A stretch of DNA of 64,000 bases from Spirochaetia bacterium (GCA_963668315.1 OY764216.1:4320001-4384000); one strand, 5' to 3'; numbered from the stretch's first letter, positions 1 through 64,000 are shown. Notes: generated by a model from the letters alone, not told the origin. Numbers and translations: made by a program.

Positions 1-567
1 ACCGTTCTGGGAAACTACTTTCTCCACCAACCCTGGTACACTAATAGTTTTGGCATTAAACTTCAAAGTGGCTCACAGGAGGATATTAATATTTTAAATA
101 ATACATTCTATGATATCAGAGAGCAATCTCTCTCTATCGCTTTCGGAAGTTCCTGGTCTAACCTGTCTGTTTCCGGCAATACGTTCGTAGATCCGGAATT
201 CGGCTCTTCCCTTGTTTATGTTCGTGATGGATCTCTCGATGGAATCAGCTTTTCAAACAACCGCTACTATTCCACTGTCGGTGACACAATTTCCACGACC
301 TTGAACACCGGTCTTGGTGATGACTATGCGACATCCCATACTTATGAAGATTGGCAAACAATATCTAATGAAGCATATGGGGAATACGCGAATCCGGATT
401 ACTACGATCCAAATCGGACACTGGGTAGTTATGCTGGATATTTAGGCCTTGAATCTGATATTCCCAGCTTTGTCGAAGAAGCTCGTCTCCAGAATCGTAT
501 GAACTGGCGTGAGGAATATACAGCGTCTGCCGTTAAGGAGTATATAACCAAAGGTTTTTCTGAGTAA
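1..567 (+). CDS. C-terminal part of a right-handed beta-helix protein (gene starts before the window); paralog of 10619..12265
   Basis: Frame 1 is open from base 1 (TVLGNYFLHQPWYTNSFGI...LVYVRDG...NRYYS) to TAA at 565-567. It aligns by eye with NYFLNQPWYDNSFGI...LVYVRDG...EEARLQNRLNWRVEYTA of 10619..12265. Confidence 0.9.
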   Translation, partial: TVLGNYFLHQPWYTNSFGIKLQSGSQEDINILNNTFYDIREQSLSIAFGSSWSNLSVSGNTFVDPEFGSSLVYVRDGSLDGISFSNNRYYSTVGDTISTTLNTGLGDDYATSHTYEDWQTISNEAYGEYANPDYYDPNRTLGSYAGYLGLESDIPSFVEEARLQNRMNWREEYTASAVKEYITKGFSE

Positions 568-571
568 AAAC

Positions 572-1906
572 CTAAATAATACTAAAACCCATTCCCATTA
601 TATGTTTTATTAGCAATATGGTTGCAAGAATTAAAACTAACAGGATTGTGCTTTTCATATCCTGAAGGATTAAGCCCTGCTTTTCTTTTTTTAAGCCAAT
701 ATTGATTATTACATATAATGGGATATCATTTAGTGCTACGGCAATAATAGCACCAAAAACATTCCCAAAATAGTAGGCGATCGGCAATACGGTAACCATA
801 TAGGCGAATTTAACTATGTTTCCAGCTGCCAGCCAGTGGGGCTTGCCGATAGTCAGTAAACTACGGTCTATGGACATCACTAATAAGCGAGGCCAGATTC
901 CCAAAGCGAGAATAGGCAGCATCCAGGCGGCTTCAGAATAACGGTCATCATAAAGGAAAAGAATAATGGAATGAGCCGTAACAGAAAATAAAGCCAAAGC
1001 TACGGCAGAAATATAGAGAATCATCATTCGTGGTTTTTCTATCCTTGCCTTGATCTGCTCGTAAGGAATATTTGAGATTACAGGGAAAACCACTTTAGCG
1101 CTTATATATTCGACAACACTTTTAGGAAACTCGGAAAACATCAAAGCGATATTATAAACACCGAATAATCCGACCCCCAGAAATCGGCCCAGCAATATTC
1201 TATCGGCTTGGGAAGCCAAATAACTCATGGCCGTAGAAAACATTATCCATTTTCCAAAGGACAGAAGTTCCCTAGCCGCTTCTTTTTCAAGAAATAACCT
1301 ATTCTGGAATGTATTTATCCGATGACTCCAGGCTGTTAAAAGAACAGCATTTAGACAGTATGGAATAATTAAAGCCCAAATACTCCTTGTATAATAGGCA
1401 AAAATTATCATTATGGAAGTACCTATTAATTGAAAGAGAATCTCGGCGCTGACTTTTTTTCTCTGATTTAAATTTTTCTCTAATAAATCCAGAGATGTGG
1501 AATTCAAACCTTGAACAATGGAGAAAAGCCCGAATATGGGCAAGATTTTCATAAGAATGGGAACTTTATAAATAACCGATACAGGATAGGCTATAATAAT
1601 AGAGAGTAAACATAAACCAATACTTCTCAAGAATTGAATAGTCCATGCAGTATTAAGAAAATCCTGATCATTCGATCGTTTGCTTCTTATAATACTTGGT
1701 CCCATACCCAGATCTGAGAGTAAAAAAATCCCTCTCTGAAAAACAAGAGCAATAGCAATAATTCCAAAATATTCCGGAAAGAGCAGCCTTGTAAGTATAA
1801 CATTTGAAACAAGACGAATTAATTGACTGAATCCATATCCCAATATGACGAAGAAAGAAGCACTAATTATTTTTTTTTTCATTTTTACCTGTGAATAATC
1901 CATCAA
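572..1906 (-). CDS. wzx: Wzx-type oligosaccharide flippase
   Basis: Polytopic membrane protein with LTRLLFPEYFG, DLGMGPSIIR, SFGKW and DRILLGRFLG..GVYNIA motifs of polysaccharide export flippases. Confidence 0.85.
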   Translation of the reverse strand: MMDYSQVKMKKKIISASFFVILGYGFSQLIRLVSNVILTRLLFPEYFGIIAIALVFQRGIFLLSDLGMGPSIIRSKRSNDQDFLNTAWTIQFLRSIGLCLLSIIIAYPVSVIYKVPILMKILPIFGLFSIVQGLNSTSLDLLEKNLNQRKKVSAEILFQLIGTSIMIIFAYYTRSIWALIIPYCLNAVLLTAWSHRINTFQNRLFLEKEAARELLSFGKWIMFSTAMSYLASQADRILLGRFLGVGLFGVYNIALMFSEFPKSVVEYISAKVVFPVISNIPYEQIKARIEKPRMMILYISAVALALFSVTAHSIILFLYDDRYSEAAWMLPILALGIWPRLLVMSIDRSLLTIGKPHWLAAGNIVKFAYMVTVLPIAYYFGNVFGAIIAVALNDIPLYVIINIGLKKEKQGLILQDMKSTILLVLILATILLIKHIMGMGFSII

Positions 1907-1932
1907 ATACCTGCTCCTATTTTAAAAATAAA

Positions 1933-2508
1933 CTACATTTCAACCTTCACCTGTCTTGCGGGAACTCCAAAGAGCGTTGCCCCAGCTGGATAACTTCTAA
2001 CAACAACAGAATTTGCACCAATCACAGTATCATCCCCCACGGTTACAGGTCCTAATATACAGGCCCCGCATCCTATATCCACCCGATTCCCGATGATAGG
2101 GCCTCTGACCTCCTTCTCGGCATCCTCTTTCCGTACTAGTCCCATAGTAGTGTTATGTCTCATATGAACATCATCTCCTATGGAAATAGCCCCGGCTATA
2201 ATTATATTACCATGGTGCCAGATCCTCACACGACGTCCCAGCTTTACCGTATAGGGCAAATCGATACCCCAGAAATTAAGAATTAGAGAATGGGCCAAGT
2301 TATATAGTATAGTAAAAGGAATTCGGAAGATCTTTTTCTTAATACCCATCCTCCAGTTTCCGAACCGATTACATCGAACGGCCAGATAACCCGGTTCAAA
2401 GCGATGATTATCATAGGTTTGCAGATCTTCTTTTTTCAGTGCAAAATACCCTATATCGGTCGGATTCTGATTTTCTGTTCCTTTTTTTCTTTTTAAGCCT
2501 TTTTCCAT
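1933..2508 (-). CDS. Serine acetyltransferase-like hexapeptide O-acyltransferase (WcaB-like)
   Basis: GIDLP..VKLG..VRIWHHG, PIIGNRVDIGCGACILG, IGANSVVV and GVPAR hexapeptide repeats; EPS context. Confidence 0.85.
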   Translation of the reverse strand: MEKGLKRKKGTENQNPTDIGYFALKKEDLQTYDNHRFEPGYLAVRCNRFGNWRMGIKKKIFRIPFTILYNLAHSLILNFWGIDLPYTVKLGRRVRIWHHGNIIIAGAISIGDDVHMRHNTTMGLVRKEDAEKEVRGPIIGNRVDIGCGACILGPVTVGDDTVIGANSVVVRSYPAGATLFGVPARQVKVEM

Positions 2509-2526
2509 GTAATATCTTCCTGTTTT

Positions 2527-3312
2527 TTATTTTATTCCATTAAGAAATTTTATAAATTCTCCGGCGATAACACGTCGGCCTAATTCATTAAGATGCCCCC
2601 CATCTTCCGTATAACCGGAAAATAGATAATAATACTCCTTTCCTCTGTAAAAAGCATGAGATCTCTTCCCGTCAGGTTCAGTCGACTCCCACATGGCCAG
2701 ATCAAAAATAGGATCAATACCTGCATAGACACTGCGAAGTTCTTTATTATATAACTCCCTTTTCACATTGGCGCTGGTGTCCCAGAGTTCCTTACCGACA
2801 ATCTTCTTAATAAAGGGTTTAAGACCTCTTTCTTCTTGAGTGACAGGAACCGTTAGATGAACTAACGTCAGATCAGGATAATTCTCCTTTAATCCCTCAA
2901 TCAGATTTTTATATTCAATAAAGAGGGATTCCACATCGGTATCCTTATTGATATCAACAAAACAGAATTTAAAAAAAGCAATATCAATCTTATCGCCCAG
3001 AGCATTATGGGAGAGAGTTTCCTGAAAGGAACGCATCTTACTAAGGGGATCTTTATTAACTCCAACACTTGCGTGCATGAGACAACCCCTGTTTTCAGGA
3101 ATATCCCCGGAATTAACAATGTTGATCCCGAGAGAGCTGTAATTTTCCATAATGCCCTCGATGATATTTTGTCCCACAGAATGGTGTCCAAAGAAGATTC
3201 TTTTACTTATCATTATATCTGCATCAATCTCCCCCACAAAAACCTCCTCTGATCCTCTCCGACAACCACTAAAACATATAAAGCACAACAAAAAGAAAAT
3301 AACATTCTTCAT
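2527..3312 (-). CDS. Lipoprotein, SGNH-hydrolase-like family
   Basis: Lipobox FSGC; FFGHHSVGQNI (Ser block) and DGGHLN (DxxH) near the C-terminus. Confidence 0.6.
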   Translation of the reverse strand: MKNVIFFLLCFICFSGCRRGSEEVFVGEIDADIMISKRIFFGHHSVGQNIIEGIMENYSSLGINIVNSGDIPENRGCLMHASVGVNKDPLSKMRSFQETLSHNALGDKIDIAFFKFCFVDINKDTDVESLFIEYKNLIEGLKENYPDLTLVHLTVPVTQEERGLKPFIKKIVGKELWDTSANVKRELYNKELRSVYAGIDPIFDLAMWESTEPDGKRSHAFYRGKEYYYLFSGYTEDGGHLNELGRRVIAGEFIKFLNGIK

Positions 3313-3333
3313 ACGCTCAGCCTTTCCTCTTCC

Positions 3334-4326
3334 TTACGAATGATGAAGTCCAACAGGAGTAAGCCTTTTATATCTTCTGTTCAGAAGAGAGCTCATCTGC
3401 AATTTAATAATGGTATAATTATAGATAACTGTTTTTTTCTTCCGCTTCCAGAAAAAAACGTTTTTCAGACAGATAAGGCCGGACAATAGAATTTCAGAAA
3501 AAGAATCAATTAACATTTTACTCAAACCATAATTCTTCCAATAATACTTCTGCTCACTCTCAATTCGGATGTTAATTAATTGTTTTCCCGACTCACTCAT
3601 CATTTCTCCCTTTGTCTTACTGCTTTCTCCACAGAGATGCAGTACAGAAGCATAGGGATAATAAACCGTTTTCCAACCCGCTTTTTTGGCTCGCAAACAG
3701 AAATCCGTTTCTTCATAATAAAGAAAATACCTATCATCAAGCATACCAATATCATCAATTAATTGTGAATTGATGAGAAAAAAAGCGCCGGGAACCCAGT
3801 CTACTTCTTTAACACTTTTATGATCCCACCAGCTATACGTAGGCCCCCCCAGGAGCTTTGACTGGGGAAATTTTGCAGAGATCCCAGATAAGGCTTTAAT
3901 TTTATAATAGGAACTGGGGAACTGACGGGCCGAGGGTTGGAAACTTCCATCTTTATTCAGCAACTGAACTCCCAGAACACCGCATTCCCTATTGTGCTCC
4001 ATATAATCAATAGTTTTTACTAAAGCATCCTCATTAAGAAAAGCATCAGAATTCAGGAGTAAAACATAGTGACTGTGCGATCTTTTTATCGCGTTATTAT
4101 TAGCTGCGGCAAATCCTGAATTTCTGGCATTTCTAATTAGGCAGTACTCAGGAAATTCCTTTTTAACAATCTGAACAGAATCATCATGGGAATTATTATC
4201 CACAACAAAAACATCTGTCTCAATATTTTCAATAGAATGGGAAACCGCTTCCAGACACTTTCTTAAAAGATCTCCCGTATTGTAACTGACAATAATAATG
4301 GAAAGCGTCTTTTTTTTATCCATCAT
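3334..4326 (-). CDS. Glycosyltransferase family 2
   Basis: SIIIVSYN, VVDNNSHD, NSGFAAANN, LLLNSDA, VDWVPGA and YYEETDFC motifs. Start placed at ATG 4326 (ATGA overlap with the asnB stop, AAGGGG upstream). Confidence 0.92.
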   Translation of the reverse strand: MMDKKKTLSIIIVSYNTGDLLRKCLEAVSHSIENIETDVFVVDNNSHDDSVQIVKKEFPEYCLIRNARNSGFAAANNNAIKRSHSHYVLLLNSDAFLNEDALVKTIDYMEHNRECGVLGVQLLNKDGSFQPSARQFPSSYYKIKALSGISAKFPQSKLLGGPTYSWWDHKSVKEVDWVPGAFFLINSQLIDDIGMLDDRYFLYYEETDFCLRAKKAGWKTVYYPYASVLHLCGESSKTKGEMMSESGKQLINIRIESEQKYYWKNYGLSKMLIDSFSEILLSGLICLKNVFFWKRKKKTVIYNYTIIKLQMSSLLNRRYKRLTPVGLHHS

Positions 4327-6323
4327 ATCCCCTTGGTATGGCAATAATCAAAACTGTTTTCTCGAACTCCTCGACAGGATGTACTAAAAGAATTTTCCAG
4401 TATAAAGCTCTTGAAGACTAGCATTGTCGATATAAAAAAGAGGATTCTAGTGTTGTCAGCAAAAGATAAAGATAGTTCCGTATTCCTTGTCTTATTAAAA
4501 AGCCCTTCTATAACCTGGAAGTTAAAGATTTCCGATTTTTCAATCAGCTCTTTCTGAAGAATTTCTTCCAGCCAAGAAAGCTTCTCAACCTGGGAGAGAA
4601 AACTTACTCCATTAGGAGATTGATATGGCTGTTTGGGTCGTTTTAGAATATCTTCAGGAATTTCATTTATAAAAGCCTCTTTTAAAATATGTTTCTCATC
4701 CAGATCACACCCATGTAGTTTGTAATCCGTATTCAATCCATTGGCAAATTCATCGAATTCCACATCCAGAAAAGGGAATCTTCCTTCTACGGAATTGGCC
4801 ATGAGCATACGGTCGCCCTGAGCAGACAGGATATAGCCAGGCAATAATGTATTATACTCCAGCCACTGAGCTTTTTGCAGATAGGTCCAGTTATCCTTTT
4901 CCCTGGGCATTCTCTCTAAAAGAGGGTTAATTATCTCATTTTTCTTAAAATAGTCCATCGCTTCACTCGTAAACAGAGGCAATAACAATTTAGCATTATC
5001 CCACCGAGGCCTATGGGAAAGACCGTTATCACCGGTGATCAGATTTTTACTGAAAAAAGATCTCGTAAATGCCGGGGTTTTATGGAATTTATCCCCCATC
5101 CAAGGATAGAGATGGGAAAGCAGCTCTTCCGTTTCAGTAGAGCGGCCCTCAAGAATAACCTTATTTCGGATATAGGCTTCGCGGAAAATATCATAACCGC
5201 CCAGAACCTCATCAGCCCCTTCTCCAGTTACAACAACCTTATATCCCGAATCGCGAACCAGTTTAGAGAGAAGAAAAAGCGGAGCGGGTGCCGTTCTAAG
5301 AATAGGCCTTTCTGCGTTAAGCATGACCTGAGGAAAAACCTCGGCAATATCGGAATAATCAACAGAAAGCGTCCGGTGATCCGATCCAAGACGCTCCACC
5401 ATCTCTTTCTGAAAATATCCTTCATCAAATTGTGCATCGGAAAATCTTATAGAAAAAGTTTTTAGTCCTTCATGGGCGTACTTTTTAACAATGGCGGAAG
5501 AAACAGAAGAGTCGATACCGCCAGAGAGATAAGCTCCCACAGGAACGTCACTCCGTTCAAATCTTAACCGGGCAGCTTTGTGCAATTTTTCCCTTAACTC
5601 CTCGGTCTTCTCGATGAAATCCTTTTTACTGATAGGAACATGACCATCGGAAAACTCAATATTCCAAAATGTCTTGGCCCTTAACTGCTTACCGTCATAG
5701 ACTGCTAATGAACCGGGTGGAAGTTCATATATACGGGAAAAGGCCGTATTCGGAGCGACTGGTCCCCAGAAAGTAAAAATCTCCTGAAGTCCGGTCAGAG
5801 AAAACTCCCGGGAAACCGACTCATCGGTAAAAAGAGCCTTTATCTCCGAAGCAAAAAGAAAATTGTCCTTTGTCTCTGTGTAATAGAGGGGTCTGATTCC
5901 GTGCCTATCCCGGCTAAGAATAAGTTTATTTCTACGGCGGTCCCAAAGTGCGATAGCCCATTGACCGTTAAACTTTTGAAAGCATCCTTCTCCCCAGCTT
6001 TCCCAAGAATGAACTATAACTTCCGTATCACTTTCTGTTTTAAAAATATGACCGAGAGAAACGAGCTCCTCCCTGAGTTCAATATAGTTATAGATCTCCC
6101 CGTTAAAACTAATCCATAAAGACTCATCTTCGTTACAGAGAGGCTGAGTCCCTCCGGCGAGATCAATAATGGAAAGACGGGCATGCCCCAGAGCGGCCTT
6201 TTCATCCCGGAACCACCCCCTGCCATCCGGCCCGCGATGATACAAGCGATCCAGCATTCCTCTTACGAGTTCCTTATCGGGGATATTCCCCCGTTTACTT
6301 ACCAAACCGCATATCCCACACAT
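4323..6323 (-). CDS. asnB: Asparagine synthase-like glutamine amidotransferase, EPS-associated
   Basis: N-terminal MCGICG (Ntn Cys), HRGPDG, RLSIID, FNGEIYN, YLSGGIDSS, GEGADE and EGRFPFLD. Confidence 0.93.
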   Translation of the reverse strand: MCGICGLVSKRGNIPDKELVRGMLDRLYHRGPDGRGWFRDEKAALGHARLSIIDLAGGTQPLCNEDESLWISFNGEIYNYIELREELVSLGHIFKTESDTEVIVHSWESWGEGCFQKFNGQWAIALWDRRRNKLILSRDRHGIRPLYYTETKDNFLFASEIKALFTDESVSREFSLTGLQEIFTFWGPVAPNTAFSRIYELPPGSLAVYDGKQLRAKTFWNIEFSDGHVPISKKDFIEKTEELREKLHKAARLRFERSDVPVGAYLSGGIDSSVSSAIVKKYAHEGLKTFSIRFSDAQFDEGYFQKEMVERLGSDHRTLSVDYSDIAEVFPQVMLNAERPILRTAPAPLFLLSKLVRDSGYKVVVTGEGADEVLGGYDIFREAYIRNKVILEGRSTETEELLSHLYPWMGDKFHKTPAFTRSFFSKNLITGDNGLSHRPRWDNAKLLLPLFTSEAMDYFKKNEIINPLLERMPREKDNWTYLQKAQWLEYNTLLPGYILSAQGDRMLMANSVEGRFPFLDVEFDEFANGLNTDYKLHGCDLDEKHILKEAFINEIPEDILKRPKQPYQSPNGVSFLSQVEKLSWLEEILQKELIEKSEIFNFQVIEGLFNKTRNTELSLSFADNTRILFFISTMLVFKSFILENSFSTSCRGVRENSFDYCHTKGI

Positions 6324-6344
6324 CTATTCACTCCCTCGTTCCAA

Positions 6345-7445
6345 TCAAATTTTTAAAAATTGAAGAAATCTTGCCAGAGGATCCTTCAAGTAATCAAAGA
6401 AAGGACTATCGGTCAATTTTACATCCATCATATACCGATTATCTTTAATCCTTCTTTTCACCAGAGAAACATAACCGGAAAGAGTACAATAATAGCCGGT
6501 GTGTTTTTTCTTGTCGTTTATTTCACCGGTTAATATATCATCACAGCAAATGACAGGGAAATTCACACCAATATGATAGGAACCTAATAGACTGCCCCAA
6601 AACCTCGGATTTATCTCAAGAATAAAGTACTCCCCTGTCTTCTCGTTATATCTAATATCAATATGAGCGACTCCCTGCCAATTTAAATTCATCATCAATT
6701 TCTGAACGACATCAAATAAGGTGCTGTCATCTATAAACTGGATAATCTTTGATGGAGTAAAATCATATTTATCTTTCTGTATTAACTCTTTCTGAATCGT
6801 ATATTGAAGGATTTTCCCGTCAACACAATAGACAGAAACCCCCAGATTATACCCGGGAACAAATTCCTGAAGGATTAATGGGTTTATCTCCTGGTTAAAT
6901 GTCTTTGTATATTGAAGAAAAGTTTCCTTATCCTCACAAAATTTAATACCATGGCCTCCCCCTCCAAAGGAGGGTTTTATGATAAGGGGAAAATTAACTC
7001 TTTCAAGATGACTGATTAAATCATCATCAACACAAATGGTATGAGGATGGGGTAGATTGTTTTCCCGAAGGAAATAACATATTTTCTTTTTATTATTGGC
7101 AAGTTCATAGATCTCTTTTGTCGGCAACCTTATAGTTTTTATACCCGCTTCTGATATCTTTTTTTTATGACAGATTAATAAATGGAACATATTGATATTA
7201 ACGGGAAGAATAAAGGGTATACTATTCTGTTTACAAATACTTATTATTCTATCCATTAATTCCGGGGATGGCTCCAAAGAGATCCTCCAGAAAGCCGATA
7301 CCCATCGGGAAAACTTAACAGAATAGCTATCATTATGACAAATAACATGTAAAGTAAATTTATTAGTTTTTCCCAGACAGTAGAGTACCTGCAGTATAAG
7401 CTGAGTCGGCGCAGTTCCCCCCAAAATCAATATTTTCACTCTCAC
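6345..7445 (-). CDS. ATP-grasp domain protein
   Basis: FPLIIKPSFGGGGHGI, ILQEFVPG and LEINPRFWGS; GTG start with GGAGGT Shine-Dalgarno. Confidence 0.88.
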   Translation of the reverse strand: MRVKILILGGTAPTQLILQVLYCLGKTNKFTLHVICHNDSYSVKFSRWVSAFWRISLEPSPELMDRIISICKQNSIPFILPVNINMFHLLICHKKKISEAGIKTIRLPTKEIYELANNKKKICYFLRENNLPHPHTICVDDDLISHLERVNFPLIIKPSFGGGGHGIKFCEDKETFLQYTKTFNQEINPLILQEFVPGYNLGVSVYCVDGKILQYTIQKELIQKDKYDFTPSKIIQFIDDSTLFDVVQKLMMNLNWQGVAHIDIRYNEKTGEYFILEINPRFWGSLLGSYHIGVNFPVICCDDILTGEINDKKKHTGYYCTLSGYVSLVKRRIKDNRYMMDVKLTDSPFFDYLKDPLARFLQFLKI

Positions 7446-7527
7446 ATCTACCTCCCGAAAAGAGATATGTTCCTGCTATTTATATATTAAATTCTAAGTC
7501 CAAGAGTAATAACGGGATATAAAAACA

Positions 7528-7794
7528 TTATTCCTTTTTTAAAATAAAAGCTGTAAGATTATTCAAAGAATCCAGGTTTTCTGGGACAAGCTCATTATCT
7601 TCGATAGTTATGTTGTAGCTATCTTCGCAGAACTCTATCAATTCCAGAATCCCCAGAGAATCTATGATTCCATTCTCCATAAAAGACTCTTCGGGTTTAA
7701 CCATTGCGTCTTCATTACCAAAAAGGTAATTCTGGATAACAAAACTTCTCAACTGATTATGCAAAGTATCTTTTGATTCTGCGATGCTCATCAC
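7528..7794 (-). CDS. Acyl carrier protein
   Basis: 88-aa acidic protein with GIIDSLGILEL phosphopantetheine site and ELVPENLDS C-terminal motif. Confidence 0.92.
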   Translation of the reverse strand: MMSIAESKDTLHNQLRSFVIQNYLFGNEDAMVKPEESFMENGIIDSLGILELIEFCEDSYNITIEDNELVPENLDSLNNLTAFILKKE

Positions 7795-7924
7795 ACTCTC
7801 CTTATTTCTTTAAATTAATTCTAGTTTCTCCCCATAATAATTACAAATTATAAATTGAATTTGTGTTTTTCACTGGCTTCGCTTAAATTTCATATATAAA
7901 GTTTATTATTGAAAGGGGAAGAAT

Positions 7925-8908
7925 ATGATAAAGAACGATTCCTATTCATTGGATACTCTGAAGTTAAACTGGGAAGAAGAAGCCGATCGCATATGCCGAA
8001 CGATCACTGAAAAGATGACATCAGACTTTAAAAGAAAAGGCCTAGTTGTTGCCATGTCCGGCGGTATAGACAGCAGCACCGTAGCCGGCCTCGCAGTAAG
8101 GGCATTAGGCAAAGATAGAGTTGTCGGACTTCTTATGCCGGAGAAACACTCTTCCAGTGAAACCCTTGGTTTAAGCCAGAGCGTTGCCGATGCCTTTGGC
8201 ATTGAAACAGTCTATGAAGATATATCCGATATTCTCGAAGCTCTGGGCTGCTATAGAAGACAGAACGAAGCGGTCAAGCAGATCATTCCCGAATTCGATG
8301 AAAACTGGAAATTCAAAATAGTTCTCCCAAACGTCATAGAAGGAGGAACTCTGAGAGTCTATAAAGTCATAGCCCAGTCACCGGAGGGTGATACAATAGA
8401 AAAAAGACTCCCTACGGCCTCTTATATGGGCATAGTCGCTGCGACGAATTTCAAACAGAGGGTGAGGAAGATGCTGGAATACTTCCATGCGGATAGATTG
8501 AATTTTGCTGTAGCCGGAACGCCGAACAGACAGGAGTATGATCAGGGATTCTTCGTAAAACTGGGAGACGGCGCAGCCGACATCAAACCGATTGCCCATC
8601 TCTACAAAACACAGGTATATAAAATGGCGGCTTTCCTGGGTGTACCAGATGATATATTGAACCGTCCTCCCACAACCGATACCTACTCACTTTCCCAGGG
8701 ACAGGACGAATTCTACTTTTCTCTCCCCTACGATAAAATGGATCTCTGCCTATTCGGTCTCAATAACAATATTCCTGTTGACGAGGTAGCCTCAGCAACG
8801 GGAATCACAGTAGAACAGGTAAAGATGGTCTATGGTGACATTGAGCAGAAAAGAAGAACCACTAGGTATCTTCATCTTGCTCCCCAATTGGTGGATGATT
8901 TTTTTTAG
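7925..8908 (+). CDS. nadE: NH3-dependent NAD synthetase-like ATP pyrophosphatase, EPS-cluster type
   Basis: VVAMSGGIDSS PP-loop, NFKQRVRK, GTPNRQE, GFFVKLGDG, PIAHLYKTQV and PPTTD. Confidence 0.8.
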   Translation: MIKNDSYSLDTLKLNWEEEADRICRTITEKMTSDFKRKGLVVAMSGGIDSSTVAGLAVRALGKDRVVGLLMPEKHSSSETLGLSQSVADAFGIETVYEDISDILEALGCYRRQNEAVKQIIPEFDENWKFKIVLPNVIEGGTLRVYKVIAQSPEGDTIEKRLPTASYMGIVAATNFKQRVRKMLEYFHADRLNFAVAGTPNRQEYDQGFFVKLGDGAADIKPIAHLYKTQVYKMAAFLGVPDDILNRPPTTDTYSLSQGQDEFYFSLPYDKMDLCLFGLNNNIPVDEVASATGITVEQVKMVYGDIEQKRRTTRYLHLAPQLVDDFF

Positions 8909-10428
8909 ACGGAAGCAAGCTGGATTTTCATGATTTTCCCCGACTCATTTTTCGGGAGTTTATCCAGAAAAATGATCTGTTGGGGAACTTTATAGGAAGC
9001 TAACCTATTCTTTAAATGTCTTTTCACTTCCTCTTCGCAGAGAGTAACTCCATCTTTAATAACAATAAATGCAACTGCAATCTCCCCCATCATTTCATCC
9101 TTTTTAGCTATCACCGCAGTTTCATGAACTTCATTCAGTTCAAGAATTTTCTCCTCAATCTCCTTGGCACTGACGCGGAACCCTTTAATTTTTAAAATAT
9201 CCTTGCTTCTTCCCGTAATAAAGATAAAACCTTCTTCATCCCGATACCCCAGATCCCCGGTAAAATAAAATCCTTTCCTCAATACACTTGCAGTACTTTC
9301 TGGATCCTTCCAATATCCCTTCATAATATTGGAACCTCGTGCGGCTATCTCCCCGTTCTCTCCTTGAGCCACTTCATGGCCCTCCTCATCGGCAATAATC
9401 AAATCTACATTATCCACGGGCGTTCCAATAGACCCCCATTTACTTTCTAGCAACTCCGGTTCCAGGTAGGAAAGACGAGGGGCCGCTTCAGTGGCTCCAT
9501 ACATAACATAAAGAACGGCCGGAGCAAACTGTTTGACTACTTCCTTCTGGACAGCGGGAGCCATTGCACCACCCGCCTGAGTCACATAACGTAAGGAGGG
9601 AAGCTCACAACTGAACAAATTGGATTTATTGAGTAATATGGAAAAAGTTGATGGAACACCAGCAAATCCTGTCACCCCGGTTTCTGCCATCGTTTCAAGG
9701 ACCTTATTGGGATACATAAAACGGTTATCTATAACAACTTGCCCCCCCACAAGAAAATGCGTCAGGAGCAGAGATTTACCATATATATAATAAAAAGGAA
9801 GAACTACCATCACTTTGTCCTCTTCCGTTAAATGAAGGTAAGAAGCAATCGACCTCATGTTGGAAACCAGGTTCAGATGCGTCAGCATAACCCCCTTAGG
9901 TTCTCCCGTCGAACCGGATGTATAAACTATTTCAGCCAGATCTATATCGATACCCCTCACAGGGGAAGGTTCTGAACCATAAGTTGAAAGTACATCAGAG
10001 TAAATACTTAACTCTCCTTCAGGGAATGAATCATTCTCTAAATCTCTATCAACCATTAAGTATTTAAGCTGAGAACAGGTTGATAGCATATCCTTTAGCT
10101 TACGGAACGTTTTAGCCTGTGTGATGAATACATTCGCATCGGAATTCTCTATCTGGTAGTGCAGAACAGCAGAACTGAGAAGCGGATTCATTGCGACAGC
10201 CACACCACCAGCCTTTAATATCCCAAAGTACACAGAAAGATGATAAAAGGAGTTATCAATAAGAAAGGCAACTCGGTCACCTCTCTTTATCCTACCCGTT
10301 AACCAGTTAGCAAGAGAATTGGCAGTTTCATTCAATTCCCTGTAGGTTAATGTTTCCCTATTATGCCAGACCGCTGTCCTGTCCGGTACATCTATAGCCT
10401 TTCTTTCCAATAATTCCTGTACTTGCAT
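8905..10428 (-). CDS. AMP-forming acyl/aminoacyl ligase (class I adenylate-forming enzyme)
   Basis: YTSGSTGEPKGV, YGATEA, FTGDLG, GRSKDILKIKG and LPKNESGK. Confidence 0.93.
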   Translation of the reverse strand: MQVQELLERKAIDVPDRTAVWHNRETLTYRELNETANSLANWLTGRIKRGDRVAFLIDNSFYHLSVYFGILKAGGVAVAMNPLLSSAVLHYQIENSDANVFITQAKTFRKLKDMLSTCSQLKYLMVDRDLENDSFPEGELSIYSDVLSTYGSEPSPVRGIDIDLAEIVYTSGSTGEPKGVMLTHLNLVSNMRSIASYLHLTEEDKVMVVLPFYYIYGKSLLLTHFLVGGQVVIDNRFMYPNKVLETMAETGVTGFAGVPSTFSILLNKSNLFSCELPSLRYVTQAGGAMAPAVQKEVVKQFAPAVLYVMYGATEAAPRLSYLEPELLESKWGSIGTPVDNVDLIIADEEGHEVAQGENGEIAARGSNIMKGYWKDPESTASVLRKGFYFTGDLGYRDEEGFIFITGRSKDILKIKGFRVSAKEIEEKILELNEVHETAVIAKKDEMMGEIAVAFIVIKDGVTLCEEEVKRHLKNRLASYKVPQQIIFLDKLPKNESGKIMKIQLASV

Positions 10429-10618
10429 TTTCTCACCCCTATAATAGATATATAATCTATTGAAATATATTTTTCAAATTATTAAGGAAGAAAGGCTATG
10501 ATAAAGTTATAGCTTTAATTTACAATAAATAATAATAGAAATTGTACATTAGATTTCCCTCTTTTATATTTCATTATTTCTTCTAATAGTGTTAGAATTA
10601 TATAAGGGTTATTTTATT

Positions 10619-12265
10619 ATGAGATTCACTCTTCTTTTTTTTTCAACGATAATATTTTACTCATGTATCTCTATAGAAAGCGTGACGATTCAGCAAACCG
10701 AAGATATAGGATGGACAGCATATGAACCGTCTCAAGACAGTAGAGTCATCTATGTGAGCTCTTCCACGGGAAACGATAAAAATGACGGTTTAACAGAAAC
10801 ATCGCCGGTAAAGACCATTGTCCGGGGGGCGGAGCTTGTAAGGGACGGAGAAAATGATTTCCTTCTCCTTCACAGAGGGGATACCTGGCGAGATGAATCC
10901 CTTTACCGGTTCAAATCCGGTAAGGATGCCGCTCATCCTCTGGTAATCGCATCCTATGGAACATCGGACAAACTGCCGCGCATAGAATTGGATGGTTATT
11001 TCATTAATCATAATGGTAAAGCCAGGAATTACGTAGCGATAATGGATCTTGAGTTCGTCTATTACCCGAAAGTTCCGACGGATCCGGAATTCAGCGGTAC
11101 GGGAAAAGGTGGTCTGCGTTATGTAGGCGGTGGTACGGAATTCCTGATCGAAGGCTGCCGCTTTACCTATTGCGAATTGATCATTCAATCCTACGGAGGT
11201 TACCATTACGATAAAGTAACCATCCGGAGGAATGTGATTGAGAAGAGTTACCATCGGGACACGTCAAACCGAAATTCATCCCATAGACCCTCCGGACTAT
11301 ATGCCCACCATGTGGATAATCTCCTTATAGAAGAAAATGTGTTCGACCATAACGGATGGAATGAAGATGTGGAAACGGCGGATGCTTCCATGTTCAATCA
11401 TAATATGTACCTTAGCGAATGTGACAGTCTGATTGTTCGTAAAAACATTATTACCCGAGCCTCTAGCATGGGAATAAAACTTCGCTCCGATGGTACGGAC
11501 GGTTCAAAGGGAACCGTTATTTCCGATAATGTTATCGCCGATGGAGAGATCGGTCTGAGTATAGGAGGCAACAGTCATGAATCCCGAAGGTTTGAAGATG
11601 TTCTCATCAAAGGAAATGTTTTTTCCCAGATCGGCCTCAGTAATCCCACTAATCGAAACTTCTCCTGGTATTTGGATGTCCAGGATAATGCCCAGACAAT
11701 GATAAGGGATAACTACTTTCTAAACCAGCCCTGGTATGACAACAGTTTTGGCATCATTATGCAGGGAGACTCACAGCAGGGCGTTACTATTTTGAATAAT
11801 ATGTTCTATGGAATACGCCGTCAGTCCCTCTATATGCAATTGGGAAGGGATTGGTCGGACATATCCATATCGGCTAACACCTTCATAAGTCCCGATTTCA
11901 GTTTCCCTCTGGTTTATGTGCGTGACGGAGCGGTGGAAAGCATCAGTTTTTCTGACAACCGTTATTTCTCCATCGACAGCAGCAATATGTTTACAACACG
12001 CAACACCGGTCATAATGATGAACATCCGACGATGCGTAGTTTGGACGAGTGGATGGCGATCTCCGGAGAAAATGGAGGAAAACGCACTAATCCGGATTAC
12101 AGAGATCCCGAAAGGACGTTGGGCAGCTATGCCGGAACTTTGGGCCTCGAATCCAATATGCTCGCCTTTATTGAAGAAGCCCGCCTCCAGAATCGTTTGA
12201 ACTGGCGCGTTGAGTATACGGCCGCTAGGATAAAAGAGTATATTATTAATGGGTTTACGGAATAG
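10619..12265 (+). CDS. Lipoprotein with right-handed parallel beta-helix (pectate-lyase-like fold)
   Basis: Lipobox-like FYSC; YVSSSTGNDKNDG...SPVKTI and LLLHRGDTW N-terminal motifs; repeated I..N.F Asn-ladder turns. Start moved to ATG 10619. Confidence 0.75.
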   Translation: MRFTLLFFSTIIFYSCISIESVTIQQTEDIGWTAYEPSQDSRVIYVSSSTGNDKNDGLTETSPVKTIVRGAELVRDGENDFLLLHRGDTWRDESLYRFKSGKDAAHPLVIASYGTSDKLPRIELDGYFINHNGKARNYVAIMDLEFVYYPKVPTDPEFSGTGKGGLRYVGGGTEFLIEGCRFTYCELIIQSYGGYHYDKVTIRRNVIEKSYHRDTSNRNSSHRPSGLYAHHVDNLLIEENVFDHNGWNEDVETADASMFNHNMYLSECDSLIVRKNIITRASSMGIKLRSDGTDGSKGTVISDNVIADGEIGLSIGGNSHESRRFEDVLIKGNVFSQIGLSNPTNRNFSWYLDVQDNAQTMIRDNYFLNQPWYDNSFGIIMQGDSQQGVTILNNMFYGIRRQSLYMQLGRDWSDISISANTFISPDFSFPLVYVRDGAVESISFSDNRYFSIDSSNMFTTRNTGHNDEHPTMRSLDEWMAISGENGGKRTNPDYRDPERTLGSYAGTLGLESNMLAFIEEARLQNRLNWRVEYTAARIKEYIINGFTE

Positions 12266-12387
12266 ATTTTAATTCTTGTTAATTTTTCCAATTATAAAGG
12301 CACCAATGTTTTTTTATACAGATTTAAGGTATATTAAACATAATATAATTATTTTATTGTATCCTCTTGTTTACCGGAGATTAAAAA

Positions 12388-14013
12388 GTGTTATTTCAAT
12401 CAAAATCTTTTCACTATATTGAAAAGGTCCTTCTATTTATTCTAATAATGTCCTTTTCCAGTTGTGAAGGCTTAGCTGATAAGTTCAGCTCAGAAGTCAT
12501 TAATGTTACAGGAATTACAGTTACTCCTGAAGAAAGTATATTAACCGTTGGAGATACGGCACAAATTTCTTCAATAATATCCCCGGAAAACGCCACATTC
12601 CCTGAGGTAACCTGGACAACTTCAGATACAGCTATCGTCACAGTCGATACCAATGGAAAAGTAACCGCCTTAACAGCAGGGGCGGCCACAATTACAGTTA
12701 CCACTGAAGACGGAAATTTCTCGGCTGAATCAAAGATTACCGTTGTCAGAGCGACTATTCCTGTGACAGGCGTATCAGTAACACCTCCAACAAAAAACCT
12801 GACCGAAGGAGACTCTGCTCAATTTACAGCTGCCATTTCTCCTTCTGATGCGACAAATACCAATGTTAGCTGGACGACATCTAATTCGGCTATCGTCACA
12901 GTCGATACCAATGGAAAAGTTACCGCCTTAACAGCCGGTTCAGCCACAATTATTGTCACCACCGAAGACGGGGATTTCATGGCTGAATCTATTATTACAG
13001 TCAATGAGAGCCAAGCTGATCTTTGTATCGTCTCCTTAAATACGATGGGAGGTTCTACTCTCGATGAAATTTCGGCTCAAGTAAACGATCTACTTAATGA
13101 ACCGATAGAACCAACAAAGGCAAATTTTATTTTTGACGGATGGTATAAAAGCGACTATTACTATGAGGAATGGGATTTTGATAATGATAGAGTAATTGAC
13201 GATATGATACTCTACGCCAGATGGACAGAAACCTTCGACAGCTCTGGGAAACCGACCCTAGACAGTACAGCTCTCACCTATAACGAGGATTCATCAAAAA
13301 CCTATAAAGTTCAGGAACCCTGGAATTACTATAAAACATATAATGCGGATCGTGAATATCCACTTGTGATAGCACTACACGGATGGACATCCCTGCTAAA
13401 CCATTATTATGCCCCCGTTATTCTAAACGATGATGAAGAGGCTCAGGAATATCCTTGTTTTTATCTGGCCCCGAATCATGGTGGTTATGGTTCATGGAGC
13501 GAAACAGATGGAGACATCCAATGGATACGGGATCTAATCGAAGAGCTCATATCCGAATACAGGATAGATACAAACCGTATCTATATCATCGGCTTCTCCA
13601 TGGGCGGTTCCGGCTCTTATTACTTTGCAGAGGAACTCTATGCAGATAAAGGTCTTATGACTGCTGGAATCATACGCTGCGCCGGTGCTTCGAATTCCGA
13701 TCTACCCGAAGAAATGGCAAAAAAGATCGGTGTCTGGTACAACTACGGCTTAAGCGATAGCTCTGATATTCTCACTGTAGCGGAAAATGCCTTCGATTTC
13801 ATAAAAGGCCTTTCCTGTTATACCGATGCATCTGAAACAATTGTAGAAGATACAATGGGCGGTTATGACAGAACGACATCTATATTGAATATGGATGGCA
13901 TCGAGTTCTTCAGATTTAGTCAGTATACAGGTATGGGCCATTCATCCACCCCAGTATGGCAAGACCCAGACTTACTTAAATGGTTGTTCTATCAATCACT
14001 GGAAAAATGGTAA
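12388..14013 (+). CDS. Lipoprotein: 2x bacterial Ig-like (Big_2) + InlB B-repeat + alpha/beta-hydrolase esterase
   Basis: FSSC lipobox; two VTG.TV...WTTS..AIVTVD..G.VTA repeats; PTKANFIFDGWY...WDF...LYARW; YPLVIALHG, RIYIIGFSMGG and GMGH. Confidence 0.85.
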   Translation: MLFQSKSFHYIEKVLLFILIMSFSSCEGLADKFSSEVINVTGITVTPEESILTVGDTAQISSIISPENATFPEVTWTTSDTAIVTVDTNGKVTALTAGAATITVTTEDGNFSAESKITVVRATIPVTGVSVTPPTKNLTEGDSAQFTAAISPSDATNTNVSWTTSNSAIVTVDTNGKVTALTAGSATIIVTTEDGDFMAESIITVNESQADLCIVSLNTMGGSTLDEISAQVNDLLNEPIEPTKANFIFDGWYKSDYYYEEWDFDNDRVIDDMILYARWTETFDSSGKPTLDSTALTYNEDSSKTYKVQEPWNYYKTYNADREYPLVIALHGWTSLLNHYYAPVILNDDEEAQEYPCFYLAPNHGGYGSWSETDGDIQWIRDLIEELISEYRIDTNRIYIIGFSMGGSGSYYFAEELYADKGLMTAGIIRCAGASNSDLPEEMAKKIGVWYNYGLSDSSDILTVAENAFDFIKGLSCYTDASETIVEDTMGGYDRTTSILNMDGIEFFRFSQYTGMGHSSTPVWQDPDLLKWLFYQSLEKW

Positions 14014-14800
14014 TTGACAAAATAACCAATATTCAAAAAATGGGAGAGATTGAGGTTTATTTTTTCTTTCTCTCCCAATAATATTCCCATGGTTAGCATC
14101 TATAAGAATAACATATTCAATGGGATTATTATGTAATTTCATCTGCATAAAAAAGGCATTGGATTCCTCTAAAGTTGTTATCTGGTCTTTTTCAGAATGA
14201 ACTAATAGACAAGGCGGATAATTTGCAGAAACATGATGAAGAGGAGAGAAGTCAAACGAGTCATTCATTAAAAGATCGGCACCAAAACCGGTCTCTGTCG
14301 TATTGAGAACAGGATTAAACAGGGCAACTCCGCAGGGCTTCTTTTTGAAAAGAATAGACCTGCCAGCGCCCCAGAAGGCCATATGTACCCCTCCACCGAC
14401 AAGAAAGATCTTATCCTCATCAATCCTATAAGATTCTGAATGCTCTCTGACCCAAAAATAGGCACCATAACAATCTTCCAGAGACTCCCGGGGAGATGCG
14501 CTATTACGGTTAGCCAATCGGTACTGTACCCCCAAACAGAAAAGCCCTCTTGAGAGCAATAGGAACAATACCTATGAAATTCCATTGGAGTTCCATACTG
14601 CCATGCCCCCCATGGTAGAAAGTCAAAGCAGCGTCCTTCTTCACTTCCTCTCTTGCAGGATAAATATATAAGTTTAGACTTTCCTCATTAATTAGCTTGT
14701 ATCTAACCTTCTCATAATGGAAATATTCAGAACAACAGTTAAGAAGAAGGATCTCTAAAAAGAGGATTCCTATAAATTTACCAACTTTACTTAATCTCAT
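13996..14800 (-). pseudogene. Frameshifted alpha/beta-hydrolase (HGGxW-type carboxylesterase)
   Basis: Three consecutive frames give LYIYP..TFYHGG | AWQYGTPMEFHRYCSY | SRGLFCLGVQYRL. Shifts lie at the C6 run 14606-14611 and near 14559. The nucleophile elbow reads GGGVH and lacks Ser. Confidence 0.75.
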
Positions 14801-15890
14801 TCCTATCGGGCTTCCAATTCAGCAAACGCCTCTCCACAATCTGTTGAATGACAATATCCGGTTTATATTCATCAACAAAATCGCTGTCAAAATTATCGGA
14901 CCTGATAAAAACGGCTTCTTTAAAATGTTCGGCCAGAAGAGGAATCAGGGCTACACCGAAAGAGTCATGGAAGATAAGGGCTTTACCGAGTTCACCGGAA
15001 TCATTCTTTGTATGGAGCCGGCCGACATGTTGCACGTCTATCATTTGTAAATCAATCTTGTCACCGTTAAACAGGGTGGCATGGGGTTCTGAATTGACAT
15101 GATAAAGATTATCGTGCAAAGAATCATCAAGCCCCATGAGCCTAGCTAAATCTCCCCCGTTTACTCCTTCGATTATTACATCAGGCTCCCTATCCCCTGG
15201 ACGTATTTGAGGATAGTTCCGGCGCAAGGAATCAAGAATGGCAAGATAGGCATAGTAGGCTCCTAATTCATTCCAATGAGTATCTGTTTTGTAATAGAGC
15301 GGATAAGACCCTTTACTGCAAATTAAAGAATCGAACACATTAATATAATCTATTCCCCACTCCCCCATCAGATTTTCCAGGCTATCCCTTCTGGAAAGAT
15401 CGCTAACCGGTTCATAAAACTTGTCCGGCAGGAATTCGGGATAAATATTAGACTTGTCCGGACTGATGGTAAAGTAGTAGGAACACCCCAGTTCCCTACA
15501 GAAATCATTCCGAAATTGAAGGACATCTTTCCACAACCGAACGTCATCATCGGTGAATCCATAGATATTCCTGTGATTGTCCAATGCTTTCTCATCGGCG
15601 AGAAAAAGCCATCCCTCCATACCCATGAGGACTTTCTGTGATGATGAAATATGAAACAGCTTTGTTTTAATTAAACCATTTATTTTTATGAGCCGGTCAC
15701 GAAAAGCATAATTCTCGCCGTAGGTATATTTTGCTTTACCAATCCTATGAATTAAATCGATGAGGTTTATCGTATTATGCTCTTCTATCCTGACTTTTCC
15801 CTCTCCTACTAGCCCGATAAGGGGAAGCAGTAAAAGGAAAAGAAAAATCAGGGAAAGGGCAATCTCTATTTTTTTTATTATATTCATCAT
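14787..15890 (-). CDS. AlgJ/AlgX-like polysaccharide O-acyltransferase
   Basis: N-terminal anchor; GMEGWLFL, SPDKSNIYPEFLP, YYKTDTHWN (DxH), GDLARLMG and HDSFG. Confidence 0.88.
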   Translation of the reverse strand: MMNIIKKIEIALSLIFLFLLLLPLIGLVGEGKVRIEEHNTINLIDLIHRIGKAKYTYGENYAFRDRLIKINGLIKTKLFHISSSQKVLMGMEGWLFLADEKALDNHRNIYGFTDDDVRLWKDVLQFRNDFCRELGCSYYFTISPDKSNIYPEFLPDKFYEPVSDLSRRDSLENLMGEWGIDYINVFDSLICSKGSYPLYYKTDTHWNELGAYYAYLAILDSLRRNYPQIRPGDREPDVIIEGVNGGDLARLMGLDDSLHDNLYHVNSEPHATLFNGDKIDLQMIDVQHVGRLHTKNDSGELGKALIFHDSFGVALIPLLAEHFKEAVFIRSDNFDSDFVDEYKPDIVIQQIVERRLLNWKPDRNEIK

Positions 15891-15898
15891 AATTAAAC

Positions 15899-17341
15899 CT
15901 AAAACCTGAAATAAATAAACGGGTTATATGCGCCTGATGCCAACAGCACGAGGGAGTAGAAGAAGATTCCCGATAAATAAACGACACGGGTAATACTGAT
16001 AAATGTAACAGGTCGCCTTAGTCTATCGATCACACCTCCAAAAGAATCCTTTACTAATATGTTCTTAACAAAATCCGAAGAAGCCAATATACCGATAATT
16101 ATTGTCAGGAATACTTCTGAATTCAGATAATGGGCAAGATAACGAATATCCGGCGATGCCGTCTCCCTGCCGAACATAACGGCAAGGTATGAAACGGCGT
16201 AACGTAAATTCTCGGCCCTGAAAAAGACCCAGCCTATCATAACCATAAACAGAACATAGCCATGCCGTAAAGCGGGACTTCGTCTGTCAAGCCACTTCTT
16301 CAATCCTATCCTTTCAATAATCAAAAGGACTCCATGAAAGATTCCCCAGACAAGAAAATTCCAGCTGGCACCATGCCAGAATCCGCAGAGAAAGAAAATA
16401 GTAAAGAGATTGAAATACGTTCTTCCCCTGGATATGCGGTTACCCCCTAAGGGAATATAGAGATAATCTCGAAACCAGGAGGACAAACTGAGATGCCAAC
16501 GCCTCCAGAACTCCGTGATACTCCTACTGATATAGGGATAGTTGAAGTTTTCGGGAAAACGGAAGCCGAATATTCGTCCCAATCCGATAGCCATATCGGA
16601 ATAACCGGAAAAATCAAAATAGATCTGCAGAGAATAGCATATGACGCCCAGCCATGATATGGAAAATTTCAATTCCTCTGAGGGAAGACTGAAAATCAAA
16701 TCCGCCGGGTAAGCTAATGTATTGGCAATTATCATCTTTTTTGCCAAACCAATAACAAAACGCCTTACCCCGTAACTGAATTTATGTAATGTCTCCGTTC
16801 TATGGTCAAGATGATAGGCCACATCGGAATAACGGACAATGGGCCCAGCGATTAACTGAGGAAACAGAGAAATATACAGAGCAACTTTTCCTGGGTTTTT
16901 CTGACATTCTGTATCCTTCCTGTAAACATCTATAATATAAGACATAGCCTGAAATGTAAAAAAGGAAATCCCTATGGGCAGATGAATTGTATTATAGGTA
17001 ATAGAGCTGAAATGGAGTGAAGTTAGAAGAATGTTGACATTCTCCAGAAAAAAGTTAGCATATTTAAATATCAATAGGATTCCTAAATCCAGAACGACTC
17101 CGGTCAAAAGAAATATCCGGCTGATTTTTCGGCTGCTGCTCAATCCAATTCCCATACCAATGATGTAGTTAATTGAAATGGAGATAACCATTATAAAGAC
17201 ATAGTTTTTTTCTCCCACAGCATAAAAAAACAGGCTAGCCAATAATAGCAGGGTATTCCTCATTATCCTTGGGACAAGAAAATAAGCAATGATCAATAAG
17301 GGTAAGAAAAAAAATAAAAAAAATGGTTCAGAAAACAACAA
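15899..17341 (-). CDS. algI: MBOAT O-acyltransferase, AlgI/DltB family
   Basis: LPIGISFFTFQ, FPQLIAGPI, QIYFDFSGYSDMAIG, FWRRWHLSLS, GFWHGA and C-terminal NPFIYFRF; TTG start. Confidence 0.92.
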   Translation of the reverse strand: MLFSEPFFLFFFLPLLIIAYFLVPRIMRNTLLLLASLFFYAVGEKNYVFIMVISISINYIIGMGIGLSSSRKISRIFLLTGVVLDLGILLIFKYANFFLENVNILLTSLHFSSITYNTIHLPIGISFFTFQAMSYIIDVYRKDTECQKNPGKVALYISLFPQLIAGPIVRYSDVAYHLDHRTETLHKFSYGVRRFVIGLAKKMIIANTLAYPADLIFSLPSEELKFSISWLGVICYSLQIYFDFSGYSDMAIGLGRIFGFRFPENFNYPYISRSITEFWRRWHLSLSSWFRDYLYIPLGGNRISRGRTYFNLFTIFFLCGFWHGASWNFLVWGIFHGVLLIIERIGLKKWLDRRSPALRHGYVLFMVMIGWVFFRAENLRYAVSYLAVMFGRETASPDIRYLAHYLNSEVFLTIIIGILASSDFVKNILVKDSFGGVIDRLRRPVTFISITRVVYLSGIFFYSLVLLASGAYNPFIYFRF

Positions 17342-17545
17342 ATATTTATCCTGCCTTTTTTTTATATTTTATTATAATGCATAATTCTTAAAATTGCGTA
17401 GAATTGAACTAACTGTTCTTTATCTTTTTCTATAATTTAAATATATTTTCTTTTTCTCAACAAAGGTATAATCATTTTCATATGGGTTACATCTTAACCG
17501 AACACTGAAAAAGAATTGCATAAAATGTTTTCCTAGGAGAAAGAA

Positions 17546-19282
17546 ATGAATCGTTTACCATCCATAATATTAGCGCTTTTATTTTTTTTATTACTCAATT
17601 TTCCTGTGCCTGTGGAGAATATCAGCGCTAATGGAAAGGAGGAAGAGTTAAATATACCCATACCGGATACATCAGTATCTCTTCCCATTGGGATGAATTT
17701 GCATGGTCTAAATTATTATACTCCCGCTCCCATCTTCACTGATGTTATGACTACTGCCAGCGGCATGATCTCCTTTTATACCGATGAATCCGGATCTCCT
17801 TGGAATTCCGGAATGATAAATGAAATAATGCGGGACCACAATGGCTACCCGATGTTCCTTCCCCAGCTCACAAGCGATGGTCATCAAAGCTGTGTCCGTT
17901 TCCTTATAAATAATTATTACAAAGGCCGCTATCGTGTCCTTTTTGATGGTGAGGGGATTATGGTTGCTGGAGGACACCGGCTCAAATCGGACGAACATGG
18001 TCCTTTCATAGATCTCGATGGATCAGGGGGCAATACCTGGATCGATATAATAGAAAGTAAGGCAAACAATTATATAAGAAATATTCATATTATTCCGGAA
18101 GAATACGGACTGTTCTCCATTGACGATTATGATTCCTCCGTAATCCCCACCTTTCTGGCACAATATACCGAAGGGCTGGAGTCGTTTCATGCCCTGCGTT
18201 TTATGGACTGGTTTCATACAAACGGCTCAACACAGGTTGATTGGGGTGAGGATTCTTACAACAACGCCACACCGAATGACTTCTCTGATGATAGAATAAC
18301 AAAGGATTATTATTCCCAGGCTGCCGATCGAGGGATCAGTATGGAATATGCCATCGAGCTCTGCAACACCCTGCAAACCGATGCCTGGGTCTGTGTACCC
18401 CATATGGCCAGCGACGATTACATTAGGAAAATGGCGGATCTGTGGCGGGACAATCTTGATGAAAATCTTACAATATACCTTGAGTATTCCAATGAAGTAT
18501 GGAACTGGGCTTTCGTTCAATCAAAATGGGTTTCGCAAAACGGCGTATACGGAGAATATCCTCTTCCTGTTGACAACCATGTTCAGACTGCCCTTGCCGA
18601 GATTGAATCAAAGGGCGGGGACTTTCCCGAGAAAGATGCCTATATGATGGCCCGTTCCTTCTCTATCTGGGCTGATGAGTTTGGCAGTGCAATGTCGTCA
18701 CGGGTTATACGGGTTGCAACGGGACAACATGCGGTCCCATCACGATTAAGAAAGGTATTGGAATACCTTTCCGATGAGAAAGAAGCCTATGGCGCTGTCG
18801 GCTGCGATGCCCTCGCTGTGGGAGGATACTTTTCCTTTTCCGAAGAAGATCATGAAAAATGGCTAACCCTGGGAGATAGCTTGACCATGGAAGAGATCTA
18901 TAAGGACACCTACCGAAACTTTCTGAAAACGAGCAAGATATGGACCGAAGGTTGCGCTTCCGTTGCAAAGGATTTCGACGTAAAATACTATGTGTATGAA
19001 GGTGGTCAGCATATGCAGCCCTATAATCAACAAGAGTGGAACTATAACGAAAAACTTTGGGATTTCCAGATCAGTGATTATATGTACGATCTTTACATTC
19101 ACAACTTTGATTTACTAACCGATCCTGAAATTGACTGCGATCTCTTTATGGCTTTCTCCTATATCAGCAAAAGAAAAAGTAGATACGGTTCCTGGGGCCA
19201 CTTGGAATCTCTGGACCAAGTGGGCACAGAATACGCTAACGCTCCTAAATTCAGCGCTCTCATGGATGTTAATACTCCCTAA
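17546..19282 (+). CDS. Exported glycoside-hydrolase-like protein (TIM-barrel, clan GH-A-like motifs)
   Basis: Signal peptide; LRFMDW, DAWVCVPH, YLEYSNEVWN, YEGGQH and GSWG motifs; close paralog at 32361..34109. Confidence 0.6.
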   Translation: MNRLPSIILALLFFLLLNFPVPVENISANGKEEELNIPIPDTSVSLPIGMNLHGLNYYTPAPIFTDVMTTASGMISFYTDESGSPWNSGMINEIMRDHNGYPMFLPQLTSDGHQSCVRFLINNYYKGRYRVLFDGEGIMVAGGHRLKSDEHGPFIDLDGSGGNTWIDIIESKANNYIRNIHIIPEEYGLFSIDDYDSSVIPTFLAQYTEGLESFHALRFMDWFHTNGSTQVDWGEDSYNNATPNDFSDDRITKDYYSQAADRGISMEYAIELCNTLQTDAWVCVPHMASDDYIRKMADLWRDNLDENLTIYLEYSNEVWNWAFVQSKWVSQNGVYGEYPLPVDNHVQTALAEIESKGGDFPEKDAYMMARSFSIWADEFGSAMSSRVIRVATGQHAVPSRLRKVLEYLSDEKEAYGAVGCDALAVGGYFSFSEEDHEKWLTLGDSLTMEEIYKDTYRNFLKTSKIWTEGCASVAKDFDVKYYVYEGGQHMQPYNQQEWNYNEKLWDFQISDYMYDLYIHNFDLLTDPEIDCDLFMAFSYISKRKSRYGSWGHLESLDQVGTEYANAPKFSALMDVNTP

Positions 19283-19420
19283 ATTATGAATGAATTTTAA
19301 TTATGTTATTAAAATATCTATAACTTGTTAACTCTCAATTTCAGTGATAAGTTATTATTATCTTATGTCATCGCTGTCCCAAATAAATCCTTTCATAATG
19401 TCCCCAACCGGGACCCTTTT

Positions 19421-19912
19421 TCACTTCACCACCTCAATCACCTCAATTACCTGAGGCTCCAGCGGCCGGTTCTCCTCCTCCGGCCCGGCCGTATCCACTT
19501 CGGCGATCCGGTCAAGTACATCGTAACCTTCGACCAGCTGTCCGAAGGCGGCGTACCTGCCGTCCAGCTTATGAGCGTCCTTATGCACTATGAAGAACTG
19601 GGTACCGGCGCTGTCAAAATCATCGTCCCGGGCCATGGAGAGGGCTCCCCGGGCGTGGGTGAGTCCCGTATCAAAGCCGTTTTCGGCGAACTCGCCGGTA
19701 ATGGTAAAATCGGTGGGACACATGCAGGTATTGTCCTCGGAGCCCCCCTGTATGACGTAATCCTTGACGACGCGATGAAAGGTCAGGCCGTTATAGAACT
19801 TCATTTCTATGAGACGAATAAAGTTGCTTACTGTTATGGGAGCCTTGTCCGGATAAAGATCAAAGAGCATTTCTCCGCCGGCTTTCATTTTTATTTTGAT
19901 TTTTAATGACAA
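19421..19912 (-). CDS. Cyclophilin-type peptidyl-prolyl isomerase
   Basis: APITVSNF, FYNGLTFHRVV, QGG, GALSMAR, SAGTQFFI and LDGRYAAFG. Start placed at TTG 19912 after AAGGA. Confidence 0.92.
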   Translation of the reverse strand: MSLKIKIKMKAGGEMLFDLYPDKAPITVSNFIRLIEMKFYNGLTFHRVVKDYVIQGGSEDNTCMCPTDFTITGEFAENGFDTGLTHARGALSMARDDDFDSAGTQFFIVHKDAHKLDGRYAAFGQLVEGYDVLDRIAEVDTAGPEEENRPLEPQVIEVIEVVK

Positions 19913-19924
19913 TGTTTTTTCCTT

Positions 19925-19964
19925 AAAAAACCGCATCACCCTCTAATAAAGAATGATGCGGTTT
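19925..19964 (-). terminator. Intrinsic terminator after oppA
   Basis: AAACCGCATCA (19928-19938) pairs with TGATGCGGTTT (19954-19964), followed by a U-tract on the minus strand. Confidence 0.7.
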
Positions 19965-19993
19965 AACAAATATCTATACTTTAGCCTTTCAGA

Positions 19994-21619
19994 CTATTTT
20001 TCGATATACGCTCCGCCCAGGAACATGTTGTTCAGGGGAGTGATGTACCAGCCCTTTACGTAGGGGGCCATCATTTTGGGGGAGGAGCGGTAGTAGAGGG
20101 GGATGAGGGGCATGTCGGCCATAAGCACGTCGTCGGCGCTTCTCATCAGCTCCATGGCTTTCATGGGGTCCGTCTCTACCTGAGCGGCTTTCACCAGCTT
20201 GTCATATTCGGCATTGGCGTAGCCCGAGTTGTTGCCCGTGGCGTCGCTCATTCTCAGGGGGAAGAAGGTCATGGGGTGCATGTAGTCCGCTCCCCATCCC
20301 ATGGCGCCGATGTCGTAGTTGAGAGCCTGGATGTTTTCGTAGTAGACGGCCCACTCTTCGGTGGAGACGTTTACTTTGATGCCCAGGTTCTGCTGCCACA
20401 TCTGCTGCATGGCTTCCACGATGCTCTTGACCGTTTCGTTGGTGTAGTAGCTCAGTTCCACCGTGGGAAAACCTTCGCCGTTGGGGTAACCCGCTTCAGC
20501 GAGAAGTGCCTGAGCGCCTTCTACATCGGCCGTGGGAGCCAGACCGAAATCGGAACGGCCCTCTTCGTAGGCCACGCCGTCCACGGAGTAACCGGGAGCG
20601 ATGAGGCTGTAGGCCGGTTCGTCGGTGGACTGGAGAACGTTCTCAATGATGGCGGTCCGGTCGATAGCCTTGGCCAGGGCCAGGCGGACTTTGGGATCGT
20701 CAAAGGGAGCCTTGGAGCAGTTCACTTCGTAGTAAGTCGTTCCGTAGGAAGGAATGATCTGCAGAGCGTCGCTGGTAGCCTTGAGAGTGGGCAGATCGGC
20801 GGGGGGAACTTCCCACTGTCCGTCGATATCGCCCTTCTCGAGAGCCACGAGAGCGGTGGAAGGATCGGGGATGAAACGGAAGTTCAGCTTTTCCAGTTTC
20901 ACATTGGCCGCGTTCCAGTAATTCTCATTCTTGACCAGTTCGTAACCTTCACCGAAGGAGATCTCCTGCATTTTGAAGGGACCGTTGGATACGTAGGTAT
21001 CGGCGGAAAGGGTCCATCTGTCGCCGTTGGCTTCTACGGTTGCCCGGTTAACGGGGCTGTAGACCCACATGGCCAGGATACCGGTGTAGTAAGCGGTGGG
21101 AGCTTTGAGGGTGATTTCCAGAGTATTCTCGGAAAGTGCCTTGATGCCCACGCTGTTCGCCTCGGCATTACCGGCATAGTAGTCGGCGGCGCCCGCGATA
21201 TAATCGGTAAGCATTTCGGTGTACTGGGCACCCAGGGCGGGATCGAGAACTCTCAGGTAGGAGTAGACGAAGTCGGCCGCCGTCAGGGGAGTGCCGTCGG
21301 ACCACTTGAGACCGTCCCGCAGTTTGAAGGTGTAAACCAGACCATCGTCGCTGATAGTCCAGGACTCGGCACTGCCGCCGACAATGCTGTTGTTCGCATC
21401 GTAGGTGACGAGGCCTTCGAAGGTGTTGAAAAGGATGGGAGAGGCAAACGAGTTATTGGTAATACCCGGGTCGATGCCGTCCGGTTCATTCTGAAGGGCG
21501 AAGACCAGTTTCTGTTCAACCGGCTCCCCCGAAGTCTTTCCCTTATCTCCGGCTCCGTTGGCAAATACCGCCACGGAAGCGAAGGCGAGAAGTACTGCTA
21601 AGATTAATAGCTTTTTCAT
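19994..21619 (-). CDS. oppA: Oligopeptide ABC transporter substrate-binding protein
   Basis: FEGLV, AESWTISDDGLVYTFKLR..KWSDGTPLTAADFVYS, NGPFK and WGADY; FANG-type signal peptide. Confidence 0.95.
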   Translation of the reverse strand: MKKLLILAVLLAFASVAVFANGAGDKGKTSGEPVEQKLVFALQNEPDGIDPGITNNSFASPILFNTFEGLVTYDANNSIVGGSAESWTISDDGLVYTFKLRDGLKWSDGTPLTAADFVYSYLRVLDPALGAQYTEMLTDYIAGAADYYAGNAEANSVGIKALSENTLEITLKAPTAYYTGILAMWVYSPVNRATVEANGDRWTLSADTYVSNGPFKMQEISFGEGYELVKNENYWNAANVKLEKLNFRFIPDPSTALVALEKGDIDGQWEVPPADLPTLKATSDALQIIPSYGTTYYEVNCSKAPFDDPKVRLALAKAIDRTAIIENVLQSTDEPAYSLIAPGYSVDGVAYEEGRSDFGLAPTADVEGAQALLAEAGYPNGEGFPTVELSYYTNETVKSIVEAMQQMWQQNLGIKVNVSTEEWAVYYENIQALNYDIGAMGWGADYMHPMTFFPLRMSDATGNNSGYANAEYDKLVKAAQVETDPMKAMELMRSADDVLMADMPLIPLYYRSSPKMMAPYVKGWYITPLNNMFLGGAYIEK

Positions 21620-21664
21620 GTAATACTCCTTATATTCTTCTAAATTGAATATCCTGATTTAATT

Positions 21665-22633
21665 TCAGCCGTACAGATGGCAGGCGACCAGATGGTTCCG
21701 CCCTGCATCCTTCAGCTCCGGCTCTTTCTCCCGGCAGATCTCCATACACTCGCTGCAGCGCGTATGGAACCGGCATCCCTTCGGCGGGGAGATGGGGCTG
21801 GGAATGTCCCCTTTGATAGCCGTGGCCTTCTTCCCTTTCGCCTTGATCGGGTCGGAGACGGGGATTGCCTTGAGGAGGCCCTTCGTATAGGGATGAAGAG
21901 GATTCCGGTAAATCTGTTCGCTATCGCAGATCTCCATCATCTTGCCCAGATACATGACGCCCACGTGATCCGAGACATAGCGGACCATAGAGAGGTCATG
22001 GGCGATAAACAGATAGGTCAGGGACCGCTCCTTCTTGAACTTTTGAAGCAGATTGATCACCTGAGCCTGAATGGAAACGTCCAGAGCGGAGATGGGCTCG
22101 TCGCACACCACGAATTCCGGCTCGACGATCAAGGCCCGGGCCAGGCAGATTCTCTGCCGCTGACCGCCTGAGAACTCATGGGGATAGCGGGACAAATGCT
22201 CCGCCGAGAGCCCTACCCTCTCCAGCATATCAATAACAAGAGGCTTAGCCTGGGCGACACCGTCAACAATCCCCTGTGAAAGAAGAGGCTCAGCGATGAT
22301 CTTGAGTACGGTCATCCGGGGATTCAGGGAGGAATAGGGGTCCTGGAAGACCATCTGGATCTTCTTACGGAAGGGAGAGAGCTGTTTCTCGCTGAGATCG
22401 GCCAGATCATCCGCACCGAACATAATCGATCCCGACGTGGGCTTATGCATCCGGACAAGGGATTTCGCCACGGTCGACTTGCCGCAGCCCGACTCGCCCA
22501 CCAGTCCCAGGGTTTCCCCTCTCTTTATGGAAAAACTGACGTTATCCACCGCATGGACGACGGACTTTCTCTTCCCCGGGACGGGAAAATGCTTTACGAG
22601 ATTTTTTACAACGATAAGGTCTTTTTCAGACAT
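21665..22633 (-). CDS. oppF: Oligopeptide ABC transporter ATPase
   Basis: GESGCGKS, FSGGQRQR, DEPISALDVSIQAQ and oligopeptide C-terminal domain. Start at MSEKD (22633). Confidence 0.95.
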   Translation of the reverse strand: MSEKDLIVVKNLVKHFPVPGKRKSVVHAVDNVSFSIKRGETLGLVGESGCGKSTVAKSLVRMHKPTSGSIMFGADDLADLSEKQLSPFRKKIQMVFQDPYSSLNPRMTVLKIIAEPLLSQGIVDGVAQAKPLVIDMLERVGLSAEHLSRYPHEFSGGQRQRICLARALIVEPEFVVCDEPISALDVSIQAQVINLLQKFKKERSLTYLFIAHDLSMVRYVSDHVGVMYLGKMMEICDSEQIYRNPLHPYTKGLLKAIPVSDPIKAKGKKATAIKGDIPSPISPPKGCRFHTRCSECMEICREKEPELKDAGRNHLVACHLYG

Positions 22634-23645
22634 GGGCGCTCCTTTCTCCGGCGAAGGGATTGTTATCACGGGGTGCCTCATCATGGAGGAGCCAGCAGCT
22701 GGAACCGTGTTCCTCCCCTACCATGGTAAAGGGAGGCTGTTTCATGGTGCAGACTTTACGGGCGTACTGACAGCGGGGATGGAAGGGACAGCCTTCGGGT
22801 GGATTGGACATATCCGGGGGCGATCCGGGGATAGACTGAAGCTCGACAGCCCTATCCTGATCTATAGCCGGAATGGACTTGAGAAGGCCCATGGTATAGG
22901 GGTGGCTGGGACGATAGAAAATATCCTCGATACCGGCGAACTCCATCACCCTTCCGCCGTACATAACCATGACCCGGTCGCAGATCTCCGCCACCACACC
23001 CAGGTTGTGGGAGATGAAAACGATGGACATCTCCATCTCCTCCTGAAGGGACTTAAGCAGTTTGAGTATCTGGTCCTGTACGGTCACGTCCAGGGCGGTG
23101 GTCGGCTCGTCGGCAATGAGGACCGACGGTTTGCAGGCCAGGGCCAGGGCGATCATGACCCGCTGCCGCATTCCCCCGGAAAACTCGTGGGGATAGCTTT
23201 TATACCGGCTGACCGGATCGGGAATCTGCACCTTCTCGAAGAGTTCCATAACCATCGCGCGGACCTGCTTCTTAGGCAGTTTCTGATGTGTCAGAATCAT
23301 CTCCTCCACCTGCTTTCCCACGGGGATGAGGGGGTTGAGGGAAGACATGGGATCCTGGAAGATCATGGCGATTTTCCGTCCCCGGATATCCCGGTAGCCG
23401 ACTTTACCCAGCTTGGCCAGGTCCTCCCCTTCCAGCTCGACCGAACCGTCGACAATTTTTGCCGATGAGGGCAACAGCTTGAGAACGGAAAGGGAGGTAA
23501 CCGACTTACCGCTTCCCGATTCACCCACAACGCCCAGGGTCTCCCCTTTGGCCAGATGCAGATCGACGCCGTTGACCGCCCTGACGACCCCGTCCTGATT
23601 GAAGAAGGCCGTATTCAGATTTTTTACCGTAAGTATATTCTTCAT
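22626..23645 (-). CDS. oppD: Oligopeptide ABC transporter ATPase
   Basis: GESGSGKS, FSGGMRQR, DEPTTALDVT and GCPFHPRC. Confidence 0.95.
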   Translation of the reverse strand: MKNILTVKNLNTAFFNQDGVVRAVNGVDLHLAKGETLGVVGESGSGKSVTSLSVLKLLPSSAKIVDGSVELEGEDLAKLGKVGYRDIRGRKIAMIFQDPMSSLNPLIPVGKQVEEMILTHQKLPKKQVRAMVMELFEKVQIPDPVSRYKSYPHEFSGGMRQRVMIALALACKPSVLIADEPTTALDVTVQDQILKLLKSLQEEMEMSIVFISHNLGVVAEICDRVMVMYGGRVMEFAGIEDIFYRPSHPYTMGLLKSIPAIDQDRAVELQSIPGSPPDMSNPPEGCPFHPRCQYARKVCTMKQPPFTMVGEEHGSSCWLLHDEAPRDNNPFAGERSAHV

Positions 23646-23648
23646 GGA

Positions 23649-24821
23649 TTAACGTCCTTTCATTTTCGGGTCGAGCGCATCCCGGAGGCCGTCGCCGATG
23701 AAGTTGAAGCCGAACATGGTCAGACAGATGGCCAGGGAGGGGATGAAAAGCTGATAGGGATTGGTCCGGAGGGCCTCCAGGGCATCGTTACACATGGTGC
23801 CCCAGCTGGCCATGGGAGGCGTTACCCCCAGTCCGATGAAGCTCATGAACGCTTCGATAAAGATAGCCGAGGGGATGAGCATGGTGACGGTGACGATGAT
23901 GGAGCCCATGGCGTTGGGCAGCAGATGGGAGGTCAGGATTTTCCAGTGGGACGTGCCCATGATCCGGGCACAATGAACGTAATCCTGCTCCTTGAGGGTG
24001 AGGATCTGCCCCCGCACGACCCGGGCCATATCCACCCAGTAGACAGACCCCAGGGCTATGACGATGCTGGCGATGCCCGAATCTCCCGGAAGAATCACCA
24101 TTATCAGGATGACATATAAAGTTAGGGGAATCGTGGCGATGATATCCACGATACGCATCATGATATTATCCGCATTGCCTCCCAGGTAACCGGCGAGCCC
24201 TCCGTAGAGTATACCGATGATCAGGTTGGTGAAAGCGGCGATAAAGGCGACCAGCAGGGAGATGCGGGCGCCCATCATGAGCCGGGTCATCAGGTCACGG
24301 CCCAGTTTGTCGCTGCCGAAGGGATAGGTTTTATTCAGGATTCGTTTTGTCCCTTCGTAGGGAGCGCCGCTCTTATCGGTGAGGCGGACCGGCTTAACGC
24401 TGAAATCCACGAAGATGGTTTCGCCGTCGAAATCGTAACTGGTTCTCTTCTTGAAAAGATCCTCCTTGATGCGGGGGAGAGCCTTGATGAGATAACCCTT
24501 CTCATCGACGAGAATCGGTTTGAGGTTCTTGCTGATGAAGATGAAATCCCCGCCGGCTTCATAGACTTTCATGACCGGAGGAAGGTTGACGAAGGTCAGA
24601 TTCTGCTCTTCATAACTGTGTTTTGACAGCCCGGGCCCTATGAGGGCGAAGAGAAGGATGACGATGATGATGACCGCTCCCAGCATGGAAGCCGGCTTAT
24701 GGCGGAAACGGAACCACACATCGCCCCCATAGGTTCTGTGCTTAGCTCCGAGAGATTCACTTTTGTCCGGGGAGATTTCGCATTTCTCCCACATTGATGG
24801 TTCGATAGATAGTTCTGACAT
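23649..24821 (-). CDS. oppC: Oligopeptide ABC transporter permease (with periplasmic insertion)
   Basis: FGSDKLGRDL, ARVVRGQIL..KEQDYV, HLLPN and GDGLRDALDP. Confidence 0.93.
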   Translation of the reverse strand: MSELSIEPSMWEKCEISPDKSESLGAKHRTYGGDVWFRFRHKPASMLGAVIIIVILLFALIGPGLSKHSYEEQNLTFVNLPPVMKVYEAGGDFIFISKNLKPILVDEKGYLIKALPRIKEDLFKKRTSYDFDGETIFVDFSVKPVRLTDKSGAPYEGTKRILNKTYPFGSDKLGRDLMTRLMMGARISLLVAFIAAFTNLIIGILYGGLAGYLGGNADNIMMRIVDIIATIPLTLYVILIMVILPGDSGIASIVIALGSVYWVDMARVVRGQILTLKEQDYVHCARIMGTSHWKILTSHLLPNAMGSIIVTVTMLIPSAIFIEAFMSFIGLGVTPPMASWGTMCNDALEALRTNPYQLFIPSLAICLTMFGFNFIGDGLRDALDPKMKGR

Positions 24822-24836
24822 GATTCTCCTGTCCCC

Positions 24837-25754
24837 TTATTCGTATTTAATCCGGGGATCGATGAGGATATAAAAAAGATCGACAATGAACACCATGACG
24901 ATCAGAAAGGTGGCATAGAAAATGGTGATCCCCAGAATGGTCGTATAGTCCCGGTTGGTGATGCTCGTAACGAAGTGCTTTCCCATGCCGGGCAGAGCAA
25001 AAATCTTTTCGATAACGAAGGATCCGGTCAGGAGGGAGGCAATGGTGGGCCCGAGGACGGTGACCACCGGGATCAGGGCATTCCTGAGGGCGTGGCGGAC
25101 AACCACTTTATACTCCGAAAGGCCTTTGGAACGGGCGGTTCTGATGTAATCCTGCCCCATCACTTCCAGGAGGCTGGACCGCATGAGCCGCGCCAGGAAC
25201 GAGAGGGAGTAGCCACCCATGGCGACCACGGGCAGGATATAGCCGGCGGCCGAATCGAAACCGAAGGCGGGCAGCCAGTCCAGTTTGTAGCTGAAAACGT
25301 ACATGAGAAAGGTGGCGATGACGAAGGAGGGAATGGTCACGCCGATGGTGGCGATCACCATGGAGAGGACATCCTGCCATCGGCCATTCTTCAAAGCCGC
25401 CACAATGCCCATGGGAATGGAAGCGATCAGCACGAAGAGGATGGTGATCAGTCCCAGCCTGCCGGACACGGGAAATCCCTCCCTGATGAAGTCATTAACC
25501 CGCATGCCGGGATACTTGAAGGACGGGCCCAGGTCTCCGTGGAGAAGGCCGCCGATGTAATCGACCAGCTGTTTGGGAAGGGGGTCGTTCAGATGGTATT
25601 TTTCCATCAAAGCCGTTTCCACCTCCTCGGGCAGCTCACGCTGGGCGGTAAAAGGGCCGCCGGGAATGGCATGCATGAGGAAGAAGACCAATATGGAAAG
25701 AAGAAGCAGGGATATGATCATAGATCCCATGCGTTTTATAAGATAAAGTCCCAT
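24837..25754 (-). CDS. oppB: Oligopeptide ABC transporter permease
   Basis: PGGPF, GDLGPS, DYIRTARSKGL, HALRNALIP and DPRI. Confidence 0.95.
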   Translation of the reverse strand: MGLYLIKRMGSMIISLLLLSILVFFLMHAIPGGPFTAQRELPEEVETALMEKYHLNDPLPKQLVDYIGGLLHGDLGPSFKYPGMRVNDFIREGFPVSGRLGLITILFVLIASIPMGIVAALKNGRWQDVLSMVIATIGVTIPSFVIATFLMYVFSYKLDWLPAFGFDSAAGYILPVVAMGGYSLSFLARLMRSSLLEVMGQDYIRTARSKGLSEYKVVVRHALRNALIPVVTVLGPTIASLLTGSFVIEKIFALPGMGKHFVTSITNRDYTTILGITIFYATFLIVMVFIVDLFYILIDPRIKYE

Positions 25755-25774
25755 TAAATACTCCGAAAAGCGTA

Positions 25775-25803
25775 AGCATATTAGCTATAATTCAATAAGT
25801 CAA
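25775..25803 (-). promoter_or_regulatory. Sigma70-type promoter of the opp operon
   Basis: TTGACT (25803-25798), 17-nt spacer, TATGCT (25780-25775) upstream of oppB. Confidence 0.6.
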
Positions 25804-25858
25804 TATCGAGTAACTGAGGCCTCAGAAAAAAGTTGACAATTTTACAATTTCACCCATT

Positions 25859-25963
25859 GGGGCAGGGATGGGAGGGGCGCGCGAAGCGCGGTCACGCAGG
25901 GACGGGAGGCGGGAGCCGGACCCCCGGACAGCCCGGTGACGCGGAGCGGCAGCCCCCCGAAAA
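25859..25963. repeat. 105-bp GC-rich structured repeat, copy 1
   Basis: GGGGCAGGGATGGGAGGGGCGCGCGAAGCGCG...GCGGCAGCCCCCCGAAAA, identical to 28664..28768. Confidence 0.95.
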
Positions 25964-26049
25964 AGTCCTTAAATGGTTTTAATTGTCAAACTGCGCTATG
26001 TTAATCAGAATCCATGTAAAAACAATCATTATTCTCCAGGAGAAAAGAA

Positions 26050-28659
26050 GTGAAATCTGCGATAAAGATGAATTATGCATCAGGAATGGGTATATTGTTT
26101 TTACTATCCTCCTTATTTATGGGCTGTGAAGATCTGTCCGTTCTTTTTAGCACGTCCGATCCGATAGCGGTAACGGGTGCTTCGACAACTCCCTTTGAAT
26201 GTGAACTAGAGTTGGGAGAGATACAGCAGATAGGGGTGAATTTTACACCGGAAAATGCTACAGATAAATCCGTGGCTTGGGAATCTACGGCCCCGTCAAT
26301 TGCAACGGTTGACGAAGGCGGTGTTGTGACAGCCGTCAAAGCCGGATCGGCGGAAATCAGCATGACCACAAATGACGGCGGATTTACCGATACCTCATAT
26401 GTAACTGTGAAGGGAATCAATGTTCCGGTTACCGGAATAACCCTTTCCCCGGCCGTAAAAAATATGGTAGTGGGAGATTCTTTCATCATTTCGGCAAGTA
26501 TACTGCCTTCCGATGCAACCAATTCCGCCGTTTCCTGGAGCTCCTCAGCGCCCTTAGTGGCAACAGTGGATGACGCCGGTTCCATTTCGGCTCTGGCAGT
26601 GGGAACAACCGACATTTCGGTGACAACTGAAGACGGAAGCTTTTCCGATACCTGCGCCCTGACTGTCACTGCGGCAGTTGTTGGTGTTTCCGGGGTTCAA
26701 TTGGACAGGGAAAGCGCCACACTTGAGGTGGACGATACGGTTCAGCTGAAGGCGACGGTGTCTCCCAGCGATGCGACGAATACGGATGTGACATGGTCAA
26801 CGTCTGCCGGCTCAGTGGCAACGGTTAGCAGTTCCGGACTCGTTACGGCCAAAGGTAAAGGTACGGCCACGATTAGCGTTTCCACTGAGGATGGCAATTA
26901 TTCCGATGATGTTTCCATCACCGTGATAGTTCCGGTAACAGGGGTGACGCTGGATTTAGAAACGAAAACGATGATTATAGGCGAGACATCATCCCTTTCC
27001 GCCACAATTTTCCCTTCCGATCCAAGCAATGCCAACCTTAGCTGGACATCGTCCTCACCATCAATAGCAACAGTGGATGACGCCGGTTCCATTTCGGCTA
27101 TGGCAGTGGGAACAACCGACATTTCGGTGACAACTGAAGACGGGAGCTTTTCCGATACCTGCGCCCTGACTGTTACGGCCGCGACCGTTGATGTTACGGG
27201 AGTTCTGCTGGACAGGGAGAGTGCCGCGCTGGAGGTGGACGATACGGTTCAGTTGACGGCGACGGTGTCTCCCAGCGATGCGACGAATAGGGATGTGACA
27301 TGGTCTACCTCCCAATCAACTGTGGCCACGGTCAGTTCCGACGGCCTGGTAACAGCCAAAGGAGTCGGAACCGCGACCATAAGCGTGAAGACAAACGATG
27401 GAAATTATACGGATACAGCATCAATTACCGTGAATTCCACTCCCGTGACAGGGGTCTCACTTACCATAGAAAGTGCCATTCTGGCAAAAGACAAAACCCT
27501 TCAACTAGACGGCACAATTACACCAGACAATGCTACAAACACTGCTCTAACCTGGGTTTCTTCTGAAGAATCCGTAGCAACGGTAAGCAGCACTGGTTTG
27601 GTTACAGCGCTTGCCGACGGCTCAACGACAATTACTGTTACGACCGCTGACGGGAACTATACCGATATGGTAGATATCATGGTAAGAAATGCGGTGACTC
27701 TGGTTTCCCTCTCTCCGGAGAGTTATATCCTGGAAGAGGGTGATACCTTACAATTGTCTACAGGGATTTTTCCCATCGATGCGACCAATCAAAGTTTGAC
27801 TTGGACTAGTTCCGATCCTTCCGTAGCCACTGTCAGTTCATCCGGACTGGTAACAGCCGTTAGCAGTACCAGCGATGCCATTACCATTACAGCCACATCG
27901 GAGGATACGGCAGTGTCCGATACTTGCATACTAAAGGTGGTAGAACCGGCAACGGCGACATCCAAAGACATTACCTTCGATTTTGAATATATCTCAACCG
28001 GTATGGCGAGTAACGTTTACACTATCTGGCTTGAGAATAAAGTAACCGGGCAGATACAGAATCTCTTTACCTGCCGAAGAGCGATTAATACCGGCGCCTT
28101 ATCAAATGCCGCAAATGTTTTGGCATATTGGAGGGACCGTATTTTCGATAATGACGGGAATAGGGTTGTGGATGTCGTAACCGGTCCAACCTGGTCCAGA
28201 ACGGATTTCCTCCTTACCGACGGTATGACAATTGCGGACGATGAGAATGATGCAGATTCCGATCCCTCCTACCTGGAGATGACCGTAAACGAGAGCATGG
28301 GCGACCAGTTTATCCTTTACTTTGAGATGGACGAATCCTGGGAGACGAATGATTGGTTCACCAATAGAAATACCTACGACCAGCCATCTGCCCTTTATGC
28401 CGTTGCCATAGATTTGACCAATACCGCGACCACGGAATATACCTTGAAACCGGTCGGCTGGACGACCATGTATGATAGCACGGAGATCCCGGGATTGGGA
28501 TCACTGGACGCGAGCACGTACATCAGCGAGATTCGGTATTTCACCCATCATAAAATTGATAACGGGGACGGAACCTATGGCTTCGGCGGGGAGGATTCCG
28601 CTAACAGTTCCCTTCGCTGCATAGGTCCTATCACTGCGACGATTTCTGACACCCCCTAG
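26050..28659 (+). CDS. Surface lipoprotein: 7x Ig-like (Big_2) + C-terminal DUF2271-like domain
   Basis: FMGC lipobox; seven V.GV.L...W.SS...VATV..G.VTA repeats; C-terminal NVYTIWLEN..IQNL..DVVTGPT..NDWF..DQPS domain shared with 31588..32355. Confidence 0.85.
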   Translation: MKSAIKMNYASGMGILFLLSSLFMGCEDLSVLFSTSDPIAVTGASTTPFECELELGEIQQIGVNFTPENATDKSVAWESTAPSIATVDEGGVVTAVKAGSAEISMTTNDGGFTDTSYVTVKGINVPVTGITLSPAVKNMVVGDSFIISASILPSDATNSAVSWSSSAPLVATVDDAGSISALAVGTTDISVTTEDGSFSDTCALTVTAAVVGVSGVQLDRESATLEVDDTVQLKATVSPSDATNTDVTWSTSAGSVATVSSSGLVTAKGKGTATISVSTEDGNYSDDVSITVIVPVTGVTLDLETKTMIIGETSSLSATIFPSDPSNANLSWTSSSPSIATVDDAGSISAMAVGTTDISVTTEDGSFSDTCALTVTAATVDVTGVLLDRESAALEVDDTVQLTATVSPSDATNRDVTWSTSQSTVATVSSDGLVTAKGVGTATISVKTNDGNYTDTASITVNSTPVTGVSLTIESAILAKDKTLQLDGTITPDNATNTALTWVSSEESVATVSSTGLVTALADGSTTITVTTADGNYTDMVDIMVRNAVTLVSLSPESYILEEGDTLQLSTGIFPIDATNQSLTWTSSDPSVATVSSSGLVTAVSSTSDAITITATSEDTAVSDTCILKVVEPATATSKDITFDFEYISTGMASNVYTIWLENKVTGQIQNLFTCRRAINTGALSNAANVLAYWRDRIFDNDGNRVVDVVTGPTWSRTDFLLTDGMTIADDENDADSDPSYLEMTVNESMGDQFILYFEMDESWETNDWFTNRNTYDQPSALYAVAIDLTNTATTEYTLKPVGWTTMYDSTEIPGLGSLDASTYISEIRYFTHHKIDNGDGTYGFGGEDSANSSLRCIGPITATISDTP

Positions 28660-28663
28660 TACC

Positions 28664-28768
28664 GGGGCAGGGATGGGAGGGGCGCGCGAAGCGCGGTCAC
28701 GCAGGGACGGGAGGCGGGAGCCGGACCCCCGGACAGCCCGGTGACGCGGAGCGGCAGCCCCCCGAAAA
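28664..28768. repeat. 105-bp GC-rich structured repeat, copy 2
   Basis: Identical to 25859..25963, same orientation, separated by 4 nt from the Ig-gene stop. Confidence 0.95.
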
Positions 28769-28810
28769 CAAACGCTTTCACCAAAAGTCATTCTCATGTA
28801 TAATTACCCT

Positions 28811-29317
28811 ATGGAACCGATTCAGGGGTTGGAACACTTTATAGACAACAAAGAACTCATTGATCTGAACTTCAGCCATATCCGCTTTGCCCACGGCGTG
28901 GTGGAGGACAAGCTGATTGACAGCACGATTATTAATTATGCCTCCTTCGAGGACGTGACTTTCAAGAACTGCCACTTTGACATCTGCTTTATGGAGAAGT
29001 GCCGTATGATCAACTGCCGCTTTATCGAGGTGCGCATGACCCACTCCCTGGCGGCGGGATCGGTTTTTCAGAATTGCCTCTTTGAGGATTGCGACCTGAT
29101 CAGCGTGAATTTCAACGGTATTCAGGCGGAGAGAACATCCTGGGTGGCCTCGGACCTCTACTATTCCCGGTTTATCTCATCGAAACTGACCGATGTGGTG
29201 TTCGATGACTGCAATCTCAAACGGGTGGACTACTCCCATTCGGAACGGAGGAATGTCTCCTTCAAGAGTTCCAATGTACAGGATGCCTATCTGGATCAGG
29301 CGAAGGAGGATATGTGA
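28811..29317 (+). CDS. Pentapeptide repeat protein
   Basis: F..V.F..C.F five-residue periodicity. Start placed at ATG 28811, 6 nt after TATAAT; ATG 28796 is the alternative. Confidence 0.8.
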   Translation: MEPIQGLEHFIDNKELIDLNFSHIRFAHGVVEDKLIDSTIINYASFEDVTFKNCHFDICFMEKCRMINCRFIEVRMTHSLAAGSVFQNCLFEDCDLISVNFNGIQAERTSWVASDLYYSRFISSKLTDVVFDDCNLKRVDYSHSERRNVSFKSSNVQDAYLDQAKEDM

Positions 29318-29949
29318 AGGTAAAATGCCATTTCGCCGTGGTGGGCCTGAGCAACACCTACCTGATAGGGGATTCCTGCGGGGGCGAAGCGATTATGGTG
29401 GACCCCAGCCGTTTCGACGTCCCCCTTCTGAAGATGATCGAGGACAATAATTATTACGTGAAGGGCGTTCTTATCACCCATAACCATGAGAATCATGTCC
29501 ACGGCCTTCTGACCATGCGCAAGATTTACGATTTCGATATTTACGCCGCCGAGCCGGAAGTGATGGGCTTTGAGACCATTCCCGTCTCCGAGTCGGAGCC
29601 CTTCGAGTGCTGCGGCTTCAGGGTGGAGCCTCTGTTCATACGGGGCCACTCCTCCGATTCCCTGGTCTACAAGGTGCGGAATGTGCTGTTCACCGGGGAT
29701 CTTCTTTCCGCCGGACGGGTGGGAACGCCGAACAGCCGGTGGAGCAAGGCCGCCCTGTACCGGGATCTGGCGGACAAGGTGAATACCCTGGACGGTGAGA
29801 CGATTATCTTTCCCGGCCACGGACCGCCCTCGACGCTGGCCATTGAGAGGGAGACGAATCCGGCTTTCCTGAATTTGGATGAATTTGCTCTGGACGGGGT
29901 CGAGGATGAGGATGATCTCGGGGTTGAGGTGGAGGATTTCGAGATTTAG
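29314..29949 (+). CDS. MBL-fold metallo-hydrolase (glyoxalase II-like)
   Basis: SNTYLI, VDP, ITHNHENHVHG, GHS, LFTGD and FPGHGP; GTGA overlap with the upstream gene. Confidence 0.88.
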   Translation: MKVKCHFAVVGLSNTYLIGDSCGGEAIMVDPSRFDVPLLKMIEDNNYYVKGVLITHNHENHVHGLLTMRKIYDFDIYAAEPEVMGFETIPVSESEPFECCGFRVEPLFIRGHSSDSLVYKVRNVLFTGDLLSAGRVGTPNSRWSKAALYRDLADKVNTLDGETIIFPGHGPPSTLAIERETNPAFLNLDEFALDGVEDEDDLGVEVEDFEI

Positions 29950-30025
29950 GGTTTTGGGATAGGCTGCGGGGGCTTTTGCAGAGGCATCAGAGGCAGCTGA
30001 GGGGAAGAGTAATGGAGTTAGGGGA

Positions 30026-30430
30026 TTATTCTTTATGGTAGTAGGGGTTGATGATTCTTTTAATACCATTTTTTAGAGTGACTTCATTGAAGTTTATAAG
30101 GATTCCCAGTCTTTTATTCATTAATCTCAGATAGGTTAATACTTGTTTGGGGTGGATTTCTATGAGATTTTTAACGGATTTTAGCTCGACGATGATTTTA
30201 TCATTTACCAGCAGATCCAATCGGTAAGATTTAGGAATGTATAGGGATTTATAGATAAGAGGAATGTCTATTTCATAACCAATACTTAATCCGGCAGTCT
30301 GTAATTCATATGCCATAAGCTGTTGATAGGCCGATTCCAGTAATCCCGGTCCAAATGTTCTATGAATATTAATCGCCGTCCCAATAATAGTTCCACTTAA
30401 TTCATTTAATTCTTGTTCATCTTCACTCAT
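30026..30430 (-). CDS. GxxExxY protein (PD-(D/E)XK nuclease-like)
   Basis: GPGLLESAY signature, YRLDLLVNDKIIVELKSV, QVLTYL and GILINF. Confidence 0.93.
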   Translation of the reverse strand: MSEDEQELNELSGTIIGTAINIHRTFGPGLLESAYQQLMAYELQTAGLSIGYEIDIPLIYKSLYIPKSYRLDLLVNDKIIVELKSVKNLIEIHPKQVLTYLRLMNKRLGILINFNEVTLKNGIKRIINPYYHKE

Positions 30431-30614
30431 GTCTATAGGGGGACAAATAACTTTCCCGATTTCCCAACCCTCTGCCTGCTTTGCTAGCTTAACTTCCTCT
30501 GCGAGAGCATTAACGTCGTAATGAGATTACCCCTGCTCTCGCATTCACCGATTCTTCCCCAAAGGCACATAAGCCCGTCACAACTTTTTCCCAGAGGGAG
30601 CTATCCTATTCTTT

Positions 30615-31529
30615 ATGAAAGGGAAATATCTCGCCATACTGTTTTTGGTTACATTGTTTTCGGCCGGGTGCGCCCAGTTGCTTTTTACTCAGGATGAGTC
30701 TTCCGATATCGAGACTATTGCCGATCATTCGGTGGTTCGTCAGCTTTACGACGGGCAGATGGCCGAGGCTGATATACAAAGAGCCGTGGACGACCTTCAT
30801 ATCGGATACGGCCACACCTCCCACGGGAGCCAGATAACCGACGGCATGACAGGGCTGACAGCCTTTGCCGATAACAACTTTCCCGAATACAGTGAAGACC
30901 TGTTCCAGTGGAGCCGTGACGGGTCGTCAGGGCTCCATCTCTATGAGGGTGACGGCTACGGTGACGGGGATCTGGATCATGACTGCGGCTATGCGGGATG
31001 GGATGACGAAACCAGGGCATTCCTGAATGACGAGAATAACAGTGAATTTAATGTGATCATGTGGTCCTGGTGCGGCCAGGTTGATTCCGTGGATATAGAC
31101 AGCCATTACCTGGAGAGGATGGAAGCCCTGGAGGCGGATTATCCCGATGTGACTTTTATTTATATGACCGGTCATCTGGAAGGGGGCTCGGACGATCCCG
31201 GAGAAAATGCCGTCCTGGCCCATAATAATGCCATACGGGACTACTGCCGGGAGAAGGGAAAGTGGCTTTTTGATTTCGCCGATATTGAAAAGTATGATCT
31301 GGACGGGCGCTATTTCGGCGACAAGCTGGCCGATGACGGCTGCAACTATGACAGCACCGGAGACGGTTCCCGTGATGCCAACTGGGCGGTAGACTGGCAG
31401 AATTCCCACACAGAGGGAGAGGAGTGGTACAGCTGCGGCGCCGCCCATTCCCAACCGGTTAATGCCAATCAGAAAGCCTATGCCGCCTGGTGGCTATTCA
31501 CCCAGATAGGCCGGTCTCGATGGGAATAA
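30615..31529 (+). CDS. Lipoprotein, SGNH-like family (distant paralog of 2527..3312)
   Basis: SAGC lipobox; GYGHTSHGSQI, MWSWC, YPDVTFIYMTGH, LFDFADIE and AHS. Confidence 0.6.
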   Translation: MKGKYLAILFLVTLFSAGCAQLLFTQDESSDIETIADHSVVRQLYDGQMAEADIQRAVDDLHIGYGHTSHGSQITDGMTGLTAFADNNFPEYSEDLFQWSRDGSSGLHLYEGDGYGDGDLDHDCGYAGWDDETRAFLNDENNSEFNVIMWSWCGQVDSVDIDSHYLERMEALEADYPDVTFIYMTGHLEGGSDDPGENAVLAHNNAIRDYCREKGKWLFDFADIEKYDLDGRYFGDKLADDGCNYDSTGDGSRDANWAVDWQNSHTEGEEWYSCGAAHSQPVNANQKAYAAWWLFTQIGRSRWE

Positions 31530-31587
31530 TTTTTTCCGTCCCGAGTTTCCCTGTAAATTAGCCCGGGATCACGCTATAATGGGTGTT

Positions 31588-32355
31588 ATGAAAACTATTA
31601 AATACCAGATAATGACCCTATTGCTGCTAGCTCAGCTGATTCTCTCCTGCACCGCCTCGGCGGCTCCTTCCCAGGGGAAGATAAGGATTGACTTTGACTT
31701 CGACAGCCGGAACGCCAGCGATTGGAAGAATATCTATGTCATCTGGCTGGAAAACGAGGAGGGGGCGATTCAGAACCTTTATGTCTGTGAGCGTCTCCTG
31801 GACGGCTCTATAACCGATTATGAATCCGCCCTTCCCTTCTGGCACCTTAACCGCTATAACTCGGGGGATGAGACTTTCAGGGAAGAAGTTGATGCGGTCA
31901 CCGGACCGACCGAAGCGAACAGGGACTTTACCCTGACCGCCCCCATCAACGAATCGCTGGGAGAGAACTTCACCCTGTACTTTGAAATAGACCAGTCCTT
32001 CAACTTCAACGACTGGTTTCCGGGAAAGGCCTACGATATGAGGGACCAGCCTTCGGTCGTTTACGCAGCCGATATAGATCTTTCCGATGACCGAACGGAG
32101 TATGATCTCTCTATCCTGGGCTTTGTTCCCATGTACGAACGCTCCCGTTACGGGAACTTCTCCTTTACCACGGAAGATCAGAAAGCCTATGAGGCCGGAA
32201 CACTCGCCTTTGCCAAGGGTGAGATTTTCGAAGAGATGCGCTACATCACCCATGGCAGGAATACCGAAAAGGGAGTCATTAGCTTCGGCCCGGAAGACAG
32301 GGCTCAAAGCGCGATCCGTTCGGTGACCGCCATTACGGCAACGGTGGAGAAGTAA
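31588..32355 (+). CDS. Lipoprotein, DUF2271-like
   Basis: LILSC lipobox; NIYVIWLEN, IQNLY, VDAVTGPT, NDWF and DQPSVVYA; homologous to the C-terminal domain of 26050..28659. Confidence 0.7.
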   Translation: MKTIKYQIMTLLLLAQLILSCTASAAPSQGKIRIDFDFDSRNASDWKNIYVIWLENEEGAIQNLYVCERLLDGSITDYESALPFWHLNRYNSGDETFREEVDAVTGPTEANRDFTLTAPINESLGENFTLYFEIDQSFNFNDWFPGKAYDMRDQPSVVYAADIDLSDDRTEYDLSILGFVPMYERSRYGNFSFTTEDQKAYEAGTLAFAKGEIFEEMRYITHGRNTEKGVISFGPEDRAQSAIRSVTAITATVEK

Positions 32356-32360
32356 TCTGC

Positions 32361-34109
32361 ATGATGTCCGAGAAGGGGAAGCTGCCGCTTTTTCTGATAA
32401 TCTTCTGCGCTCTGCTGGCAGGATGTTCAGTCCTGGCGGAGGACAGCTTTCAGGAAAACAATGATGATCTTCCCTTTGTTCCCCCTCCGGACACTTCTGT
32501 CAGACTGCCTGTCGGAATGAATCTCCACGGGCTGACCTACTACTCCCGGGCTCCCGTCTTCACCGACGCCATGACAACCGCCAGTAATCTGCTTACCTTC
32601 TATACCGATGAACCGGGGTCTCCCTGGAATACGGGACTGGCCGGGGAGATTGGTAAAGACCGTTACGGTTATCCCCTCTCTCTACCCCAGAGGACAAGCG
32701 ACGGGCATGACAGCCATGTCCGTTTTCTCATTAATAATTATTACAAAGGGCGGTATCGGGTCTTCTATGAGGGTGACGGTCTGCTTATCGCCGGCGGGGA
32801 CCGGCTGAAGGAAGATGAGAAGGGACTCTATATTGATCTGACCGGAACGGGAAGCAATACCTGGATTGATATAAGAGAGAGCACACAGGGTAATCCCCTG
32901 AGGAATATACATATCATTCCCGAGGAATACGGCCTGTACAGCAGTTCCGATTACAGCCCGGATCTCTTTCCCTTGTTCCTGCCCGCCTATCTGGAGGGAT
33001 TGGCTCCGTTCCATGCCCTTCGTTTTATGGACTGGATTAATACGAATAATTCCGTTCAGGTAGACTGGGGCCTCGGCTCATCCCATAACGCCACTCCCGG
33101 CGACTACAGTGATGACCGCATAACAATAAACCACTACTCCCAGGCGACCGGAAGGGGCATCAGCTTTGATTACGCCATTGAATTATGCAACGAACTTCAT
33201 GCCGATGCCTGGGTCTGTATTCCCCATATGGCCAGTGACGACTATATCCGGCACCTGGCCCGTCTCTGGAAAGAGAATCTGGATCCGGGACTGACGATTT
33301 ACCTGGAGTTCTCCAACGAAATGTGGAACTGGATCTTTGACCAGTCCCACTGGATTGACGAAAGCGGTACCTATCAGTCCTTCCCGGAACCGGTGGACTC
33401 CTCTGTAAAAACCGATCTGGAATACCTGGAAATCCACGGGGGCTTTCCCGAACAGGACGCCTATATGATGGCCCGCGCCTTTTCTCTCTGGTCTGAAGAG
33501 TTCGGAAGTGAATTTTCCTCCCGCGTGGTAAGGGTCGCCACGGGTCAGCACGCCTGGACGGGTAATTCACGGAGACTTCTGAACTATCTGTACAGTGATG
33601 ACGCCGCTTTCGGGGCCGTCGGATGCGACGCTCTGGCCGTGGGCGGCTATTTCAGTTTTTCCGAGGATAATCACGAAGAGTGGCTGACTCTGGGTAATGA
33701 TCTCGCCATGGAGCAGATCTACCGCGATACCTACGAAAATTTTCTGACCACCAGTAAGGTCTGGACGGAAGAATCCGCCGCCATCGCCGCCGATTTCGGA
33801 ATCGATTACCTGGTATACGAAGGGGGACAGCACATGCAGCCCTGGCATCAGGGGAGCCAGTGGAGTTACAATCAGCGCCTCTGGGACTTTCAGATAAACG
33901 AAAGGATGTATGACCTGTATATGCACAACTTCGATGTTCATGCAGAACCGGATGTAAACTGCAAGCTGTTTATGGCCTTCTCGTACATAGGAGTCAGGGA
34001 GAGCCAATACGGTTCCTGGGGTCACCTGGAGTCGCTTGACCAGATAGGAACAAACTACTCCGATGCGCCCAAATACCGGGCACTCCTTGATGTGAATACA
34101 GCCCGCTAG
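32361..34109 (+). CDS. Lipoprotein, glycoside-hydrolase-like (paralog of 17546..19282)
   Basis: LAGC lipobox; LRFMDW, YLEFSNEMWN, YEGGQH and GSWGHLE; full-length similarity to 17546..19282. Confidence 0.6.
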   Translation: MMSEKGKLPLFLIIFCALLAGCSVLAEDSFQENNDDLPFVPPPDTSVRLPVGMNLHGLTYYSRAPVFTDAMTTASNLLTFYTDEPGSPWNTGLAGEIGKDRYGYPLSLPQRTSDGHDSHVRFLINNYYKGRYRVFYEGDGLLIAGGDRLKEDEKGLYIDLTGTGSNTWIDIRESTQGNPLRNIHIIPEEYGLYSSSDYSPDLFPLFLPAYLEGLAPFHALRFMDWINTNNSVQVDWGLGSSHNATPGDYSDDRITINHYSQATGRGISFDYAIELCNELHADAWVCIPHMASDDYIRHLARLWKENLDPGLTIYLEFSNEMWNWIFDQSHWIDESGTYQSFPEPVDSSVKTDLEYLEIHGGFPEQDAYMMARAFSLWSEEFGSEFSSRVVRVATGQHAWTGNSRRLLNYLYSDDAAFGAVGCDALAVGGYFSFSEDNHEEWLTLGNDLAMEQIYRDTYENFLTTSKVWTEESAAIAADFGIDYLVYEGGQHMQPWHQGSQWSYNQRLWDFQINERMYDLYMHNFDVHAEPDVNCKLFMAFSYIGVRESQYGSWGHLESLDQIGTNYSDAPKYRALLDVNTAR

Positions 34110-34139
34110 GGAAAACAGCCCGGGAATACCCTGGGGTTC

Positions 34140-35108
34140 CTACTCCCCTTGAATTCTGAAATTCTTCAGAGGAACGATAATTTTCCTCTCCCCTGTCCCC
34201 TTGTTCTCCTTCGGATAGTTTAAGAGCAAGTGACACGCCCTGAAAGCCATCTCCTCAAAATCCTGCTCGCAGACGTAGACTTCGGATGCCGGATAGAGCG
34301 ATCCCGGCCATTCGTCAAACACCCCGCATAAAACGCATTTATCAGAGAGACCGGATGCCCGATCATTCATAAGAGAAAGAACATGCCCGTAATGGGTCGC
34401 TATAATCCCGATTTTGTCCGCCCCCGCGACAGGTACAGGACCGGAGAAAGGATCATCGGGGAACAGGATGACCGGCTCCACTCCCCTTTCCCTGCAGGCG
34501 TCGACGGCTCCGGCCACACGGGCTTCCTCCACCCCGTTCTGCTGCCGGGAAAGAATCAGGATGGTCTCACAGCCCCTGGCCAGCAGCCTCCTGGCCAGGC
34601 CTTCCCCCCCGGTCCGGTTATCCGAAGTCACCACAGGAAAGGAGGGCATCCCATCCCAGCGGTCCAGATATACCAGGGGGAAATTTCTCTGGGCCAGGCG
34701 GTGTAAAATCTTTTCCGCCCGGGGAGAGAGGTTCGTTCCCGGAATGATCATGGCGCCGTCAAAAAGATTCTGCTCCAGCCGGGCTACCTGCCTTTCGAAG
34801 GTCTTTTCGCTCCTGCCGGTCAGGGAGATCATCAGGTCGTAATTCCTCTCCTGCAGCCAGGTGCTGGCATACTGGGCGGGAAGCCTTTCCATGGGAACGT
34901 TCAGGCTCGAAACGATCAGGGCAATGGTCCGGCTTTTTCCGCTGACCAGGTGCCGGGCCGCCAGATTCGGCGTATAGTGCAGCGCTTCAGCCGCATCCCG
35001 CACCCTGTCCCGGGTTTCCGGTTTCACCCGCTCATCCCCGCGGAGCGCCCGGGACACGGTGGAGATATCCACACCGCACCGGACGGCCACATCTTTCAGC
35101 GTTGCCAC
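34140..35108 (-). CDS. LacI-family transcriptional regulator
   Basis: MATLKDVA..CGVDISTVSRAL HTH, YTPNLAAR hinge and sugar-binding domain. Confidence 0.93.
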   Translation of the reverse strand: MATLKDVAVRCGVDISTVSRALRGDERVKPETRDRVRDAAEALHYTPNLAARHLVSGKSRTIALIVSSLNVPMERLPAQYASTWLQERNYDLMISLTGRSEKTFERQVARLEQNLFDGAMIIPGTNLSPRAEKILHRLAQRNFPLVYLDRWDGMPSFPVVTSDNRTGGEGLARRLLARGCETILILSRQQNGVEEARVAGAVDACRERGVEPVILFPDDPFSGPVPVAGADKIGIIATHYGHVLSLMNDRASGLSDKCVLCGVFDEWPGSLYPASEVYVCEQDFEEMAFRACHLLLNYPKENKGTGERKIIVPLKNFRIQGE

Positions 35109-38100
35109 AGCCGGTAAGTCCTGATCTCAAAGGGTTTGAGGGAGATCTCCACTTCATCCTTCCCTTCTATCCTGTCACCCAGGAGATTCCACTCCATCAT
35201 ATCCGTTTCGGCAATCGATCTATTGCCGCCGTTCAGCATCAGGGTGCCCGATGAATTTTTACCCCGCAGTTCCACGAAACGGAGGACCAGGCTGTCATCC
35301 TTCTCGGATTTTTTCACCACCTCCAGAGAGATAACCTTCGAATCAAAGGTACAGGGAACGGCAATTTTCCCCATGAGTTCTCCGGCGGCGCAGTAGGGTT
35401 TCTGATTCAGCATGGCGCCCGCCTGATAGACGGAAGACTCTTCCAGACGACCCCTGTGGGGCATGAAGGCATAGGTAAATTCGTGCTCCCCGTAATCGGC
35501 ATCGGGATCGGGGTAGTTGGGAGAGCGGAGCAGATTCAGATCCAGTACATTCTCATGCACCTTGTAGCCGTACTTGCAGTCGTTCAGGAGGGCGGCTCCG
35601 TAGTCTTCACAGGAAAGATCCACGAACTTATGGGCCGCCGCCTCGAATTTGGCCATATCCCAGCTGGTATTCCTGTGGGTATTCCGCTTGACCGTACCGT
35701 ACTGGATATCGTAGGAGGCCTGATCGGCACGCACGTCCACGGGAAAACTGACCCGGAGCATCTTGTGCATTTCCCTCCAGTCCGCATGGGTATGGAAGCG
35801 GATCATCGGGGAATCTTCGGGCAGGACAATCTCCTGGGTCAGCCTGGATTCGCCCACCGTAAAGGTGAAGCGCAGTCCCTGACTGACGGGCCCCTTTTCC
35901 AGACCCTCCCATCCGGTCAGCACACCCTCGGCCATTTTCTGATTCTCATAAAAAATATCCACGTCCCAGGCATCGTACTGGTTGGGGACATCTTCGAACA
36001 GGCTGAAGACATTTCCCGGCCCGGCCATCATTTCCCGGTTCATCTCCTTGTCAAAACAGCCGGTCATGCGGCCCTTCTCGTCAAAGGTATAGCGGACAAG
36101 ACCGTTTTCAAGGACAAGGGCGGATTTCTCTGTAGAGACTGATTTCGGGGCGCCCTTTTGAATCCTTGTGAGGCTCATGGGCGGCAGAGGAGCGTTCAGG
36201 TACAGGCGGCTGCCCGTTTTCTGAACCTCCAGAGAGCGGCCCTCCCCGTCAAGGATCTCACAGCCCTCCCAGGAGAGGGGCAACTCGACCGGTTCGGAAT
36301 ATTCATGGGAGAGAATGTTGACCAGGGTGATGACATTTTCATCGGGAGTCAGCAGGGCTTGTTCCAGCTCATCCAGCTCGGAGAACAGTTTCTCATAGGT
36401 GGCATGGGCATCTTTGTAGACCCGGTTTATACTCGACCCGGGGATTATATCATGAAAATGGAGACAGAGCATATCTTTCCAGATGCGGTCCAGCTTTTCC
36501 GAAGGGTAACCGGCCAGATCGAAAAGGGAGTAGAGGAACTCCACCCGGCGGAGACGCTGTTCCATGAGGCGGTTGCGCTTCTTGACCAGAGCCTGGGTCG
36601 TCAGGGTGCCCCGGTGGTACTCCAGATAAAGTTCGCCGGACCAGACCGACAGCTCCTCCTTCCTCTCCGCCAGACGGTCAAAGAAATCATCGGCCCTGCC
36701 GAAAACGACCTGGGGCGTCCCCTCCAGATTCCCCTGTCTCAGACCGGCTTCGATCTGTTCCGCCTTGGGGCCGCCGCCCCCGTCACCTACGCCGAAGAGG
36801 ACCATAAACTCATCGAGGAAGGCTTTTTCCCCGAACTTCTCACCCGCCTTGCGCAGGCTGTCGGCAAAGAGATTGCTGTTATAGGTATCTTCCGGGGGAA
36901 AATGGGTCAGGACCTCGCTCCCGTCAATTCCCCGCCAGGTAAAGGTATGGTGGGGAAACTTGTTGAACTGGCTCCAGGAAATCTTCTGGGTAAGGAAAAA
37001 ATCTACCCCGCACTTTTTCATGATCTGGGGCATGGCGGCGGAATATCCGAACACATCGGGTATCCAGAGATTGCGGACATCCTCGCCGAACTCATCCCGG
37101 TAAAAATTCTTTCCGTGGAGAAACTGGCGGACCATGGACTCTCCGGAGATCACGTTGCAGTCGGCCTCGACCCACATGCCGCCCTGAAGCTCCCAGCGCC
37201 CCTCCTTCACCCTGGCCTTGATCCGCTCATAGAGATCGGGATAGTGCTTCTTCGTAAATTCGTAGTGCTGCGGCTGGGACGCCCCGAAAATGTACTCGGG
37301 ATAGCGTTCCATCAGGTCAAGCTGGCTGGAGAAAGTACGGCCGCATTTGCGGATAGATTCCCGGATGGGCCAGAGCCAGGCCGTATCGATATGAGCATGC
37401 CCCACGCTGACGGCCTTCAGATCCGATTCCCGGGCGGGCTGATTCAGGGCTTCGGCCAGAATAGTCCGGCAGGCGGAAATATCTTCCGGTCCGTAATGGG
37501 CATCCATGGCTTTTCCCAGAGTCCTCAGTATGCGGGCCCGGCGGACCGATTCAGCGGGCAGACCTATCATAAGCCGGTAAAGACAGGCGAAATCCATGGT
37601 GAACTGGAAATATTCCGGGCTGAACCGGCAGAGCTTCAGCTGCCTGACCTTGCCGTCATAGTGGCCGTGTCTCTTCGGGGCATGGCGGCGGGGATCCTGC
37701 TCTTTCTCGATTCCCATGAGATTGCTCGCCGAAGCTTCCACAATCAGGCTGATCTCTTCCCCGCCGTCGCAGCTCTTTGCCAGAGGACGCCAGAGTCGGG
37801 TATAATCGGACCAGAAAACAGAACTGTCGGAGAGTCCCTGAAGGGCGTTCCCCTCACCATCAAAAAGCAGAGCTTCCCCGCTGAAATCAAGGTAGGCCGC
37901 CAAAGCGGAACCTTTCCATGCTTCGGGAACGCGGGCGGTCAAATGAAACCAGGCGCTGTCCCACTCCTTACCCCAGCTCTCCCCCTCGGAAATAGGTTTC
38001 CATCCGTCGCTGCGGTCATTGGTCAGTCTTTCGGCGAAAGGGACGGGTTCATCGGACCGGTTAAAGGTCGCCTCGAATAGTACGGATTCACGACTCCACA

Positions 38101-38167
38101 GGGTGGGAAGCTTTTCAAGGAACTTCTCCGCCCGCCGTATATGCAGTTCTAACTCTTCTTTATGCAC
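35096..38167 (-). CDS. Alpha-mannosidase, glycoside hydrolase family 38
   Basis: GHAHIDTAWLW, GGMWVEAD, WIPDVFGYS, GDGGGGP, GELYLEYHRG and FHDIIPGS. Start placed at GTG 38167 after GGAG. Confidence 0.95.
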   Translation of the reverse strand: MHKEELELHIRRAEKFLEKLPTLWSRESVLFEATFNRSDEPVPFAERLTNDRSDGWKPISEGESWGKEWDSAWFHLTARVPEAWKGSALAAYLDFSGEALLFDGEGNALQGLSDSSVFWSDYTRLWRPLAKSCDGGEEISLIVEASASNLMGIEKEQDPRRHAPKRHGHYDGKVRQLKLCRFSPEYFQFTMDFACLYRLMIGLPAESVRRARILRTLGKAMDAHYGPEDISACRTILAEALNQPARESDLKAVSVGHAHIDTAWLWPIRESIRKCGRTFSSQLDLMERYPEYIFGASQPQHYEFTKKHYPDLYERIKARVKEGRWELQGGMWVEADCNVISGESMVRQFLHGKNFYRDEFGEDVRNLWIPDVFGYSAAMPQIMKKCGVDFFLTQKISWSQFNKFPHHTFTWRGIDGSEVLTHFPPEDTYNSNLFADSLRKAGEKFGEKAFLDEFMVLFGVGDGGGGPKAEQIEAGLRQGNLEGTPQVVFGRADDFFDRLAERKEELSVWSGELYLEYHRGTLTTQALVKKRNRLMEQRLRRVEFLYSLFDLAGYPSEKLDRIWKDMLCLHFHDIIPGSSINRVYKDAHATYEKLFSELDELEQALLTPDENVITLVNILSHEYSEPVELPLSWEGCEILDGEGRSLEVQKTGSRLYLNAPLPPMSLTRIQKGAPKSVSTEKSALVLENGLVRYTFDEKGRMTGCFDKEMNREMMAGPGNVFSLFEDVPNQYDAWDVDIFYENQKMAEGVLTGWEGLEKGPVSQGLRFTFTVGESRLTQEIVLPEDSPMIRFHTHADWREMHKMLRVSFPVDVRADQASYDIQYGTVKRNTHRNTSWDMAKFEAAAHKFVDLSCEDYGAALLNDCKYGYKVHENVLDLNLLRSPNYPDPDADYGEHEFTYAFMPHRGRLEESSVYQAGAMLNQKPYCAAGELMGKIAVPCTFDSKVISLEVVKKSEKDDSLVLRFVELRGKNSSGTLMLNGGNRSIAETDMMEWNLLGDRIEGKDEVEISLKPFEIRTYRLWQR

Positions 38168-38179
38168 AGTTGACTCCCG

Positions 38180-38250
38180 ATACAAAGGTTTGTATTCTCG
38201 GGATTCATCATATCACGGAGATAGGAAAAGTCAATACAAAGGTTTGTATT
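38180..38250 (-). promoter_or_regulatory. Mannosidase promoter with two LacI-type palindromic operators
   Basis: ATACAAAGGTTTGTAT at 38180-38195 and 38234-38249; TTGACT (38234-38229), 16-nt spacer, TATGAT (38212-38207, preceded by an extended TGn). Confidence 0.8.
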
Positions 38251-38299
38251 TCTTATGAAAAGCCTTTCCCGATGATACAGCCCATGGACTATCGGGGAA

Positions 38300-39226
38300 T
38301 CAGAAGGTTTCCCGCAGCTTTTTCAGCACCTGTTCGAAGGCTTCGGGCAGAGGGGCCTCGAAAGTCTGAGGCTCCTCCTCTCCGGGGAGGGTTATGGCCA
38401 GCTTCCAGGAGTGCAGCATCAGGGGAGCATCGGGAAAATGGTTATCCTTCCGGCCGTAGATGGGATCGCCAAGAATCGGCTTATTCAGAGATTTCATATG
38501 AACGCGGATCTGATGGGTCCGTCCCGTATGGATGCGGATCTCGAGGAGAGTGTATTTATCAAAGCGCTCCCTGACAATATAATCGGACTGGGACCATTTG
38601 CCCCGTTCTTCATCGACAAGAACAAATTTTTTCCGGTCCCGCTTATCCCTGACCATATACCCTTCTATCGTACCCGTAGAAGAGGGGGGGCTTCCCTTGA
38701 TGACGGCCAGATAGACCTTTTCCGTCTCCCGCTCCCGGAACTGTTCGGAAAGCATTTCAAGGGTTTCCCTGTCCTTGGCGGTAATGAGAACACCGGTCGT
38801 GTCCTTATCCAGCCTGTGAACGATGCCGGGCCTCCCCTCTTCCGAATCGAACTCCTCGGCCATTTCCCTGTTATGATGGAGCAATCCCTGCACCACCGTG
38901 CCGGTCCAGTTTCCCGCCGCCGGATGCACCACCATACCGGCCGGTTTGTTTATCACCACCACATGGGAATCCTCATAAATAACAGGCAGATCCAGATTTT
39001 CCGGTTCCAGTGTATGCTCCGTCTCTTCCTGCCACACTAGGAAAAGATTATCCCCGTCCTTTACCTTCTGGGAGAGTTTGATCTCCCGGCCCCCTTCCTT
39101 ATCATAGATGTGAAGATCACGGGCCTTTATCTGTCCCCTGGTCAGGATCTCCGCCCGGGCGATATAGCGGTCGGCCCGCTCTGTCATACTGTCGGGCAGC
39201 TGAACGGTGATATTACGGTTTATCAT
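38300..39226 (-). CDS. RluA/RluD-family pseudouridine synthase
   Basis: NKPAGMVVHP, GIVHRLDKDTTG, TGRTHQIRVH and PILGDPIYG. Confidence 0.95.
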   Translation of the reverse strand: MINRNITVQLPDSMTERADRYIARAEILTRGQIKARDLHIYDKEGGREIKLSQKVKDGDNLFLVWQEETEHTLEPENLDLPVIYEDSHVVVINKPAGMVVHPAAGNWTGTVVQGLLHHNREMAEEFDSEEGRPGIVHRLDKDTTGVLITAKDRETLEMLSEQFRERETEKVYLAVIKGSPPSSTGTIEGYMVRDKRDRKKFVLVDEERGKWSQSDYIVRERFDKYTLLEIRIHTGRTHQIRVHMKSLNKPILGDPIYGRKDNHFPDAPLMLHSWKLAITLPGEEEPQTFEAPLPEAFEQVLKKLRETF

Positions 39227-39569
39227 CTTTTTGTAATTCTCCCACAATAAAATCGGCCAGAGCCAGTATCCCCGAAAGGGAGACGCTTATGCTCATTTTC
39301 TGGCCCAATACGTCGTTCGTGTCAGCAGGCGGGGAGGCGGAACTCATGTCAAAATACATATCGTACCCCAGACTGGTGAACATATAGAAGAGAGGCAGGG
39401 CCCCGAAAAAAAGGACTTCCCCCCTCCTTAATTTCCCCAAAGCCGGGGAAAACTCATCTTCCTGATAGGGAACGGGTTCACTCTCTCCTGTCTGTTTCGT
39501 CTGCGTCCCCGTTGTGGCGCAGGAAAAAGAAAAAATCAGAATAAGAAAGCAAAGGGTAAATCGCTTCAA
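39213..39569 (-). CDS. Small hypothetical membrane lipoprotein
   Basis: FSC lipobox and two hydrophobic segments; coupled to yggS by a TTGA overlap. Confidence 0.7.
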   Translation of the reverse strand: MKRFTLCFLILIFSFSCATTGTQTKQTGESEPVPYQEDEFSPALGKLRRGEVLFFGALPLFYMFTSLGYDMYFDMSSASPPADTNDVLGQKMSISVSLSGILALADFIVGELQKDDKP

Positions 39570-40255
39570 TAGTTCCTGGCTCCGAATATAGCCGTTCCCA
39601 CCCGGATAATGGTAGCTCCTTCTTCAATGGCTTCCACATAGTCTCCCGACATCCCCATGGATAATTCGGAAAAATCCTGATCGGGAAAACGCTTCTGCGC
39701 CTCGTCTCTCCATTCACGGCAGAGGCGGAATGTCCGGCGGATCAGATCCCTCTCCTCGATAAAGGGAGCCATGGTCATGAATCCCCTGACACGGATATGT
39801 CCGAGTTTCCCTATCCCGTCCAGTTCGGCCAGCATCTCTTCAAGGGATCTGTAGCCGGCTTTACTCTCTTCGCCGGAAGTATTCAGCTCGAGGAGAATGT
39901 CCTGGCAGCGGCCCATTTCCCCATTGACCTTATCCAGTTTAGCGGCCAGCTTCAGGGAATCCACCGAGTGGATCAGGCGGAACTTCCCCGCCGTCTTCCC
40001 AACCTTATTACTCTGAAGATGCCCGATCAGATCGATTTCCACACCGGCAGGCAGTTTCTCCAGCTTTTCCAGGGCTTCATCCACCCGGTTCTCCCCGAAC
40101 AGAGTTTCCCCCGCTTCACATGCTTCCAGCAGCGCTTCTATCGGATTTCTCTTACTGACAGGCAAAAGCCTGATCGACTGAGGATCCCGCCCGCAGCTGA
40201 GAGCGGTCCGGTTCAAGTTATCTTTTATCTTTTGTAGATTATCTGCGATGGCCAT
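39566..40255 (-). CDS. yggS: PLP homeostasis protein YggS
   Basis: VSK, FGENRV, IGHLQSNK, HSVDS, LSMGMSGDY and IRVGTAIFG. Confidence 0.95.
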   Translation of the reverse strand: MAIADNLQKIKDNLNRTALSCGRDPQSIRLLPVSKRNPIEALLEACEAGETLFGENRVDEALEKLEKLPAGVEIDLIGHLQSNKVGKTAGKFRLIHSVDSLKLAAKLDKVNGEMGRCQDILLELNTSGEESKAGYRSLEEMLAELDGIGKLGHIRVRGFMTMAPFIEERDLIRRTFRLCREWRDEAQKRFPDQDFSELSMGMSGDYVEAIEEGATIIRVGTAIFGARNY

Positions 40256-40330
40256 GGGATAATTATAGACTGATTAAGCCGATTTGGGAACCATGAGGAA
40301 GTCCTGTCTGAACGTTCCCGGTCTGCCCGC

Positions 40331-40900
40331 TTATCCGGCTTCTCCCGTCCTTCTGAACTCCGTCTTCCGGATATAATACCACCTATGAAGGACCGGCTCG
40401 GGACTTTTCATCAGGACGTAGGGTTCCGTTCCGCCATAGGACATGCAAAGTTTCTTCAGGACCTTCTCGCTGGCCCTGTTTTCCAGATCACAGTAGGCTT
40501 TCATAATACTCAGGTCCAGATCTTCAAAGCAGAATTGAAGAATCCTTTGGGCCGCTTCGACCATCAAGCCCCGTCCCCAGTAGGGTTTGGCGATAATGTA
40601 ACCGAATTCTGCTCCGTTTATCTCCCTGTCCAGTGCATGAAGCCCGATGGTCCCAATCATTTTCCTGTCTTTTTTATGCAGGATGGCCCAGTCATAATAC
40701 ATCTCCCCGTCATACAGTTCCTGGGCGAGATCAATGAATTGAGCGGTTTTACCCTTTGATTCATGGGGGGGCCAGGACATGTATCGAACCGTTTCTTCAT
40801 CGGAAGTATAGGCGTACATGTCCTCAAGATGTTCAGGACTGATTTTCACGAGACGGAGACGATCCGTTTCCATCTCTCTGAATTTGTACTCTTCGGTCAA
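40331..40900 (-). CDS. GNAT acetyltransferase (RimJ/RimL-like)
   Basis: ETDRLRL, MIGTIGL, YWGRGLMVEA and NRASEKVLKK. Start placed at TTG 40900, overlapping the deoB stop. Confidence 0.85.
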   Translation of the reverse strand: MTEEYKFREMETDRLRLVKISPEHLEDMYAYTSDEETVRYMSWPPHESKGKTAQFIDLAQELYDGEMYYDWAILHKKDRKMIGTIGLHALDREINGAEFGYIIAKPYWGRGLMVEAAQRILQFCFEDLDLSIMKAYCDLENRASEKVLKKLCMSYGGTEPYVLMKSPEPVLHRWYYIRKTEFRRTGEAG

Positions 40901-42072
40901 AAGAACGGCGTACCCTTTTCCATCTTTGCCCCGTAACTCTCGGCTATCGTGGCTGCCAGATCGGCAAAGGTGGCGCGGATTCCCACAGAACCGCCCGGCT
41001 GTCCTTTGATCATATAAAGAAGGGGGACATATTCCCTGGTATGGTCCGTTCCTTTGAATGAGGGATCGCATCCGTGATCTCCCGTGATGACCAGCCGGTC
41101 TCCCTCTTCCAGGAGTTCCAGCATTTTGGGAAGCTTGGAATCGATCTTATCAACGGAATTAAAGTACCCTTCCACATCCCTCCGATGACCGTAAACCATG
41201 TCCGTATCGACGAGATTCACAAAGATGAATCTGTCCTTTTCGCTCTTTTCCTTAAGCACCTTCAAGGTCCGGCAGAGGCAGTCGGGATTGCCCGTATCAT
41301 GATAGGAGACATCAATCCCCTGCTCCAGAAAAATGGATCCGATCTTTCCCACGGCGACCGTTTCCACACCCTTTTTCTGCAGTACGTCGAGGATGGAATG
41401 CCCCGGCAGGGTGATGCTGTAGTCATGCCGTTCGGAAGTCCGGAAAAAAGCGCCCGGTTCCCCGTCGAAAGGACGGGCTATCACGCGGCCCACCTTCAGG
41501 GGATCGCACAGTTTCCGTGCCTTTTCGCAAAGGGCGTATAGTTCTTCTATGGAGTATTTTTCCCGGTGGCAGGCGATCTGAAAAACGGAATCGGCCGAGG
41601 TATAGCAGATGGGATATCCGGTTTTCAGGTGCTCTTCACCCAGTTCGTCGATAATGGCCGTCCCCGAGGCGGCTTTATTTCCGAGAATGCCGCCGCAGCC
41701 TGTTTCCTTTATAAATGCATTCACCAGCTTTTCAGGAAAGGAGGGATATTCTGCCGGAAAAACATGAAAGGGCTTATCAAGGATGAGCCCCGCCATTTCC
41801 CAGTGGCCCGTGGTGGTATCCTTTCCCGGTGACGCTTCATTCATGACACCGAACCAGGCCTCCGGATTCTCAACGGGCTTGAGGCCGTCCAGAGGATTCC
41901 CGAGCAGCAGGGAAGCGTTGCCAAGTCCCATCCGCTTAAGAAACGGCCATTTTTCTCCGTGTATAATACTGCAGATGTGACCTGCCGTATTGGCCCCGCT
42001 GTCTCCGTATTTCGAGGCATCCGGCAAAGCGCCGATGCCGAAGCTATCAATAACAAGCACAATCGTAGTCAT
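40897..42072 (-). CDS. deoB: Phosphopentomutase
   Basis: VIDSFGIG, GKDTTTGHWE, YTSADSVFQI, GRVIARPF, GDHGCDP and TDHTREYVP. Confidence 0.96.
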   Translation of the reverse strand: MTTIVLVIDSFGIGALPDASKYGDSGANTAGHICSIIHGEKWPFLKRMGLGNASLLLGNPLDGLKPVENPEAWFGVMNEASPGKDTTTGHWEMAGLILDKPFHVFPAEYPSFPEKLVNAFIKETGCGGILGNKAASGTAIIDELGEEHLKTGYPICYTSADSVFQIACHREKYSIEELYALCEKARKLCDPLKVGRVIARPFDGEPGAFFRTSERHDYSITLPGHSILDVLQKKGVETVAVGKIGSIFLEQGIDVSYHDTGNPDCLCRTLKVLKEKSEKDRFIFVNLVDTDMVYGHRRDVEGYFNSVDKIDSKLPKMLELLEEGDRLVITGDHGCDPSFKGTDHTREYVPLLYMIKGQPGGSVGIRATFADLAATIAESYGAKMEKGTPFF

Positions 42073-42212
42073 AGCGTCTTCCTTTATCCGGCAGTTAACC
42101 GGCCTTCAAATTCCATAATAATATCCTTTCGCCCGATTGTCCAATAAAAGCCTTATATTAGGTCAAAAAAATTCCGATTATGAAGATAAGATTTCTCAGG
42201 AGCGTCATAACG

Positions 42213-44936
42213 ATGAAAAAAGTGCTACCATTAATCCTCTTTATAACAATTCTTCCCCTTTTCGCCGGAGGAAAGCCGGAAATGCCCGGTGAACCGGCGG
42301 TTTTCGAATATCTCGATACCGGAGATGTGGAAGGATTGAAGCGTTACCTCCTTTCCGATAACCCGCAGGTGAATACCCCCAACAGCCAGGGGATATATCC
42401 TCTTCACCGTGCTGTGGAAAAGAACAGCCGGCAGATGAGTCTTCTTCTGCTGAACAGCATGGCGGCTCCCGATGTGAAAAATACCAAGGGTGAAACCCCT
42501 CTCCTCCTCAGTGCCAAAAGGGACAATCGGGAGCTGGTGGATCTTTTCCTTAAATGGGATGCCGACCCTCTCCTGCCCGACAATACCGGCACCTATGCCC
42601 TCCATTACGGGGTTAGAAACAACGATTTGGCCGTCGTCAGCGAACTGATTCCCGTCATGGATAATCCGGATATTCCCGACGGAGAGGGAAAATCGGCCCT
42701 TCTGATAGCCGTGGAAGAGGATTACCGCGATGTGGCCTCCTATCTGGTGGACAGCGGGGCGGATATCTATTACGAATCGTCCGACGGCATCCGTCCTGCG
42801 GAACTGCTCATTGAAGAGAAGGATCTGGAACTCATCAAGGCGGTAATTCGGGAAGAAAACTATCCCCGCTCCTTTGACAAGCCCTATCCCCTTCTCCACC
42901 GTGCCGTCGAACAGGGCCAGAGGGACATCTGCGAATATTTCATGGGTCTGAACAAGAAAGCCATGGATATCGCCGACGTGGAGGGCCGTCTGCCCATCGA
43001 CATAGCCCTCAGTTACAAAAGAAGCTATGACCATGCCCTGATCGCGAAATTCCTGATTGACCAGGGCTCCAAAAGAAGCAACCTGAGGGAATTCTCCTAT
43101 ATAACCGATCTTTTCCGAAATGAAGATATCACCATGGATCTGGGAGAGGGTGTGACCCCCCTTCACATGGCGGCCATGATGGGCCACGAAGGCCTCATTA
43201 AACTGATGATCAGCCGCTATTCTCCCGACCTGGATGTCAAGGATTCCGTGGGGGGAACTCCCCTTCTCTTTGCCGTCAGGGGCGGTCATGAAGCGATAGT
43301 TCAGATACTTCTGGATAAGGGAGCCGATGTTAATCAGTCGGACAATTATGAGCAGACGCCTCTCCACGCCGCCATCGGCCTGAACAACTACGCCACCATG
43401 ATCGATCTTCTGGTCAGCAGCGGCGCCCATATCAATCAGCAGGATGTTCACGGAAATACGGCTCTTCATCTGGCCGTGCAGTACGGACTCAGCCGTAATG
43501 TGGTGGAAGCCCTGGTGAATAAGGGGGCCGACGCCAATATACGGAACAGCGAGGGAAGCATCCCCCTCATCTATGCCCTTCTCGGGGAGAGAAACGACCT
43601 GATTCCCTTCCTTACGCCGATCTCCGATATTTTTGCCGTAAATCTGGATGATCAGTCCGCCGTTCTTCTTGCCCTTTCGGGGGATATGGCCCTTATGGAG
43701 AGCTTCTTCACTCCCCGCAACCTGGCTCTACAGGATGTGGAAGGCAATTCGGCGCTCCATTACGCTGCAACTTACCCCCTGGACGAGCTTACCACGGAAA
43801 AAATGGAATTCATGGTAAACCTGGGGGCCGATCCCAACCTGCGTAATGCCCGGGGTATGACCCCCCTTCACAGCGCCATAGAGAGTTTCTACTGGAAAAC
43901 AGCCAATACCCTGACCGGGCTTGGGGCCGATATGTACCTGGCGAACAACGCCGGTGAGACGGCCCTTCATATGGCTTACGTCCGGGGCAGCGATTTCTCC
44001 ATCCGCTTCCTTACAGACGGAAACGATCTGCTGGAAGTTACCGACCTGGCGGGCAACACGCCCCTGTTCCACGCGATCCGTGAGTACCACCTGCCTCTGA
44101 TAAAACTTCTCATCGCCAGCGGCGCCGAAGTGGACCACAAGAACAATCTGGGCCAGACGCCCCTCTTCACGGCGGTAAAGGAAAACTCCCTGGAATCGGT
44201 ACAGATACTCCTGGATAACGGCGCCGACCTGAATGTGGTGGATACGGCGGGAAACACGCTCCTGCACTTTCTCGTCCAGGCGCAGAACGTGAACTGGGTC
44301 GTCGGTGATATCCTGGTTGACGGGGGACTCTCGGTAAACAGTCACAACAACGAAGGCCTGACCCCGCTCCATGTCGCCATCAAGCAGGTTTCCACCACGG
44401 GAGCCGCCTATCTCATCGATAAAGACGCCGATGTTGATCCCCTGGACAAAAACGGCTTCACCCCCCTGTTTTACGCCGTCATGGAAGATTCGGTAGATCT
44501 GGTGAATTTCCTCCTTATCAACGGGGCAGGCATCAACAAAAGAGATCTCCGGGGCAATACGGTGCTTCATGCCTCCGTTCTTCAAGCCGTGGACATGGAT
44601 AACGGGGAAATGGTAGATCTCCTTCTGGACTGGAAGGCGGATATATTCGCCCGGAATAAAATCGGCGACACCCCCCTCGGCCTGGCCATAGAGGTCGGCC
44701 CCGTGGTTCTCGACCATATACTCAAGGAAGGAACGATCAACTCCATCAACAATGAGGGCAATACACCCCTTCATTACGCTCTGGAAGCGGAGGCCCCCGA
44801 TGCGGTCATTGAAATCATACTGGGGGAAGGGGCTGATAAAAAAGCGATCAACGGCAAGGGAGAGACTCCCCTGCAGACTGCGGAGAACAAGGGCTACGGC
44901 AGTTATATTCTGAATTTGCTGAAAGCTGAAAGCTGA
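42213..44936 (+). CDS. Exported ankyrin-repeat protein
   Basis: Signal peptide ending LFAGG; many G.TPLH.A...L...GAD repeats; AGGAG Shine-Dalgarno before ATG 42213. Confidence 0.92.
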   Translation: MKKVLPLILFITILPLFAGGKPEMPGEPAVFEYLDTGDVEGLKRYLLSDNPQVNTPNSQGIYPLHRAVEKNSRQMSLLLLNSMAAPDVKNTKGETPLLLSAKRDNRELVDLFLKWDADPLLPDNTGTYALHYGVRNNDLAVVSELIPVMDNPDIPDGEGKSALLIAVEEDYRDVASYLVDSGADIYYESSDGIRPAELLIEEKDLELIKAVIREENYPRSFDKPYPLLHRAVEQGQRDICEYFMGLNKKAMDIADVEGRLPIDIALSYKRSYDHALIAKFLIDQGSKRSNLREFSYITDLFRNEDITMDLGEGVTPLHMAAMMGHEGLIKLMISRYSPDLDVKDSVGGTPLLFAVRGGHEAIVQILLDKGADVNQSDNYEQTPLHAAIGLNNYATMIDLLVSSGAHINQQDVHGNTALHLAVQYGLSRNVVEALVNKGADANIRNSEGSIPLIYALLGERNDLIPFLTPISDIFAVNLDDQSAVLLALSGDMALMESFFTPRNLALQDVEGNSALHYAATYPLDELTTEKMEFMVNLGADPNLRNARGMTPLHSAIESFYWKTANTLTGLGADMYLANNAGETALHMAYVRGSDFSIRFLTDGNDLLEVTDLAGNTPLFHAIREYHLPLIKLLIASGAEVDHKNNLGQTPLFTAVKENSLESVQILLDNGADLNVVDTAGNTLLHFLVQAQNVNWVVGDILVDGGLSVNSHNNEGLTPLHVAIKQVSTTGAAYLIDKDADVDPLDKNGFTPLFYAVMEDSVDLVNFLLINGAGINKRDLRGNTVLHASVLQAVDMDNGEMVDLLLDWKADIFARNKIGDTPLGLAIEVGPVVLDHILKEGTINSINNEGNTPLHYALEAEAPDAVIEIILGEGADKKAINGKGETPLQTAENKGYGSYILNLLKAES

Positions 44937-44980
44937 AAGCTGAAAGCTGAAAGCTGAAAGCTGAAAGCTGAAAGCTGAAA
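44918..44980 (+). repeat. Tandem heptamer (GCTGAAA)x9
   Basis: Nine perfect copies; the ankyrin TGA stop (44934-44936) lies inside the array. Confidence 0.97.
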
Positions 44981-44988
44981 AAAGTAGT

Positions 44989-45031
44989 ATCAGTCGGTCT
45001 CTATGTCGATAGTTACCGACTGATTTTTTTT
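44989..45031 (+). terminator. Intrinsic terminator
   Basis: ATCAGTCGGT...ACCGACTGAT stem with inner CTAT/ATAG, followed by a T-run, between convergent genes. Confidence 0.75.
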
Positions 45032-45045
45032 CCTATTTCGGCTAC

Positions 45046-45861
45046 TTATTCCTCATCCCCTTCGACGGCCATCATAGCCACGATTTTATCTTCCACATCA
45101 AGAAGGCGCTGCTGCATATCTTCGATGCTTTTCTGAATGCGCCGTTTCTGGGATTCCAGCTTCTTGACGGTCATCTTGGGCTCGGGACGGCTCTCTTTGA
45201 TTGACTGGCGCACCTCATTCTGGCTCTGTCCCTCTTTGAACGCCTGAACGGCTTCTTGTCTCTGGGCAGGCTCTTTTATGGAAGCAACAACTTTCATGTT
45301 GTCAAAGCCGATTTCCGGATCAACATCCCTGGCGAACATCTGCATGGCCGATTTGGCCGTCGTTCGGTTCATTCCCAGAGCCCGGTCGATATAGTCCTCA
45401 AAAATCGCATGCTTCTGCTGGCACAGATCGAGGGCCTGAATGAGAAGTTTTCCGAACTCTTTCATGATTTCGCCGTTTTTAGCCAGATAGTTTGACTTGA
45501 TCTGATCCGTCAGATCCTTGAAACGGGGATCGCTTTCATACACATTGGTATAGATGCCCTTCTCCTCGGCTGTCTTAAGAAGCTTGTGGAAAATATCCCA
45601 GAAAAGGACCGTATGATGGGCTCGGGGAGTGGTTTCATTGGCAAAACGGGTAAACTGAATATGATGGGCGAACTCATGAATCGCCGTATACATGAGAGAG
45701 TTGTCTTCTTCGAAATTCTGATTATGGATGATAATCTCATGGTTATCGGGATGGTAAAGGCCATCCACTTTCTTACTCTGCTTTCCCGAATAAATGAGGG
45801 TGAACTCAGCCACGTCCCCATCAATCTCCAATAGTTTTTCCTTAACCTGGTCTTGATTCAC
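45046..45861 (-). CDS. Hypothetical protein with HExxH zinc motif and helical C-terminal domain
   Basis: YTAIHEFAHH plus downstream His; coiled-coil C-terminus; GTG start with AGGAG. Confidence 0.75.
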   Translation of the reverse strand: MNQDQVKEKLLEIDGDVAEFTLIYSGKQSKKVDGLYHPDNHEIIIHNQNFEEDNSLMYTAIHEFAHHIQFTRFANETTPRAHHTVLFWDIFHKLLKTAEEKGIYTNVYESDPRFKDLTDQIKSNYLAKNGEIMKEFGKLLIQALDLCQQKHAIFEDYIDRALGMNRTTAKSAMQMFARDVDPEIGFDNMKVVASIKEPAQRQEAVQAFKEGQSQNEVRQSIKESRPEPKMTVKKLESQKRRIQKSIEDMQQRLLDVEDKIVAMMAVEGDEE

Positions 45862-45864
45862 TGC

Positions 45865-47088
45865 TTACTCCTCACCTGTCTCATTTTTGTGTGATATGTT
45901 ATAGAACAGGATTTCAAAAAGATCAATAAAGTTATGAAGGAATCCCCCTTTTTTCAGCTCACTGGCTGTAACAAGGGATGATTCACCCACCGGTTCACCT
46001 TCGAAATACCAGTTGATTTTACCCCCCGGCGATCCTTTAGGCAAGGGTGCCCTGAGCCAGGGTTCCGCCTCCCATGTCCGGGAAAGGAGATCTTTTTCCT
46101 GTTCACCGTAAGTAAAGAGGGGGATTTCTTCAGGAATCAGCAGTATTTCTTCTTCCTCCCCGGAATAAACCTTGAGGGGAAGGGAAAAATCCGGCAGGGG
46201 ACGGGTTTTCCAGTTGGCAAATCCGTACTCCAGCAGCTCAGTCGATTCCAGGGCCCGTTCCTTCACTCCCTCCCGGTAATCGTCGGTGAAGATTCCCATA
46301 ACAACCGTAATGAAACGGGTGTCCCCCCGCTTGGCGGTGGCGGCAAAATTAAAACCCGATTCATCTATATAACCGGATTTCAATCCGTCCACCCCTTCTA
46401 CATTACCCAGAAGCAGATTGGTATTCTTCTTTGTCCGGGATGTCAGGATCTGCCCGTCGGGAGCTTTGTTCTCATCCTTCGGATAGGTAAAGACTGCGAG
46501 GGAGTGGAGCTTTTCCAGAGCCCAGGGAAAGCGTTCTATGTATCGGCGGGAAAAATCGGCATAACTGACCGGGGAAACCTTGTTATTTTCACTCCAGCCG
46601 TCGGGATCTTCGAAATGCATATCTTCATATCCCATGGAATAGACGAGCAGATTCATCTTGTCGACAAATTTTTCCGGTGTCCCGGCCAGCAGTTCGGCCA
46701 GCTGATAGGCGCCGTCATTACCGGAAGAAACGGCGATTCCCTGAAGAAGTGTCAGATAATCGAGGGTCTGCCCCTCCTCCAGCAGCATGAGGGACGAACC
46801 GGCCGGTCGGGAAAAGGCGGAGCCCGTGGCAGTTACCGTAACGGGGGTATCCAGGGTGATATAACCCCGTTCCACCGCTTCGCAGCCGAGATAAAGGGAC
46901 ACAAGCTTGGTCATGGAAGCGGGAGGTCGGGCATCCGTTCCGTTCTTGTCATACAGGACACGTCCTGTCAGATAGTCCATGAGGACGGCGCTTTCCGCAG
47001 TCAGTTCCGGTGCGACCTGAGCGGCCGCGGAAAGGGTAACAAAGATACAAAATAGGGTTAGGGTAATTTTTCTCAAGGTATTTCTCAT
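45865..47088 (-). CDS. D-alanyl-D-alanine carboxypeptidase (peptidase S11)
   Basis: PPASMTK (SxxK), SGN and DGLKSGY; signal peptide. Confidence 0.93.
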   Translation of the reverse strand: MRNTLRKITLTLFCIFVTLSAAAQVAPELTAESAVLMDYLTGRVLYDKNGTDARPPASMTKLVSLYLGCEAVERGYITLDTPVTVTATGSAFSRPAGSSLMLLEEGQTLDYLTLLQGIAVSSGNDGAYQLAELLAGTPEKFVDKMNLLVYSMGYEDMHFEDPDGWSENNKVSPVSYADFSRRYIERFPWALEKLHSLAVFTYPKDENKAPDGQILTSRTKKNTNLLLGNVEGVDGLKSGYIDESGFNFAATAKRGDTRFITVVMGIFTDDYREGVKERALESTELLEYGFANWKTRPLPDFSLPLKVYSGEEEEILLIPEEIPLFTYGEQEKDLLSRTWEAEPWLRAPLPKGSPGGKINWYFEGEPVGESSLVTASELKKGGFLHNFIDLFEILFYNISHKNETGEE

Positions 47089-47101
47089 GATTTGTCAGAG
47101 C

Positions 47102-47130
47102 ATTATAAGTGGCACGGATTTTTCCGTCAA
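47102..47130 (-). promoter_or_regulatory. Near-consensus sigma70 promoter of the DD-carboxypeptidase
   Basis: TTGACG, 17-nt spacer, TATAAT on the minus strand. Confidence 0.75.
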
Positions 47131-47190
47131 CCGGAGGGAGGAATCAAATCCCAGATCCCTGCTGAGACAGACCATCGCGGTAAAACAAAT

Positions 47191-48210
47191 CTATAAACTA
47201 CCGATAAAGCGATTCAAAATATCCTCCAGTTTCTTTTTATCCAGAGAGTAATATACCCGTTTGCTTTCGCCCATTTCCACTTGGAAAATATTGAATCGAT
47301 TTAAAATCCCCATATGATGGCTCAGGGTTCCCCTTGTCAGATTCAATTCTTTCGCCAATTCCGTACTGTACCGGGGTTTTTCAGCCAGAGCTCTGATTAT
47401 TGACAAGCGGGAATCATCGGCTAAGGCTTTAAAAAAATCCAGGCTTGCAACCTTCCGAAGGGAAGGATCAAAGCTTTTCTCCATCTGATAGTTGTAACAT
47501 ACCAGTACGTTCGTCCCCCTCAGCGTGTAGAAGAGCCGCCCCCCCGCAAGATAGGAAACCAGGTAATCGAAGACAAGCTCTCCACCTTTCGCAGTATCAA
47601 GGGAAATTTTGATGAGCTCCTTTTCAAACTGATCGGGGTTCTCTTTTCTGAGTATCTCATGATTACGGGCTTTGCTCTTAAGAAAGGATTCTATCCGACT
47701 CTCATAGGGCTGGAAATACTCTTCATAGAGTCGGGAAAAAAACGAGCGGGCCCGATTTATCTGCTCTTCGGGATACCGCTTCAGTTCCTGGTATGCGGTC
47801 AACACTTTATCACCCTGCCCTACTTCGGAGAGCAAAGCCTCAAGAGCTTTCATCTTCCCATCATCATCTTCACCTATCAGTTCATCACCGTTGTTATCCA
47901 GAAAGAAGGTAATGTATTCCTGTGCGTCCATCTTTTGCCAGCGGGTACTGTATTCGGAGAAACTAGCAGCCCACCCCATAACGTCAGGAGCATAGAGTGG
48001 GTAGGTATAGAGAATCGTATCTTTTACCAAAAGCTTAAGGTCTGCCTTCATAGAAGGGGTAAGGTCCCTATTGGCATTGCCCACGATCTCCCTTATAAAT
48101 ACATCCGGTTCGGACCAACCGTTCCTTGAAGCGAAATTTTTATAATGGGCCAGGTTTTCAAGGAACTCGACAAATTCCCTTAAGAGGCTATAAGATATAA
48201 CTGACGACAT
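47191..48210 (-). CDS. ArsR/SmtB-family regulator with C-terminal wHTH
   Basis: FKALADDSRLSII..L..ELAKELNLTRGTLSHHM at the C-terminus. Confidence 0.85.
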   Translation of the reverse strand: MSSVISYSLLREFVEFLENLAHYKNFASRNGWSEPDVFIREIVGNANRDLTPSMKADLKLLVKDTILYTYPLYAPDVMGWAASFSEYSTRWQKMDAQEYITFFLDNNGDELIGEDDDGKMKALEALLSEVGQGDKVLTAYQELKRYPEEQINRARSFFSRLYEEYFQPYESRIESFLKSKARNHEILRKENPDQFEKELIKISLDTAKGGELVFDYLVSYLAGGRLFYTLRGTNVLVCYNYQMEKSFDPSLRKVASLDFFKALADDSRLSIIRALAEKPRYSTELAKELNLTRGTLSHHMGILNRFNIFQVEMGESKRVYYSLDKKKLEDILNRFIGSL

Positions 48211-48235
48211 CTGAGGCTTCTCCTTCCCTCATAAC

Positions 48236-49498
48236 CTATTCCGACTCTCCATAGGATATCAGATCAAGACGACGCAATACTTCCGTTCGCCCCATGAGGC
48301 CTAACAATAGTAACACGAATATCCCGCAGGTGGAAAGAATCATGGCGGGAGATATATTTTTCGTCAGAAAACCGAAGAGAAGATAAGCTATAGGTATGAT
48401 TCCCTCGCATAAAGAATCGGTCAGCGACCCTACCCGCCCCAGATATGCCCTGTCGACATAGGCTTGAAAGAAAACGCCGATCGGTATATTCACAATCATC
48501 GCCACCGCAGCAGCAAGCAAAGGAAATGGGGTTATTATCAAAGCAGCCGTTAGGGATGAAAAATGTTTTCCTGCGGAAAAAGCCATTCCAGTCAAAAGAA
48601 AAAGCAGCCCTATCATAGCAAGAGTGGAAATCATATGCCGCCGGGTAAGCCTAATATGAAGCTTTCCCGCAATTATCGCCCCGAGAAACGCACCGCCGGA
48701 TAGGGCGGACATTACCGCACCGTATAAATTCTCCGGCAATTTCAGATATTCAATGAGCCCATAGGGCAGAAGAACTGTCAGGGAAGAGAAAAAGAAATTC
48801 AAAAGCATCACGGATAAGGAGATATATACAAGCAGGGAGTCGGACTTGAAATATTCCAGGCCCTCCCGCAAATCTGACATAAAAGGCTTCCTTTGCTCCT
48901 CATCCGGTCCGACCTCGCTGCAATTAAAACGAAAATCGATGAATAGTTCCGATAAGGCCGAAAGGAAAAAGGAGATCCCGTTTATTGCCAGGAATATCCA
49001 AAGGGGGATGAACACGTAAATCAAACCGGCGACAAGAGGAGAAAGCAGAGTAACCAAACTGATGACGGATTGCCGCAGAGAACTGAGCAGAGTCAAAGAG
49101 TCCATGGTAACCATATCCCGCTGGGAAGCTGTAAAGGCCGTTTCCAGCATGATCTCAGTCAAGGAGAGAATTGGAGTCACGAGGTAAATCCAAAATAGCT
49201 TTAAGCTATGGGTATAACTAATGAAAACGAGAAATCCCATGAGAAAGGCACTGACAAAATCGGCTCCTACAATAAGTGCCTTTTTACTCATCCGGTCCGT
49301 AATGTTTCCGAGAAAAGGGCCTGCTATGACCCTGGGTAGAACACTTAGGACTAGAGAAATAGCGAAAGATTGCCCCGATCCGGTAAGGTTGAGCACATAT
49401 AATCCGATGGCAAACGAGTAAAGGGCCGTACCCAGTCGAGACACTCCTACTCCTGCTACAACAAATATGATGTTTCTTCTCTCTTTTTTCTTCATCAT
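48236..49498 (-). CDS. MFS transporter (MefA-like efflux family)
   Basis: About 12 TM segments; GNITDRMSKK, DLREGLEY and YLGRVGS. Confidence 0.88.
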   Translation of the reverse strand: MMKKKERRNIIFVVAGVGVSRLGTALYSFAIGLYVLNLTGSGQSFAISLVLSVLPRVIAGPFLGNITDRMSKKALIVGADFVSAFLMGFLVFISYTHSLKLFWIYLVTPILSLTEIMLETAFTASQRDMVTMDSLTLLSSLRQSVISLVTLLSPLVAGLIYVFIPLWIFLAINGISFFLSALSELFIDFRFNCSEVGPDEEQRKPFMSDLREGLEYFKSDSLLVYISLSVMLLNFFFSSLTVLLPYGLIEYLKLPENLYGAVMSALSGGAFLGAIIAGKLHIRLTRRHMISTLAMIGLLFLLTGMAFSAGKHFSSLTAALIITPFPLLAAAVAMIVNIPIGVFFQAYVDRAYLGRVGSLTDSLCEGIIPIAYLLFGFLTKNISPAMILSTCGIFVLLLLGLMGRTEVLRRLDLISYGESE

Positions 49499-49855
49499 AT
49501 ATACACCTCATTGCATTATACATATCATTTATATATATGTATTATATTCATCTAACATAAAAGGTTTTGAAAAGAACTTCAAGAGCGAAGGCTAATAATA
49601 AATTCCATTGCCTACACATCTGCTTGCCCCCTATGCCCATGAAAGAAATGAGAAATTACCTAAGCTTTCGATTGAGATTCTGAAAGTCAATGAAATCATG
49701 GATAAAGGTATAATCAAAATCGTATTATCACCGGGCCGGACTGATCAGGCATCTAAAAAAAGAAATATCCGTTTTTTTAAGAAACAATCATCCCTAATTT
49801 CCGATGAGACGAAATACATGAAGAACAGAGTAATGACTTTTTTTACCCGATTTGT

Positions 49856-49907
49856 GAAAAGGGAGAGGGTATTATATTGTTTTCAATATAACGCCCTCTC
49901 CCTTTTC
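49856..49907. other. 24-bp-arm hairpin in a divergent intergenic region
   Basis: GAAAAGGGAGAGGGTATTATATTG-TTTT-CAATATAACGCCCTCTCCCTTTTC, with two non-Watson-Crick positions. Confidence 0.8.
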
Positions 49908-49973
49908 CCCCCTTTCAAATCTGTAATCCCCCATTTCTTGTTAATCGGCAAAGGATAGGCTATAATAGAACCC

Positions 49974-50903
49974 ATGAAGATTTTTCATCTTTATTATCTG
50001 GATAAGAAGAGTGAGATTTCCCCAAACAGGACTTACACATTGGGAAGAAACTGGGACAACAGCATCATTCTTCCGGAAAAGTCGGTATCCCGGAATCATG
50101 CCGTACTCGAGGGGACGAGTGACGGATTCATTCTCAGGGATCTGGGAAGTACCAACGGGACTTATATGGAAGGAGAGCGCATTACGGAAAGATCGTTCCG
50201 CGACAGCGCCAAATTCCGCATCGGCTCATGCAACCTGGAAGTTTGCTCCCGGGAAGCCGATCTGACCCCTTCCGATATGCTACCCAGCGATACGATGATT
50301 TTCGAGAACCGCATCTCCAAGCTGAAAAAAGAGGTGAATGATCCCGATCTGGCCGGACGGATTGAAGGGTTGAAACAGTTTTTCAACAGCAAAAGGGAAT
50401 CCCTCTCCCTCAAGGCCAACAAAGACGGATTGACCGATCTGTACAATCGCCGGTATATGGATGAAAAATTGAATGAGGAGATTGACCGGGCCGTCCGCTA
50501 TAAACGTCCCCTGAGCCTGATCATGGTCGATATCGATCTCTTTAAGAAAATCAACGACGCCTACGGCCATCAGAAGGGAGACGAAGTCCTTACCACCGTG
50601 GCCAGAATTCTGAAGGTGACCAGCCGCAATATGGATATCCTCTGCCGCTACGGCGGAGAGGAGATGGTTTTCATCCTTCCCGAGACATCCCCCGAGCATG
50701 CGATGATTATGGCCGATATGTGCCGCCAGCGCATAGACGACAACGTGGTCAAGGAGACGGGGGTCAAGGTGACCATCAGTCTGGGCGTGGCCGGAGTAAG
50801 TATGCGGTGCGATTCTGCCGAGGATCTGATAGCTGCGGCCGACAGGGCTCTCTATCGGGCCAAGCAGAAGGGACGCAACCGGGTGGAATGGGAGGAAACG
50901 TGA
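49974..50903 (+). CDS. FHA-domain diguanylate cyclase (GGDEF)
   Basis: LGR, VSRNHA and DLGSTNGT (FHA); DGLTDLYNRR, DIDLFKKINDAYGH and RYGGEE. Confidence 0.93.
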   Translation: MKIFHLYYLDKKSEISPNRTYTLGRNWDNSIILPEKSVSRNHAVLEGTSDGFILRDLGSTNGTYMEGERITERSFRDSAKFRIGSCNLEVCSREADLTPSDMLPSDTMIFENRISKLKKEVNDPDLAGRIEGLKQFFNSKRESLSLKANKDGLTDLYNRRYMDEKLNEEIDRAVRYKRPLSLIMVDIDLFKKINDAYGHQKGDEVLTTVARILKVTSRNMDILCRYGGEEMVFILPETSPEHAMIMADMCRQRIDDNVVKETGVKVTISLGVAGVSMRCDSAEDLIAAADRALYRAKQKGRNRVEWEET

Positions 50904-51586
50904 AAATACTGCTAGTAGAGGATGACCGGGGCATCGGTTCCTTCATAAAAAAAGGTTTTGTACAGGAAGGGCATACACTGGATTGGGCCGAAAGAGGCGA
51001 TGACGGTCTGATGATGGGCCTGTCCGGAGAATATGACGCGGTAATTCTGGATTTGATGCTTCCCGGAATGGAAGGCCTGGAAGTCCTCTCGGAACTGCGT
51101 AACGGCGGAAAAAACTGCCCCGTCCTGATCTTGAGCGCCAAACAGACCGTGGATGACCGCGTTAAGGGTTTGAAAGCCGGCGGTGACGATTACCTCACCA
51201 AACCCTTCGCCTTTTCCGAACTGCTTGTACGGATAGAGACTCTCGTACGCAGAACTTCGACGGGAGGCGGCTCTCGGGAAGTGACGAAGCTGAGCTGCGC
51301 CGATCTTGAGGTGGAACTACTCTCCCGCAAGGTTGTCAGAGGCGGTATGCAGATTGAGCTCCAGCCCCGTGAATACGCCCTTTTGGAACTTTTTCTTCGG
51401 AACAAGGGAAACGTTCTGACAAAAACTCTCATCCTGGAAAAAATCTGGAACTGGAATTTCGATCCCCAGACAAATGTCGTGGATGTTCTCGTCTCACGTC
51501 TGAGAAGCAGGATAGACAAGGAGTTCGACGTCAAGCTGATTCACACGGTCCGGGGAGCCGGTTATGTTCTCAAAGAACCGGTTTAA
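50900..51586 (+). CDS. OmpR-family response regulator (CusR/CzcR-like)
   Basis: ILLVEDD, ILDLMLP, KPFAFSEL, TNVVDV and HTVRGAGY; GTG start at 50900 (GTGA overlap, GGAGG). Confidence 0.93.
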   Translation: MKILLVEDDRGIGSFIKKGFVQEGHTLDWAERGDDGLMMGLSGEYDAVILDLMLPGMEGLEVLSELRNGGKNCPVLILSAKQTVDDRVKGLKAGGDDYLTKPFAFSELLVRIETLVRRTSTGGGSREVTKLSCADLEVELLSRKVVRGGMQIELQPREYALLELFLRNKGNVLTKTLILEKIWNWNFDPQTNVVDVLVSRLRSRIDKEFDVKLIHTVRGAGYVLKEPV

Positions 51587-52967
51587 CCCGGTATTCTTTC
51601 GTTCCATTCAATTCAAGATAGGCCTGGTTTTTTCCATTACCTTCGTACTTCTCTTCACCATACTGGGGCTGTGGGTTATTTATACGACTTATACGGCCCT
51701 GATCAGGGAAGAGATGCAGTTTCTCTACAACAGGCTGGCCATGTACCGCGCCCAGTATGAAACGGAGGGTGTCGAAAACCTTTTCGACAGGGCGAAGAAT
51801 GAAAACGAGAATCTTCCCTACATGAATTTTTTCCTCCGGTTCAACGATTCGGACGGAAAGGAGATCTTCTTTTATGTTCCTCCCGGATGGGAAAACTTTG
51901 ATTTCGACCCCCTATACCGGGCCGTCGCCTCGGGCGATCACAGCCGTCTTCTCCACCTGGGAGGATCGGATCCGACAAAACGGCTGACTTCGGTTATTCT
52001 TCCCCTGGCCGACGGGAGCACCCTCCAGTGCGGAGTGGTTTCCGCCTCCCAGTATAAACTTATGGCCGGTTTCCGCCATATGGCCTACCGCCTTTTCACT
52101 ATTCTGGTCGTGGTCGCCTTTGCGACGGGCGTATTCGTTACAGCCCGTTCTCTCAAACCCATTGCCCGGCTTAACCGGGAGATAGAGAGGATAGCCCTGA
52201 CAGGGGAAATTTCCCAGCGGCTGACCACACGGGGGACGGGTGATCATATCGATTCGATGGCCCATAGAATGAATCACCTCCTCGACCGGATAGAGGAGCT
52301 TGTGGAAGGTCTCAAGGGAACTCTGGACAACACCGCCCACGATCTGCGCACCCCTCTGACACGGTTGATGGGGCGGGCGGAACTGGCCCTGGGGGGAACG
52401 GAAGAGGAAAAGGATGAGGCCCTGGTCAACTGCCTGGAAGAGAGCCGGTATATTCTGACCATGCTCAATACGCTTATGGATATATCCGCAGCCGAAAAGG
52501 GGCTGATAGAGATAACGGAAGAGCCGATAAACATGAAAGAGCTGATCGACCAGTTCGCCGATATGTACGGGTTCGTTGCCGATGACCGCGGAGTGGAACT
52601 GAATTGCTCCTGCGGAGAGGACATACGCCTTAAAGCCGATCCTGTCCGTCTGAATCAGGCCATGGCCAATCTTCTGGACAATGCCATGAAATTTACACCG
52701 GAGGGAGGAAAAATATCCTTGGCGGTGATGAAGGATGACGACGGCCGCGGTACGGTTATCAGTGTCAGCGATAACGGGCCCGGTATTTCCGATGAGGAAA
52801 AGGGGCAGATATGGACGAGACTTTACCGGGGAGAAAAAAGCCGTACAAGTCCCGGAATGGGTCTGGGACTGAGCCTCGTTAAGGCCGTGGCGGAAGCTCA
52901 TAACGGACGGGTGGAGGTCTTGGACAACCCGGGGGGCGGTTCTATTTTCAGACTGCATATTCCCTGA
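51564..52967 (+). CDS. Sensor histidine kinase (HAMP, HisKA, HATPase)
   Basis: Two TM segments; AHDLRTPL, NLLDNAMKF, DNGPGI and GMGLGLS. Confidence 0.94.
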   Translation: MFSKNRFNPVFFRSIQFKIGLVFSITFVLLFTILGLWVIYTTYTALIREEMQFLYNRLAMYRAQYETEGVENLFDRAKNENENLPYMNFFLRFNDSDGKEIFFYVPPGWENFDFDPLYRAVASGDHSRLLHLGGSDPTKRLTSVILPLADGSTLQCGVVSASQYKLMAGFRHMAYRLFTILVVVAFATGVFVTARSLKPIARLNREIERIALTGEISQRLTTRGTGDHIDSMAHRMNHLLDRIEELVEGLKGTLDNTAHDLRTPLTRLMGRAELALGGTEEEKDEALVNCLEESRYILTMLNTLMDISAAEKGLIEITEEPINMKELIDQFADMYGFVADDRGVELNCSCGEDIRLKADPVRLNQAMANLLDNAMKFTPEGGKISLAVMKDDDGRGTVISVSDNGPGISDEEKGQIWTRLYRGEKSRTSPGMGLGLSLVKAVAEAHNGRVEVLDNPGGGSIFRLHIP

Positions 52968-53086
52968 ACCGGAAATTTTGTATAACATATGGGTCCCTAA
53001 GTTTTCGGGAAATTATTCCGAAAATAGGATTGAGTGGATGGCTATTCGCTTTAATATCTTCCCAAAGGATTTAATGGATTAATAAA

Positions 53087-53572
53087 ATGAAAAAGACGAT
53101 TTGCACACTTTCTATAGTTCTCGCAGGAATGCTGATTCCCCTCTTTGCCGAAACTGGCCTCGGTGCCGCTTTCTCCTATGGATTAAGCAACGGAGCCAAT
53201 AATATGGGGGGAGTCCTGACCCTGAGCACTCCGGCAATCCCCGGTACGGTTCAAACCTTGAGGCTCTCCTTCAGCGGATCGGATTACATCAGTTTCGGAG
53301 TAACCGATGACTGGTGGGTGGTGCAGGAAGACCTCACGGGTGATCTGGATTTCTACATCGGCCTGGGATTCTATTCGGGCTTCACCATGGATGACGGGGA
53401 TCCCGATTTTCAGCTGGGGGGTCGTTTTCCTCTGGGGCTGACGATTATGCCTCTGGATTTTCTGGAACTGTTTCTGGAAGTTGCTCCGGCAATCGGACTG
53501 GGGTTCGAACCTACGGTCTATTTTCCCGCCTGGGATGCTCAGGGGGCTCTGGGCTTCCGTCTCTGGTTCTAA
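53087..53572 (+). CDS. Small outer-membrane beta-barrel protein (DUF3996-like)
   Basis: Signal peptide; alternating beta-strands (FYIGLG, GRFPLGL, ELFLEVAP) and C-terminal GFRLWF. Confidence 0.7.
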   Translation: MKKTICTLSIVLAGMLIPLFAETGLGAAFSYGLSNGANNMGGVLTLSTPAIPGTVQTLRLSFSGSDYISFGVTDDWWVVQEDLTGDLDFYIGLGFYSGFTMDDGDPDFQLGGRFPLGLTIMPLDFLELFLEVAPAIGLGFEPTVYFPAWDAQGALGFRLWF

Positions 53573-53595
53573 AAGGAATATATTCTTCGGACCTG

Positions 53596-53628
53596 AAAAA
53601 ACCGCCGACGGAAGTCAGGCGGTTTTTT
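53596..53628. terminator. Bidirectional intrinsic terminator
   Basis: AAAAAACCGCC-GACGGAAGTCA-GGCGGTTTTTT between the convergent OMP gene and tkt; a second stem GGGAGCCTT/AAGGCTCCC lies at 53651-53684. Confidence 0.8.
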
Positions 53629-53691
53629 ATTTACCCTTCAGTATTTACAAGGGAGCCTTCACTCGGTCTGGAGGAAAGGCTCCCTCAGGGT

Positions 53692-55683
53692 CTACAGGGC
53701 CAGGGCTTTCTCGGCCACATTCTCGGGGGTGAAGCCGAAGTGCTTGAAAATCTGTTTCACACTGCCGGAAACGCCGTATCCTTCCATTCCGATGACAGCT
53801 CCGTCGAGACCGACATACTTGTACCACATGTCGCCGATCTGGGCTTCCACAGCCACTCTTTTGGTGACAGCTTTGGGAAGAACACTTTCCTTATAGGCCG
53901 CGCTCTGGCCATCAAAGACTTCGGTACAGGGCATGGAAACGACCCGTACTTTCTTGCCCTTGGCGCTTAACAGCTCCGCCGCGTCAACGCAGACTTTCAC
54001 TTCCGAACCGGTTCCGATGAGAATAATGTCGGGAGTTCCCGCACAGTCGGAAAGGACATATCCGCCCTGGGCTACCTGAGCAACCTGTTCATCCGTCCGG
54101 GGGAGGGGGTCCAGATTCTGGCGGGACAGGGCCAGAGCGGAAGGCCCGCCTTCGTACTTGACCGCTTCCTTCCAGGCCACGGCCGTTTCAAGCCAGTCCG
54201 CCGGACGCCAGGTATGAACATTGGGCATGAGCCGCAGGGTGGGAATCTGCTCCACCGGCTGATGGGTGGGGCCGTCCTCCCCTACTCCGATGGAGTCATG
54301 GGTATAGATCAGGATGCTCCGCTGTTTCATGAGGGCGGCCATTCTGATGGCGTTCTGGGCGTAATCCTTGAAGATAAGGAACGTTGCATTATAGGCCAGG
54401 AAACCGCCGTGGAGAACCATACCGTTGGTAATGGCAGTCATGGCGAATTCCCGTACACCGTAATGGAGGTAGTTTCCGTCAGCATCGTCGGGAGTGATAT
54501 CCTTGGAACCGGACCAGATAGTCAGGTTGCTGGGAGCCAGGTCGGCAGAACCGCCCACCAGCTGGGGAATCAGCTTACCCACTTCGTTCAGGCTGTTCTG
54601 GGAGGCCTTGCGGGAGGCGATGGACGTGGCGCCGGTCATGAGTCCCTTGATGTATTTATCATATTCTGCTTCCCAGCCTTCGGGAAATTTTCCGGCCATT
54701 CTGTCGAGCAGTTCCTTTCCTTCGGCGGGATAGGCCTTAACGTAGTCATCCATCAGGGCGTCCCAGGCGTCGTTGGCTGCGGCCCCCTTGGCTCTGGCGT
54801 CCCAATCGGCATAAATATCCTCGGGCACGTAAAAAAGCTCATCGTACTCCCAGCCCAGTTCCTTGCGAACCAGGGCGCACTCGTCCGGTCCCAGGGGAGC
54901 GCCGTGGGATTCCTCTTTTCCCCCCTTGTTGGGAGAGCCGAAACCGATCGTAGTCTTACAGATAATGAGAGCGGGCTTGTCGCTTACGCTTTTTGCCTCA
55001 TCAATAGCCTTCTGAATAGCCGAATCGTCATGACCGTCGACAGGACCGACGATCTGCCATCCGTAAGCCTCGAATCTTTTGGCCGTATTATCGGTAAACC
55101 ATCCGTTGACTTCCCCGTCGATGGAGATGCCGTTGTCATCGTAAAAAGCAACCAGTTTGCCCAGCTTGTGGGTTCCCGCGAAAGAGGCGGCCTCGTGGCT
55201 GATACCTTCCATCATACAGCCGTCCCCCATGAAGGTGTAGGTGTAGTGGTCGATGGGAGCAATATCGGACTTGTTGTAACGGGCGGCCAGGATTTTTTCG
55301 GCCAGGGCCATTCCCACGGCATTGGTAAATCCCTGTCCCAGAGGACCGGTTGTCGTATCCACACCGGGGACTTCATCGTATTCGGGATGCCCGGGTGTTC
55401 TGGAATCGAGCTGACGGAAATTTTTCAGATCCTCGATGCTCAGATTGTAACCGGTCATGTGAAGAAGAGAGTAAATGAGCATGGATGCGTGGCCGTTAGA
55501 GAGGACGAACCTGTCCCGGTTGAACCATTTCGGATTAGCCGGATTGTGATTCATGTTTCTTCTCCAGAGGACTTCAGCCATATCGGCCATTCCCATGGGA
55601 GCTCCCGGGTGTCCCGAGTTGGCCTTCTGGACTCCGTCCATGGCCAGAATTCTAAGGGCGTTCGCCTGTTTCGTGCTTTTCAC
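53692..55683 (-). CDS. tkt: Transketolase
   Basis: [41 protein letters not shown] and [18 protein letters not shown]. Confidence 0.98.
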
Positions 55684-55838
55684 TTATTACTCCTTATAAA
55701 TTATCTTCAGAAAGGGATTTTCAATGTTACATATTATAATAAAAGGAGGAAGATGAAAACATACATATAATTGACTCACCGTGAGCTATAATCTGTATGT
55801 CCCCAGCGTCCCTCCTTCCGGAAAAGATCTATTCTGTC

Positions 55839-57110
55839 TTAAATATTTTTCGTATTGGCAAGAAAATATTCCTCCGCCTCGGCAGACCATAAACCGTTAT
55901 TCTTTTTTACGATTTTACCCAATTCCGCATAAAAGGGGTCGGATTTACCCATTTCTTCCAAATCGGCCAGAGCGAAGAGATCACAGCTTTTCTGAACATA
56001 CATCAGTTTCTTTCCTCCGGGTATTTTGGGAAGGTTCTTGGTGGTTTCCACAACCGCATCCAGTCCTCCCACGTGGGTGACCATGGCCGACGGATTCAGT
56101 TCTCCCTTCGCCATCATGGCCAGGGACTCTTTGAGGTCATCGGTGTTACCGCCGGAAGTTCCCACCAGATGATGGGCGGCATAATGGACATTGTAGAAGT
56201 TCATTTCCACGCTGAACGAATTGTCGCTGGGACCGGCGAAAAAGTTCAGGCAGCCGTCCTGGGCCAGGATCGCATCGCCCTGCCTGACAACGGGAGCCAC
56301 GGGTGCCATGACCATCACGTCATCGTATCCCCTGCCGCCGGAAAGCTCCATCAGGTTGGCAACCGCATCGCCTTCGCTCGTATTCAGGTAGATCAGCTTA
56401 ACGCCGTTCTTTTTGGCCTCCTCTACGGTATAGATGGAGGCGGCTCTGTCCAGACGGGCCTGATCGATATCGGTCACAACCAGAAGCCCGGGTTTTCTGT
56501 CGCAATGGAGGGCATAGTCGATCGCGCCCAGTCCCATGGGGCCCACGCCGGCCAGGATAGCCTGATTGCCCCCTTCGGTAATCCCCATGTTATGGATGTA
56601 GGTACCGGCGGGAATATGGTAATGGGCATGGTAGGTTCCCACGATGCAGGATACCGGCTCGGCCAGGGAGCCCATGAAGAAGGCTTCGGCGTCATAGGGA
56701 AGGAGACAACCCTGCTCCATTACTTCGGCGGGGATAACGATATGGGTAGACGCTCCTCCGATGGTGCGGTAGGAGTATCCCGGGGCAGAAAGCAGACCGA
56801 CCGGTCCTTTTTCGTAGTTGAGGGCGGGCTGAATGGCAAACTTATCCCCTTCCTTGAACTGGGAAGCCCACTTGGACCCGACCTTTAAGAGGCGTCCGCA
56901 GAATTCATGGCCGATAATGATGGGATTTTCCGCCACATCATCGGGGACACGCTTATGATCGGCTCCCTGGCTCTGGGCTTTATAGCTGGACATACAAACG
57001 CTGTCGGAAATGATCTCCGCCAGAATCTCGTCGTCCTTGATTTCGGGCAGTTCGAATTCATCAAGTCTCAGGTCGCCCTTTCCGTATAATCTTACCGCTT
57101 TCGTTTTCAT
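55839..57110 (-). CDS. Zinc-binding dehydrogenase, L-sorbose-1-phosphate reductase (SorE/YggP)-like
   Basis: SDSVCMSSYK, HKRVP, GHEFCG, LAEPVSC, GPMGLGA, GTSGGNTDD and PGGKKL. Confidence 0.85.
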   Translation of the reverse strand: MKTKAVRLYGKGDLRLDEFELPEIKDDEILAEIISDSVCMSSYKAQSQGADHKRVPDDVAENPIIIGHEFCGRLLKVGSKWASQFKEGDKFAIQPALNYEKGPVGLLSAPGYSYRTIGGASTHIVIPAEVMEQGCLLPYDAEAFFMGSLAEPVSCIVGTYHAHYHIPAGTYIHNMGITEGGNQAILAGVGPMGLGAIDYALHCDRKPGLLVVTDIDQARLDRAASIYTVEEAKKNGVKLIYLNTSEGDAVANLMELSGGRGYDDVMVMAPVAPVVRQGDAILAQDGCLNFFAGPSDNSFSVEMNFYNVHYAAHHLVGTSGGNTDDLKESLAMMAKGELNPSAMVTHVGGLDAVVETTKNLPKIPGGKKLMYVQKSCDLFALADLEEMGKSDPFYAELGKIVKKNNGLWSAEAEEYFLANTKNI

Positions 57111-57319
57111 GAAATAACTCCTTTAATTGACCACGAATTGGTGGTTCAACGTACTTTCTGATATCTCTTGCAGACCGTCTGTGCTCAGGGAGTTGGTATC
57201 TCTCCGAGCCAGCAGAGCCAGCAGAGTTTTTTCTCTCGCAAAGGCACAAAGGGGAAGATTCGGCGTCCTTGGGCCTTTATATTAAATCCCTAAATATACC
57301 ACTTTTCTATAAGGGGTAT

Positions 57320-57445
57320 CCGGATGGGGCAGATTTTGTTGAAGACAAGGCGGAGGAAGGTTTCCGGCCCGCAGTGTACGGTTGGTACATGAGGAGCCGG
57401 AGTTCTTCCGACTACGCTGCATTCGACAAAAGATGCCCCTTCCGG
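57320..57445. repeat. 126-bp nested palindromic element (REP/RPE-like)
   Basis: CCGGATGGGGCAGATTTTGTTGAA...TTCGACAAAAGATGCCCCTTCCGG arms; inner TCCGGC/GCCGGA and TGTAC/GTACA stems. Confidence 0.8.
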
Positions 57446-58573
57446 CTAATTCAGCATGACCTGGCCGCCCGTAATCGGCACAGCCTGTCCCGTCTCATAC
57501 TTCTGCTCCACCGTATAGAACAGAGCCTTCATGACATCCTCCGTTGTGCATCCCCTGTCCAGGGGCACTTTGGATTCGTAAAACCGGCGTACGTCGGCCA
57601 CAGTCTTCGCACCGGGCACTTTACCGGCGTTCAGGTACTGGACGAACAGGCCCCGGTCGGGATCTGACCAGAGGGGGCCGTCCAGGAAATTGCCAGGGCA
57701 GAGGGCGTTCACCTTGATTTTATCGGCTACCAGTTCCAGGGCGAAGCTCTGTGTCAGGCCGATGACTCCGAACTTGGCTCCCGCGTAGGCTCCGTTTTTA
57801 TTGGAACCCTCCAGACCGGACTTTGAACTGATGCAGATGATATCGGTCAGATATCCGTCGGCCTCACGGTTCTGCAGGGCCATCTGAAGAGCGGCAAACT
57901 TGGTGCAGATGAAAAACCCCGTATAATCCACGCTGGTGACGAAGGAGAAGTCCTTCAAGGTCATTTCCTTGACGCTTCCCGCTTTAAGCACTCCCGCATT
58001 ACTGACAAAAATATCCAGCCCGCCGGTGGTCAGGGCGACTTTGTCCATCATGGCCTGTACCGATTCCTCATCGGTCACATTGACAGATAAGGCGAAGGCG
58101 CAGGTCCGTCCCAGTTCTTCGTTCAGCTTCCGGGCCAGGTTATCAGCCCCTTCCAGGTTCATATCGGCGATATAGACGAAGGCTCCCGCCTCGGCCAGTC
58201 CCCTGACCATTCCTTCGCCGAAACCCTGGGCTCCCCCCGTCACCAGGGCCGTTTTGTTAAGGACCACGCTGTTTCTGTCCATGGGAGCCGCCGTCTCGGC
58301 GGGAGAGGAGATTCTCCCCTCCGCCAGGGAGGCCGCTTCATCGTAGGATTCGCCCAGGTAGAAGCAGCCGACCCCTTCCACAGAGACCATGCCGGTGCCG
58401 GGCTTCCAGGATTTTCTCAGGATTTCCTGAAAGTTATCCTCCCTGAGGCCGCTTATCCCTACGGCGGGAATGACATTCTGCTTGGTCTCGGCAAAAAGGA
58501 CGATTTTTCCCTTGTTTCCGTCAAAACTCAATCCCCTCAGTACGGGGGCTATTTTCGTAGCCAATGTATTCAT
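57446..58573 (-). CDS. SDR oxidoreductase, sorbitol-6-phosphate dehydrogenase (SrlD/SorD)-like, with N-terminal extension
   Basis: VTGGAQGFG, SSKSG, YAGAKFG, CPGNF, LFVQY and TGGQVM. Confidence 0.85.
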   Translation of the reverse strand: MNTLATKIAPVLRGLSFDGNKGKIVLFAETKQNVIPAVGISGLREDNFQEILRKSWKPGTGMVSVEGVGCFYLGESYDEAASLAEGRISSPAETAAPMDRNSVVLNKTALVTGGAQGFGEGMVRGLAEAGAFVYIADMNLEGADNLARKLNEELGRTCAFALSVNVTDEESVQAMMDKVALTTGGLDIFVSNAGVLKAGSVKEMTLKDFSFVTSVDYTGFFICTKFAALQMALQNREADGYLTDIICISSKSGLEGSNKNGAYAGAKFGVIGLTQSFALELVADKIKVNALCPGNFLDGPLWSDPDRGLFVQYLNAGKVPGAKTVADVRRFYESKVPLDRGCTTEDVMKALFYTVEQKYETGQAVPITGGQVMLN

Positions 58574-59883
58574 TTAAGACTTATCTCCTCAGGAGCGGAA
58601 GGATTCATCGACCGTCCCGCCGATGCGTAGGCGGCAGACCTTTCAGCCAGGGTTTTTCCGGCCAGGGGATTCTTCGGGTTAAAGATTCCCAGATGGCCGT
58701 CCTTCATGCTCAGTTTTTCGTGGGCGATCAGAGCCCAGGTTGCATCGATCAGATGCTTGAAATCATCCTGCAGGATCTCGGGGCAGTTGAAGCTCTGCCG
58801 GGAGGAGTTGATGTCCACCCCGCTGATCTCCATGAATCCGTGTTTCCCGCAAAGGGCCATGACGCGTTTGAGCTGTTCCAGGGTATTGCGGGGAGGCATA
58901 TAGGTAATCGCCTGAAATCCCGCATCCTTCAATACATCCATCAGCTCATCCAGAAAGGAGTCCTCGAAGGTCTGCGCTTTCTTATCCCCCGTGGGACTCT
59001 CCCCCACATCGCCGAGATAGGCATAGGAGGGAATGGCCCCGACAGAGCGGGCGAAGGCGGTGACCTCTTTGACGGGAGGGCACTCTTTCCCATCGGGCTG
59101 AACAAAGAAGCGCTCGACGAAATTGCCCTTCATTACGCCTAAAAGGTCGTAAAGGTAATGGGGATTGGACTCATCAAGCAGTCTCTCCCTCAGGGAACCC
59201 TTAAGCTCAAGTCCCATCTTCTCTTCCATCAGCTTGACAACGGGTGCCCCCTTGCCGGATATTTCCACCAACTTGGCCGCCAGGGCGTAACAGATGTGCC
59301 TTTCGGTAATCGTTCCCCCTTCCTCGTAACGGGAAATGGCGACCACTTCCCTGTCAAAATCCAGTCCGGGGAGGTCGTATCCGGCCAGCAATTCGTTCAG
59401 CTTAGACACTTCCGCTCTGTTTCTTTCGAAACGGGCGGCCCGGTAGGGTTTCAGAAAGGCTTCGCACTCGGCCGTTTTGTTGACCGGTATGCCGTGCAGG
59501 GTCATATAAGCCAGGTTATCCGAATCGGGATTATTGAGACGCCTGCCTTCCATGGGCGTTCCGGTAAAATTCACCCGCATCTCGAAACCGCAGGTGGTGG
59601 CCAGGCCGATCGCCTTTCCGGCTTCGACCATCTCTTCCAGTCCCCCCACGCTGTCGTGATCCATGATGCCCACGGCCAGCAGACCCGCTTCCCAGGCTTT
59701 ATAGGCCGCCAGAGAAGGCGAATAGGGACTGAAGGAGTAGATGGTATGGACGTGGTTGTTTACTTCGGGAGTTTCCCTGCGGGTAACTTCGCCGGCTCGT
59801 ATCAGCTCGCCCATTTTCCGGGCCGCCGCCAGCCGCCCTTCCTTTTCGGGGCCGTTCATTTCTTCGATTAATCTATCAATCAT
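58570..59883 (-). CDS. PHP-domain metallophosphoesterase-like protein
   Basis: NNHVHTIYS, MDHDS, GFE and SGVD motifs. Confidence 0.8.
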   Translation of the reverse strand: MIDRLIEEMNGPEKEGRLAAARKMGELIRAGEVTRRETPEVNNHVHTIYSFSPYSPSLAAYKAWEAGLLAVGIMDHDSVGGLEEMVEAGKAIGLATTCGFEMRVNFTGTPMEGRRLNNPDSDNLAYMTLHGIPVNKTAECEAFLKPYRAARFERNRAEVSKLNELLAGYDLPGLDFDREVVAISRYEEGGTITERHICYALAAKLVEISGKGAPVVKLMEEKMGLELKGSLRERLLDESNPHYLYDLLGVMKGNFVERFFVQPDGKECPPVKEVTAFARSVGAIPSYAYLGDVGESPTGDKKAQTFEDSFLDELMDVLKDAGFQAITYMPPRNTLEQLKRVMALCGKHGFMEISGVDINSSRQSFNCPEILQDDFKHLIDATWALIAHEKLSMKDGHLGIFNPKNPLAGKTLAERSAAYASAGRSMNPSAPEEISLK

Positions 59884-59907
59884 TACCGCTCCGTTTATTG
59901 GTTATGA

Positions 59908-60042
59908 CCGAACCGCGAAAAACGCGAAAGGCGCGAAAGGGGCGGTTCGGGGTATGAAGCTGATTCAGGCTTTCGCTTGTATCGGCTTCATTCGAATAGT
60001 CGGTTGAGGCGCCTGACGCGAAACACGCGAAAGGCACGAAAC
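59908..60042. repeat. Nonamer repeats (xCGCGAAAx) plus hairpins
   Basis: Three units at 59913-59939 inside a CCGAACCGC/GCGGTTCGG inverted repeat, a hairpin at 59954-59991, and three more units at 60016-60042. Confidence 0.7.
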
Positions 60043-60212
60043 TACGGTTCCTTTTAATTATCAGCGCTGATGCGGGATAAAATCAACCTCAATCTTCTCT
60101 TTACAATTCTTCATTCTTAATTCTTCATTAAAACATGTGAGAAAAGCCAAAAGCGAAAGCCTCGTAAGCCTAACTCGCTCACGTCCGCTTTCCGCTGTCG
60201 GCTTTCACATCC

Positions 60213-62669
60213 TTACACGCCCAGCCTGTACTGGCGGAGGATTTCCCCATTGGTCTGCACGGTGGAGACCTCGTGTCCCGGCAGGGGCAGGATCTGCTCA
60301 TGCACCGCGTCGATCATCCACTCGGGGCGGGGGAAGTAGATATGCTCCAGCTCTGCGGGGGGGCTGATCCAGTTCCGGCTTCCCACGACAACGGGAGGTC
60401 CGTCCAGGTAATCGAAGGCCAGCTTGGTGATGATGGACGCGATATTATGCAGGTAGGACCCCCGTTCACAGGCGTCGGAAGTCAGCATAACCCGTCCGGT
60501 CTTCTTCACCGACTCGATGATGGGCTCGAAGTTGAGGGGGTTGATGAAACGCAGGTCGATGACTTCGGCGCTGACGCCGTACTTCTCTTCCATCTGCGCT
60601 GCGGCCTTCATGGCGGGATACAAAGTGGGTCCGACGGTCAGGATGGTCAGATCCTTTCCTTCCTTTCTGACAACCGGTTCGCCTTCGGGCACCTCGTAAT
60701 ACTCTTCGGGGACGCCCTCTTTCACGAACTCCTCGCCCACGCCGTACAGTTTCTGGCTCTCCAGGAAGATCACCGGATCGGTTCCCCTCAGAGCCAGGGC
60801 GAGCATGCCCTTCGCGTCGTAGGGAGTGCTGGGGTAGTACACTTTCAGGCCGGGGATATGGGCCACGAGGGCCGACCAGTCCTGGGAGTGCTGGGCGCCG
60901 TATTTGTTACCCACCGACACGCGGAGGACAACGGGCATCTTGAGTATTCCGGCGCTCATGCTCTGCCACTTGGGCAGCTGGTTGAAGATCTCGTCTCCCG
61001 CCCGTCCCATGAAGTCGCAGTACATCAGTTCCACCATGGCCCGTCCTCCGGACATGGCGTAACCCAGGGCGGAAGCCACGATGGACGCCTCGGATATGGG
61101 GCTGTTGAACAGTCTGTGATAGGGAAGAGCCTCGGTCAGGCCGCGGTAACAGGCAAAGGCGCCGCCCCAGTCCCGGTTCTCCTCGCCGTAGGCCACCAGG
61201 GTCGGGTCTTTGTAGAACCGGTCCAGGGCGGCTTCGAAAATACCGTCGCGGAAGGTATACAGGCGGGTGGCGGAAATGGCCTGGCCCTTCTCATCGAAGG
61301 CGTAGCGCTGCTTTCTGGCCAGCTGCTGAACCCGGGGATTCTCCTCTTTGGTCATCAGCACGTCCGGCTTGGCTTCGTCAAAGGCTTCCACCTTTTCGTT
61401 GGAGTACATGACCGATTCGATGAACTTGCCGTCCACCATGGGGCTGATTTCATCGTTGATGGCCAGACTCATGGTGGTCTCGATTTTCTTGATAACCTTC
61501 ACCTTCAGGCTTTCGGCATCCTTGTCGCTCATTACGCCGCCTTTGACAAGGTACTCCCTGAAGGCGTCGATGGGATCGGCCTGTTTAAAGGCGTCCTGCT
61601 CTTCCCGGCTCCGGTAGCTGGAAGCATCCGAGGGAGAGTGCCCGGAGAGGCGGTAGGTAATGGTATCCATGATAACCGGACCGTCGCCCGCTTCCAGAAT
61701 TTTTCGTTTCCTCTCCATGGCGTCCGCCACGGCCAGGGGATTGAAACCGTCCACCCGCTCGGCATGCATGGCCATCTCATTGACGCCGGCACCAATTCTC
61801 GCGGGATATTTGTACCCCATGGTCTCACCCCAGGTCTGGCCGCCCATGCCGTAAAAATTATTGAACACGTTGAGCATATAGGGGGGAGCGCCGGCCATGT
61901 CGCCCCAGAGAGTCTTGTACTGGTCCATGGCGGCCAGCATCAGACCTTCCCATACGGGACCGCATGCCGTGGCCGCGTCGCCTATGTTGGCGATGACGAT
62001 ACCGGGCTTCCGGTTGATTTTCTTGTAAAGGGCGCCGCCCACGGCGATGGCGCCGGAACCGCCGACGATGGCGTTATTGGGCATGGAGCCGAAGGGGATG
62101 AAAAAGGTGTGCATCGAACCGCCGAGTCCCCGGTTGAAGCCCCACTTGCGGGCGAAGATCTCCGCCAGAGCGCCGTAAAGGATGAAGTTCTCCGCATGAT
62201 CCCGGACATTCTCTCCCTTGAAGTGCTTGTCTACGACCTTGAGAGTATCCCCTCCCAAAAAGCTTTCCATCGTCGTGGTCAATCCGCTCTCGTCCATCTT
62301 GGATACGGCGGAAAGGCACTTGGCCAGAATCTCTCCGTGGGACCGGTGGGAACCGAAAATAAAGTCCTCCGCCCCCAGGGTCATGGCCTGGCCCACGGCG
62401 GCCGATTCCTGACCGGCGGACAGATGGGCGGGGCCTTTATGATTATATTCCACACCGTGATAACTGTTATTCTTCTTAATGTCGTCCAGCATGGTTTCGA
62501 ACTCGCGGATCATCAGCATATCGTAATAGGCCTTTTTCAGCCTGTCCTTGCCGTACTTCTTGATCTCCTTCTTGATATCTCCCTTGTACTGGTTTACGGG
62601 GATATCCTTAATGCTGAGCATTTCCGGTTCTCTGATCTTTTTCGGGTCTATGTTTAGGACCTGTGGCAT
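60213..62669 (-). CDS. 2-oxoacid/acetoin dehydrogenase E1, fused alpha+beta subunits (ThDP-dependent)
   Basis: HLSAGQE, HRSHG, GGSMH, GDAA...NN and YRLSGHS (alpha); GEE, PISEAS, GAQHSQ and EVIDLR (beta). Confidence 0.92.
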
Positions 62670-62745
62670 ATTTTTCTCCTTCCTTTCTATTTGTCTACCG
62701 TTACGGCTATTATCTCTTTTCTAAAATGTAGAATCAAAAATTGCA

Positions 62746-62871
62746 TCAATTCTCAATTCTCAATTCTCAATTCTCAATTCTCAATTCTCAATTCTCAATT
62801 CTCAATTCTCAATTCTCAATTCTCAATTCTCAATTCTCAATTCTTCATTCTTCATTCTTCATTCTTCATTC
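62746..62871 (+). repeat. Tandem heptamer array (TCAATTC)x14 + (TTCATTC)x4
   Basis: Counted directly: 62746-62843 and 62844-62871, in the lpdA-E1 spacer. Confidence 0.97.
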
Positions 62872-62899
62872 CGCTTTCGCCCTTCAGCTTCCGTCTTTC

Positions 62900-64000
62900 T
62901 CACTTCACCTGCCAGAGGGCATCCTTGACGATCTCCGACATGCTGGGATGGGGGAAAATCACTTCCTTCACATCCTGTATCCTCAGCTCATCCTCAATCA
63001 TAACCGAGGCGGAGTGAATGATCTCCGAACAGGTCCCGCCCAGCATATGCACGCCCAGGATACGGTCCGTTTCTGCCTCGGCGATCACCTTGCACATGCC
63101 CCGCTCCTTGCCGTACTCCGCCAGGAAACGGCCGTTGGCGATAAACTGCATGGTACCCGTCTTCACCTTGATGCCCTGAGCCTCGGCGTCCTTCTCGGTC
63201 AGCCCGCACCCGGCGGCTTCCGGATTGGAGTATATCGCCCAGGGGATCGCCTCGTAACGCATGATCTGGCTGCCGCCGAACATATTCGCCACGGCCACCT
63301 CGGCCATGCGGGAAGCCGAATGGGCCAGGAGGGATTTTCCCGTCACATCGCCGATCGCCCAGACACCGGGGAGGTTTGTGGCCATTCTCTCGTCCACCGC
63401 GACGCCCCGGGGAGACACATCCAGCCCCAGCCCGTCCAGACCGTCCACATTGGGCCGTCTTCCCACGGACATGAGCACCAGATCGGCGTCCAGGTAGTCG
63501 GTTTTACCCGTTTTATCGGTATATTTTACCCGTTTTCCCTCGACCCCGTCGACTTTGCAGCTCAGAAGGAATTTCACCGGCTTCAGCTGCTGCCTGAGCA
63601 TTTTGGAGAACTCCCGGTCCATCAGGGGGGCCACTTCGTCCATCATCTCCACCACGGTCACATCCGATCCGATCTGGGAAAAGAAATTGGCAAACTCCAG
63701 GCCGATCACGCCGCCGCCGATGATCACCAGCTTTCCGGGGATCTCCTTAATCTGGAGAATCTCCCGGCTGGTCACCACGATCTCGCTGTCATGGCCGGGA
63801 ATGGGGGGCACAAAGGGCCTCGATCCGGTGGCGATGATGATATTCTTCCCCTCGTAGCTGCCCTTTCCCTCTCCGTCGAGGACCTCCACGCTTGAGCGGC
63901 CGGTCATCCTGGCCTCGCCGAAAATCACATCCGCCTTGCCCGACTTCATCAGAAAGGCGATGCCCTTCCGCAGCTGGTCGATCACCTCGGCCTTCCGCTC
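62900..64000 (-). CDS. lpdA: Dihydrolipoamide dehydrogenase E3 (5' end outside the window)
   Basis: IIATGS, IIGGGVIGLE, GRRPN, WAIGDV, LAH and C-terminal HPSMSE. Confidence 0.93.
   Translation of the reverse strand, partial: ERKAEVIDQLRKGIAFLMKSGKADVIFGEARMTGRSSVEVLDGEGKGSYEGKNIIIATGSRPFVPPIPGHDSEIVVTSREILQIKEIPGKLVIIGGGVIGLEFANFFSQIGSDVTVVEMMDEVAPLMDREFSKMLRQQLKPVKFLLSCKVDGVEGKRVKYTDKTGKTDYLDADLVLMSVGRRPNVDGLDGLGLDVSPRGVAVDERMATNLPGVWAIGDVTGKSLLAHSASRMAEVAVANMFGGSQIMRYEAIPWAIYSNPEAAGCGLTEKDAEAQGIKVKTGTMQFIANGRFLAEYGKERGMCKVIAEAETDRILGVHMLGGTCSEIIHSASVMIEDELRIQDVKEVIFPHPSMSEIVKDALWQVK

Follow-up and report, generated by a model that had tools for sequence, protein, structure and literature searches.

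A cassette of acyl-AMP ligase, carrier protein and two amidotransferase-type enzymes in a glycan operon of a Spirochaetia bacterium

INTRODUCTION

The Dlt system comprises the ligase DltA, the carrier DltC, the MBOAT protein DltB, and DltD; to our knowledge it includes no amidotransferase. The tetronate module of Vibrio cholerae O1, which N-acylates perosamine, consists of the ACP RfbK and the ligase RfbL together with dehydrogenase and reductase-type partners, and we know of no amidotransferases among those partners. As it is generally described, this module resembles the locus studied here in having an ACP and an AMP-ligase in an O-antigen locus and in the non-acetyl acyl nature of the substituent. 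In the butirosin pathway BtrJ is an ATP-grasp enzyme. In that pathway (BtrI ACP, BtrJ, BtrK), an acid is ligated to the stand-alone ACP, modified while tethered, and then joined to an aminoglycoside sugar (PMC11350588). For the AsnB-type amidotransferase OxyD, the proposed role is to turn the carboxylate left free on a thioester-bound dicarboxylic acid into an amide, giving a malonamate starter unit (PMC6164072). Here we analyze a stretch of 64 000 nucleotides from a Spirochaetia bacterium (GCA_963668315.1, OY764216.1:4320001-4384000), termed the window, in which a ligase and an ACP lie together with two amide-forming enzymes.

RESULTS

Organization of the locus

A low-GC island in the window houses the genes of an AsnB-type enzyme, an ATP-grasp ligase, an ACP, a NadE-like protein and an AMP-ligase beside those of a GT2 glycosyltransferase, an acyltransferase and Wzx (Table 1). 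An earlier note on this DNA had placed the five genes contiguous with the latter three, and profile matches confirm both the positions and the contiguity. A single, tightly spaced operon begins with the ACP gene and proceeds through ATP-grasp, AsnB, GT2, an SGNH-fold lipoprotein and a hexapeptide acyltransferase to the Wzx/MOP flippase. Its gaps range from -22 to 82 bp, being 82 bp between ACP and ATP-grasp, 21 bp between ATP-grasp and AsnB, and -22 to 26 bp in the downstream section of GT2, acyltransferase and Wzx. The NadE-like gene is divergent from this operon and convergent with the ligase gene, with which it overlaps by 4 bp. Within the divergent intergenic region there are weak sigma-70-like matches at 7809-7838 (plus) and 7846-7818 (minus), not above chance expectation. 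The plus-strand position of the NadE-like gene, the 261-aa lipoprotein gene and the MBOAT plus AlgX/DHHW-like pair do not feature in the earlier note. Neither an exosortase nor LpxC was found in the genome to which the window belongs.

Table 1. Features of the locus, numbered from the first nucleotide of the window.
Feature	Position	Strand	Evidence and remarks
Wzx/MOP flippase	572..1906	-	PF13440 161 bits; starts 26 bp past the acyltransferase gene
Hexapeptide (CysE/WcaB-like) acyltransferase	1933..2508	-	PF00132; NF041874 93 bits, below cutoff
SGNH-fold lipoprotein, 261 aa	2527..3312	-	Between the GT2 and acyltransferase genes
GT2 glycosyltransferase	3334..4344	-	PF00535 83.8 bits; start overlaps the AsnB stop by 22 bp
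AsnB-type glutamine-dependent amidotransferase, 666 aa	4323..6323	-	TIGR01536 479 bits (cutoff 267)
ATP-grasp ligase (COG3919-like), 366 aa	6345..7445	-	PF02655 59.5 bits
Stand-alone ACP, divergent family, 88 aa	7528..7794	-	DSLG serine motif; weak NCBIfam ACP matches
Divergent intergenic region ACP/NadE-like, 130 bp	7795..7924		Presumed promoters, inferred
NadE-like PP-loop ATP pyrophosphatase, 327 aa	7925..8908	+	NF002048 499 bits (cutoff 313)
ANL-superfamily acyl-AMP ligase, 507 aa	8905..10428	-	PF00501 277 bits
AlgX/DHHW-like SGNH protein	14787-15890	-	PF16822 63 bits
DltB-like MBOAT	15899-17341	-	PF03062 102 bits; TIGR04091 160 bits, below cutoff 375

A recurrent cassette of four genes

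How widely are these genes found together? We examined 80 metagenome loci anchored on the NadE-like protein alone. They represent the top matches to a single alignment, and some phylogenetic clumping among them is possible; 20 of these are long, with at least 5 kb of flank on both sides. AsnB, ACP and ligase are each present in 19 of the 20 independent long loci, so that the clustering is not due to chance. In one long locus (L166) the NadE-like gene lacks the other cassette genes. The four genes span ~5 kb and occur in many different orders. When the 565 ORFs of 33 loci were clustered with BLAST, only six families proved recurrent, i.e. AsnB (31 loci), ligase (29), NadE-like (27), ACP (21), SGNH-like (13) and hexapeptide acyltransferase (8), with every other family in at most 4 of the 33. 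Six loci belong to relatives at the family or class level; all have the NadE-like gene, five AsnB, and four each a strong ligase hit, a strong ACP hit and an SGNH-like protein. A close ligase is missing at two (L104 and L105). The Steroidobacteraceae loci have AsnB-ACP-ligase-NadE contiguous on a single strand. The conserved cassette is AsnB, ACP, ligase and NadE-like, and it recurs jointly in many unrelated genomes and metagenomes. We found no paper on this four-gene cassette in the literature.

The neighbourhood survey that the earlier note had suggested thus bears out its grouping of ligase, ACP, AsnB and NadE-like as one set, in the long loci, the relatives' loci and Steroidobacteraceae alike. 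Its fifth member, the ATP-grasp enzyme, falls away, with none near the cassette at the 80 NadE-anchored loci or the six relatives' loci. From this absence we regard it as a local insertion between ACP and AsnB. Out of 5.8 billion proteins, the one closest to it has 34% identity, and its GC content is 0.349, like the GT2 and Wzx genes and unlike AsnB, NadE-like and ligase (0.42-0.45). When loci are anchored on the ATP-grasp enzyme itself, 5 of 80 have cassette genes within 10 kb (in Steroidobacteraceae and other Pseudomonadota), and flavobacterial relatives neighbour a ligase, a carrier and an MBOAT.

The cassette proteins

Judged by sequence, the catalytic motifs are shown to be intact in all four proteins: A3-A10 of the ligase, the ACP serine, Cys2 and the PP-loop of AsnB, and the PP-loop of the NadE-like protein. 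Core motifs A3, A5, A7, A8 and A10 of the ligase are invariant. The window ligase scores below cutoff against both TIGR03098 (400 bits, cutoff 592) and PRK06187 (408 bits, cutoff 476), and its best family matches are (long-chain) fatty-acyl-CoA ligases. On alignment to the FD motif of LgrA, the NRPS Asp falls on Ile215 or Gly217 and the aligned stretch holds no acidic residue; three of its positions, L210, P211 and G217, do not vary within the ligase family. An aminoacyl substrate is therefore disfavoured, which tells against one half of the 'acyl or aminoacyl unit' put forward in the earlier note, and a non-amino carboxylic acid is the likely substrate. The ligase is predicted to load the ACP. 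The latter reaches 18.8 bits against Pfam PP-binding (cutoff 20.8), and 46 and 44 bits against AmcB-type and OlsHI-type ACPs of NCBIfam, likewise below cutoff. Of 21 homologues, 20 keep the DSLG serine; conservation also extends to PENLDS, a C-terminal motif.

AsnB begins MCG and has the PP-loop SGGIDS; Cys2 and SGGxDS are conserved among its homologues. The NadE-like protein also has an SGGIDS PP-loop and keeps much of the canonical C-terminal NadE motif, together with a conserved insertion of ~65 aa that is absent from solved structures of NH3-dependent NadE. It is 50-68% identical to the cassette copies of other lineages. Since a glutamine-type NadE of 683 aa is encoded elsewhere in the genome, the NadE-like protein is an extra paralogue. 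The family is patchy, occurring in 7 of 41 related genomes and in none of three of the same genus.

Glycan context and accessory proteins

The relatives' loci contain Wzx, glycosyltransferases, pyruvyl transferase, UDP-sugar dehydrogenase and AT3, and that of Steroidobacter is an EPS locus of the XrtA type. At L109 a UDP-sugar dehydrogenase adjoins AsnB. Acceptor-sugar markers, which bear on the uronic-acid or amino sugars named as acceptors in the earlier note, are not enriched at the long loci, where UDP-sugar dehydrogenase occurs at 3 of 20 and DegT aminotransferase at 2 of 20. A crude, single-sequence search saw no glycan marker at 8 of the 20. Five of those eight were annotated with Pfam, and four have GT4, WecG, polysaccharide deacetylase or GT61 adjoining the cassette. 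L132 has no glycan genes other than those of beta-helix and malectin proteins, with no glycosyltransferase within 10 kb, and an LPG_synthase_TM gene lies upstream at L177.

The SGNH-fold lipoprotein has a lipobox (FSGC, residues 14-17) and no Pfam match at 1e-3, with a faint GDSL_2 hit at E 0.019. Its 273 homologues are nearly all unnamed, and S45, G84-x-N86 and D237-x-x-H240 are invariant. The AF2 model (pLDDT 92.3) has PatB, Ape-type and sialate O-acetylesterases as its best Foldseek matches (probability 1.00), and the protein is predicted to be an extracytoplasmic glycan O-acyl esterase or transferase. It is a recurrent accessory of the cassette, with SGNH-like proteins nearby at 6 of 20 long loci as well as in the clustered set. 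A homologue of the hexapeptide acyltransferase, the candidate cytoplasmic transferase for an ACP-borne group, is found at 7 of 20 long loci. With such frequencies neither can be a universal transferase, which weighs against the pathway proposed below. None of the 20 long loci, and one of the 80 overall, has an MBOAT less than 10 kb from its cassette, and the AlgX/DHHW-like and MBOAT pair is probably a separate O-acylation unit.

DISCUSSION

Like the Dlt system, the cassette has a stand-alone adenylating ligase and a small carrier protein, here predicted to serve a cell-surface polymer, and the island in the window also encodes an MBOAT and an SGNH-like protein. There are several differences. 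The ligase has no acidic residue where NRPS domains have the FD Asp, the DltC model gives the ACP 20 bits (cutoff 68), the window MBOAT is below its own cutoff and has no counterpart at the long loci, and the two amidotransferases of the cassette are obligatory partners. The closest named families of ligase and AsnB (401 bits) are TIGR03098 and TIGR03108 of the XrtA/PEP-CTERM systems, and in Steroidobacter flavus an XrtA-associated FemAB gene shares the locus of the cassette. Yet both window proteins are below the curated cutoffs (817 for TIGR03108), and the genome has no exosortase. At a distance of 20-30 kb, cassette-bearing genomes also encode a true TIGR03098 ligase (656 and 629 bits); the one we examined, that of Steroidobacter flavus, lies beside an MBOAT and not AsnB, ACP or NadE-like. 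The canonical XrtA ligases group in a clade of their own (support 100/99), and the cassette ligase falls outside it; on these sequence grounds it is a paralogue of TIGR03098 and not a member. Of the two parallels drawn in the earlier note, that to DltA/DltC thus survives as a generic resemblance, and that to exosortase-associated EPS loci as paralogy without membership.

The proposed pathway would share with butirosin the modification of an ACP-tethered acid before attachment to a sugar. It would differ in having AsnB-type and NadE-type amidotransferases as the modifying enzymes, with no PLP decarboxylase at the cassette, and a polysaccharide repeat unit as acceptor in place of an aminoglycoside. 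OxyD and LlpA, compared with the cassette enzyme at the level of the shared AsnB family, belong to the malonamate starter unit of type II polyketides, a context without a NadE-like partner or glycan genes. Compared with NH3-dependent NadE, the NadE-like protein has the PP-loop and C-terminal core and passes the NF002048 cutoff, and is set apart by its insertion and by being an extra copy genomically tied to ligase, ACP and AsnB.

We consider it about an even chance that the cassette loads a non-amino carboxylic acid on the ACP, amidates it while tethered, and hands the product to a Wzx-flipped repeat unit. The acid that the ligase would join to the ACP as a thioester would be dicarboxylic or polycarboxylic, or bear a carboxylate in some other way; a plain fatty acid, as the ligase's best matches might suggest, would leave no carboxylate for amidation, and those matches weigh against the proposal. 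On the same side are the lone NadE-like gene of L166, the two relatives' loci with no close ligase, the possible clumping of the 80 loci, the lack of enrichment of acceptor-sugar markers, the long loci at which no glycan marker was seen, and the retained C-terminal motif of the NadE-like protein, which may still have NAD synthetase activity. AsnB would use glutamine to turn a carboxylate that is free on the tethered group into a carboxamide, as proposed for OxyD. The NadE-like enzyme would adenylate a second carboxylate and amidate it with ammonia or an amine; this carboxylate could belong to the acyl group, or to a nucleotide-sugar acid resembling the ancestral dinucleotide substrate. The hexapeptide acyltransferase may then move the group from ACP to a sugar of the lipid-linked repeat unit, and after flipping the SGNH lipoprotein may trim or reposition O-acyl groups. 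Where present, the ATP-grasp enzyme would be a local addition contributing one extra amide bond.

AsnB homologues of O-antigen loci are thought to make uronamides, and the enzymes might instead act in parallel, with AsnB and the NadE-like protein amidating sugar carboxylates (of NDP-uronic acids or the polymer), and ligase and ACP supplying an exported acyl group attached outside the membrane by MBOAT and AlgX-like/SGNH proteins in the manner of Dlt. A distance of 4.4 kb separates the MBOAT and AlgX-like pair from the ligase, the paralogous canonical ligase of Steroidobacter is co-operonic with a DltB-like MBOAT and a 318-aa ORF, and the neighbours of the flavobacterial ATP-grasp relatives and the dehydrogenase at L109 point the same way; NaAD, the NadE substrate, may also be likened to a nucleotide-sugar acid. 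We nevertheless think this unlikely, given how seldom MBOAT or UDP-sugar dehydrogenase accompanies the cassette, and because independent functions leave unexplained the cohesion of ~5 kb through rearrangements, including at loci with few glycan genes. That the product is not a glycan decoration, and is an amide-containing lipid or small metabolite whose genes lie in a glycan operon incidentally or only for regulation, seems improbable. The fatty-acid CoA ligase matches, those of the ACP to ornithine-lipid and cispentacin carrier proteins (44-46 bits, below cutoff), and the loci L177, L132 and the eight without a marker are all consistent with it. Against it stand the close spacing of the ACP and AsnB genes with GT2, acyltransferase and Wzx in one operon, the glycan genes at the relatives' loci and at most of the annotated 'no-marker' loci, and the placement of the Steroidobacter cassette inside an EPS locus.

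Taken as one obligatory pathway of all five enzymes, the earlier note's scheme would place an acyl or aminoacyl unit on the ACP, where the ATP-grasp enzyme would extend it and amidation would take place. The position of the ATP-grasp gene within the operon, the five ATP-grasp-anchored loci with cassette genes, and BtrJ, which activates an acid and ligates it to an ACP (PMC11350588), agree with this. Its absence from every NadE-anchored and relatives' locus, the distance of its nearest relative, its GC content and the missing acidic residue of the ligase make the scheme very doubtful. It is scarcely credible that the NadE-like protein is a plain second ammonia-dependent NAD synthetase lying here by accident. 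The score for 'NAD(+) synthase' (NF002048) and the retained motifs would fit, yet AsnB, ACP and ligase accompany it in nearly all long loci, the family is patchy, the genome already has a glutamine-type NadE, and the conserved insertion is unlike the solved structures.

Amidation on the carrier remains our preferred reading. With the cassette genes within a Wzx-dependent glycan operon, the carrier-protein-dependent, non-acetyl decoration envisaged in the earlier note is a reasonable interpretation of the sequence, and we predict that the cassette is a form of carrier-protein-dependent glycan tailoring that employs amide-forming enzymes. If this reading holds, a surface-polysaccharide cluster would furnish the sugar coat with an acyl decoration that bears an amide.

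Organization of the gene cluster and its genomic setting

Genes were identified from an ORF listing and Pfam and NCBIfam scans. These confirm the coordinates of the five genes that the earlier note had drawn together, encoding an asparagine synthase homologue (AsnB), an ATP-grasp protein, a stand-alone acyl carrier protein (ACP), a NadE-like protein and an AMP-ligase. From the ACP through ATP-grasp, AsnB, GT2, lipoprotein and hexapeptide acyltransferase to Wzx the minus-strand genes are separated by gaps of −22 to 82 bp, a spacing that points to one operon. The adjacency to GT2, an acyltransferase and Wzx pointed out in that note is therefore borne out, as these genes share the operon with the ACP and AsnB. 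The NadE-like gene diverges from the ACP gene across 130 bp, and converges on the ligase gene with a 4-bp overlap. The lipoprotein gene and the MBOAT plus AlgX/DHHW-like pair did not figure in the note.

Features of the window and of further loci discussed in the text
Feature	Sequence	Positions	Strand	Identified by
Wzx	window	572-1906	-	
Hexapeptide acyltransferase	window	1933-2508	-	
Lipoprotein, 261 aa	window	2527-3312	-	
GT2	window	3334-4344	-	
AsnB	window	4323-6323	-	ORF + Pfam/NCBIfam
ATP-grasp	window	6345-7445	-	ORF + Pfam/NCBIfam
ACP, 88 aa	window	7528-7794	-	ORF + Pfam/NCBIfam
NadE-like	window	7925-8908	+	ORF + Pfam/NCBIfam
AMP-ligase	window	8905-10428	-	ORF + Pfam/NCBIfam
Big_2 + esterase	window	12388-14013	+	
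Alpha/beta-hydrolase fragment, 190 aa	window	13996-14568	-	
MBOAT + AlgX/DHHW-like pair	window	14787-17341	-	
Ankyrin-repeat protein, 918 aa	window	42180-44936	+	
NRPS module (C-A-T), 1064 aa	L009 (G000:C1:4300001-4320000)	11133-14327	-	
Adenylation + PP-binding protein, 880 aa	L010 (G000:C1:4280001-4300000)	665-3307	-	
ATP-grasp, AMP-ligase, carrier, MBOAT, 310-aa ORF	L016	10001-15413	+	
TPP-dependent enzyme	L106	2959-4674	+	
Lactate/malate-dehydrogenase family	L106	9220-10173	+	
Two NadE-like genes	L111	5301-6347; 10001-10996		
Two tandem ligases	L120	6773-8407; 8417-9979		
TIGR03098 ligase, DltB-like MBOAT, 318-aa ORF	L198 (G041:C15:427000-446900)	9117-13131	-	
Second MBOAT + 318-aa ORF pair	L198	15514-17875		

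The GC content is ~0.40 over the window's first 20 kb vs ~0.53 in the remainder, and the low-GC stretch belongs to a low-GC region of ~85 kb in a genome of 5.62 Mb with a GC content of 0.513. To the left of the window, in L009, lies a second glycan locus with a stand-alone NRPS module, another carrier-protein enzyme within a polysaccharide locus of this genome. Its neighbours are a 436-aa Asn_synthase-like protein, two more Wzx, a second full AsnB (646 aa), two GT4s, a hexapeptide transferase and GT61. The adjoining L010 encodes an adenylation plus PP-binding protein, an RgpF-like gene, an AT3 acyltransferase and many Mutator-family and rve transposase genes, some truncated. The island looks like a mosaic assembled by insertion sequences. 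Two further genes of the window may be mentioned. A hydrolase fragment with partial BD-FAE and Peptidase_S9 matches, possibly a truncated gene, shares 18 bp with the end of the gene for the Big_2 plus esterase protein. The large ankyrin protein matches the NCBIfam Legionella Ank effector models only far below cutoff, and these matches reflect nothing but the repeats.

A four-gene cassette

How general is this assembly of genes? A genome scan with the single window ATP-grasp sequence found no relative, and was therefore repeated with an alignment, giving 80 genomic loci with relatives at 23-33% identity. Among these the other proteins of the window recur unevenly: ligase in 13, Wzx in 10, AsnB in 9, ACP in 8, GT2 in 7, NadE-like in 5, MBOAT and hexapeptide acyltransferase in 4 each and lipoprotein in 2. 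The five loci with the NadE-like gene all have strong cassette matches and belong to Steroidobacteraceae or other Pseudomonadota; in three of them AsnB, ACP, ligase and NadE-like genes are contiguous on a single strand. Closer to the window, seven of 41 related genomes have a match above cutoff to the NadE-like subfamily model NF002048 (that of the window, all four genomes from one sister genus, and members of two other families), and none of three genomes of the window's own genus has one. The loci fetched around these matches in six relatives contain NadE-like (6/6), AsnB (5/6), the lipoprotein (4/6) and strong ligase and ACP matches (4/6 each); ATP-grasp and MBOAT occur in 0/6 each.

Because the first set was anchored on ATP-grasp, an independent scan was run with the NadE-like protein only. 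This yielded 80 metagenome loci at 55-69% identity, the best matches to one alignment, of which 20 have at least 5 kb on both sides of the anchor (long loci).

Occurrence of the window's other genes around NadE-like genes
Gene	NadE-anchored loci (n = 80)	Long loci (n = 20)
AsnB	55	19
ACP	45	19
Ligase	44	19
Hexapeptide acyltransferase	11	7
SGNH-like lipoprotein	13	6
Wzx	6	5
GT2	5	3
MBOAT	1	0
ATP-grasp	0	0
AlgX-like	0	0

Only in L166 among the long loci does the NadE-like gene stand on its own. The cassette usually spans ~5 kb, with its four genes permuted in many orders. Clustering of 565 ORFs from 33 loci gave no further family in more than four loci. Taken with the linkage counts, this defines the core as a four-gene cassette of AsnB, ACP, ligase and NadE-like protein, with two recurrent accessories, the hexapeptide acyltransferase and the lipoprotein. 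Of the five-enzyme module suggested from the sequence, AsnB, ACP and ligase stand, each in 19/20 long loci, and the ATP-grasp protein, found in 0/80, falls away. Individual metagenome loci show duplications, with two NadE-like genes in L111 and two tandem ligases in L120.

The ATP-grasp protein is a bona fide member of its superfamily (59.5 bits against PF02655, cutoff 23.2) and a near-orphan, the best relative among 5.8 billion proteins being 34% identical. Its GC content of 0.349 is like that of GT2 and Wzx, with AsnB, NadE-like and ligase genes at 0.42-0.45. It is a local addition outside the core cassette. In three flavobacterial loci (L016, L020 and L022) a relative lies near a ligase and MBOAT, and in the two that were annotated, L016 and L020, a carrier protein adjoins the ligase. 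The L016 run, from Mariniflexile ostreae, lies on a single strand and includes a 79-aa PP-binding carrier. It makes up a Dlt-like operon in which the nearest genomic relatives of the window ATP-grasp come first. The window MBOAT sits 8 bp from the AlgX/DHHW-like SGNH protein, and the two are probably an AlgI/AlgJ-type O-acylation pair. A role for this pair as exporter for the cassette is not established; MBOAT lies near the cassette in 0/20 long loci and 0/6 relatives' loci.

In the relatives the cassette lies in glycan loci, which include Wzx, glycosyltransferases, pyruvyl transferase, UDP-sugar dehydrogenase, AT3 and PIG-L. The Steroidobacter cassette locus includes an XrtA-associated FemAB gene. 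By single-sequence search a glycan marker is present in 12 of the 20 long loci. Five of the other eight were annotated with Pfam, and four of these have GT4, WecG, polysaccharide deacetylase or GT61 beside the cassette; L132 has only beta-helix and malectin proteins. No acceptor-sugar signature was enriched around the cassette in the long loci, using single-sequence markers for UGDH, DegT, GT4, AT3, pyruvyl transferase, PIG-L, FemAB, GNAT, sugar transferase, O-antigen ligase, LDH and TPP enzyme, a crude search that misses divergent homologues.

Properties of the encoded proteins

The core residues of motifs A3, A5, A7, A8 and A10 of the ligase are kept and invariant. In NRPS adenylation enzymes the Asp of the A4 'FD' motif binds the alpha-amino group of the substrate. 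When the two LgrA A-domains are aligned with the window ligase, their FD falls on Y214-I215 or Y216-G217, placing Ile215 or Gly217 at the Asp, and the ligase has no acidic residue within 208-222. L210, P211 and G217 are invariant among 28 cassette ligases. Since no acidic residue lies near the FD position an alpha-amino acid is an unlikely substrate, and the proposal in the earlier note that the ACP might carry an aminoacyl unit is disfavoured. The ACP has its serine in a DSLG sequence, kept in 20/21 homologues, and scores 18.8 bits against Pfam PP-binding (cutoff 20.8); from the serine and its DSxG context it is predicted to be a PP-binding acyl carrier protein.

AsnB scores 479 bits against TIGR01536 (cutoff 267). 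It begins MCGICG, with the nucleophile Cys2, and has the PP-loop SGGIDS, its homologues being alike. Its genomic linkage to the ACP and ligase argues for a substrate other than aspartate. The NadE-like protein also has the PP-loop SGGIDS, and scores 499 bits (cutoff 313) against NF002048 (PRK00876), named 'NAD(+) synthase'. It has a conserved insertion of ~65 aa relative to the solved structures of NH3-dependent NadE. Elsewhere in the genome a 683-aa ORF encodes another NAD synthase, one of the kind that depends on glutamine. The presence of this enzyme, the occurrence of the subfamily in only 7/41 related genomes and the company of AsnB, ACP and ligase in 19/20 long loci each argue indirectly against the NadE-like protein being the cell's NAD synthetase. 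One of 14 control genomes also passes the NF002048 cutoff. The clusters of this protein in the protein atlas are all auto-named NAD synthetase family proteins. Given that, where enough flank is available, the subfamily is almost always (19/20) joined to AsnB, ACP and ligase genes, the name is probably a misnomer for most members, and the misannotation systematic.

The family of the 261-aa lipoprotein comprises at least 273 proteins, mostly unnamed; most have a signal peptide or lipobox, which the two Steroidobacter copies lack. Pfam GDSL models fall below threshold on it. S45, G84-x-N86 and D237-x-x-H240, corresponding to blocks I, III and V, are invariant across 44 sequences. The AlphaFold model (pLDDT 92.3) has 78 PDB matches at E ≤ 0.001. 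At the top are SGNH esterases and transferases (probability 1.00, TM ~0.5-0.6), among them the peptidoglycan O-acetyltransferase PatB, a C. jejuni GDSL esterase, sialate O-acetylesterases and acetyl-xylan esterases. Model and motifs together predict an SGNH fold with its catalytic blocks.

Relation to XrtA systems

The families nearest to the cassette ligase and AsnB are those of XrtA/PEP-CTERM systems, and both proteins score below the curated cutoffs, the ligase at 400 bits against TIGR03098 (cutoff 592) and AsnB at 401 bits against TIGR03108 (cutoff 817). PF09721 finds no exosortase in the genome (96.95% complete), from which LpxC is also absent. The kinship to exosortase loci that had been noted thus holds at the level of nearest families and goes no further. 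True TIGR03098 ligases in G041 (Steroidobacter flavus) and G042 score 656 and 629 bits, and in both cassette-bearing proteobacterial genomes one lies 20-30 kb from the cassette. That of S. flavus (in L198) adjoins a DltB-like MBOAT and an unnamed 318-aa ORF, and has no AsnB, ACP or NadE-like gene beside it. Judging from this locus, the 'exosortase-associated acyl-CoA ligase' would be part of a Dlt-like acylation system. A second MBOAT and 318-aa ORF pair is found in the same locus. Craig et al. in 2011 reportedly linked N-acyl amino acid synthases to PEP-CTERM systems, which may bear on the canonical XrtA ligase.

In a maximum-likelihood tree the canonical ligases form one clade (100/99) that includes three ligases from ATP-grasp-anchored loci. 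Those of the cassette fall into two supported groups (98/95 and 99/97), with the XrtA clade placed weakly (80/51) between them; our claim therefore goes no further than their separation from the canonical XrtA ligases. Forcing them into a single clade costs 17.7 lnL and is marginally rejected (p-AU 0.036), a test that two long-branch rows may affect. With the cassette and the MBOAT-linked ligase both present, two carrier-type systems coexist in such loci. The window combines the cassette with pieces resembling the MBOAT-linked system (ATP-grasp, MBOAT and AlgX-like), but with only one ligase and one ACP within the 20 kb.

Discussion

Gene linkage, intact catalytic motifs and operon context are established, and from these we infer the remainder of the mechanism. 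The ACP would be loaded by the ligase with a non-amino, carboxylate-bearing acid. AsnB, whose glutaminase is intact, would convert a free carboxylate of the tethered group into an amide, and the NadE-like protein would do the same for a second carboxylate. OxyD is considered to amidate a free carboxylate in making the malonamate starter unit (PMC6164072), and butirosin provides a precedent for tailoring on the carrier prior to attachment to a sugar (PMC11350588). A locus-specific transferase, here the hexapeptide acyltransferase, could then pass the group to the repeat unit ahead of flipping by Wzx, and the SGNH lipoprotein might act on O-acyl groups outside the membrane. In the cassette locus of one relative, L106, genes for a TPP-dependent enzyme and a dehydrogenase lie among those of the cassette, a possible hint that the loaded unit is a 2-hydroxy or 2-oxo acid. 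Neither was seen in the 20 long metagenome loci with single-sequence markers.

The main rival is a parallel action, in which both amidotransferases form uronamides and the ACP-borne acyl group is exported in the manner of Dlt. The window does contain a DltB-like MBOAT (160 bits, cutoff 375), 5.5 kb away. Yet in Dlt systems the DltB MBOAT is obligatory beside the ligase and carrier, whereas the cassette is accompanied by one in 0/20 long loci and 1/80 overall. The Dlt carrier matches the DltC model, and the window ACP does not (20.4 bits against NF003464, cutoff 68); nor does the window ligase have an acidic residue at the FD Asp of Dlt and type II NRPS adenylation enzymes. The likeness to DltA/DltC and type II NRPS once drawn for these genes is therefore generic at most, failing in carrier score, MBOAT neighbour and FD Asp alike. 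We regard the parallel scheme as improbable.

Our own proposal of on-carrier amidation is a tentative one, which could well be wrong. On a further-reaching and less likely reading, NF002048/PRK00876 would be not an NAD synthetase but the fourth part of a widespread, mobile and undescribed carrier pathway. An ANL ligase would tether a polycarboxylic acid to a dedicated ACP, the AsnB-type and NadE-type PP-loop amidotransferases would turn its free carboxylates into amides, or further into amidine or nitrile, and the nitrogen-rich acyl group would decorate surface polysaccharides in several phyla. Carrier-protein-dependent glycan tailoring is already known as a kind of system; the four-gene combination, with a NadE-type enzyme as obligatory partner, appears to be undescribed. 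Literature searches combining ACP, asparagine synthase, NAD synthetase and polysaccharide, or exosortase/PEP-CTERM ligase, ACP and amidotransferase, returned no description of the cassette, and one for a tetronate/perosamine/ACP precedent found none.

Non-carbohydrate substituents largely set the charge, antigenicity and sensitivity to phage and enzymes of bacterial surface glycans, and to our knowledge few of the enzymes responsible for adding them have been identified. Our analysis reduces the initial guess of five genes to a unit of four, sharply defined and joined by two accessories that recur, and sets it apart from the XrtA-associated ligase, which in the S. flavus locus sits in a Dlt-like operon with MBOAT. 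It also flags a probable systematic misannotation in a curated 'NAD(+) synthase' subfamily.
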